Positions 1 to 41,599 of a DNA stretch of 41,599 nt are shown here, piece by piece. The DNA lies in the NCBI GenBank assembly GCA_964619725.1, contig CAZUFC010000071.1:1-41599 (forward strand), in the 5' to 3' direction. This DNA is from an uncultured bacterium (GTDB lineage: Bacteria > CSSED10-310 > CAZUFC01). Made by a program: the position numbers and the translations under genes. The stretch's first letter is position 1, and each line of letters starts with the position of its first letter. The notes under the pieces were generated by a model, which was not told the origin of the DNA, did no database searches, and worked only from the letters and a program-made list of their open reading frames with translations.

Positions 1-29
1 ATTATACCAGAAAGGGGGCTTTTCCGCAA
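1..29 (-). promoter_or_regulatory. Sigma70-type promoter pointing out of the window: TTGCGG-N17-TATAAT with extended -10 TG
   Basis: The minus strand reads TTGCGG aaaagccccctttctgg TATAAT, with a 17-nt spacer and TGn directly before the -10 box. Confidence 0.6.
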
Positions 30-51
30 GAGCCTCTATGAGAAATCCGGG
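1..51 (-). mobile_element. Probable end of an insertion sequence (possibly IS1380-like) abutting or interrupting the giant adhesin gene
   Basis: The frame is open from base 2, but LYQKGGFSARASMRNP does not align with the adhesin's internal repeat, whereas alignment is clear from GYALGG onward. Read on the minus strand from base 51 the sequence is CCCGGATTTCTCATAGAG, followed by a strong promoter pointing out of the window. The family guess rests only on a CC-starting end. Confidence 0.5.
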
Positions 52-3000
52 CTATGCCCTCGGGGGCGCGCTTTTCTGTGCTCAATCCTCGTCGCCGACG
101 TTCGACGGCGACATCCTGTCCTGCAACACGGCATACGCATATGGACACGGCTCTCAATACCGCGCCAGAGGATACGGTTACGCTTACGGCGGCTGTATTT
201 ACGCTCAAGCTTCTTCAGCGCCTTCGTTCAGCGGTTGCGACATAACGGATAACATAGCTGAAAGCTATATCAGTTCATATTACAGTAGCACAGCACAGGC
301 TTACGGTGCGGGAATGTTTACGGGAAATGCTGCGATTGTTGAGCTTTACGATGTATTGCTTTCGGGAAACAGCACGGCGGGCAGTATGTCAAATTGGTGG
401 CTCGGAGGCGCAATCTATATGGATGAATCGGCAGATGTATCCATAGACCGCAGCACGATAATCGCCAATTCAGCCTCCTACGGAGCAGCGCTTTACTACA
501 AGATCACAGGAGGAATTTTGACCAATTCCGTTCTGGCGGCTAACGGTTCAGATGCAATTTATTTAACCGAATCCGATCCAGCGATTTTTAACGTCACGAT
601 CGCTGATAATACCGGTACGGCGGTATACTGCAATTCTTCAAGCCCGACGATCACGAATTGCATTATGTGGGGCAACGACGACGACCTGGACGGGTGTCCT
701 CAGTCGTCCTATTCCGATATTGAAGAAGGTACGCCTGACGGAGCGGGCACCGGGAACATCATTCCTCCTTTGAATCCCATTTTCCTGGGCGGCGGCGATT
801 ATCACCTTCAGGTCATTTCGCCCTGTATCGACAGAGGAACCAACGTCGGCGCCCCCGACCACGATATCGACGGGGATGTGCGGCCTTATGCGGGGGGAAT
901 AGCCGATATGGGAGCAGACGAAACGCAAGAGGTCAACCCCACACCGACAGCTACCGCGTACAGTACCCCCTCAATGCTTATTTCCAGGATGACGACTCCC
1001 ACGCCTGCTGCGACTGACTTCCACGTCGATCAGGCCAACGGCGACGATTCAAATGACGGGCTTTCCTGGGCTACGGCCAAAGCATCGATTCAGGCAGGCA
1101 TTGATCTCGTAACCGTCGGCGGAAATGTACATGTCGCGGAAGGCGATTACTATGAGAATCTTGAATTGATCAGCAATTTGAACCTGTTGGGAGGATATCC
1201 TGCAGGCGGCGGCGCCAGGGACCCTGAAGTCTATGTGACCGTCATCGACGGCGGCGGTGCGGATGCTGCTATAAAAGCTGAAACTCCCGGCGGATATAAC
1301 AGCCTCATCGACGGTTTTACCATTAGAAACGGAGAAACGTCACGAGGCGCCGGATTATACTGTCTGCAGTTCATGGGATTGACGATCAGCAACAACATAT
1401 TCACGAACAACACCGCTTACAGCGCTTCCGGTCCCGTTAACGGCGGAGCCATAGCAAGTTACGCGTCAGAAGTTACCATTACTTCCAATACTATTACCGG
1501 CAATACGGCGTTGACGACGGCGGAATCCGTGGAGGCGCAGGGCGGAGCTATCTTTAATTACTATTCCGTTATGACCGTGAGCGACAATACCATTACGTAC
1601 AACACCGCTTCTGTTACGGCATCGTCAAGTTCTGCACAGGGCGGAGGAATATGCGGCGTAAGTCACTATGATACGCTGACCATCAGCGAACATACTCTTT
1701 CGTACAATACGTCTATGGGCAGCGCTTCCAATACCATGATTCAAGGCGGCGCAATTCATTGTTCAGGCTTGAATACAGCTCAAATTTTCAACAATGAAAT
1801 AGCGTATAATGCGGCCATGACCTCAGGCAATCCAAACAACCCGGAAGCGATGGGAGGAGCGGTCTATTATGCGCTCACGGCTTCGGATGCTTCCATTTCC
1901 AGCAATAACATACTGGAAAACAAAGCTTACGTGAATTACAACGCTTCCGGATCGCCCACGAATTATGCTTACGGCGGCGGGATTTACATGGCACAGGATT
2001 CTTCGCCCCTGCTGTCGGAAAACTCGATAGTGAATAACACCGCTTATGCGTATGCCCTTACCAACAGCAGCAACAGAACGGCGACGGCTTATTCTTACGG
2101 CGGCGGACTTTATTGTTGCGAAGGTTCATCGCCTTCTCTGGACGGCGATATGATCGTCGCCAACACTTCTTATGCCTACGGGCACGGTTCTCAGTACCAA
2201 TCACGCGGTTACGGATACGCCTATGGCGGCGGATGTTGTTTAATAGGCGTATCGGTTCCGACGCTGAGCAATTTCGCGACCGTGGCGGATAACATAGCGG
2301 AAGGTCGCGTCAGCAGCTATTATTCGTCACAAGGATATTCTTACGGCGGCGGCATATACGGCGATTCGGACACTTCGCTGCATGCCGAGAACGCAATCAT
2401 CAGCGGAAATTCCGCTACAGGAAGTCATTCATGCTGTTGGACGGGCGGCGGCCTTTGGCTGAACGGCGCTGCCGACCTGCAATTCGATAAATGCGACATT
2501 CGGGATAATCAGGCAACGGAAGGCGGCGGGTTGTACTTATCGTCATGCAGCGGAAGCTTCCGCAATACTTTTACGGTTTTGAACTCAAGCGATGGATTCA
2601 AGCTGAGCGATTCATCCCCGGAATTGTACAATTTGACTATTGCGGACAATGGAGGAACAGGAGTCGAATGCACGGGCGCATCGACGCCGGTAATCGTCAA
2701 TTGCATATTCTGGGATAACTACGATGATCTGGATCAGTGTTCCGCAACCTATTCAAACGTGGAGGAAGGCGCTGAAGGGGAGGGAAATCTCGATCCGCCA
2801 GTGAATCCTGATTTTTACGGTTACGGCGATTATCATTTAAGATTCACCTCGCCCTGCATCGATGAAGGCACGTCCGAAGACGCTCCGCCGGATGATTTCG
2901 ACAGCGAGGTAAGGCCTGATCCCGATACGGGATTGGTCGATATAGGCGCCGACGAATTTTATGAGCTTCTGATAACGCCCCGCCCCAGCCCGACAAAAAC

Positions 3001-6000
3001 CCCGTCAGCGACTGCCACTTATTCGCCCACTCCGAAACCCACATCGACATTCACTCTCACCCCGACATCGACGCCGGCTCCGCCCTATCCTGACATATAT
3101 GTGGATCAAAATTTCGGCGACGACAATAATGACGGGCTTTCCTGGGGTACGGCAAAGGCTTCGATCGGGGCCGCTCTGGCGGCAACTTCCGCAGGATTCT
3201 TCAATATCCATGTCGCAGAAGGCACATATTACGAAAACCTGGTTCTCTGGGACGGAATAAATCTCCTGGGCGGTTACCAGGCAGGCGGCGGCCTGAGAGA
3301 CCCTGAGACTTATACGACCATAATAGACGGTCAGGGTCTCGGACCTGTGATACTTATCGTATACAGTTTTGCCGTAACCGTTGACGGATTTACCGTTCAG
3401 AACGGTCAAGGAGCTTACGGCGCGGGAATATATTGCTACTCTTCAGACGCTGTATCCATTTCCAGCAATACCGTTACCGGCAATACCGCCATATCAGGTT
3501 CTTCAACCGTTCAGGGCGGCGGCCTCTACGCTTATTACTCCACTATCAGCATCAATGATAATACGATATCGGAAAACACTTCGAGCATATCGGCAGGATC
3601 AAGCGTCGCCTGCGGCGCAGGATTCTTCGGACAGGAGCTTTTTGATTCAAGCCTGACGAATAATTCAATCATAAATAACGCTGCTTATGCATCAGGGTCC
3701 GGCTCGGCAGCAGCGGGCGGAGCATTATATTTCCTGGATAATATCGGAAGCTTCGCTATTTCTTCCAACACGATAGAAAACAATACCGCTGAAGCGACCG
3801 GAAACGCAACGGGTTCCTATGGCGGCGCTGTTTACTGCAGCGGATATGCGGCTACTGTTTTGGAAAACAACGAAATTTCCGGCAATTGCGCTCAGAACAA
3901 TTCTCCTTCAGCATCGGGAACGGTTCGGGGAGGCGGCGTCTATTGGGGTATCGCCGGAACCGCATCGACAATATCCGGCAACGTCATTTCCGCCAACTCC
4001 GCATACAGTTATTATAATTCTTCAGGATCGAGAGAATACGACGCCAGGGGCGGCGGAATGTATATCGACGAATTGAGTTGTCCCAACATGATCGGTAACG
4101 ACATCACATCCAACCAGGCTTATTGTTACACCAAAACCAATTCACAAAACAGGACCGCAACGTCATATGCCTGCGGCGGCGGCATTTACTGCGCGCTGTC
4201 TTCTTCACCCTCGATGAGCGGCGACACGATCTCCGGCAATACGGCATACGCCTACGGCCACGCTTCTCAATATCAGTCCACCGGCTATGCATACGCTTAT
4301 GCGGGAGGTATCTATTTTGTCGGTTCTGCAGGGCCGGTTATGAGCGATTTTACTTCCATAAGCGACAACAAGGCCGAGGGCGGGGTCAGCTCATATAATT
4401 CATCGCAAGGATACGTTTACGGCGGGGGTATCTACTGCGGCGAAAACGGCGCTTTGAATGCAGAAACAGTAATTTTGAGCGGCAACGTCTGCACGGGGAC
4501 GAATTCAGGTTGCTGGTTCGGCGGCGGGGCCTATTTCAATCTTTCAGGACCGGTATCATTCGACCGGTGCGAAACAGTCGACAATACCGCTACATACGGC
4601 GCAGGCCATTATGCAAACGGGACGGACGGCGTGTATACGAACTGTTTCGTAGTGTCCAATTCAAGCGATGGATTCTATCTTGATGATGCTTCGCCTGAAT
4701 TGACGAACCTGAGTATCGCTAATAACGGCGGCACCGGCGTGAAATGCCTGAACGGGTCCTCGCCTGTAATTACGAACTGCATCGTATGGTTTAACGGCGA
4801 TGATCTTCATACCTGTCCGCAGGCGAGTTATTCCGATATCGGGGAAGGAGCGCCCGACGGCGAGGGGGCCGGGAATTTCATACCGCCCGTCGATCCGGTA
4901 TTCTTGGGCGGCGGCGATTATCACCTGTCCGATCATTCTCCCTGTATAGATCGAGGAACTGATATCGGAGCGCCGGATCACGACATTGACGGCGAATTTC
5001 GTCCATATGCCGGAACCATAACCGACATGGGCGCGGACGAAACGGACTCGATGAATCCCACAGTTTTGCCTACCATTACCGAAACCCCGACAGCGACGCC
5101 CACATTCACCCCGACTGCAACCATAACCCCGGAAGACGATCATTTTTATGTCGACGGAATCAATGGGGACGATTCCAATGACGGACTCAACTGGGAAACG
5201 GCCAAAGCTTCGGTACAGGGGGGAATCAACCTGGTGTCCGGTTCAGGGATAGTGCATGTAGCTGCAACGACCTATTATGAAAACGTCAGCCTTACGAGCG
5301 GCGTAACTCTGCTGGGCGGTTATCCGCCGGGCGGCGGAACCCGTGATCCCGCAGTAAACGTCACGGTGATCGACGGCGATCATAATGATTGTGCGTTTAA
5401 AGCGGAGAACGGACAAGATGCCGTCATAGACGGTTTTACGGTAACCAACGGCGATGCCTCGCTCGGCGGCGGCATTTACTGCCTGAACTTCGACGGAATG
5501 ACTGTAAGCAATAACATAATCACCGGAAATACCGTTTCCAGCGGCTCGGACGGAGTCAAGGGCGGCGGAATTTACAGTTATAATTCGAGCATAACGATAG
5601 AATCGAATACGGTAACAGGGAATACAGCGAACTCTTCTGCATCTGGAGGATATGCGCACGGCGCCGGCGTCTATTGCGGAGTCTACGATACTGCGGTCAT
5701 AAACGAAAACCAGATAACGGCCAATCTGAGCGCGACCTCCGGAACATCGGCAGAATCTGCAGGCGGCGGATTAGTCTGCCAGGTCTTTTCCGGAACTCTG
5801 ACCGTAGCCGGAAATACCCTTACGGAAAATACGGCCCAGTCAGACGGGGGTGGTTCAAAGACAAAAGCTGGCGGTTTCTATTGTTCCGGCGCCGGCGTTG
5901 CGGACATAGCTGATAACCAGATAACGAACAACGTTGCTCAAACGTCGGGGAATCCGAACAATGCCGAAGCTTACGGCGGCGGAGTCTATCATGCGGTTCT

Positions 6001-9000
6001 CAATTATGGGTCGACCATGACGGATAATGTGATTTCGGACAACAGGGCTTATGTTTACTATAACTCTTCCGGTTCGCCGACCAATTATGCCTACGGCGGC
6101 GGTTTTTACATGGCGGAGAATTCTTCGCCGTCCCTGTCAGGCAACGTCATTTCCAGCAATACGGCATATTCCTACTCCCGCAGCAACAGCCAAAATAGAA
6201 CGGCGAATTCTTATGCTTACGGGGGCGGTTTATATTGTTGCGAAGGTTCGTCGCCCTCTTTTAACGGAGACTTGATATCCTTCAACACGGCTTACGCATA
6301 CGGTCATGCTTCTCAATACCAATCGACAGGCAATGCGTATGTTTATGGCGGCGGTTGTTATTTCTACGGTTCGTCGTCCCCCTCTTTCAGTCATGACGCA
6401 ACGGTATCGAGTAACGGGTCGGAGGGACGCGTTACTACCTATTATTCTTCTCAAGCCTACGCATACGGCGGCGGAATATACGCCGGCGCCGATGTCGCGT
6501 TAAACGCGGAAGATTCATTCATAACCGGCAACTATATTGCCGGTTCGGATGCTTCCAACTGGTACGGGGACGGTTTTTACTTCAACGGTTCCACGAACGT
6601 AGATTTCGATCGATGCGATATTCGTGAAAACGCAGCTTCGACCGGCGGGGGATTGTATCTGAACGAATCCGACGCCTCTTTCAGCAACTGTTTCGTGGTG
6701 TTGAACGCCGACGATGCCTTCTATCTGTATGATTCTTCACCGGACTTGATGAACATGACCATTGCGGATAATAATGGAACCGCCGTGGAATGCACGGGAA
6801 CCTCTTCTCCGACGATCGTCAACTGCATCATGTGGGATAACGGCGACGATCTGGACAATTGCTCCGCTACTTATTCGGACATTGAGGAGGGAGCGGAAGG
6901 CGAAGGCAACATCGATCCGCCTGTTAATCCTGATTTCTTCGGTTACGGCGATTACCACCTGAGATATACTTCACCCTGCATAGACGAGGGAACATCAACC
7001 GGGGCTCCGCCGGACGATTTCGACGGCGAAGCGAGACCGAATCCTTCGTCGGGCTTAATCGATATAGGCGCTGATGAGTTCTACGAATCGGATATAACAG
7101 CGACGCCGCAACCCACGAAGACGCCGAGCAGGACGCCGACCTATTCTCCTACTGCGACGAATTCGCCCACGCCGAGCCTGACGCCGACGACCACGCCCAC
7201 CTTGCCGTATCCCGATCTTTATGTTGATCAGACGAACGGAAACGATGAAAACGACGGCTCTTCCTGGGGCACGGCCAAGGCGAGTATCGGTTCAGCTCTG
7301 GATGCGGCATCTTCGGGATTCTGCAATATTCACGTGGCTGAAGGTAACTACCAGGAGAACCTGATCCTGTTCGACGGAATAAATCTGTTGGGCGGTTATC
7401 CCGCCGGCGGCGGCGAGCGCGAGCCGGCGACCTATGTAACGACTATTGACGGCGGAGAAATTGATTCGACTCTTACGATCGTATTTTGTCTCAGCGTTGC
7501 CGTAGACGGATTCGTTATACAAAACGGATTGCAGGAATACGGAGGCGGCCTCTATTGTTTCAGCGCCATGGACATCGAAATATCGAACAACGTCATAACC
7601 GGGAACACGGCATACTCGGTATCGTCCGATGCTTTCGGCGGCGGCGTATATGCGCTCGATTCATGGATAACCGTCAGCGGCAACACCGTTACCGACAATA
7701 CGTCGGTTTCTACTGCCGATTCTCATTATGTGCGAGGCGGCGGAATTTACATTGAAGGCGCTATGGATTCGACGATTACCGGCAACGAGATTACAGCCAA
7801 CTTCTGTTATGCATCCGGTTCAGGCGCTACGGCTGCAGGCGCAGGAATGTATACGCTGGATCACGTCGGAACCCTTTCCGTAACGTCCAACGAACTGACG
7901 GACAATATTGCTCAGGCATCAGGCAATGCCGTGACGGCTCTGGGCGGCGGTCTTCACTGCGCCGGGAATTCAACGCTCGGCGTTACGAACAACGTCATAA
8001 CGGGAAACAAGGCTCAAAACAGCTCGCCTTCCGCGTCCTGGGGAACCGTTCGCGGCGGCGGAGTCTATTGCGACGTAGCTGGAACCGCAGCGACTCTATC
8101 AGGAAACGACATTTCACAAAACAGCGCTTACAGCTATTATAACGCGTCGGGTTCGAGTGAATATAATGCGCGCGGCGGCGGGATGTTCATCGACGAGTTC
8201 AGCAGTCCTTACATGAGTGAAAATACGATTACGTCGAACACGGCTTATTGTTATACCAGGACAAATTCACAAAGCAGGACCGTAACCTCTTACGCTTACG
8301 GCGGAGGCATCTATTGCGCACAATTTTCTTCTCCTCATATGAACGGCGACACGATAGCCGGCAACACGTCCTATGCCTATGGACATGCTGTTCAATACCG
8401 ATCCACGGCTTATGGATACGCCTATGCCGGCGGAATATACTTTACAGGCTCTTCAGAGCCGGTGATATACGGCTTTTCCAGCGTGACCGACAATCTGGCC
8501 GAAGCTAACAACAGCTCCTATTATACAGCCTACAGCTATACATACGCCGGCGGCATATACTGCGGCGAGGGCGCCGCATTGAACGCGGAAACATTCCTTG
8601 TCAGCGGTAATGCCTGTGCCGGTTCACACTCCGGCAACTGGACGGGCGGCGCCGGATATTTCTATCAATCGGGTCCGGTTCAATTCGACCGCTGCGAAAT
8701 CCTGGATAATTCTGCGACTTACGGCGCCGGCTTTTACAACAACGCTACGGATGGAATTTTCACCAACTGCTTCGTCGTCGCCAATTCAAGCGAAGGATTC
8801 TACCTGGATGCCGCTTCGCCCGAATTAATGAACCTTACGATTGCCGATAATTCCGGAACCGGCGTGAGATGCGAAGGAGCGTCTTCACCCGTGATTACCA
8901 ATTGTATAGTCTGGAACAATTCGGATGATCTTTCCGGTTGTCCCCAGGCGAGCTATTCCGATATCGGGGAGGGATCGCCTGACGGAGACGGTATCGGCAA

Positions 9001-12000
9001 CTTCATACCGCCGCTTGAACCCCTGTTCATCGATGTCGACGATTATCATCTGCATGAATTGTCGCCCTGCATAGATAGAGGAACCAATCTGGGGACGCCT
9101 GATCACGACATTGACGGAGATTCGCGACCCTATGCCGGCAAAATAGCCGATATGGGCGCTGACGAAACCCTGGCGACCAATCCGACGCCTTTACCTACGA
9201 TAACTCAAACCGCTACGCCAACCCCGACTTTTACTCCCACGCCTACTGTTACCCCGGACGACAATGAATACTACGTTGACGGCATCAACGGCAGCGATTT
9301 CAATGACGGTCGCAATTGGGAGACGGCCAAAGCTTCAATAAAGGCTGCAATCGATCTCGTTCAAGATGCAGGCGTAGTTCATGTGGCCGCCGAAACATAT
9401 TATGAAAACATCAGTATGAAAAGCGGGTTGTCTCTTCTCGGAGGTTACCCGCCCGGCGGCGGAGCTCGCGATCCGGAAACCAATGTGACGATCATCGACG
9501 GAAGCGCCGGATGGAACGTTATTGTTGCTGAAAACGCCCAGGACATCTCCATTGACGGATTCAAAATCACCAACGGCGATGCTCAATACGGAGCCGGCAT
9601 TTACTGTTACAACGTCAGAAATATGGTCGTCAGCAACAACGTTATCACTCAGAACACCGCAGAGTCTTCCTCTTCCGATACTTTCGGCGGAGGTCTTTAC
9701 GCCCATCATTCAGGCCTGGAAATTATTTTCAACGACATCAGCGATAATCGCTCCTTGACTTCTTTTGAAGGAGCCGTCGCCTACGGAGCAGGAATTTATT
9801 GCGACGGTGATTCCAGAATATCCATTGCAGGCAATACCATTACCGATAATACGGCTTACGGCTCCGGGAGCACGTCCAATGCCGCCGGAGGCGCCCTGTC
9901 CTCTTTCGACAGTTGCACCGATGTTCTGGCTAACGTCATCGAAAATAATTATGCTCAGGCTTACGGTTCGAGTCTGGGCGGAGGCATCCACTGCGAGGAG
10001 AGCGAACCCACGAACATTTCCGGAAACACAGTTGCAGCTAATACTGCGGAAGGTTTAGGAATAAATTCCAGGGCTTACGGCGGAGGTATGCATTTGACGA
10101 TACCTGATTCCAAGGCGCGGTTGGAAGACAACATCATTCAATCCAACGCAGCTTACATCTATTATTATTCGAGCGGTTCACCGACCGGTAAATGCTACGG
10201 CGGGGGAGTATATCTCGGTGAGAACTGCGATCCTGTCATGCTGGAAAATTTTATTGATTCAAATTGCGCTTATGCCTATTGCCGGACCAATTCGTCGAGC
10301 AGACAGGCCTATGCTTATTCATACGGCGGCGGGATATATGGAGCAGACGGCGCTTCCCCGCTGATAAGCTCTGGCACGATAACAGCCAATACCTCTTACG
10401 CCATGGGACATGCTGCTCAATATAATTCCAGAGGTTATGCGTACGCATACGCCGGGGGAGTATACCTTTCCGATAACTCTGTTACGACTGTCAACGCCGA
10501 TTGTCTGATTTCCGGGAACATTGCTGATGCCTACGGTTACGGCAATTACACGCCGACTTCTCAATCCTTTGGAGGCGGATTCTACTGCACCGGCGCTTCA
10601 ACATCTCTGACCTTGATTGATGTGGAACTGACTCTAAGTTCCGCCGACAGCAACATCAGCAATAATGCTTTCGGCGGCGCCATGTATTTGCATTCGATCA
10701 CTCCGCAATTCGATCGCACGTCAATAACGGGCAATACGGCAGATATCGGCGGCGGAATATACCTGTACGAAACCAACGGCGGCAGTTTCCAGAATTTGTT
10801 GATACAGGGAAGTTCCTCTCATGCCGTCTATTCTGTCGATTCCGATCCTTCAATAGTCAATGATACGATTGCGGATAACGGCAACGGCATCTTCTGCACG
10901 GGAACGACTTTGCCCGTCATCTGGAATTGCATACTCTGGAACAACAACGATGATTTGAACGGCTGCACCGCGACTTATTCCGATGTAGAGGACGGGGACC
11001 CTGGCGAAGGCAATATTGCTCAGAATCCCAACTTTTTCGGCAGCGGAGATTATCACCTGTTCTTCATGTCTCCGTGCATTAATGCAGGGACAAACGACGG
11101 AGCGCCGACGCTGGATATCGACAAGCAGTCCAGACCGAACGAATCCGTCACCGACATGGGTTTCGACGAAGTTCATGCCTTCCCGCCGAATACCCCGACG
11201 CCCACAAACACTCCCTCGCCCGGCCCCACATGTCAGCCGCTTTCCACATTTACTCCGACATCCCATCCCACTTACTTCCCCACGGATACCCCCACTTTAA
11301 CGCCCACGCCGACGGTAACTCTGTCGCCGACAATAACACTGACACCGACAGAAACATTGACGCCAACCATAACGCTTTCGCCGACAGCATCGCCTACATT
11401 GACTCCAACTCTGTCCCCCACCGCCACGCTTTCGCCGACTCAACCGCCTACTTTAACGCCGACATTTTCGCCGACGCCCGATATGACGTCCACCCGGACT
11501 CCCACCTTTACCGTCACTTCAACGGAAACACCCACAGAAACCGTTGTCCCAACCCCTATTCCGACCAGTACGCCCATCCATCAAACCAACTGCGGATGGT
11601 ATAATAATTTTGAAGATTACGCGTGCGGCATCAGCGGACTCGCCGGCGAAGACTTCATCACTCTGTTCGAGGTTTCTGAAGTCTGCGACATCACGCTTTC
11701 CATGTATAACGTCACGCCGCAGGATTATGATCCCATACTTCTGCTGTGGGACGGCGCCGGACCTGAACATTGCTTCATTTATGTTGATGATAACGGTCAG
11801 GGAGAAGGCGAAACCATCACCATCGCCGGCCTGGAACCGGGAAATTATTACGCAGTGATAGATTCTTACGAGTCATGCGGTTATTGGGACTTGAGCCTAA
11901 CAATTGAAAATTGCGCCTCCGTGACGCCTACACCCATCTATACGACGACTTCCACGCCGACGGCGATACCGACCGGTACGCCCATTCCTCAGACTAACTG

Positions 12001-15000
12001 TGGATGGTATAACGACTTTGAAGACTACGCATGCGGCATCGAGGGACTGGCCGGTGAGGACTTCATCGCCTTTATTGAGGTTCCGGAAGTATGCGATGTT
12101 ACGCTTATGATCGATAACATAGAACCCGGGGATTACGATCCGATACTGTTGTTGCTGAATGGTCCGGGACCCGAATACTGCATCGCTTACGTCTACGATA
12201 ACGGAGAAGGAGAAGGCGAAATCCTCACCATGGACTCGCTGGCTCCGGGTAATTATTACGTCGTCGTCGATTCATACTCAGACTGCGGTTACTGGGATAT
12301 GACCTATTCGCTTGATGCATGCGCATCGCCTACCCCGACGCTGATACCTTCTTCCACGCCCTCGCCTACGCCCATACCGACGCAAACGCCCATTCCTCAG
12401 ACAAACTGCGGATGGAATAACGACTTCGAAGACTACGGCTGCGGCATCAACGGACTGGCCGGTGAAGACTTCATATCCTTCCTGGTCGTGCCAAACGTTT
12501 GCGATTTTACTCTTACTATCGATAATGTCAGGCCGCATCCTTTCGACGATGAATACGATCCTGTTCTGTTGCTTCTTGACGGACCTGATCCGCAAGATTG
12601 CATAATTTACGCCGACGCGAACGGTTCTAACCAGGGCGAAACCATTTCCATCGATTCTTTCGGTCCGGGGACCTATTACGCTGTTGTCGATTCGTATGAA
12701 TCATGCGGCTATTGGGATATGGTCTATTCCCTGGATGATTGTCGCACTCCGACGCCTGAAACTTCCCCCACTTCAACCGGCACGCCGACCTTCACGGCCA
12801 TCCCTACCGGCACGCCGATACCGCAAACCAACTGCGGATGGTACGACGACTGGCAGGATTACGCTTGCGGCATCAATGGACTGGAAGGTGAAGATTTCAT
12901 TACCTTCTTCGTCGTCCAGCAAATTTGCGACGTTACGCTTACCATCGACAACTTGACTCCGGGAGATTATGATCCCGTACTGCTTCTGTTGGACGGTCCG
13001 GGCCCCGAATTCTGCTTCGCTTACGCGGACGAACACGGAGCAGCCGAAGGCGAAAGCATTACCATTACGTCATTGCAGCCGGGAACATATTACGCTGTAG
13101 TGGATTCTTATGAAAGCTGCGGTTTCTGGAATGTCTCACTCACTTTCGACAACTGTATTACGCCGACTCCCATTCCAAGCGAAACGCCGATACCCCAGAC
13201 CAACTGCGGATGGTACGATGACTGGCAGGATTATTCATGCGGGATTTACGATCTTTACGGCGAAGATTTCATAACCTTCTTCGTCGTCAACCGGGTTTGC
13301 GACGTCACTTTATCCATAGACGGCATTATCCCTGAAAATTACGACCCCATACTGCTCCTTCTTGACGGTCCCGGCCCCTTGTATTGCTTCGCTTACGCGG
13401 ACGACAACGGAGCAGGCTCTGGTGAGAGCATAACCATTCCGGACATGGAACCGGGAAATTATTACGCTGTGGTGGACTCTTATGAGGACTGCGGATACTG
13501 GAACCTTTCGTATACGCTCGACAATTGTCAGACGTCTACTCCCAGTCCCACGCCGACCTATACCCCTACGCCGAATCCGCAATCCAATTGCGGTATGAAC
13601 GACGATTACCAGGACTACGGATGCGGCATCTCAGGGCTTTACGGCGAAGACCTGGGCATCTTCGTTGTCAACCATGAATATTGCGACGTTACCATCGCCA
13701 TCGAAAATGTCACGCCTTCAGAATACGACCCTGTCCTGCTTATTATGAGCGGTCCGGACCCGAGTGATTGCTTTATTTATGCTGACGACAACGGTCCGGG
13801 CGAGGGCGAATCCATTACGCTGTTAAGCCTTGAACCCGGGAACTATTTCGTCGTCATTGACTCCTACGAAGACTGCGGATATTTCAATTTCATTCAAGTC
13901 TTTGAAAACTGTCAGGTCTATTCTCCTACGCCAACCTTTACGCCTTCACCGGGCATCACTCCGACAACCACTCCTACGCATGTATGCACAACCATCTATG
14001 TGCCGCAGGACTACCTGACTATACAGGATGCCGTGAACGCTGCTCTGGACTGCGATACCGTTCTGATTGACGACGGCGTTTATACCGGAGATAAAAACAA
14101 AAACATCGATTTCAAAGGCAAAGCCATTACCGTAACATCGATAAACGGACCGGAAAATTGTGCAATAGACTGTGAATACGAGGGCAGAGGTTTCATCTTC
14201 TTCCGCGGAGAAGACAACGGTTCGGTTTTGAACGGCCTTGATATACGAAACAGCAGCGCTAATTACGGCTCAGGCATCTATATCCAGAATTCTTCACCGA
14301 TCATATCAAACTGTATTATTTCCTATTGCTCGTCCGAGTCCGACGGCGGCGGCATATACTGCGGCAATTCATCATCGCCTGAAATTACCGGTTGCAGCAT
14401 TGTCGGAAATTCCGCCGGCGGTATGGGCGGCGCCCTATACTGCAGGGATTACTCCGATCCGACCATCACGAACTGTTCGATCTCAGAAAATACCGCTGAA
14501 CACTGCGGAGGCATATACAGCTATAACGCCGCTCCACATGTATTGAACTGCTCCATTTACGACAACTACGGGTATCATAACGGCGGAGTCTATTGCGATA
14601 TCGGATCGGCATGCACGCTCGAAAACTGCACTATCTTCAACAACTCGTCGCTCGATCAGGGCGGCGCACTGCATTTTGCCGGCAGCAGCGAAAATGTCCT
14701 CCTTAAAAACTGCTTGTTGGCAGGCAATGCGACTGAAGAGTATGGAGGCGGCGTCGCATGCTGGTACGCTTCTCCCACTTTCCAGAATTGCACTTTTACT
14801 GAAAATTCGGGAGAAAACGGCGCCGGCGCTTTTTATTGCCTCAACTCCGCTCCAATCATTAAAAACTGCATCTTCTGGAACGACACGCCCAATGAGATTC
14901 AGACTGCAGGCGTTTCGGTCATCTACATAACATACTCCAATATACAAGGCGGCTTCGAAGGCGACGGCAATATCAACCAGAACCCCATGTTCGTCGATCC

Positions 15001-15298
15001 GGCCAACGCAGATTATCATCTGCAATCCACTATCGGAAGCTATCACAACGGTTCCTGGGAATCGGACGAAAATTGCTCACCCTGTATAGACGCAGGCGAT
15101 CCCGCCGATGCATGCAGCAACGAACCAGCCCCTAACGGCGATATAGTCAATATGGGCGCTTACGGAAATACTGCAGAAGCATCCATGTCATGCTATATGA
15201 TGGTCCCCGCCCTGTCGGCGCTGGGAATCATCATTCTGGCGGTATTGTTTGGTCTTGGACTGTCATCGAAAAGAGGAAAATACAGGCGCGAAAATTAG
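38..15298 (+). CDS. Giant (>=5086 aa, 5'-truncated) surface protein: tandem DUF1565-like right-handed beta-helix modules, Pro/Thr linkers, six Cys-containing PPC-like repeats, a final beta-helix module and an IPTL-CTERM-like anchor
   Basis: Five full modules start with (F/Y)(H/Y)VD..NG.D.NDG.SW.TAKASI and end with DYHL...SPCID.G...D(M/I)G(A/F)DE. GGG(I/L)Y beta-helix repeats occur throughout. Six QTNCGW...YY(A/V)V(V/I)DSY..CG(Y/F)W repeats lie at about 11580-13920. The C-terminus VPALSALGIIILAVLFGLGLSSKRGK is a TM helix plus basic tail. There is no signal peptide and the ORF starts mid-module. Confidence 0.85.
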   Translation: MRNPGYALGGALFCAQSSSPTFDGDILSCNTAYAYGHGSQYRARGYGYAYGGCIYAQASSAPSFSGCDITDNIAESYISSYYSSTAQAYGAGMFTGNAAIVELYDVLLSGNSTAGSMSNWWLGGAIYMDESADVSIDRSTIIANSASYGAALYYKITGGILTNSVLAANGSDAIYLTESDPAIFNVTIADNTGTAVYCNSSSPTITNCIMWGNDDDLDGCPQSSYSDIEEGTPDGAGTGNIIPPLNPIFLGGGDYHLQVISPCIDRGTNVGAPDHDIDGDVRPYAGGIADMGADETQEVNPTPTATAYSTPSMLISRMTTPTPAATDFHVDQANGDDSNDGLSWATAKASIQAGIDLVTVGGNVHVAEGDYYENLELISNLNLLGGYPAGGGARDPEVYVTVIDGGGADAAIKAETPGGYNSLIDGFTIRNGETSRGAGLYCLQFMGLTISNNIFTNNTAYSASGPVNGGAIASYASEVTITSNTITGNTALTTAESVEAQGGAIFNYYSVMTVSDNTITYNTASVTASSSSAQGGGICGVSHYDTLTISEHTLSYNTSMGSASNTMIQGGAIHCSGLNTAQIFNNEIAYNAAMTSGNPNNPEAMGGAVYYALTASDASISSNNILENKAYVNYNASGSPTNYAYGGGIYMAQDSSPLLSENSIVNNTAYAYALTNSSNRTATAYSYGGGLYCCEGSSPSLDGDMIVANTSYAYGHGSQYQSRGYGYAYGGGCCLIGVSVPTLSNFATVADNIAEGRVSSYYSSQGYSYGGGIYGDSDTSLHAENAIISGNSATGSHSCCWTGGGLWLNGAADLQFDKCDIRDNQATEGGGLYLSSCSGSFRNTFTVLNSSDGFKLSDSSPELYNLTIADNGGTGVECTGASTPVIVNCIFWDNYDDLDQCSATYSNVEEGAEGEGNLDPPVNPDFYGYGDYHLRFTSPCIDEGTSEDAPPDDFDSEVRPDPDTGLVDIGADEFYELLITPRPSPTKTPSATATYSPTPKPTSTFTLTPTSTPAPPYPDIYVDQNFGDDNNDGLSWGTAKASIGAALAATSAGFFNIHVAEGTYYENLVLWDGINLLGGYQAGGGLRDPETYTTIIDGQGLGPVILIVYSFAVTVDGFTVQNGQGAYGAGIYCYSSDAVSISSNTVTGNTAISGSSTVQGGGLYAYYSTISINDNTISENTSSISAGSSVACGAGFFGQELFDSSLTNNSIINNAAYASGSGSAAAGGALYFLDNIGSFAISSNTIENNTAEATGNATGSYGGAVYCSGYAATVLENNEISGNCAQNNSPSASGTVRGGGVYWGIAGTASTISGNVISANSAYSYYNSSGSREYDARGGGMYIDELSCPNMIGNDITSNQAYCYTKTNSQNRTATSYACGGGIYCALSSSPSMSGDTISGNTAYAYGHASQYQSTGYAYAYAGGIYFVGSAGPVMSDFTSISDNKAEGGVSSYNSSQGYVYGGGIYCGENGALNAETVILSGNVCTGTNSGCWFGGGAYFNLSGPVSFDRCETVDNTATYGAGHYANGTDGVYTNCFVVSNSSDGFYLDDASPELTNLSIANNGGTGVKCLNGSSPVITNCIVWFNGDDLHTCPQASYSDIGEGAPDGEGAGNFIPPVDPVFLGGGDYHLSDHSPCIDRGTDIGAPDHDIDGEFRPYAGTITDMGADETDSMNPTVLPTITETPTATPTFTPTATITPEDDHFYVDGINGDDSNDGLNWETAKASVQGGINLVSGSGIVHVAATTYYENVSLTSGVTLLGGYPPGGGTRDPAVNVTVIDGDHNDCAFKAENGQDAVIDGFTVTNGDASLGGGIYCLNFDGMTVSNNIITGNTVSSGSDGVKGGGIYSYNSSITIESNTVTGNTANSSASGGYAHGAGVYCGVYDTAVINENQITANLSATSGTSAESAGGGLVCQVFSGTLTVAGNTLTENTAQSDGGGSKTKAGGFYCSGAGVADIADNQITNNVAQTSGNPNNAEAYGGGVYHAVLNYGSTMTDNVISDNRAYVYYNSSGSPTNYAYGGGFYMAENSSPSLSGNVISSNTAYSYSRSNSQNRTANSYAYGGGLYCCEGSSPSFNGDLISFNTAYAYGHASQYQSTGNAYVYGGGCYFYGSSSPSFSHDATVSSNGSEGRVTTYYSSQAYAYGGGIYAGADVALNAEDSFITGNYIAGSDASNWYGDGFYFNGSTNVDFDRCDIRENAASTGGGLYLNESDASFSNCFVVLNADDAFYLYDSSPDLMNMTIADNNGTAVECTGTSSPTIVNCIMWDNGDDLDNCSATYSDIEEGAEGEGNIDPPVNPDFFGYGDYHLRYTSPCIDEGTSTGAPPDDFDGEARPNPSSGLIDIGADEFYESDITATPQPTKTPSRTPTYSPTATNSPTPSLTPTTTPTLPYPDLYVDQTNGNDENDGSSWGTAKASIGSALDAASSGFCNIHVAEGNYQENLILFDGINLLGGYPAGGGEREPATYVTTIDGGEIDSTLTIVFCLSVAVDGFVIQNGLQEYGGGLYCFSAMDIEISNNVITGNTAYSVSSDAFGGGVYALDSWITVSGNTVTDNTSVSTADSHYVRGGGIYIEGAMDSTITGNEITANFCYASGSGATAAGAGMYTLDHVGTLSVTSNELTDNIAQASGNAVTALGGGLHCAGNSTLGVTNNVITGNKAQNSSPSASWGTVRGGGVYCDVAGTAATLSGNDISQNSAYSYYNASGSSEYNARGGGMFIDEFSSPYMSENTITSNTAYCYTRTNSQSRTVTSYAYGGGIYCAQFSSPHMNGDTIAGNTSYAYGHAVQYRSTAYGYAYAGGIYFTGSSEPVIYGFSSVTDNLAEANNSSYYTAYSYTYAGGIYCGEGAALNAETFLVSGNACAGSHSGNWTGGAGYFYQSGPVQFDRCEILDNSATYGAGFYNNATDGIFTNCFVVANSSEGFYLDAASPELMNLTIADNSGTGVRCEGASSPVITNCIVWNNSDDLSGCPQASYSDIGEGSPDGDGIGNFIPPLEPLFIDVDDYHLHELSPCIDRGTNLGTPDHDIDGDSRPYAGKIADMGADETLATNPTPLPTITQTATPTPTFTPTPTVTPDDNEYYVDGINGSDFNDGRNWETAKASIKAAIDLVQDAGVVHVAAETYYENISMKSGLSLLGGYPPGGGARDPETNVTIIDGSAGWNVIVAENAQDISIDGFKITNGDAQYGAGIYCYNVRNMVVSNNVITQNTAESSSSDTFGGGLYAHHSGLEIIFNDISDNRSLTSFEGAVAYGAGIYCDGDSRISIAGNTITDNTAYGSGSTSNAAGGALSSFDSCTDVLANVIENNYAQAYGSSLGGGIHCEESEPTNISGNTVAANTAEGLGINSRAYGGGMHLTIPDSKARLEDNIIQSNAAYIYYYSSGSPTGKCYGGGVYLGENCDPVMLENFIDSNCAYAYCRTNSSSRQAYAYSYGGGIYGADGASPLISSGTITANTSYAMGHAAQYNSRGYAYAYAGGVYLSDNSVTTVNADCLISGNIADAYGYGNYTPTSQSFGGGFYCTGASTSLTLIDVELTLSSADSNISNNAFGGAMYLHSITPQFDRTSITGNTADIGGGIYLYETNGGSFQNLLIQGSSSHAVYSVDSDPSIVNDTIADNGNGIFCTGTTLPVIWNCILWNNNDDLNGCTATYSDVEDGDPGEGNIAQNPNFFGSGDYHLFFMSPCINAGTNDGAPTLDIDKQSRPNESVTDMGFDEVHAFPPNTPTPTNTPSPGPTCQPLSTFTPTSHPTYFPTDTPTLTPTPTVTLSPTITLTPTETLTPTITLSPTASPTLTPTLSPTATLSPTQPPTLTPTFSPTPDMTSTRTPTFTVTSTETPTETVVPTPIPTSTPIHQTNCGWYNNFEDYACGISGLAGEDFITLFEVSEVCDITLSMYNVTPQDYDPILLLWDGAGPEHCFIYVDDNGQGEGETITIAGLEPGNYYAVIDSYESCGYWDLSLTIENCASVTPTPIYTTTSTPTAIPTGTPIPQTNCGWYNDFEDYACGIEGLAGEDFIAFIEVPEVCDVTLMIDNIEPGDYDPILLLLNGPGPEYCIAYVYDNGEGEGEILTMDSLAPGNYYVVVDSYSDCGYWDMTYSLDACASPTPTLIPSSTPSPTPIPTQTPIPQTNCGWNNDFEDYGCGINGLAGEDFISFLVVPNVCDFTLTIDNVRPHPFDDEYDPVLLLLDGPDPQDCIIYADANGSNQGETISIDSFGPGTYYAVVDSYESCGYWDMVYSLDDCRTPTPETSPTSTGTPTFTAIPTGTPIPQTNCGWYDDWQDYACGINGLEGEDFITFFVVQQICDVTLTIDNLTPGDYDPVLLLLDGPGPEFCFAYADEHGAAEGESITITSLQPGTYYAVVDSYESCGFWNVSLTFDNCITPTPIPSETPIPQTNCGWYDDWQDYSCGIYDLYGEDFITFFVVNRVCDVTLSIDGIIPENYDPILLLLDGPGPLYCFAYADDNGAGSGESITIPDMEPGNYYAVVDSYEDCGYWNLSYTLDNCQTSTPSPTPTYTPTPNPQSNCGMNDDYQDYGCGISGLYGEDLGIFVVNHEYCDVTIAIENVTPSEYDPVLLIMSGPDPSDCFIYADDNGPGEGESITLLSLEPGNYFVVIDSYEDCGYFNFIQVFENCQVYSPTPTFTPSPGITPTTTPTHVCTTIYVPQDYLTIQDAVNAALDCDTVLIDDGVYTGDKNKNIDFKGKAITVTSINGPENCAIDCEYEGRGFIFFRGEDNGSVLNGLDIRNSSANYGSGIYIQNSSPIISNCIISYCSSESDGGGIYCGNSSSPEITGCSIVGNSAGGMGGALYCRDYSDPTITNCSISENTAEHCGGIYSYNAAPHVLNCSIYDNYGYHNGGVYCDIGSACTLENCTIFNNSSLDQGGALHFAGSSENVLLKNCLLAGNATEEYGGGVACWYASPTFQNCTFTENSGENGAGAFYCLNSAPIIKNCIFWNDTPNEIQTAGVSVIYITYSNIQGGFEGDGNINQNPMFVDPANADYHLQSTIGSYHNGSWESDENCSPCIDAGDPADACSNEPAPNGDIVNMGAYGNTAEASMSCYMMVPALSALGIIILAVLFGLGLSSKRGKYRREN

Positions 15299-15413
15299 AG
15301 CTTTTAACATCGATAATTTTAATCGTCCTTCGAGTTTGCGGACTGGAAGCAGATGCATCCCTGGCGTAAGGGATGAGTTGCATAGGCAGCCCCTGTCAAA
15401 TTCCGGGCCTGAC

Positions 15414-15470
15414 TAGTGCCTGTCCATAAACTCGATTGTCGATTCAAAATTTAATGCTGGACAGCCACTA
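15414..15470. repeat. 57-bp inverted-repeat element, family A, copy 1
   Basis: TAGTGCCTGTCCA...TGGACAGCCACTA form imperfect 13-bp terminal inverted repeats. Near-identical to 33954-34010 and 38323-38379. Confidence 0.85.
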
Positions 15471-15528
15471 CATAAAAAATATTTGCAGCCTTACCGGCTT
15501 GCAGTTTTGACGGCTGTTGGTGGGACGA

Positions 15529-15569
15529 CCTCACCCCCCGGCCCCCTCTCCATGAATGGCGAGGGGGAG
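15529..15569. repeat. REP-like GC-rich palindrome (CCTCACCCC...CCCCCTCTCC...GGCGAGGGGG type)
   Basis: Hairpin CCCCCTCTCCA-TGAA-TGGCGAGGGGG preceded by CCTCACCCCCCGG. Single copy, lying between convergent genes. Confidence 0.6.
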
Positions 15570-15640
15570 TAAGATTGGGTTATTTTCCGGCTGGTTATGG
15601 GATTTCGTTTGTTGTTATTTGGTTGGTTTGAGAGAAGTTC

Positions 15641-15810
15641 TGGGTCTGATCAAACCGGGGTTGCGCTTATTTCATAATTTTTGACGTTTGGTTTCAGTAA
15701 TCGGGGTCGGTATTGGGATCGCAATCGTAATCGACATCGAGATCAAAACAAAATGATGGGATATTCTATCGAATTGCAACCTCAAAAGACCCATTTTTGA
15801 TCAATGGCCT
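15641..15810 (+). mobile_element. 170-bp MITE-like element, family C, copy 1 (about 7 internal hexamers)
   Basis: Ends are TGGGTCTGATCAA and TTGATCAATGGCCT. It aligns end to end with the reverse complement of 40984-41255. Confidence 0.75.
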
Positions 15811-15813
15811 CAT

Positions 15814-16560
15814 TTAATACTTCCCGATGTACTCCTTCCCGGTTTTGATAAGGGAATCGCCCGGCTGCCATCCTGCAGGCGCCGCCTGGCCGGGGTTCGC
15901 CTTCACAGCCTGCATGGCCTTTATCTGCCGAATCAGTTCCTCTACATTTCTTCCAACCGGTTCGGTCAATACTTCTACGGCCTGCACTATACCGTCAGGG
16001 TCAATTATGAATCGCCCCCTGTGGTTCAGTCCCGACGAACTCTTCCATACGCCGTACGCTCTTGATACGTTGCCGCTCGGATCGGAAGCCATTGCGTACC
16101 AAACGTTCTTAACCGTCGGGGAGGTCTTTTTCCACATCCAATGCGAGAAATGAGTGTCGGTGCTTATAGCGATTACTTCTACGCCCAATTCCTTCAACTC
16201 TTTTTCGGCGGCTGCGACCGCAGCCAGCTCAGTCGGTCAGACGAATGTGAAATCAGCAGGATAGAAACAAATGACTCGCCATTTTCCATTATAGTCGGAA
16301 AGTTTAACCATTTTAGTTTCGTCTCCCACAACAGCCGGCAGCTCAAAGTTGATCGCATGCTCACCAGGCATCGGCATATGCGAAGAGGTCATTGCATCTT
16401 CAGTCGCTTCCCCTTCTTCTGCAGGTTTGTTCTCCGAAGGAGTCCCGCACGCGCCGAGAACCTGTGCATTGACCGCCGCAGGCATATAAATCTGAGCGGC
16501 GCAGACCAGAATAAACACCGCAAACATTGACAAATAAAACTTTTTACTCATCATCTTCAT
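15814..16560 (-). CDS. prxU: Selenocysteine-containing peroxiredoxin (AhpC/Prx1, PrxU-type) with an N-terminal signal peptide; 248 aa with UGA read as Sec
   Basis: ORF-track entries 16237-16560 and 15814-16197 are in the same frame and join as FYPADFTFV-TGA-PTELAAV, the peroxidatic motif. Downstream motifs ISTDTHFSH, RGRFIIDPDG and GRNVEE are present. RBS GGAGG lies before the ATG at 16560. Confidence 0.93.
16210..16225 (-). promoter_or_regulatory. Bacterial SECIS-like hairpin
   Basis: The mRNA reads GGCUGC-GGUC-GCAGCC, a 6-bp stem starting 11 nt after the UGA (16237-16239) with a GGUC apical loop. Confidence 0.8.
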
Positions 16561-16754
16561 TTTTACCTCCTGTTTTTACATGGAGCTTGTTTAATGACTT
16601 TCAAACGTCTGACTTCCCGGATTCTTCTGCGGCGCTTCGCCGCTGCAAATAATTTTGTTGAACTGAGCCGACAGGTATACCTCCTTTGGTTTTACGTTCA
16701 ACGATCGATACTCTCGAAGACTGATTCTATTAAAATTCAGTTTTAATTTCAAGG

Positions 16755-16811
16755 CGGCGCATGTCCGTAAACTCGAATCAAGATTCAAATTTCAGGGTTG
16801 GTAAGGCATTT
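16755..16811. repeat. Degenerate family A element
   Basis: Core TGTCCGTAAACTCGAATCAAGATTCAAATTT matches family A. It lies directly before a family B copy, as at 33954-34155. Confidence 0.6.
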
Positions 16812-16815
16812 CGAA

Positions 16816-16956
16816 TTTTTGATCCATAAACGGCGAAATTTTCTCAAGGCAAGGAAGGCAGGGATTTGAGGAGGAGACGCATTACATTTACGTTGAGTAA
16901 GCAAATCCACGACCTGTCGCAGCATTGGGGGAAATTCTCCGTTTGTGGACAAAAAC
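16816..16956 (+). mobile_element. About 141-bp MITE-like element, family B, copy 1
   Basis: Inverted ends TTTTTGATCCATAAACGGCGAA and TTCTCCGTTTGTGGACAAAAA. Homologous to 34013-34155. Confidence 0.8.
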
Positions 16957-17127
16957 AAGGGAAGCGCTGATTTTTGCTTAAAACATTATTCACAGGTTAA
17001 GGAAGCCCCTTATACCGTAACGTGGAGGCTGGGCTTTCGTCTCTTTTCAACATTTGACTTTAATGGGAGATGAAGCTAAAGAAGTAATTGTGTAGCTTTT
17101 TGATAATACTGCCCATTTAGGGGGGGA

Positions 17128-20100
17128 ATGATGAAAAAAGATTTAACGGGATTAAAAAGTTTTTTGATCGTATTTTCGTTTTTCGTTTTGATGAGGATGC
17201 CTTTTTGCAGGGCTACGGATTGCGGCGATCCGGAGTATTCTCCCGGCGAGATATTGTTAAAATTGAAGGCCGGTTACGCTCTGCAAAGCGCTGCGGCTTT
17301 TCAGGCGTTGAATCAAAAGTACGGCGTAACTGAATCGAAACAGCTTTTCAAGAATTTCGATCCTTCTCGCATAAAGCAAAAGAGCGTACCGGGATTACTG
17401 GAAGCGCCCGATTTATCGAATATTTTCAAATTAAAACTGTCCGAGACGGCGGATATTATTAAGGCCGTCGAGGAGTACAACCAGGCGGACGGCGTGGAAT
17501 ATGCGGAACCGAATTACATTGCGCGAGTCATGGGGATACCGGATGATACCTATTTCGATCAGCAATGGGGGCTTGACGACATCGATGCGCCGGAAGCCTG
17601 GGACATAACCACGGGCAGTCCCGATATCATAATTGCGATAATTGATACCGGCATAGACCGTGATCACCCGGACCTGGACGACAAAATATGGACCAATGCC
17701 GGCGAGATACCCGGCAACGACGTGGACGACGACGGGAACGGCTACGTGGATGATGTGTGGGGATGGAACTGGGCATCGGTCGAGCAGGACCCGGACGATT
17801 ACGATTTCGATAATCCCAGGGATGATAACGGACACGGCACCCATGTGGCGGGAATCGCCGCTGCCGAGACCAACAACGCCCAGGGCGTGGCAGGGGTATG
17901 CCCGGACTGCGGAATTATGTCGCTCAAGGCGTTCCGCAGTGACGGGACCGGGAATTATTCGGATATTGCTGAAGCGATTTATTATGCGTCGGATATTGGA
18001 GCGAAGGTGATTAATATGAGTTTTGCCGGAGAATCGCATTCAGCCACGATGGAAAATGCCCTGGCCGTGGCTTATTCGTCGTCGCTGCTGGTCGCCGCCA
18101 CGGGAAATAACGCCTGTCGTATCGGAGTTCCCGGCTGTTACTGCTGTGGGCTTTTTTGTTGCGGCAACAGGTTTTTTCCCGCCGCTTATAACTTCGTACT
18201 TGGTATCGGGGCTGTTAAATCGAACGGAGAAAGACCCTTATTTTCAAATTACGACCAGGATGGGTCTTGCTTCAGCGCATTCGATCAGGAATACAATTAT
18301 GACTTCGATGCTCCGGGAAGCAACATCTACAGTTCAATGTTCGGAAGCGCATACGGATCGATGACGGGAACATCGATGGCCGCGCCTTTCGCGTCGGGTA
18401 CGATCGGATTGCTTATCGATTATCATCCTGATTGGTCGCATGAATTAATTCGCGGGCAGTTGAACCATGCTTCTGATAATTTAAATGCCTATTCTGAGCT
18501 GACGGTTGTTCCTGAACCTCATCTGGTCTTCCAGGACGGCAATGAAACGTATGACGACAGCGCCGGAGATAATGACGGAAGGGTTGATTCAGGTGAAACC
18601 GTCGGACTAATTATCCCTTTAAAGAATTATTGGGGACAGGCCGAGGGCGTAACGGCAACCCTTACCAGTTCTGATCCCTGGGTAACTATCGTCAATAATA
18701 CGTCCGTTTACGGAACCATTTCCCCGTATGCTTCAATGGATAATACCGGCGATATGTTCATATTTTTTCTGTCCGAGGATTGTCCGAACAACCATACTGT
18801 AAGTTTGGATATTTCAATTACAGCCAATGAAGGAGATTATTCCTCACAAATATCCGTCTCTTTTGATGCTGAACGGGGGATGGAATTATATGGCAGCATA
18901 TCTATCGATACAACATTACATTCAGATTACCTTTACATAGTTACCGGTAATCTTTACGTAGAACCTGGCGTAACGCTCACTCTCGAAAAAGGTCTGCGCT
19001 TGCAGTTCTTTCCCACACTCTATATGAGGGTCGACGGCACAATTATGGCTGTTGGAACCGAAGAAGAACCGATAGTTTTTACATCTAATTCTACCTCTCC
19101 AACGTCTGGCGACTGGGGATATATCCATCTTTATGGCAGCAGCAACGATGCTGTTTATGATGCCTATAATAATTATATTAGCGGAGCCACAATACAATAT
19201 GCCAATATTGAATATGCTAGTACTGGTTTAATATTAACATCTTGCGAACCGTATATTGCTCATAATTATATTGCTTTTAATAATTCCACCGGGACAGTAA
19301 AAGCCGGCGGTATTTTCTCCACCGGTATTGATGTAAGTCCTTTAATTTGTCATAATGTTATTTCACATAACATCTCACAAACACATCAAGCTGCTGCAGG
19401 AGTACATTTAGATGGCGGCGGAATTTTGCAAAACAATACTATCATTGAAAATTCTTCGGCACGGACAACTGCCGGCGTTTACGCAACCAACGCAATTATT
19501 GAAGAAAATTTGATTTTACACAATAAATCGGAAGGATATGAAGGAGGAGCAATTAAAATAGTAGATAGTTTTTTAAATAAAAATTTGATTGCTTATAATG
19601 AATTGAAAGCAGGGAGTCATTTTGCCGGCGGAGGCGGCTTATGTTCTGAAGGTGATGCTTCAGCAATAACTAATAATACAATTATTGGCAACATTGTTGA
19701 TGGTGATGGGATATATAGAGTATTTGGAAGCGGTGTTTTATTGTTATTCAACAACTCTATCGAATTCAATAGCAATAATATATACGGCAATACTTGCTTA
19801 AATAACCCCAACGTGGACTCTGAATTCTCTATAAGATACATGAATGACATCAACATACCAAACAACTGGTGGGGAACGACCGATACGGATATAATCGACG
19901 ACATGATTTGGGATTTCTATGATGATCCGGATAATTTCCCAGGGAAGGTAATCTATGAACCGATTGCAACGGAACCCATATCAACGGCGCCGCCGGTATT
20001 AGTTGATGTAACTCTTGATCCACTGAGTCCCGTCGGCGCGGAGACCGTCACCTTCACCCTGACTTTCAGCAAACCAATGGATACGTCAGTTGATCCGTTC

Positions 20101-20169
20101 ATCACATTCGGAGTAGACGATCCGTTCACTCAGCATCAAATAACCGGTTCCTGGGACGTTGTGGAATAG
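17128..20169 (+). CDS. Secreted S8 subtilisin-like serine protease with prodomain, Ig-like and beta-helix domains, ending in the N-terminal half of an Ig-like domain
   Basis: Signal peptide; prodomain end VEYAEPNY; catalytic triad IAIIDTG, HGTHVAG, GTSMAAP; oxyanion ATGN; NNWWGT-type beta-helix end; terminal TFTLTFSKPMD motif. Confidence 0.92.
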   Translation: MMKKDLTGLKSFLIVFSFFVLMRMPFCRATDCGDPEYSPGEILLKLKAGYALQSAAAFQALNQKYGVTESKQLFKNFDPSRIKQKSVPGLLEAPDLSNIFKLKLSETADIIKAVEEYNQADGVEYAEPNYIARVMGIPDDTYFDQQWGLDDIDAPEAWDITTGSPDIIIAIIDTGIDRDHPDLDDKIWTNAGEIPGNDVDDDGNGYVDDVWGWNWASVEQDPDDYDFDNPRDDNGHGTHVAGIAAAETNNAQGVAGVCPDCGIMSLKAFRSDGTGNYSDIAEAIYYASDIGAKVINMSFAGESHSATMENALAVAYSSSLLVAATGNNACRIGVPGCYCCGLFCCGNRFFPAAYNFVLGIGAVKSNGERPLFSNYDQDGSCFSAFDQEYNYDFDAPGSNIYSSMFGSAYGSMTGTSMAAPFASGTIGLLIDYHPDWSHELIRGQLNHASDNLNAYSELTVVPEPHLVFQDGNETYDDSAGDNDGRVDSGETVGLIIPLKNYWGQAEGVTATLTSSDPWVTIVNNTSVYGTISPYASMDNTGDMFIFFLSEDCPNNHTVSLDISITANEGDYSSQISVSFDAERGMELYGSISIDTTLHSDYLYIVTGNLYVEPGVTLTLEKGLRLQFFPTLYMRVDGTIMAVGTEEEPIVFTSNSTSPTSGDWGYIHLYGSSNDAVYDAYNNYISGATIQYANIEYASTGLILTSCEPYIAHNYIAFNNSTGTVKAGGIFSTGIDVSPLICHNVISHNISQTHQAAAGVHLDGGGILQNNTIIENSSARTTAGVYATNAIIEENLILHNKSEGYEGGAIKIVDSFLNKNLIAYNELKAGSHFAGGGGLCSEGDASAITNNTIIGNIVDGDGIYRVFGSGVLLLFNNSIEFNSNNIYGNTCLNNPNVDSEFSIRYMNDINIPNNWWGTTDTDIIDDMIWDFYDDPDNFPGKVIYEPIATEPISTAPPVLVDVTLDPLSPVGAETVTFTLTFSKPMDTSVDPFITFGVDDPFTQHQITGSWDVVE

Positions 20170-20176
20170 AAGGGAT

Positions 20177-23100
20177 ATGCGGGAACCTGAAATGAAATGC
20201 CTACTAAAAAATAAAAAAAGCATAAGAGGCAGTCGATCAAGACCGATCCGGTTTGTTCCGACGATTAGTCTGTTTTTGATCTTTCAATGCCTTGTCCAGG
20301 CGCAAACTCCGACGGTGACGACAACGCCGGCATATACTCCAACCGTGACGCCTGTGCCCGTGTATCAGTGGACGGGAACGTGCGACGTCGATGTGACGAC
20401 TGGCGACGGGAACAATACCATCCGGGTAACCGGCGCATACGATACAAACGGCATGCTGTGCCCGTCGGATACCCGGTTTCAGTTCATCATACAGACGGCG
20501 GGATCGGCGGCCATGCTGTTGAATGCGACGGCTGGATGGGGTCAGCTCGAGTTGTCGTGGACGCCGGACGATATGGAAGACCTGCTGGCTTATATCTTGT
20601 ACCGAAGCATCGGCGATAATGAAAATTATGAACTATTGACGGTCGTGGACAAGGACACGAACTCTTACGTCGATTCCGATGTCGATAATGGGACTGTTTA
20701 CTATTATTATTACACCATCCAGGATACTGATTTCGGGGAGACTCAGGCGTCGAATGAAGCATCGGCTGTACCGGGCGATTTTACGCCTCCGACCATCCCT
20801 GTGGTGATAGACGACGGGGATGATACGGACGAAGATGATATGTTGCATGCTTCCTGGAGTTCGTCCGATCCGGAAACGGAAATTGTGGAATATAAGTATG
20901 CTGTCGGGACGACTCCCGGCGGAACCGATGCCCGGGACTGGACTTCGACGGGAACTGATGCCGAAGCGACTGCTGCAGGATTGAACCTGGTTCGCGGACA
21001 GGTCTATTATTTTTCGGTCAAGGCGAAAAACGGGTGGAACTTATGGAGCGATGAGGGATACAGCGACGGTATATTCATAAATTACGACACGATAGCGCCC
21101 GGCGATGTTACAGGTTTAACGGCTGATCCGGACGACGGACAAATACTATTGAGCTGGACGAATCCTGCGGACGATGACTTCGTCGGCGTTCTTATCAGGC
21201 GTCGCGACGATGATTATCCTGCCGGTCCTGAAGACGGCGATTTTGTTTACGACGGTCCTGCAGAAACTTTTACGGATTTCGATTTAAACAATGGAACGAC
21301 TTATTATTACAAGGCGTTCGCTCATGATGCCGAACCCAATTACGCCGAGGGCGTCCAGATAAGCGTTGCGCCGGTTGACGGACCGGGACCGGCGAATGTT
21401 ATAAACTTCACATGCGTCTCGGGAGACGGGCAGGCGGACCTGAGCTGGACGAATCCATCGGACCCCGGTTTCTCAGGCGTAAAGATACTCCGCAGCACGG
21501 AAGATTATCCGTCAGGTCCGAACGATGGAACCGGGGTCTATGACGGGAACGGAACATCGCATTCGGACCAGGGATTAATCAACGGCCTGACCTATTATTA
21601 TACGGCCTTCTCGTATGATTCTACGCCGGAGTATTCCTCGGGCGTTCATGCATTGGGAACGCCGACGGATATGACGCCGCCGGGCGATGTCGCGGGTTTT
21701 ACGGCCATGATGGATGATGAAGCGATTCAGCTCGACTGGACCAATCCGGGGGACCCAGATTTCGCCGGCGTCTTGATCCTGCGAAAGACCGATGATTATC
21801 CGGCTGATCCTTCTGACGGGGATGAAGTATACAACAGTCCGGGGAACTCATTTACGGATGCCGGGTTAACCAACGGTCAAACGTATTATTACGCTGCGTT
21901 CGCTTACGACGGGATACCCAATTATTCAACGGGCAGCCAGGCATCGGCGGTTCCTGAAGACGTCGAACCGCCGGATGATGTTAGCGGCCTGACGGCTCAA
22001 CCCGGTTACGAACAGATGACGTTACGGTGGCAGAATCCCGTCGATTCAGACCTTGAAGGGATAAAGGTCCTTCGCAAACCGGACGATTTCCCGACAAGTC
22101 CTTTCGACGGAACTGAGGTTTATAACGGTCTGGACGAAGAGATGACCGATACAGGTCTGACTTACGGCGAACCCTATTATTATGCCGTGTTCAGCTATGA
22201 TGAAGTTCCGAACTGGTCGCCGGGGGCGTTCGTTTCCGCTACAACTGCAGCGATAACGCGATGGACGGGAACTTATGATGTCGATGTTTCGACCGGCGAC
22301 GGGATCAACACGATCCGGGTGAGCGGAGCGAAGGATTTCAACGGTATGGAGTCTCCCACTGATGCCAGGTTCCAGTTCATTATTCAGACGTCGGGTTCGC
22401 AGGCTATGCTGCTCAATGCGACGGCAGGCTGGAGCCAAGTTGAGCTGTCCTGGACGGAATGCGATCTTGAGAACCTGTTGGCTTATATTCTATACCGCAG
22501 CGTGGGCGACAATGAGAATTACGAGCAGTTGACCGTAATGAGCAAGGATTCGACGAGTTTCCTGGAAGAAGATGTAGAAAACGGGACCGTATATTATTAC
22601 TATTATTCGATCATGGATACAGGATTCAATGAAACGCACAGTTCCAACGAGGCATCGGCAGTGCCCGGCGATTTTACGCCGCCGACCGTTCCGCTGATTA
22701 CGGACGACGGCGACGCGACGGACCGCGCGTCGGAACTGCATGCGAGCTGGAGTTCCGGGGACCCGGAAACAGGCGTAGTCGAATATATTTATGCCATAGG
22801 TGATTCTCCAGGCGGGATAGAGGTTGTCAGTTGGACATCTGTGGGAACGGACGCTGAAGTCACGAAAACAGGATTGAACCTGACGAGAGGAGAAACTTAT
22901 TATTTCAGCGTCAAGGCGAAAAACGGCTGGGACCTTTGGAGCGACGAGGGATACAGTGACGGTATATTTGTGAATTACGACATCGCGCCGCCGGATGATG
23001 TTTCCGGTTTGACTGCGGAACCGGACGATATGCAGATACTGTTAAGCTGGACCAATCCGGGGGATGAGGATTTTGCCGGCGTCAAAATTCAAAGAAGTAC

Positions 23101-25624
23101 GGACGTTTATCCTTCTGAACACGACGATGGTTTCACGGTTTATGACGGCGACGGCGTATCATGTTTCGACGTCGATCTGACCAATGGAATAACCTGTTAT
23201 TATACTGCTTTCGCTTACGACGGCGTACCAAACTATTCGAGCGGCGTTCAGGCGGAGGCAGCGCCTGCGAACGCAGCGGGACCGAGTAATGTCGTGGGCT
23301 TTGCTGCGGTCGCCGGCGATGAAGAAGTTCACTTGAGCTGGACTGCGCCGGCAGACCCGGCATACGCAGGCATAAAAATACAGAGAAGCGCGGACGATTA
23401 TCCAGCGAGTCCTGAGGAGGGGACCACGGTCTACGAAGGAGCGGATACCGGATATACGGACGCAGGATTGACTAACGGCATCCTGTATTATTACGCTGCA
23501 TTCTCCTATGATGCAACGCCTGAATATTCATCGGGAGTCAATGCTTCAGCGCAGCCTGCGGATATGACGCCGCCCGGCGAGGTTTCCGATTTTACTGCTA
23601 CTCCAGGGGATGAACAGAACGAGTTGAGCTGGACGAATCCGGGGAGTCCTGACTTCGCCGGCGTCAGGATAATGAGGAAAACTACGGATTATCCGGCAGG
23701 ACCGTTTGACGGGACCATGGTCTATGAAGGGATGGAAAACGGCTGCACTGATCAGGGACTCATCAACGGCGAAACCTGTTATTACACGGCATTCACTTTT
23801 GACGGGATACCCAATTATTCAGCGGGCAGCCAGGCTTCGGCAACCCCCGCCGATGTTGAAGCGCCGGCGGACGTGTCGAATGTGCAGTCGAATCCGGGAT
23901 ATGAGCAGATCACATTGAAATGGACAAATCCTGAAGATGCTGATTTAGCCGGTATTAAAATAATCAGAAGAGACGACGATTCTCCCGCGCATCACGAAGA
24001 CGGCGATGAAGTTTACGACGGGTTGGATGAAAAGTTCACCGATACAGGTCTCACTTATGGAGAAGATTATTACTATGCGATTTTTACTTATGACGTAGTC
24101 CCCAACTATTCTTCGGGCGTGCAATCCATGACGACCACCGCAGCTATAACAAGATGGATAGGTTCCTATGATGTTAATGTCGCCACGGGAGACGGCATCA
24201 ACACCATACGGGTCGCCGGCGCTTATGATTTCAACGGTATGGAAGCGCCGACCGATACCCGTTTCGATTTCGTCATTCAGACGGCAGGCTCCGCCGCCAT
24301 GCTGCTCAACGCAGCCGCCGGCTGGAGCCAGGTCGAATTATCCTGGCCGGAAACCGATCTGGAAACGCTTTTGTCATACAATATATATCGAAGCATTGGG
24401 GATAATCAAAACTACGAGTTGTTGACCGTGGTAGGAAAGGATACGACCGAATACGCCGATTCAGAATTGGAAAACGGGACCGCCTATTATTACTACTATT
24501 CCATAATGGATACGGATTTTAATGAGACTCAAGGTTCCAATGAAGCTTCCGCCGTTCCTGACGACTTTACAACGCCCACGGTTCCGCTGGTAACCGACGA
24601 TGGAGATACGACAGATGTATGGACGGAGTTGCACGCAGTCTGGAGCGCAGAAGACCCGGAATCGGGAATAAGCGAATACCAGTATGCGATAGGATTGAGC
24701 CAGAGCGGTAATGAAATAGTCGATTGGACCTCGACGGGCATGATGACGGAAGTTACTCACAGCGGATTAAATCTTAATCCTGGAGAAACCTATTATTTCA
24801 GCGTTAAAGCGAAAAACGGCCGGGGGCTCTGGAGCGACGAAGGATACAGCGACGGCATTACCGCCGTTTATGATACGAAGCCGCCGGGGAACGTGGAGGA
24901 TTTTACGGCCATACCCGGGGATGGGACCGTAAGCTTAAGCTGGACGAATCCCGGAGACGCTGATTTCGCCGGCGTGGCGATATTAAGCAAAACCGACGAA
25001 TTCCCCGCAGACCATACTGACGGCGAAACGGTATACGACGGTTCAGGAGATTCAACGGTTCATCAGGGCTTAACAAACGGTCTAACCTATTACTACGCAG
25101 TATTCTCGTATGACGAAATACCGAATTATTCATCAGGCTCGTTCATCACTGCCGTTCCCCTGGCGCCGACATCAACGCCTACTGATACGCCAAGCCTTAC
25201 GCCGACTTATACACAAACCCCGACAAAGACTCCAACGACGACTCCAACCCTATCGCCGACTCGCAGCCCCACTGGAACTCCGACTGATATACCGATAAAA
25301 ACTCCTACCCTATTGCCGACAGAAACCCCAACCGACACGCCGACTAATACTGGTACAACAACACCGACAAGATCACCCACAAGAAGCCCGACTCAAACGC
25401 CGACTCCGACAATTACTTATACGTCGCCCTTCACTCCGACAAACACCAAAACCATAACACCGACCAATTTGCCGACAGCCCTTTTTACCGGGACTCCCAT
25501 CTGTAGCCCAACACCAACACCCACATCAGGTATGCAAACCATTCCCTCGGTTCATCCGGTTGGTTTGGCGCTCCTGGTTATTTCCGTCAGTCTGATGATT
25601 TATGCGTTGAGAGAGAATAAATGA
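20177..25624 (+). CDS. Acidic cell-anchored multi-FN3 protein: three 631-aa-period repeats (third incomplete), about 15 FN3-like domains, Pro/Thr stalk, IPTL-CTERM-like anchor
   Basis: Likely start is ATG 20177 or 20192. Signal peptide ends in LVQA/QT. Repeated LSWTNP.D.DF.GV.I.R...D.GL.NG..YYY motifs. C-terminus is IPSVHPVGLALLVISVSLMIYALRENK. Confidence 0.88.
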   Translation: MREPEMKCLLKNKKSIRGSRSRPIRFVPTISLFLIFQCLVQAQTPTVTTTPAYTPTVTPVPVYQWTGTCDVDVTTGDGNNTIRVTGAYDTNGMLCPSDTRFQFIIQTAGSAAMLLNATAGWGQLELSWTPDDMEDLLAYILYRSIGDNENYELLTVVDKDTNSYVDSDVDNGTVYYYYYTIQDTDFGETQASNEASAVPGDFTPPTIPVVIDDGDDTDEDDMLHASWSSSDPETEIVEYKYAVGTTPGGTDARDWTSTGTDAEATAAGLNLVRGQVYYFSVKAKNGWNLWSDEGYSDGIFINYDTIAPGDVTGLTADPDDGQILLSWTNPADDDFVGVLIRRRDDDYPAGPEDGDFVYDGPAETFTDFDLNNGTTYYYKAFAHDAEPNYAEGVQISVAPVDGPGPANVINFTCVSGDGQADLSWTNPSDPGFSGVKILRSTEDYPSGPNDGTGVYDGNGTSHSDQGLINGLTYYYTAFSYDSTPEYSSGVHALGTPTDMTPPGDVAGFTAMMDDEAIQLDWTNPGDPDFAGVLILRKTDDYPADPSDGDEVYNSPGNSFTDAGLTNGQTYYYAAFAYDGIPNYSTGSQASAVPEDVEPPDDVSGLTAQPGYEQMTLRWQNPVDSDLEGIKVLRKPDDFPTSPFDGTEVYNGLDEEMTDTGLTYGEPYYYAVFSYDEVPNWSPGAFVSATTAAITRWTGTYDVDVSTGDGINTIRVSGAKDFNGMESPTDARFQFIIQTSGSQAMLLNATAGWSQVELSWTECDLENLLAYILYRSVGDNENYEQLTVMSKDSTSFLEEDVENGTVYYYYYSIMDTGFNETHSSNEASAVPGDFTPPTVPLITDDGDATDRASELHASWSSGDPETGVVEYIYAIGDSPGGIEVVSWTSVGTDAEVTKTGLNLTRGETYYFSVKAKNGWDLWSDEGYSDGIFVNYDIAPPDDVSGLTAEPDDMQILLSWTNPGDEDFAGVKIQRSTDVYPSEHDDGFTVYDGDGVSCFDVDLTNGITCYYTAFAYDGVPNYSSGVQAEAAPANAAGPSNVVGFAAVAGDEEVHLSWTAPADPAYAGIKIQRSADDYPASPEEGTTVYEGADTGYTDAGLTNGILYYYAAFSYDATPEYSSGVNASAQPADMTPPGEVSDFTATPGDEQNELSWTNPGSPDFAGVRIMRKTTDYPAGPFDGTMVYEGMENGCTDQGLINGETCYYTAFTFDGIPNYSAGSQASATPADVEAPADVSNVQSNPGYEQITLKWTNPEDADLAGIKIIRRDDDSPAHHEDGDEVYDGLDEKFTDTGLTYGEDYYYAIFTYDVVPNYSSGVQSMTTTAAITRWIGSYDVNVATGDGINTIRVAGAYDFNGMEAPTDTRFDFVIQTAGSAAMLLNAAAGWSQVELSWPETDLETLLSYNIYRSIGDNQNYELLTVVGKDTTEYADSELENGTAYYYYYSIMDTDFNETQGSNEASAVPDDFTTPTVPLVTDDGDTTDVWTELHAVWSAEDPESGISEYQYAIGLSQSGNEIVDWTSTGMMTEVTHSGLNLNPGETYYFSVKAKNGRGLWSDEGYSDGITAVYDTKPPGNVEDFTAIPGDGTVSLSWTNPGDADFAGVAILSKTDEFPADHTDGETVYDGSGDSTVHQGLTNGLTYYYAVFSYDEIPNYSSGSFITAVPLAPTSTPTDTPSLTPTYTQTPTKTPTTTPTLSPTRSPTGTPTDIPIKTPTLLPTETPTDTPTNTGTTTPTRSPTRSPTQTPTPTITYTSPFTPTNTKTITPTNLPTALFTGTPICSPTPTPTSGMQTIPSVHPVGLALLVISVSLMIYALRENK

Positions 25625-25991
25625 CGGCGACTATCCGCTTCGCTAGACCCAATTATTCTCCCCGATGACGGGATCGGTTAAAGATTTTTTTACTCGATTG
25701 TAGTTTTTTCGTCAAACATTTCACAATTTTTTGTCGGTCAATGTCAGGATGTGTGAAATTTGGGATTGATCAAACCCTCTTTTGCAGTTGACGCTGTTCA
25801 TTTTTCCTGTTACTTTCATCTTCTTCGAGAGCTTCCAATCCAACTTAATAAGCGAACAAGGAAGAGCACAGGACCTGAAGCAACTCCGGATCGGAGACTG
25901 GTGAGATTATGGGCGAAGTCTGGATTGAAGACTCTGCAGTATGGGCGAAGGCAAAGGAAGAGGCAACAATTTAACAGGAGGAATGAGGGAA

Positions 25992-26489
25992 ATGAAAGGG
26001 TATCTTTGGAAAGCATTACTCATTTTAACGGCGGCGCTTCAAGCGCATGCGGCGTACGGCGCCGTCCCGCATCACATTAATTATCAGGGTTATCTGACGA
26101 ACAATGAAGGCGAACCTTATAACGGCGTTCGTAATTTCGTTTTCGGAATTTACAGTTCCTTGACGGGCGGGACTCCTGTCTGGACGGAAATGCACAACGA
26201 CGTACCTGTGACGGGAGGATTATTCAACGTTATACTGGGATCGAACTCGCCGCTGGATTTGAATTTTTCTCAGACGTTTTATTTGGGAATAGCCGTTCAG
26301 GGAGAGATTTTAAGTCCGAGGCAGCAGTTGACCAGTGTGGGACAGGCTTACAATGCCGGGGATGTTTATAATGAGAGCATCAATCCAGCCGGCATATCCA
26401 TTGTTTCTTACGGTCCTGTGATCAATAGTTCGGGAGAATGGGTGGGTCCGTCTGCCGGGATGCCGCTGCGGATGAGGCGAATCCGGTAG
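25992..26489 (+). CDS. Signal peptide plus fibre N-terminal (INYQG) domain; reading frame breaks right after the domain
   Basis: Aligns with the N-termini of 31161, 34410 and 40797(-) up to INSSGEWVG, then runs into MPLRMRRIR and a stop. Confidence 0.75.
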   Translation: MKGYLWKALLILTAALQAHAAYGAVPHHINYQGYLTNNEGEPYNGVRNFVFGIYSSLTGGTPVWTEMHNDVPVTGGLFNVILGSNSPLDLNFSQTFYLGIAVQGEILSPRQQLTSVGQAYNAGDVYNESINPAGISIVSYGPVINSSGEWVGPSAGMPLRMRRIR

Positions 26490-27919
26490 AGATATCCGAT
26501 CGGGTTACCCCTGCAGAAGATTCCCTGCTTTACAGCGTCGATGAGGAAGATCGAGTTTATACCAGGCTGGAAAACACCAGGTTGAAAATCGTCTCATTCT
26601 TTCACAGAAGACGAATCGGCGATGCTCTCGTCGAGAAAGACTTCATCAGGTACCAGTTTAATACGGAAACAGGCGAGTTGATCGAGCATACCAGGCAATG
26701 GAGGGAAGACCTGCCGGATGAAGCGTTTCCCCTGATTACCAGCGAAGAGGCGGCTGAAGCGGGTGAAGGAGACGTGACGTCAATTCAACTGATGATTATA
26801 TCCCCTGAATCGGATATTTTTCCGATTAAACCGACTCCGCTGGGCCCCTGCTGGATAGTAAGAAGCGATTTCAATGGAAGACAGATCGTCACCGTGATCG
26901 ATTCTACAACAGGCGAAAAACTAGGTTACGGGATTCCCCCGCCGTATTTCGGTCTTTCTATACATGGACCCGATTTTGAACCGAATTGCGATGACGACAA
27001 TCCTTTATGGACCAACCACGCTGCAAACGCGCAAACCTGGTTCGAGAATATGGGTTATACTACCCAGAAAATCGGCAGCGCTACAGCCGGTCAGATTTCA
27101 GGTCATATCCAGTCTGATACGACAGTGATGTTTTATGAGCTGGATCACGGAGGTTCCACTTCATTTATGAATCGTTGCGATGATCACACGACCGCAGGCG
27201 AGGTGGAGACCTGGATCAGCAGTTACGCCAGCATGGGATTCGCCTTCATAGGAAGTTGCGAAGGATTATGTGATGTCGGCGACGATACGTTCGCTTATGA
27301 ATTCCGGAAAGGCTCGGCTGTCGACTCGGTAGTTATAGGATACTGCCATATGGCGGATGATGCGCTGTGTGAAAACGACTGCTGGATAGACGCTATTCCA
27401 TGGCAATCCGAATTGTTCCGTTGGATGGATGACGGTTATAGAGTCGGGTATGCTTACGAAAGAGCGAACCTTTACGTTCCGGGTTGCGCTGATGACGGAC
27501 ATAACTGCATGCGTATTGAGGGAGATGAAAATCTTGTATTCGGAGGCGTTACATACCCGAAAGTCGAAAGAAGCTACTGCGGCGCGATCCATGATATATT
27601 CATACCCCCGTTCGATTACTATTCCCCCTTCCACCCCGTGATGAACCGAATCTACGCCAGAGCATACCATATTCGCTGTGACAGTTATGTCCCCTTGTCG
27701 GAACAATTGACTATTTCTGCGAACAGCAATTATCCACATAATGAGGTTGTTTTTCTTAACGATTCAAAATTAATCGCTCACGGAAACCTGGAAGTGGATA
27801 CGGCAGGCGGGATAGAAATATTGCTTGTCTCTGCATCGGATCGAGATAAAGGCATCAGCCTTAAAGCTTCCGGCGAAATGCGGGCCTGTAACGGAAGAGG
27901 GCTGAAAATATACGAATAA
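26438..27919 (+). CDS. Putative clan CD (caspase/gingipain-fold) cysteine peptidase with a PepSY-like N-terminal region; probably the frameshifted continuation of the upstream ORF
   Basis: His-Cys dyad motifs MFYELDHGG and FAFIGSC. PCWIV...TVIDSTTGEKL is PepSY-like. It has no signal peptide or RBS of its own and overlaps the upstream ORF. Confidence 0.6.
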   Translation: MGGSVCRDAAADEANPVEISDRVTPAEDSLLYSVDEEDRVYTRLENTRLKIVSFFHRRRIGDALVEKDFIRYQFNTETGELIEHTRQWREDLPDEAFPLITSEEAAEAGEGDVTSIQLMIISPESDIFPIKPTPLGPCWIVRSDFNGRQIVTVIDSTTGEKLGYGIPPPYFGLSIHGPDFEPNCDDDNPLWTNHAANAQTWFENMGYTTQKIGSATAGQISGHIQSDTTVMFYELDHGGSTSFMNRCDDHTTAGEVETWISSYASMGFAFIGSCEGLCDVGDDTFAYEFRKGSAVDSVVIGYCHMADDALCENDCWIDAIPWQSELFRWMDDGYRVGYAYERANLYVPGCADDGHNCMRIEGDENLVFGGVTYPKVERSYCGAIHDIFIPPFDYYSPFHPVMNRIYARAYHIRCDSYVPLSEQLTISANSNYPHNEVVFLNDSKLIAHGNLEVDTAGGIEILLVSASDRDKGISLKASGEMRACNGRGLKIYE

Positions 27920-27968
27920 ATAATGCTGGGATATTATTGGTGCGGTGAAGAGAATCTGTTTCTTTGAA

Positions 27969-30233
27969 TCAATCTGCCGATCTCCCGCAAGACGGGCATT
28001 CTTCCGGAAGCAATGAGGGCTTGACCTGTCTCGCTGACTCGATCGCATTCAGGCATGATTCCGTCATGTTTAAATCGCTGTAGAAACGGGCCAGATTCAG
28101 ATAACCCTGCACTTCGCCTGGTTTAACCTCGATAGCCCTGAAAAAGGCTTGTTCAGCAGCCGCAAAATTTTGCTGATCCAGGAACCTCAATGCGTTTTCA
28201 GTGTGTAATGCCCATGCATCCGTTTTCATTTTTTCCAGGAGTTTTCGAATATTTTCCGCTTTTTTCATTTGTCCCGATTTCTGATAAACATTGGAGAGCG
28301 CTTCCCAGGCACGGAAAAAGTCGGGCTTAATGCCGACCGCTTTTTTTAGATTCAGGATTGACTTTTCATAACGCCCTTTCTGCATATAAGCTGATCCGAC
28401 GATAAAATACGGGCCGGGAGGGTTATGACCCCTTTCTTTTGATAATCCTTTTTCAGCGTAAGAAATAGCCGGATCAGGTCTGGAAGTTTTTAAATAAAGA
28501 TCAGCCAGGTAATAGAAATTTTCCGTTCGATAGGAATCGATGCTCAGCGCTTCAAGAAATTTCCTTTCCGCGGAAGCGTAATCGCCGGTGCGGCTGTAAA
28601 GGATTCCCAGGGCTTGTTTGTTATATAGGACGTCGGGATGCTGCTGTTCCTGAAAGGAGAATTCATCGACGGCATTATTTAAGAATTCTTCCGTTAAATC
28701 GTCGAAGTTCTTATTTTCTCTATAAAAGCGACATTCCGCCTCCTTAATGACCTGCGCATGATTCGGAGTGCGCCTCAGAAACAAAAAATAAAAATCTTTA
28801 TAAAAAACCAGGGCCCATTCCTGCTGATTGAAAAGGAAATAATCCCTGTAAGGATTGACTCCCCAGGAATTATCAACGACGGCATATTGCACGCCGTATT
28901 TATCCAGGATACTATGGAATCCCAGACGACTGATTTCCGCACGCAGCTCTTCGTATACCTCCAGTCGCCCGTCAAAAAAAACGGGGGGTCTGGACGGCCA
29001 TTCCCACATGATAATTCCGCCGAAGTAGGAATCATTATAGAGCGGGCCTGAAACCTGATGCTTCTTCAGGAAGGAAGGAACCTCGTAAGCAGGGAAAAGA
29101 TCGGTGTTGATGCCTGTTCCGAATCGGTAGTGTCTCGGATTCTCGCCGTATAGAGAGAAGAAGGCGGTCCACATTAAAAGGAGAACAGAGCCGATAAGCG
29201 CCAGATTTCCCCATTGACCGTCTAAAAAGCGACTGTATTTTTTCAGCGGCCTGGTTTGAAAAAGCCTTTTCAGTTGGAGAGCGGCGATGGCCGGAGTTCC
29301 GACGGCCAGGAATTCCATGTTTCTGAGGTATTTAATGGAGATGAAAGTAAGAAAAGCTGACAGAGCGTAATGAAATAGATCAGCCTTGAATGCGGAGAGA
29401 ATGAGAATAAGCCAGAGAAGTGAAACGTATATCCAGAAAAGCGGAAACATGCTGAAGTCTGCAATTTCTCTCCATTCATGCGGCGTTGCGGCGCCCAAAT
29501 TTTCCGTAACTTTAAACAGGTAGGCCGGAACATGATATCCATTGGGATTAATGAAGGCTGCGCTGATGAGGGCGAGGAAAAGGAGATAAAGAGATTTTTG
29601 TGCTTCGAGCGTCCGTATAAGCGGTTTTTTTGATGAACTTGATAGTCTTTTTTCAATAAAATCAATGAATATGAACAGTCCCGTCAACGCTATTCCAAAG
29701 ACGCAGGCGGCATGGATATTTGCCCAGAAGACCATTATAACCGGTAAAAACCATATTTTTTTCCCTGGTTCTTTTCTGTAAGAGAACAGGATGTAAAAAA
29801 ATAGTGATGAAAAGAGCAGAGAAAATATCTGGGGCCTTTCAAAGAAACGGAATCGAACGACGACAGCGGAGAAGATGCAGAAGAAAACGGTTGAGCGCGG
29901 TCCAGCGCCGAGAATTTTTCCTGATTTGAGGACGATGAGGAAGGCTGATGCGACGATAAGACATTTAAGGATATTGATGCCTGGGTAATCGAATGCGGAA
30001 TGAACCAGGAAAAAAATAACCCCGAAGAGCCATTCATGATTGACCCAGGTATTTCCTCTGGCCGTATAGCTGAATGAGTCATATCGTGATATTGATTTAG
30101 TCTGGAGGATTTCCTGTCCGTTTCTGAGGTGCATGAAGATATCGCATTCATTGGTTTTAAAAAGCGCAAGCGAGAAAACGGCGATAAAAAGCGTTAAACA
30201 GCAGAGAACTGTAATTTTTGTCGTTTTTTTCAA
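27969..30233 (-). CDS. Multi-pass membrane protein resembling GT-C glycosyltransferases, with C-terminal TPR repeats
   Basis: An acidic motif after TM1 (ECDIFMHL..G...WVNHEWL), about 10 hydrophobic segments including ERPQ and FWANIH, and TPR-like repeats (ALGILYSRTGDYASAE, VGSAYMQKGRYEKS, YLNLARFY). Confidence 0.75.
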   Translation of the reverse strand: MKKTTKITVLCCLTLFIAVFSLALFKTNECDIFMHLRNGQEILQTKSISRYDSFSYTARGNTWVNHEWLFGVIFFLVHSAFDYPGINILKCLIVASAFLIVLKSGKILGAGPRSTVFFCIFSAVVVRFRFFERPQIFSLLFSSLFFYILFSYRKEPGKKIWFLPVIMVFWANIHAACVFGIALTGLFIFIDFIEKRLSSSSKKPLIRTLEAQKSLYLLFLALISAAFINPNGYHVPAYLFKVTENLGAATPHEWREIADFSMFPLFWIYVSLLWLILILSAFKADLFHYALSAFLTFISIKYLRNMEFLAVGTPAIAALQLKRLFQTRPLKKYSRFLDGQWGNLALIGSVLLLMWTAFFSLYGENPRHYRFGTGINTDLFPAYEVPSFLKKHQVSGPLYNDSYFGGIIMWEWPSRPPVFFDGRLEVYEELRAEISRLGFHSILDKYGVQYAVVDNSWGVNPYRDYFLFNQQEWALVFYKDFYFLFLRRTPNHAQVIKEAECRFYRENKNFDDLTEEFLNNAVDEFSFQEQQHPDVLYNKQALGILYSRTGDYASAERKFLEALSIDSYRTENFYYLADLYLKTSRPDPAISYAEKGLSKERGHNPPGPYFIVGSAYMQKGRYEKSILNLKKAVGIKPDFFRAWEALSNVYQKSGQMKKAENIRKLLEKMKTDAWALHTENALRFLDQQNFAAAEQAFFRAIEVKPGEVQGYLNLARFYSDLNMTESCLNAIESARQVKPSLLPEECPSCGRSAD

Positions 30234-30627
30234 AAGTCTGTCATCCGGTAGAAAATAAAATGCTATTCGGCAGGCAGGCCGAGGTTGACGTATCTGATTA
30301 TTTTGTCAGCGGCAAATTCGCCTTCTGTAAAAAATCCTTTTAAAACCGCTTTCCAGATGCCGGAATTGTTCATCATGGCTGTCTTTCCCTTTGCTTTAGG
30401 TTCGTTCAGAAATTACGGACTCTCCCTGGAAATTCTATTCGCCTGCCGTTTTCAAGGCAACGATTATTTTTCATTCATGGATTAAACAATTTTTTAACAA
30501 TTATCATTACATATTAAAAAGGAAGCTTTTCTGAATGGATATTTAAGCAAAGCCGCTTCATAGAATTAGAAAAGCAGGGAGGAGGCATTCATGAGAAAAA
30601 TCCGATTATTTTTTAAGAAGGAGGGAG

Positions 30628-31164
30628 GTGAATCCATTGTTCAGAGAATTTAAGAACAGGATGTTGCCGGCGGCGCTGATATTAACTTTTTTGATGTCAT
30701 TTTCAGGTTCTCTTCATGCCGGAGGACAAAGCAGCGATAATTTTGCAGTCCCGCGGGATGATTTCAGCGGGGGTTCAGGAGAGGTGAGTTCTGGAAATTT
30801 CATCGTCAACGCCTCAACGGGACAGAGTTCCCCGATCGGGATATCCTCCTGTCCGAGTCATATTGTTTTCGGGGGTTATTGGGGAGCGATGGCTCCGGTA
30901 ATACCTCCGACGCCGGAACCGACTGAGACTCCGACGATAACGCCGACATCGGAGCCAACGGACATAGCGACTGAAGCGCCGACAGGATTGCCGACGCAAC
31001 CGCCGACCGAAACTCCGGCAGCGGCGACGCAAACGCCGACGATAACCCCGACGGTTGCTCCGGTCCCGGCGATCGGCGTACCGGAGACAATATTTTTACT
31101 GCTGATATTGGGAATATCAATGACTGTATCAGCAGGGACAAGAAGAAAGGAGAGAATTGAATGA
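30628..31164 (+). CDS. Small anchored protein: signal peptide, about 55-aa Gly/Ser-rich domain ending GGYW, Pro/Thr linker, IPTL-CTERM-like anchor
   Basis: Signal ends SLHA. Domain is [17 protein letters not shown]...GQSSPIG...GGYW. Tail is [29 protein letters not shown]. Its stop overlaps the next start (ATGA at 31161-31164). Confidence 0.8.
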
Positions 31165-33557
31165 AACAAAACAGCATAAAGTTTTTGATAGCCATGAGTA
31201 CATTTTTGACGATAGGGACATGGGCTTTCGTGTCTCAGCAGATCAGTTATAACGGACATTTGACCGATGCCGGCGGGAACCCGGAAGACGGGGTATTTAC
31301 GTTCACGTTTTATTTATATGATGCGGCAGTAGACGGGGAACTGCTGTGGAATGAAACCCAGGACAATGTGACGGTAAACCAGGGAGTTTTTCATGTGAAG
31401 CTGGGAGACGTGAATCCGATTGATTTGCCTTTTGATGAGATTTACTGGCTGGAGCTCGAAGTAAACGGAGAAGCGCTGTCTCCGCGTCAGCAATTGACCA
31501 GCGTCGGCCAGGCTTTTAATGCAGCGGACAACCTCGGTGAGGATATTCATCCGTCAAGCATATCCATAACGGGTTACGGGCAGATAGTCGACGATGAAGG
31601 TCATTGGGTCGGCGAACCGACCGGTTTAATCGGTCCGACAGGTCCTCAGGGCGATACGGGTTCGATGGGACCTGAAGGTCCTCAGGGCGATCCTGGTCCG
31701 CAGGGAGCTACGGGTGTCGAAGGGCCAATGGGACCAAGCGGTCCTTCAGGCCAGGACGGCGCGGCAGGACCGGCGGGTCCGTCCGGACCCATGGGAGCAA
31801 CAGGTCCGGAGGGAGAACAGGGACCTCCAGGTGAACGAGGTGCGACTGGTCCCGAAGGTGAACAGGGTCCTCCGGGATTACGAGGAGCTACAGGACCCGA
31901 AGGACCTCCAGGTCAGCGAGGGGCGACGGGACCCATAGGACCGACAGGACCTTCCGGTCCGCGAGGTCCCAGCGGTCCGGACGGCATTGACGGAGCTCGC
32001 GGTCCATCAGGTCCCGGCGGTCCATCAGGTCCTTCGGGACCCGCAGGCGCCGCCGGTTCACGCGGTCCCTCCGGCCCTCAAGGCGACGGCCTGTCATGCG
32101 GAGGAACGCTTTCCTGTTCCGGGAGATGCTGGACTTATTCTTCGGGAAGCTCGTCAGAAGCTTTGCGATGTTTGAATTCCAACAACGCCGGCATTTATTC
32201 CTCAGGCGGGTCATACGGAATGATCGCCCAGGGTAATTACGGCGTCTTCGGTTGCGGCAACTTTGCCGGCGTGCTCGGTTTGGGTGAGATGCATTGGAGT
32301 GAAGGCGTCTACGGGTCTGCTTACGGCGAAGAATCTTCCGGGGTGCTCGGCTGTGCTGAATGGCGGGGCGTCTCAGGAGAAGGCGATGATTGGGGCGTGT
32401 TCGGTTACTCAATCCAATATGACGGCGTGGGAGTTGAAGGAAGAGCGCCCAACAATACTGGAGTCATCGGCAGCGGGAACATCGGCCTAAAGGGAATAGG
32501 CAGTGATACCGCCGTCAGCGCTGAAGGCGGAACATTCGGCATTTATGCTTCCGGCACATCCTACGGAATCAGAAGTTACTCTGCGAACAAATACGGTATT
32601 TACGGATACGGCGGCTCCTACGGCGTTTACGGATGCGCAAACATCTACGGGTTATACGGCGGAGCCGGAGCTACAGGAGTCTACGGTACCGGCGCCAATC
32701 GAGGAGTCTACGGCAGCAGCTCCACCGGTGAAGGCGTCTACGGCGAAGGCGGCGCATACGGAGTATATGGATACGCACCCTCGGACGGCTATGCCGGGCG
32801 TTTCGTCGGTAATACATGGTTCGATCCCCACGACACAGGTTATCATATCTTCATTTACAGTGAAAACGGCGAACCGTCGATATACTGCACGCAGCCTAAC
32901 TACGGCTATGTCGGAACCTCAAACTTCTATTGGTATTACATGTGCTCCAGTAATTTTTACGATGTCGGAAAGTCCGATAAAAAAGACGTCACACTCCTGG
33001 AACCCGCCACAGACCTCGGCGAACTCATCATGAAAGATATCGACGGCATGCAACCCATCCTTTTCAGGAACGAATCGGAAATAAATGAAAACAGCGAGAA
33101 ATACAGGCCTCAAATGAATTTAAACATTGATCATGATACTGTCCCGGCTTACCTGAAAGACAAAGACCTGGCAGGAGTCAACATCGCTTCACTGGCCTCA
33201 TTGGGCATAGCCGGCGTAAAAAATAATCGACGCGACATAGAAAAAATGAAGGAAACCGTCACGGATTTCGGCAGCGTTTCAATGGATAAAAATGAAATCT
33301 GGGTTCCTTTTTCAGACCAATTCGCCGCAAAGCTGAACCGCCAAAATTTACCCGTCATTACAGCAACCCCCTACGCCCCCAACGCAGAACTCTACATCGC
33401 AGAAAAAACGACAGAAGGCTTCATGCTCATCAGCGAATCCCTCCGGCTGGGTTTCAACGTTGATTGGCACGCCTCGGCTCGCTGCAGAAATGAAACGCTG
33501 GACATCAGGAAACGATTCCCCGCGGAAATGCTCCATAAACTTTACCTGCATGAATAA
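31161..33557 (+). CDS. Trimeric fibre-like adhesin: ISYNG N-domain, collagen-like G-X-Y stalk, G(V/I)YG repeats, tail-fibre-like C-terminus
   Basis: About 50 consecutive G-X-Y triplets (about 31620-32090) and many YGVYG/YGIYG repeats. The region after SDKKDV is weakly reminiscent of an S74 chaperone domain. Confidence 0.85.
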
Positions 33558-33874
33558 AAGGCGAAAGCAGACATAAATTTATGCCGGTCGCCCTGGACTT
33601 GTATTCTGTGGAATTAAGCCCATGCATGCAGCCGTCAGGATGACCGGCATCTTCCCGACGCTGTTTCAGCATTTGAGCAATTTCGCCTGAATGGCGTCGA
33701 GTTTAAATTCGACAACGACAACGAACAGAATCACGCCAACGAATACATTTTTAATTTTTTTTTATTTATTTTTTACTTTAAAAACAATGACTTGTTCCTT
33801 TTATCCCAATGCCGTCGCGGCAAGCGGAGGGACCTTGTTTTACTTGAAATTTTTTGATCGATTGTTGTTTTTTC

Positions 33875-33954
33875 GTCTGACATTTCACAAACTCGAATAT
33901 CAATTCAAAATTTAATTCTGGACATGCGCTGCGGTTTATGGATAAAAACTCATT
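33875..33954. repeat. Degenerate family A copy followed by a collapsed family B right end
   Basis: AAACTCGAATATCAATTCAAAATTTAATTCTGGACA, then CGGTTTATGGATAAAAACTCATT, matching the end of 34013-34160. Confidence 0.65.
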
Positions 33955-34010
33955 AGTGCCTGTCCATAAACTCGATTGTCGATTCAAAATTTAATGCTGG
34001 ACAGTCACTG
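33954..34010. repeat. 57-bp family A element, copy 2
   Basis: Differs from 15414-15470 at 2 positions, both in the right inverted repeat. Confidence 0.85.
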
Positions 34011-34012
34011 CG

Positions 34013-34155
34013 GTTTTTGATCCATAAACGAGCGAATTTTTCTTAAGACAAGGATGGTAAGGATTTGCGAGGCAGGGGCGGCGCATATACGTTGACTGAG
34101 CAAATCCGCAGCCTGACGCAGTATTGGGAAAAATTCGCCGTTTATGGACAAAAAC
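34013..34155 (+). mobile_element. About 143-bp family B MITE-like element, copy 2
   Basis: Ends are GTTTTTGATCCATAAACG and CGTTTATGGACAAAAAC. Homologous to 16816-16956 and to the reverse complement of 41546-41599. Confidence 0.8.
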
Positions 34156-34251
34156 TCATTAATTTTCAAACTGTCGTATCCACAAGCAAAATAACGGGAT
34201 GCTATAGCAGTTTCTATGCGATAAAGCTTTCCCATAAAAATGACCGATAAC

Positions 34252-34281
34252 TGGACTTTATCAATCACTTTTATTTATAAT
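34252..34281 (+). promoter_or_regulatory. Possible sigma70 promoter (TGGACT-N18-TATAAT) for the 34410 operon
   Basis: Perfect TATAAT at 34276-34281 in an AT-rich leader, with a strong AGGAGGAGG RBS before 34410. Confidence 0.4.
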
Positions 34282-34409
34282 GAAAACATTAATCAAAGCC
34301 GTGACAGAGAATTTAATTCCTAAGGCTTTATTATTATTTGATTCATCAACGGTGCGAGGGAGTTTAAACTCCTGAAAAAACTTGAATCATCAAGGAGGAG
34401 GTAAAAGAG

Positions 34410-35360
34410 ATGGGGAGAGAGATTTTTTTGTCGACGTTAATGAGCGTTTTCATCTGCTGGTGTTCGTGTTATGCGTCGATACCGCATCAGATCAGTTACC
34501 AGGGACAGCTTACAGGTCCGTCCGGGGAGCCTTTAAGCGGTTTCTACGATTTTGAATTCGGGATATTCGATGCGGAGACGGGCGGAATGCAACTCTGGGA
34601 TGAATCTCATGCAGGAGTAAATGTGAACGATGGGTTATTCAGCATAATGCTGGGTTCTGCTACGCCAATCGACCTGTCATTCGACGGAACTTACTGGCTG
34701 GAGATAATCGTCGGCGGCGAAACGTTGACTCCGCGCATGTCGTTGAGCAGCGTGGGGACCGCTTACAAGGCTGAAAACTCTGAGCATCTTGAAGGTCAGT
34801 CCATTTCCGATCTGGACGGTCGTTACGTGAATGAAGACCAGTCCGGCAGCATAACATCCGACATGATCGTCAATAATACGATTGACGAAACGGACATGGG
34901 ATTCATGCGATGGGGAGAATGGTGGGCCCGTTACGATGATGTAATCATAGACGTTCCGAATGAATTCAAAGTATACCTGGTAGACGGAAGCGACAGCATT
35001 CATATCCTGAACCAGTCGGACGAACATTTCGTCTTCGGGCATTCAGCATTCAAAAACAATGCGACCCAAAACATAAATCGCGGCGTCATAATGCCCGGTA
35101 ATACTTATTCTTTCGACGTGGACATGTATGCAGACATCTCTTTGAACATAGCCGAAGTCTACGGCCAATGGACTTTCTTTTTCAAAGGCATTTACAGGGG
35201 GTCGTCAAACGGAGCTCTCATCGTCGGATACTACAATTTATTCAACTCTGCCCCACTGGGAGATAAGGGTAAGCAGGATGCCGAACAAATTCTGGATTAC
35301 GATTCGGGAATAGTCGTTTCGCAGGAGGGAGAAGTTTATGGCGGACGATATACACCTTGA
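34410..35360 (+). CDS. Short fibre-family protein: signal peptide, ISYQG N-domain, short stalk, unknown beta-rich C-domain
   Basis: IPHQISYQGQLT...GLFSIMLG...YWLEIIVGGETLTPRMSLSSV paralogous domain, followed by LDGRYVNE and SITSDMIVNNTI fibre-like motifs. Confidence 0.8.
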   Translation: MGREIFLSTLMSVFICWCSCYASIPHQISYQGQLTGPSGEPLSGFYDFEFGIFDAETGGMQLWDESHAGVNVNDGLFSIMLGSATPIDLSFDGTYWLEIIVGGETLTPRMSLSSVGTAYKAENSEHLEGQSISDLDGRYVNEDQSGSITSDMIVNNTIDETDMGFMRWGEWWARYDDVIIDVPNEFKVYLVDGSDSIHILNQSDEHFVFGHSAFKNNATQNINRGVIMPGNTYSFDVDMYADISLNIAEVYGQWTFFFKGIYRGSSNGALIVGYYNLFNSAPLGDKGKQDAEQILDYDSGIVVSQEGEVYGGRYTP

Positions 35361-36195
35361 TTTGCCTTTGAAAATTCAGAACATCGATCAATTCTCAACG
35401 CCGCGAGAAATACCGGAGCTTTATCCGGGTACCAGGCCCGAATGGTCTTACTGCTTTATGGGAGACAGGATAAGTCCGGTTATTATTGAAGGAAAAGAAC
35501 TGCTTGTTTTGAAACGCGAAGGAGAACGGGTCCTATTGGATGACTTCCTGAAGAATAAGACCGGAACAGGTATTAAAGATCGCTACGCGGTCCTTGCTGT
35601 AGGATCGAACGGCTGTCCGGCCAGGTTGGCGGATCAAGACAAATACGGCGCTGAAAAGAATACAGCCATTCCCGTGTTGCGGGGTTGGGTTAAAAATATG
35701 ATAAGCGTTTACCTGCCCAGAATTGCCGGCTATGGCTCCATTCCTTCAACCGTAATGGGCGCCGATAATACCGAGTGCATGCTTTGGGTTACGTTGCTGA
35801 CTCGGAGGCAGTTGGAGCGGATGGACAGAAGCGAAAATCGAGGAAGTTTCTATTCGCTGATAGAAATAAAATGCTCCGTATTTGAAATGGAGGGAGCCAA
35901 ACGATTGTACCCCCTGTACGCCTATCACGAATCAAAGGCATTGATCGATAAAAAGAACCTTCAGCCCATTGCTCTGAGTTGTTTTCCTGCACGAGGAATT
36001 AAAATGAACAGGAAAAACCAAAGGCAGGTTCTGAAATACGTGGAAAGTTTACTCTCTGATCAAGGAGATATTATAGCGAAAGATCGAATGCTTCGGAAAA
36101 ATTATGCTATAGATTCTCCAATGCCTGAATTATCGCAAGTTATTGATCCGGATACCCTGCCGCAAAGAAAAATTTTAATCGAAAATATCGGATAA
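35338..36195 (+). CDS. Hypothetical protein, possibly gamma-glutamylcyclotransferase-like fold
   Basis: VLAVGSN motif (compare YFAYGSN) and QLERMDRSE.R...Y motif. RBS present; overlaps the upstream gene by 23 nt. Confidence 0.55.
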   Translation: MADDIHLDLPLKIQNIDQFSTPREIPELYPGTRPEWSYCFMGDRISPVIIEGKELLVLKREGERVLLDDFLKNKTGTGIKDRYAVLAVGSNGCPARLADQDKYGAEKNTAIPVLRGWVKNMISVYLPRIAGYGSIPSTVMGADNTECMLWVTLLTRRQLERMDRSENRGSFYSLIEIKCSVFEMEGAKRLYPLYAYHESKALIDKKNLQPIALSCFPARGIKMNRKNQRQVLKYVESLLSDQGDIIAKDRMLRKNYAIDSPMPELSQVIDPDTLPQRKILIENIG

Positions 36196-36206
36196 TAGGT
36201 GAAATA

Positions 36207-37499
36207 ATGAACTCCGACATGGCTGATGAAAAACTTTGTTTCGTAATTATGCCTTTTGAAAGCAGTTGCGATAAGGTGTATGAAGCAATAAAGAAAGCGG
36301 GAGTGTTTGTAGGGTTTCGCGTTGAAAGAGCGGATGAAAGATTTGCAATTGATAAAATCCCAGAAAGAATCGAAAAACTATTACAATCAGCCGATTTACT
36401 TGTTGCCGATGTTTCTGAGGAGAATCCTAATGTCTATTATGAATTAGGATTGGCGCATGCCAAAAACAAACCGGTAATACTTATTTGTCGTGATGGTGTT
36501 CACATTCCGTTCGACATACACCATTGGTCGCATGTCAGATATGATGATGAAAACACCCTGAAAAGGAATTTACTGAAGATATTCGATAACGTCTCTGAGC
36601 AAATTGTGATTAAAAAGGATCGCTTGAAAGAGCAAATACCGAATGATATTGAATTGGGACACTTGGCAGTTAAATGCGGTATAATCAGTAACCAAATCTT
36701 GAATTGGCGTATTGACGAGATTCGTTCAGGCAAGAGTGAATGCGATACTTTATTTGAGTTACTCGTTAAAAATGGAGACATAAACGAAGAACAGGCTAAA
36801 GTTTTACTGCATTCTCAAGATTGGGTCACTCGATACATACAAGCCGTGAGTCAATCATTCAGTGAACCGGTTTGGATAAGACAATTACACAGGACGATAC
36901 AGTTTTTATCTTGGAGAAATAAATCGGAGAGACATCCACCGATTGAAACACGTTATATCGATGCCATTGATAAAGACTTGGATATCTATGATGAGGCGTT
37001 ATATTTCGATCATATACTTTTCCAGAAGTTTTCCAAGGGATTCTTTAGTGCAAAATCAACCGGCACGGTTGTTATTCGAGAAATGGAGACTGATCAATAC
37101 GAGATATTCGTACCTGAAAGCACTTCAAAATTTTACAGAAAATCGCATGGAAGTTCATTAGATTACTGTATCAAGGTTAAAGAGGGATGCCGATTTCCCC
37201 TATTGGTAGAGAGGTCGTTTTTATATCTGAACGGATTCCAATACTCTGAGGATGAGGACAACCGGGAAGCGGGAATACGAATAAAAGAACCAGTAGAAGA
37301 AATAATTTTAACGCTCGATTTTCAAAAATTGCCCATGGAGGTAAAAGAGATAAGAGGGGAGATGCGATATGAAAGCCATAAAGAACCATTGGAAATTAAA
37401 AAAGCCGGCTCCCGTTGTTTTTATACAAGCAGCGCTGATCCACCCCGAGGTGCGGCAATCTATATGGTCTGGAAATGGGTACAGACTGAAGACAACTAG
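36207..37499 (+). CDS. Nucleoside 2-deoxyribosyltransferase-like N-domain, degenerate MshEN-like segment and C-terminal beta-rich domain
   Basis: CFVIMPF...RAD...ADLLVADVS..NPNVYYELGLAHA..KPVILI is the NDT-like signature. Visibly AT-richer than its neighbours. Confidence 0.75.
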   Translation: MNSDMADEKLCFVIMPFESSCDKVYEAIKKAGVFVGFRVERADERFAIDKIPERIEKLLQSADLLVADVSEENPNVYYELGLAHAKNKPVILICRDGVHIPFDIHHWSHVRYDDENTLKRNLLKIFDNVSEQIVIKKDRLKEQIPNDIELGHLAVKCGIISNQILNWRIDEIRSGKSECDTLFELLVKNGDINEEQAKVLLHSQDWVTRYIQAVSQSFSEPVWIRQLHRTIQFLSWRNKSERHPPIETRYIDAIDKDLDIYDEALYFDHILFQKFSKGFFSAKSTGTVVIREMETDQYEIFVPESTSKFYRKSHGSSLDYCIKVKEGCRFPLLVERSFLYLNGFQYSEDEDNREAGIRIKEPVEEIILTLDFQKLPMEVKEIRGEMRYESHKEPLEIKKAGSRCFYTSSADPPRGAAIYMVWKWVQTEDN

Positions 37500-37581
37500 A
37501 CTGCCGGCGGACAGTCGGTGATCAATGCTGAGATCCGTTGATTCGGTGAGTTTCACCATGCAGCCTTAGGGAGAAAGTGAT

Positions 37582-38247
37582 ATGATGATACCGAGGAAAG
37601 TCGACAAGGGAGTTTTCGATATTCCTCTAGTTTTACCGGAATCCCTTGACCCGCAGAGGGATGAATTACGCAGCAACTTATTGAACGCTCAACGCCGTCT
37701 GCGGGATTTTGCCCGTCGACACGGATGGGAGCATCTCATGGAACCCTGTTTTGCCGAAAGGGCTGAAATATATGATGATCAGAGACGGTTCGTCGATGCT
37801 CTTTTGAGGCTGACAGGCGCTGTTTTGTCCGATCCGTTGCCCGGTACTCTATCTGCAGCGCTGGAAAAAAACGTATTCATGTCGGTGTCGCCAGACCTTT
37901 ACAGTCGAATCTATCCTGATGGCAGAGAAGGGAAGGCTTTTGAGAAGCTCATCGCCCATGAAATGGCGCATAGACTTCACATCAGGATTCTGGACGGCGA
38001 TGAGGATGCGATGGGCCCCGTGTGGTTTTTTGAGGGATTCGCTATTCTTGCTTCAGGACAGTTTGAAAATGCTTCTCTGCCGTACCAGGAAATTTGGGAT
38101 GCGGTGAAAAAAAAGGAAAGAACAAGCTATTCAAAATATGGCGCCCTCATCAGGCATTTCCTGAAAAAAACGTCTATTCAGGAGATGGTTAAGCGTGCCG
38201 GAGACGCGAATTTTCATGATTGGCTGCGGGAGAAATATTGGGACTGA
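37582..38247 (+). CDS. Putative gluzincin-type zinc metallopeptidase-like protein
   Basis: LIAHEMAH (HExxH) followed by PVWFFEGFA, the third-ligand Glu motif. Confidence 0.65.
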   Translation: MMIPRKVDKGVFDIPLVLPESLDPQRDELRSNLLNAQRRLRDFARRHGWEHLMEPCFAERAEIYDDQRRFVDALLRLTGAVLSDPLPGTLSAALEKNVFMSVSPDLYSRIYPDGREGKAFEKLIAHEMAHRLHIRILDGDEDAMGPVWFFEGFAILASGQFENASLPYQEIWDAVKKKERTSYSKYGALIRHFLKKTSIQEMVKRAGDANFHDWLREKYWD

Positions 38248-38273
38248 TCGAAGGGAGGTAATAATAGGATGTC

Positions 38274-38322
38274 GGGACCTGATCAAACCGATGTTACGCT
38301 TTTTTCAAACCGTTTGACTATT
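38274..38322 (+). repeat. Truncated left end of a family C element
   Basis: GGGACCTGATCAAACCGATGTTACGCTTTTTTCAAA aligns with 15642 onward and stops at the family A copy. Confidence 0.6.
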
Positions 38323-38379
38323 TAGTGCCTGTCCATAAACTCGATTCTCGATTCAAAATTTAGTGCTGGACGGTCACTA
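38323..38379. repeat. 57-bp family A element, copy 3; overlaps the stop codon of the convergent fibre gene
   Basis: TAGTGCCTGTCCA...TGGACGGTCACTA. The terminal CTA (38377-38379) is the TAG of the minus-strand gene. Confidence 0.85.
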
Positions 38380-40797
38380 TTTAACTTTCATTATCCATAT
38401 GACGTTGTATTGGGAAGGATTATTGCTTAGCCCGTGCCCGTGGTTATAGTTGTTGCCTCCTGCGGCATGGCAGCATAGTCCGGCGCTGGAGACGCCCATG
38501 CTTTGAGTTCCTCCTGAGGTGGAATAACCTCTGAGTATATTTCTGTTTCCGTTGAGGTCGGGTATGGTTTGTCCGTTGTAAGGACTGTCTGTATCGCTGA
38601 TAGTCTGACCGTTGCATTCCACCCATCCGTCAGGCAGAGCGGGTGTATTGGCGAAGGATTTCAGCCAGGCGAAGACGCTGCCGACGGGGGCATCGTAACC
38701 GGCCGATGCAGCAGTTGTTTGTATCGTACCGTCGGGAAATTTGATTCCGTCAGCGAGACTTTCGATCATTCCGTCAACGGTCAGTCGGCTTGACGGATAA
38801 GAAGTTCCTACGCCGAGATTTCCATCGCTGGTTATCCGCAATTTTTCGCCCAGATGCGTGCCGGAATTTGTCCAGAAGGCCAGATCGGTATCCTGGCCGG
38901 GACCTTTCTGCGAGGCTATGGCGGCATTGATGGATGTCCCGTGAATGAAGGAAATGCTTGAAAAAGTATTTTCCAGGGCGCTGGTATTGGTGATCCTGAA
39001 TTGTCCGGTATTCCAGGGATATACCGTTTCACCGCTGGACAAGGAGACGTCCAGGAGAGAGCCGGGATTGGTGGTGTTGATGCCGATTTTTCCGTCGGAA
39101 GTGATGGCCAGTCGATTGCCGTTGGAGTTGTTGTCCCTTATGAGGAATCCGTTAGGCGGCGAGCCGCTGGAGGGGAGTGAACGCAGGAGGTATTCCTTGT
39201 TGCCGTCCAGGGCTATGGCCACATCCATGTTGACGCCTGTGCCTACGTGAAGATCGTAGCCGGGGTCTGAATTATTGATTCCGACGTTGCCGTTGTAATA
39301 GATTCCGAATCCCGTTTGACTCCACATCGAATCACCCGATGGTCCTGACGGACCGGACGGACCTGCAGCGCCCGTGGCTCCCTGAGGGCCGACAGGACCC
39401 GCCGGTCCGGTATCCCCTTGAAAACCCCGTGGACCGCTTGGACCGGTATCGCCCTGAGGGCCTTCCGGTCCGGTGGAACCCTGGGGACCGGCCGGACCCT
39501 GAAGTCCCGTATCGCCCTGGGGACCCGGTTGACCTGAGAACAAAGTCTCATTTTTATAAAGATCGCCCGTGAAATTAATATCCCCAGTCACGTCAAGCTT
39601 GTATTCCGGCGTCGTCTTTCCTATACCTACGTTGCCGCTGAAAAAACTGTCTTCGTTGATATTGGCGTTTACCGAACCTATCATTAATCGCGCTTTTCTG
39701 TCGTTGATCCAGAACCGGTAAGAGTTATCGGAAGGACTGGCTTGCATATACGTGTCGTAACTGGTCGTGAAATTGATTTCGCTGTCTACGAGCAGATTAC
39801 CGGTAAAGCGTCCGTATCCGGTAATATCAAGATCGTAGTAGGGGTCGGCATTCCATAATCCAATGTTTCCATTTTTATAATAAACTTCTGAACCGGCTGC
39901 GATGCCTTCGTTATTGTAAATTAGCTGACCGTGATTCCCGGCGACGGGACCTGTGTCGCCTTGAGGCCCCTCGGGTCCCACAGCGCCAGTTTCGCCTTGA
40001 GGCCCCACGGGTCCCATCACGCCAGTTTCGCCTTGAGGCCCCACGGGTCCCATCACGCCTGTGTCGCCTTGAGGCCCCTCGGGTCCTACAGCGCCAGTAT
40101 CGCCTTGAAGTCCACGGAGCCCTGTCGCTCCTTGTGGGCCAGTATCGCCTGCGGGTCCTGCCGGACCGGTTTCACCGCGGGAGCCATCGGGACCAATCGG
40201 ACCTGTGAATCCAACAGGACCAGTCGCTCCGGGAATTCCCGTATCTCCCTGAGGGCCCTGGATACCCTGCGGTCCAGTATCTCCAGAGGGACCTGTTGAA
40301 CCCGTATCGCCCTGCGGACCAGTCGGGCCTGTTAATCCTGTAGGATTGCCGACCCATTCGCCCTCATCGTTTATCACCACCCCGTAACCATGTATGCTGA
40401 TGCTTAACGGATGAATATCCGCACCATACACGTCTTCGGCATTCAGCGCTTGTCCGATTGCCGTCAGCGCCTGCCTTGGCTGAAGTACTTCTCCCTCCGC
40501 CTCAACCTGCAGCCAGTACGGTGCGTCAAACGCCAGATCGAGAGGCGCCTGCGTACCAAGAATTACATTGAACAATCCCTCTTCAACCGCTATCTCTTCA
40601 TGGCTTTCACTCCACAGCAGATCACCTTCCTCCGAAGCATTATAAACAGCAAAAACGAAATCAAAAAAACCGTTAAGCCACTCTCCCGTTTCATCGCTCA
40701 AATGCCCCTGATAGTTTATCTGATGCGGTATCTCAGCAGACGCAAAATTCGTCCCCCACAATATCGCCAGAATCAGCAGAATACCCGCTTTGTTCAT
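38377..40797 (-). CDS. Trimeric fibre-like adhesin: signal peptide, INYQG N-domain, two collagen-like segments, GN(V/I)GI tail-fibre repeats, phage tail-collar domain with an HxH tip
   Basis: G-X-Y runs; repeats GNIGL, GNVGIG, GKIGIN and GNLGVG; tail-collar pattern PVGSVFAW...P.GWVECNGQ...IPDL.G...RG; NHGH motif. RBS GGAGG present. Confidence 0.88.
39961..40104. repeat. Four tandem 36-bp repeats inside the collagen stalk
   Basis: Unit TTGAGGCCCC(T/A)CGGGTCC...TCGCC, encoding G(D/E)TG(AV/VM)GP(E/V)GPQ. Confidence 0.85.
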
Positions 40798-40983
40798 TGC
40801 TTAACCTCCTGTAAAAGTATCCCTGTTTTGCCGGCGCTGAAATAACTCGATTGTCGCTTAATCGAAAATTCAGCGCTGCCGTTTACCTCTTGAATATTTA
40901 TTACCGAGTTTTCTTACAAAAGCAAATAAAGGATGTAATATTGAGTCTAATAATGATTCGGAACGGCGAACGAAATAATTTTT

Positions 40984-41255
40984 TGGGTATTGATCAAGAA
41001 TACGTCTTTTGAGGTTATAATTCGACAGAATATTTCATGATTTTATTTCGATTGCGATTGCGATACCGACGCCGATACCGACGCCGATACCGTCCCCGAT
41101 ACCGACCCCGATTCCTACGCCGATACCGATCCCGATACCGATCCCGATACCGACCCCGATGCCGACGCCGATGCCTACGCCGATACCGACCCCTATTAAT
41201 GAAACAAACCGTAAAAAGTTTTGAAAGAAGTGTAACCCCGGTCTGATCAGTCCCA
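40984..41255 (-). mobile_element. 272-bp family C MITE-like element, copy 2, with an expanded hexamer tract
   Basis: Ends are TGGGTATTGATCAA and CTGATCAGTCCCA. About 24 CGA(T/C)NN-type hexamers at about 41049-41192. Confidence 0.8.
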
Positions 41256-41545
41256 TTTTTCGAGACTGATCAAATGGGGGCAACAATTCGTGCCGGCATT
41301 AAAAATGACCGTGTAAATTCCCCAGTCCTGAAAGGTGGAAGATACGCTTATGTCGATGCGAGCAGCTTGCGGCGAAGCATGGACATTAGCGTATCGGGTT
41401 TTTTTTTTCTTGCCTGTCGCCCAATACGTTTTGGCTCTGTCAGATTTTTAACGGTCCTTAAATAATCAAGACTGCACGTGAGTTGTTACTGTTAAACCTG
41501 AATTTTTTATCATTGCCGATCTTTCCTGCTGCAGTTAAGTTATGC

Positions 41546-41599
41546 TAGTTTTTGTCCATAAACGGCGAATTTTTCCCAATACTGCGTCAGTCTTCGGAT
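41546..41599 (-). mobile_element. Family B element, copy 3, inverted and cut by the window end
   Basis: TAGTTTTTGTCCATAAACGGCGAATTTTTCCCAATACTGCGTCAG is the reverse complement of the right part of 34013-34155. Confidence 0.8.

What the first reader, a model, noticed from the sequence alone, without database searches (positions are those of the whole stretch)
19987..24295. One Ig-like domain split across two genes: candidate protease-display scaffold using fold complementation
Seen: the subtilase stops right after PPVLVDVTLDPLSPVGAETVTFTLTFSKPMDTSVDPFITFG...QITGSWD (19987-20169) and has no anchor. The next gene has its own signal peptide and linker, then WTGTCDVDVTTGDGNNTIRVTGAYDTNGM..SDTRFQFIIQT. 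That 45-aa piece recurs, well conserved, at 20369, 22262 and 24155 at the head of each repeat, never with the first half in front of it. Known: 'TFS.PMD' and 'V.GA.D..G....F.F' are the early and late signatures of one Big_5/SbsA-type Ig-like sandwich. Inference: the halves complement in trans, so one anchored FN3 rod could dock up to three proteases. This would be a cellulosome-like assembly using split-domain docking instead of cohesin-dockerin.
Basis: partly seen in the sequence, partly recalled or inferred. Interest (0 to 1): 0.9.

Follow-up and report, generated by a model that had tools for sequence, protein, structure and literature searches.

The report
Protease and scaffold share one split domain
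A secreted protease gene stops halfway through a small beta-sandwich domain, and the next gene, a surface-anchored rod, carries the missing half three times, so the two proteins probably snap together by completing that fold.

Summary
Subtilase gene A (17128-20169) ends after four of the seven strands of an FN3/Ig-like sandwich. Gene B (20177-25624) has its own signal-peptide-like start and carries the other three strands at 20369, 22262 and 24155, never with the first half in front.

Every homologue examined has the two halves joined in one chain:
- 15 of 15 genome loci
- 10 of 10 and 9 of 9 database proteins
- 9 metagenome loci and 6 further genome loci

Several homologues are collinear single genes: subtilase, whole domain, then the same two FN3 domains. 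A and B are therefore products of an insertional fission inside a domain.

Independent contigs from three runs of one study reproduce the junction without differences.

The three partnerless C-halves are under purifying selection: pN 0.135-0.184 against saturated pS 0.62-0.75. One of them (C-half 2) is modelled at low confidence alone (pLDDT 46-58) and forms the full sandwich with the protease tail in a complex model (score 0.79, best control 0.00).

Trans fold complementation that tethers the protease to a possibly trivalent scaffold is the best reading. It is shown only in silico and in one genome, and the split was found nowhere else. The Big_5/SbsA label is not supported.

The parts
17128..20169 (+). 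Gene A: secreted subtilase (P0001, 1013 aa). Parts: N-terminal hydrophobic leader, fervidolysin-like prodomain, S8 catalytic domain, long middle region, 'NNWWGTTD...DFYDD' module, N-half of the sandwich.
17623..18483 (+). Peptidase_S8 catalytic domain (residues 166-452). The DTGID, HGTHV and GTSMAAP motifs are present.
   Evidence: 172.7 bits; motif positions
19969..20157 (+). N-half of the FN3/Ig-like sandwich, strands A, B, C and C'/D (residues 948-1010). It is followed by VVE and the TAG stop at 20167-20169.
   Evidence: E 5.6e-30; strand map by homology to the model; 26 of 27 conserved columns kept
20158..20368 (+). Inserted segment that replaces the 4-9 residue D-E loop. It holds the end of A (VVE, stop), B's start codon (20177 or 20192), the signal-peptide-like leader (to about 20302) and a 22-residue P/T linker (20303-20368). 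No source was found elsewhere in the genome.
20177..25624 (+). Gene B: FN3 scaffold (P0009, 1815 aa) with leader, linker, 2.5 repeat units, P/T linker and C-terminal anchor.
20369..20497 (+). C-half 1 (strands E, F, G). It is the direct fission partner of the N-half.
   Evidence: E 1.8e-22
22262..22390 (+). C-half 2, internal. It follows an FN3 domain after a linker of about 5 residues and has no N-half before it. This copy was used in the complex and monomer models.
24155..24283 (+). C-half 3, internal, with no N-half before it.
20369..24154 (+). Two full 1893-nt repeat units. Each holds a C-half, FN3A, FN3B and four 97-residue FN3 domains. A third, shortened unit runs from 24155 to about 25150.
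25151..25621 (+). P/T-rich linker, then the C-terminal tail IPSVHPVG + hydrophobic helix + RENK (from about 25541). The tail belongs to a genome-wide class of C-terminal signals.

Best explanation
An ancestral single gene for a surface-tethered subtilase was cut in two. Its order was prodomain, S8, middle region, WWG module, seven-strand FN3/Ig-like sandwich, FN3A, FN3B, then a tether. An insertion of about 210 nt in the loop between the fourth and fifth strands of the sandwich made the cut. The insertion supplies a stop, a new start and a signal-peptide-like leader with a P/T linker.

The protease (gene A) now ends with strands A-B-C-C'. The scaffold (gene B) begins with strands E-F-G. The unit 'E-F-G half plus FN3 domains' has been triplicated in B.

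Proposed mechanism (inferred): both proteins are exported unfolded. The protease's half-domain co-folds with a C-half on the scaffold, with strand E pairing with B and strand F pairing with C. This rebuilds the sandwich and so ties the protease non-covalently to a rod. The rod is held at the cell envelope by a P/T linker and an exosortase-type C-terminal signal. The two internal C-halves would be further sockets, giving up to three proteases per rod.

Shown: the fission, the collinearity with single-gene homologues, the constraint on the partnerless C-halves, and the junction in independent contigs.

Inferred: binding, valency, and surface location.
For: 1. One domain, two genes. The N- and C-halves are adjacent in every homologue examined:
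- 15 of 15 loci in the window's own genome and three same-phylum genomes
- 10 of 10 domain-bearing proteins among the 157 stored
- 9 of 9 domain-bearing proteins among 50 further hits
- 9 metagenome loci, one of them cut by its contig end
- 6 genome loci

2. Collinearity. P0004, P0075, P0148, P0154 and P0157 carry prodomain, S8, middle region, N-half, C-half, FN3A and FN3B in one chain, matching A followed by the first unit of B; all but P0154 also match the WWG module.

3. Constraint. Between the three repeats the C-half has pN 0.135-0.184 while pS is 0.62-0.75, near saturation. The four FN3 domains compared in all three pairs have pN 0.16-0.36. The family-conserved core columns are kept in 16, 15 and 16 of 18 positions in the three C-halves and in 26 of 27 in the N-half. 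The N-half is the part of P0001 most similar to seven homologues: 47-63% against 42-52% for the S8 domain.

4. Models:
- The whole domain of a paralogue folds as seven strands at pLDDT 93-96, and the split falls between strands 4 and 5.
- FN3-C-half 2-FN3A modelled alone gives FN3 domains at block-mean pLDDT 79-95 but the C-half at 46-58.
- With the protease tail added, the complex score is 0.79 (three runs: 0.82, 0.79, 0.79) with best control 0.00. Partner pLDDT is at least 76, the runs agree in at least 84% of contacts, and there are about 200 contacts.
- By the tool's calibration this mark was reached by 58 of 80 solved complexes and 2 of 110 mismatched pairs. These counts hold only roughly, because my own alignments were used.
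- In the controls the tail falls to pLDDT 32 without the scaffold, and the scaffold falls from 86-87 to 77-79 without the tail.

5. Operon-like layout. There are 7 to 22 nt between A's stop and B's start, and no terminator-like site between them.

6. Junction in other assemblies. It is identical in contigs of three runs from one study. One of those runs may be the source of this DNA.

7. Physical precedent. An engineered FN3 monobody cut in a loop reassembles from two fragments (PMC11666773, passages read).

8. Anchor. 65 ORFs of at least 300 aa in this genome end in a P/T linker, an (I/V)P[AST]...G motif, a hydrophobic helix and a basic tail, gene B among them. One exosortase-family match is present.
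Against: - The split was found in this one metagenome-assembled genome only. No relative keeps it, and no close relative is held (the nearest genomes are of the same phylum but other families). There is therefore no evolutionary replication.
- The age of the split is unknown. If it is recent, the intact N-half says nothing about function.
- Constraint on the C-halves shows that they matter, not that their partner is the protease tail.
- The complex model is of the kind that passes by likeness. It joins two halves of a common fold, and the alignments were my own and shallow (9 and 16 rows), so it shows compatibility only.
- The monomer model rests on 9 rows, and only one of its five models reached mean pLDDT 78.5; the others reached 48-51.
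- Only C-half 2 was modelled with the tail. C-halves 1 and 3 were not.
- No signal-peptide predictor was available, so the leader is judged by eye and by hydropathy.
- NCBIfam recognises no sorting signal in B's tail.
Confidence: 0.5

Rival explanations
1. The fission set the protease free. It is now simply secreted, with the N-half as a tolerated leftover. The C-half modules of gene B are conserved for a role that needs no N-half, such as binding another ligand, acting as a spacer, or folding in a way the models miss.
For: No relative keeps the split. The age of the split is unknown. Constraint on the C-halves does not name their partner. The monomer model is shallow: 9 rows, and four of five models reached mean pLDDT 48-51.
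Against: A four-strand half-sandwich with an exposed core is an unlikely thing to keep intact, yet 26 of 27 conserved columns are kept. The C-halves keep the hydrophobic pattern that packs against the N-half in whole domains. In the models each half gains confidence only when the other is present.
Confidence: 0.27
2. The C-halves pair with each other, within one scaffold or between scaffolds, to make a sandwich of E-F-G strands. This would compact or cross-link the rods, with the protease tail not involved.
For: There are three similar half-domains in one chain, but only one gene in the genome has a free N-half.
Against: The core pattern kept in the C-halves is that of the heterologous N/C interface. 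The monomer model with one C-half says nothing either way.
Confidence: 0.1
3. The split is a recent lesion or an artefact: a disrupted gene on its way to loss, a minority strain allele, or an assembly error.
For: It is seen in a single MAG with 6.5% contamination. Depth is low (summed contig depth 8.56 in the best run) and only contigs could be laid, not raw reads.
Against: A 10,167-nt contig of run X1 covers 19700-20900 with no difference. A contig of X3 (20135-20320) bridges A's stop and B's leader. A contig of X2 (20342-20504) bridges the linker and C-half 1. No variant or joint lies at the junction. Both genes are long intact ORFs, 1013 and 1815 codons. The insert carries an ordered leader and linker, not random sequence. 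The internal partnerless halves are old, with saturated pS.
Confidence: 0.08
4. Translational recoding, a +1 shift near 20144-20166 where B's frame is already open, makes one fused protein. The 70-residue insert would then sit as a loop in the domain.
For: B's frame is open from 20144 and overlaps the end of A.
Against: I see no slippery motif or stimulatory element. The insert looks like an export leader, which has no use inside a fused chain.
Confidence: 0.03

Closest known systems
Donor-strand complementation and exchange in chaperone-usher pili (recalled knowledge, not tested here)
   Same: An incomplete Ig-like sandwich in one secreted protein is completed by strands from another polypeptide, giving a very stable non-covalent link outside the cytoplasm.
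   Different: In pili a single strand is donated to a six-strand subunit, and a chaperone and an usher are needed. Here the cut is 4 + 3 strands and arose by fission of a normal domain. The partners are an enzyme and a multi-socket scaffold. The window ORFs scanned against Pfam (the ORFs of 120 aa or more from 15814 to 40797 and the giant ORF upstream; antisense and nested frames left out) gave no chaperone or usher family.
Cellulosome-type display (dockerin on the enzyme, repeated cohesins on an anchored scaffoldin)
   Same: An enzyme without its own anchor sits next to a gene for a repeat scaffold with a repeated docking module and a C-terminal anchor. Homologues of this same protease carry Dockerin_1 (P0004, P0157) and Cohesin (P0157).
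   Different: Neither window gene has a cohesin or a dockerin. The proposed plug and socket are two halves of one fold, not two complete domains, and no calcium-binding dockerin motif is involved.
Engineered fragment complementation of FN3 domains (split monobody)
   Same: A seven-strand FN3 sandwich cut in a loop reassembles from an N- and a C-fragment (PMC11666773, passages read). That paper cites Dutta et al. 2005, whose title I saw only in a reference list; the paper itself is not held.
   Different: That system is man-made and cut in the CD loop. This one is natural and cut one loop later, between strands C'/D and E. It also has the C-fragment repeated three times inside a larger protein.
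Single-gene homologues: subtilase with whole sandwich, FN3A and FN3B (P0004, P0075, P0148, P0154, P0157; own-genome paralogue P0007)
   Same: Same domain order and 42-63% identity in the S8 domain and N-half. The paralogue P0007 ends in the same kind of P/T linker and anchor.
   Different: In all of them the domain is whole and the protease is tethered in cis. None has a partnerless half.
Insertional gene fission into complementary genes (for example mitochondrial cox2, PMC5374615; title and abstract start seen in the listing only)
   Same: An insertion splits one gene into two that must work together.
   Different: That case is a membrane respiratory subunit in animal mitochondria. This one is a secreted bacterial beta-sandwich with later multiplication of one half.

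Membership tests
Peptidase S8 (subtilase) | Match to the family profile above its cut-off, and an Asp/His/Ser catalytic triad | tested here: met
   PF00082 at 172.7 bits against a cut-off of 21.8. The DTGID, HGTHV and GTSMAAP motifs start at residues 173, 236 and 414. That these motifs hold the triad is recalled knowledge.
Big_5 / SbsA-type bacterial Ig-like domain (PF13205) | Match of the domain to the Pfam profile | tested here: not met
   No Pfam family at E <= 10 for the N-half, for the C-halves, or for the whole domain of the two own-genome paralogues.
FN3 / Ig-like seven-strand beta-sandwich (fold level) | Seven strands in two sheets; structural likeness to solved FN3 domains | tested here: met
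   The AlphaFold2 model of the paralogue has seven strands at pLDDT 93-96. The best Foldseek PDB matches are tandem FN3 structures, best E 1.8e-08, prob 1.00, TMq 0.32-0.52 over the two-domain model. The contacts in the complex model (E with B, F with C) fit this topology.
Cellulosome (cohesin-dockerin) | Dockerin on the enzyme and cohesin repeats on the scaffold | tested here: not met
   No Dockerin_1 or Cohesin hit in P0001 or P0002. They are present only in the homologues P0004 and P0157.
Chaperone-usher donor-strand complementation | A subunit lacking only the last strand; a periplasmic chaperone and an outer-membrane usher encoded nearby | tested here: not met
   The split is 4 + 3 strands. 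No chaperone or usher family was found among the window ORFs scanned. Small ORFs were not all scanned.
Exosortase-type C-terminal sorting signals (PEP-CTERM / IPTL-CTERM kind) | Short motif, then a hydrophobic helix, then a basic cluster at the very C-terminus, in many proteins of one genome, together with an exosortase gene | tested here: inconclusive
   65 ORFs of at least 300 aa share a P/T linker, (I/V)P[AST]...G, a helix and a basic tail. There is one PF09721 match at 35.5 bits, above the cut-off, and no sortase PF04203 was found in a genome 90.86% complete. NCBIfam finds no signal model in gene B's tail. Cleavage and attachment cannot be tested here.
Trans fold complementation between gene A and gene B | Physical binding of the two halves into one domain | not testable with these tools
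   There is model support only: score 0.79, best control 0.00. The C-half is at low confidence alone.

The most novel reading that the evidence does not exclude
A natural multivalent docking system built from a split fold. Three conserved half-domains on an anchored FN3 rod act as sockets. The complementary half-domain at the end of a secreted subtilase is the plug, and co-folding of the two replaces cohesin-dockerin as the way to display an enzyme on a cell surface.
Probability: 0.38. Interest if true: 0.85.

Novelty: new variant of a known kind. Interest (0 to 1): 0.66.

Why it matters
If the halves do co-fold, this is a natural case where gene fission inside a domain created a protein-protein docking pair, and duplication of one half then raised the valency. 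That is a route to modular enzyme display different from cohesin-dockerin and from single-strand donation in pili.

It would also give a small natural split-FN3 plug and socket for protein engineering.

It bears on how mid-domain gene fissions can survive at all. The conserved, partnerless half-domains are hard to explain without a partner supplied in trans.

It is directly testable with two short recombinant fragments.

Tried and rejected
- Source of the insert. A DNA search and a protein search of the window's own genome with 20140-20380 and 20177-20365 found only P/T-linker noise. No target-site duplication or terminal inverted repeat lies at the insert; the short matches found are of a size common by chance.
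- Relatives that keep the split. None was found in 40 other genomes, in the 150 best of 10258 representative hits, in 12 metagenome loci, in 8 genome loci, or in 50 proteins from the profile search. No close relative of this organism is held, so conservation of the split could not be tested.
I used a single protein instead.
- Expression. No RNA holder was listed.
- Family name. Pfam and NCBIfam give none for the split domain.
- Literature. Three full-text searches on fold complementation, split domain, gene fission, and strand complementation with Ig-like and surface display found no natural half-domain docking of an enzyme to a scaffold. This is weak evidence, because the searches match words only.
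- Dutta et al. 2005 is not held.
- Recoding was considered and set aside.
- Earlier notes of this scan. There are none on this genome or on this sequence.
Full report
**What is in the sequence**

Gene A (17128-20169, +) encodes a 1013-residue subtilase.
- Pfam finds Peptidase_S8 (residues 166-452, 172.7 bits) and a fervidolysin-type prodomain.
- The DTGID, HGTHV and GTSMAAP motifs are present.
- After a long middle region and a 'NNWWGTTD...DFYDD' module the protein ends ...PPVLVDVTLDPLSPVGAETVTFTLTFSKPMDTSVDPFITFGVDDPFTQHQITGSWDVVE, followed by TAG at 20167-20169.
- It has no C-terminal anchor.

Gene B lies in a different frame.
- A's frame has further stops right after 20169.
- The public gene call starts B at ATG 20177 (P0009, 1815 aa). 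A second ATG lies at 20192.
- B opens with a basic stretch, a hydrophobic stretch and ...VQA/QTP, which is signal-peptide-like. This was judged by eye and by hydropathy; no predictor was available.
- A 22-residue P/T linker follows, then WTGTCDVDVTTGDGNNTIRVTGAYDTNGMLCPSDTRFQFIIQT at 20369.
- The rest is a repeat with an 1893-nt period and copies at 20369, 22262 and 24155, 68-73% identical in DNA.
- Each unit holds the 43-residue piece, two distinct FN3-like domains (FN3A, FN3B) and four 97-residue FN3 domains. The third unit is cut short after one of these.
- The gene ends in a long P/T linker and the tail IPSVHPVG-hydrophobic helix-RENK.

**The two pieces are halves of one domain**

The window's own genome (the window is a whole 41.6-kb contig of a 9.17-Mb, 344-contig assembly) holds two paralogues in which the tail of A and the head of B are adjacent in one chain. 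These are C102 and C18.

I built one profile for each half from contiguous homologues.
- Gene A has only an N-half (E 5.6e-30).
- Gene B has only three C-halves (E about 1e-22 each).

Elsewhere the two halves are always joined, 3-7 residues apart in most (up to about 20 in divergent subfamilies):

| Set examined | Domain-bearing | Contiguous |
|---|---|---|
| Loci from the own genome (2) and three same-phylum genomes (13) | 15 | 15 |
| The 157 proteins stored after | 10 | 10 |
| 50 further proteins from a profile search | 9 | 9 |
| 12 metagenome loci | 9 | 9 |
| 8 genome loci | 6 | 6 |

- Some rows of these sets are the same protein seen twice. For example P0007 is the C102 paralogue.
- In the metagenome set, all 9 run straight on from the N-half into strand E. 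One (L048) is cut by its contig end. The C-half profile itself scored in 6 of the 9, and for the rest I read the continuation in the printed sequence.

In the window the 4-9 residue loop between '...ITGSWD' and 'W(T/I)G...' is replaced by about 210 nt that carry A's stop and B's start, leader and linker.

**A and B were one gene**

P0004, P0075, P0148, P0154 and P0157 match P0001 region by region: prodomain, S8, middle region, N-half (the WWG module is matched in all but P0154). They then continue in the same chain with the C-half, FN3A and FN3B of gene B's first unit.

The own-genome paralogue P0007 is a subtilase with the whole domain, one FN3, a P/T linker and an anchor tail.

The ancestral state was therefore a protease tethered in cis, and the window shows an insertional fission inside a domain. 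I found no source for the insert and no transposon-like ends.

**Fold**

- An AlphaFold2 model of the whole paralogue domain with its FN3 has seven strands: 20-26, 35-42, 53-57, 68-72, 77-83, 91-98 and 111-118. pLDDT is 93-96.
- The window's cut corresponds to the loop between strands 4 and 5, so the split is 4 + 3.
- Foldseek against the PDB returns tandem FN3 structures (best E 1.8e-08, prob 1.00, TMq 0.32-0.52).
- Pfam gives nothing for the halves or for the whole domain at E <= 10. 'FN3/Ig-like sandwich' is supported; 'Big_5/SbsA' is not.

**Is it real DNA?**

- Four runs of one microbial-mat study hold the stretch.
- A 10,167-nt contig of X1, which may be the source sample, covers 19700-20900 without a difference.
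- A contig of X3 (20135-20320) bridges A's stop and B's leader.
- A contig of X2 (20342-20504) bridges the linker and C-half 1.
- No variants, indels or joints lie at the junction.
- These are contigs at low depth, so a minority unsplit allele cannot be excluded.

**Are the partnerless halves functional?**

- Between the three repeats, synonymous sites are near saturation: pS is 0.62-0.75 in the C-half and up to 0.88 elsewhere.
- The C-half has pN 0.135-0.184, as low as or lower than the FN3 domains at 0.16-0.36.
- The duplication is therefore old, and the C-halves that never had an N-half in front of them have been held by selection since.
- They keep 16, 15 and 16 of the 18 family-conserved columns, including the alternating hydrophobic residues of strands E, F and G.
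- The N-half keeps 26 of 27 conserved columns.
- The N-half is the segment of P0001 most similar to seven homologues: 47-63% identity, against 42-52% for the catalytic domain.

**Models of the proposed docking**

I modelled an internal socket in its real context: the last FN3 of unit 1, C-half 2 and FN3A (window 21962-22672), with alignment A1 of 9 rows.
- Alone, in AlphaFold2, the two FN3 domains score block means of 79-95 and the C-half 46-58. Only one of the five models reached mean pLDDT 78.5.

With the 71-residue protease tail added (alignment A2, 16 rows) the complex tool gave the following:
- Scores of 0.82, 0.79 and 0.79 (median 0.79), with best control 0.00.
- Partner pLDDT of at least 76.
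- Agreement between runs in at least 84% of contacts, with about 200 contacts.
- By its calibration the mark was reached by 58 of 80 solved complexes and 2 of 110 mismatched pairs. This holds only roughly, since my own alignments were used.
- The interface is the whole C-half (chain 1 residues 96-146) against nearly the whole N-half (chain 2 residues 11-69).
- Strand E (101-107) lies beside strand B (30-36), and strand F (116-119) beside strand C (51-53), as in an intact sandwich.
- In the controls the tail drops to pLDDT 32 without the scaffold, and the scaffold drops from 86-87 to 77-79 without the tail.

Two halves of a common fold are exactly the kind of pair that passes by likeness to solved structures. 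This result shows that the halves are still compatible. It does not show that they bind.

**Context**

- A's stop and B's start are 7-22 nt apart, with no terminator-like site between them.
- The contig also encodes a 5086-residue beta-helix protein and two collagen-repeat proteins.
- 65 ORFs of at least 300 aa in the genome end in a P/T linker, (I/V)P[AST]...G, a hydrophobic helix and a basic tail, gene B among them.
- One exosortase-family match is present and no sortase was found.
- Homologues of the protease in other organisms carry dockerin, cohesin, BACON or T9SS tails, so tethering is a recurring theme of this protease family.
- One same-phylum genome's locus (L012) reads the same as a locus titled Candidatus Schekmanbacteria (L056) over the stretch printed. 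That is probably the window's phylum.

**Reading**

*Most likely (about 0.5).* The fission kept the old function by trans complementation. Both products are exported, and the protease's four-strand half co-folds with a three-strand half on the scaffold. Triplication of the socket unit made the rod multivalent.

*Main rival (about 0.27).* The protease is now free, and the C-halves serve another purpose.

*Lesser rivals.* Self-pairing of C-halves (0.1), a lesion or artefact (0.08), and recoding (0.03).

*Precedents.*
- Split FN3 monobodies that reassemble from two fragments (PMC11666773, passages read).
- Strand donation in pili (recalled).
It is a parallel I did not test.

*Limits.*
- One genome only, with no relatives close enough to replicate or date the split.
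- Models only for binding.
- One C-half modelled out of three.
- No expression data.

Noticed in passing
whole genome G000 (e.g. C8, C39, C119, C132); window 25541-25621: 65 ORFs of at least 300 aa end in a P/T-rich linker, an (I/V)P[AST]...G motif, a hydrophobic helix and a basic tail. This is a genome-wide C-terminal signal reminiscent of the PEP-CTERM/IPTL-CTERM kinds (names recalled). One exosortase-family match lies at C134:13003-13455, and no sortase was found.
   Followed up: partly
window 38-15298 (+): A giant 5086-residue ORF with Beta_helix matches throughout (six matched stretches in each half) and a NosD-like stretch. It runs to the contig start region.
   Followed up: partly
window 31161-33557 (+) and 38377-40797 (-): Two proteins of about 800 residues with collagen triple-helix repeats.
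   Followed up: no
L002 (G000:C18:116-3310), ORFs 2607-3194 (-) and 733-2310 (-): In the C18 paralogue the beta-helix part and the part with whole domain, FN3 and anchor lie in different frames with a gap of about 300 nt. This may be a second broken or split gene of the family, or a frameshift error.
   Followed up: no
window 15814-16197 (-): A 127-residue peroxiredoxin-like ORF matches only positions 56-123 of the 124-position AhpC-TSA profile, so it looks truncated at its N-terminus or wrongly started.
   Followed up: no
P0004, P0157, P0075 (homologues from other metagenomes): The same protease architecture ends in dockerin plus a T9SS sorting domain, in cohesin plus dockerin, or in a BACON domain in other organisms. 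The tether of this protease family is swapped often.
   Followed up: partly
window 20381-20383 and 20459-20461: C-half 1 alone has two cysteines, one in strand E and one in the F-G loop. Copies 2 and 3 have Y and S or A there. This may be a disulfide special to the first socket.
   Followed up: no
L056 versus L012: A locus titled Candidatus Schekmanbacteria reads the same over the printed stretch as a locus of G004, a 'same phylum' genome. G004 has 11 copies of the whole domain.
   Followed up: partly
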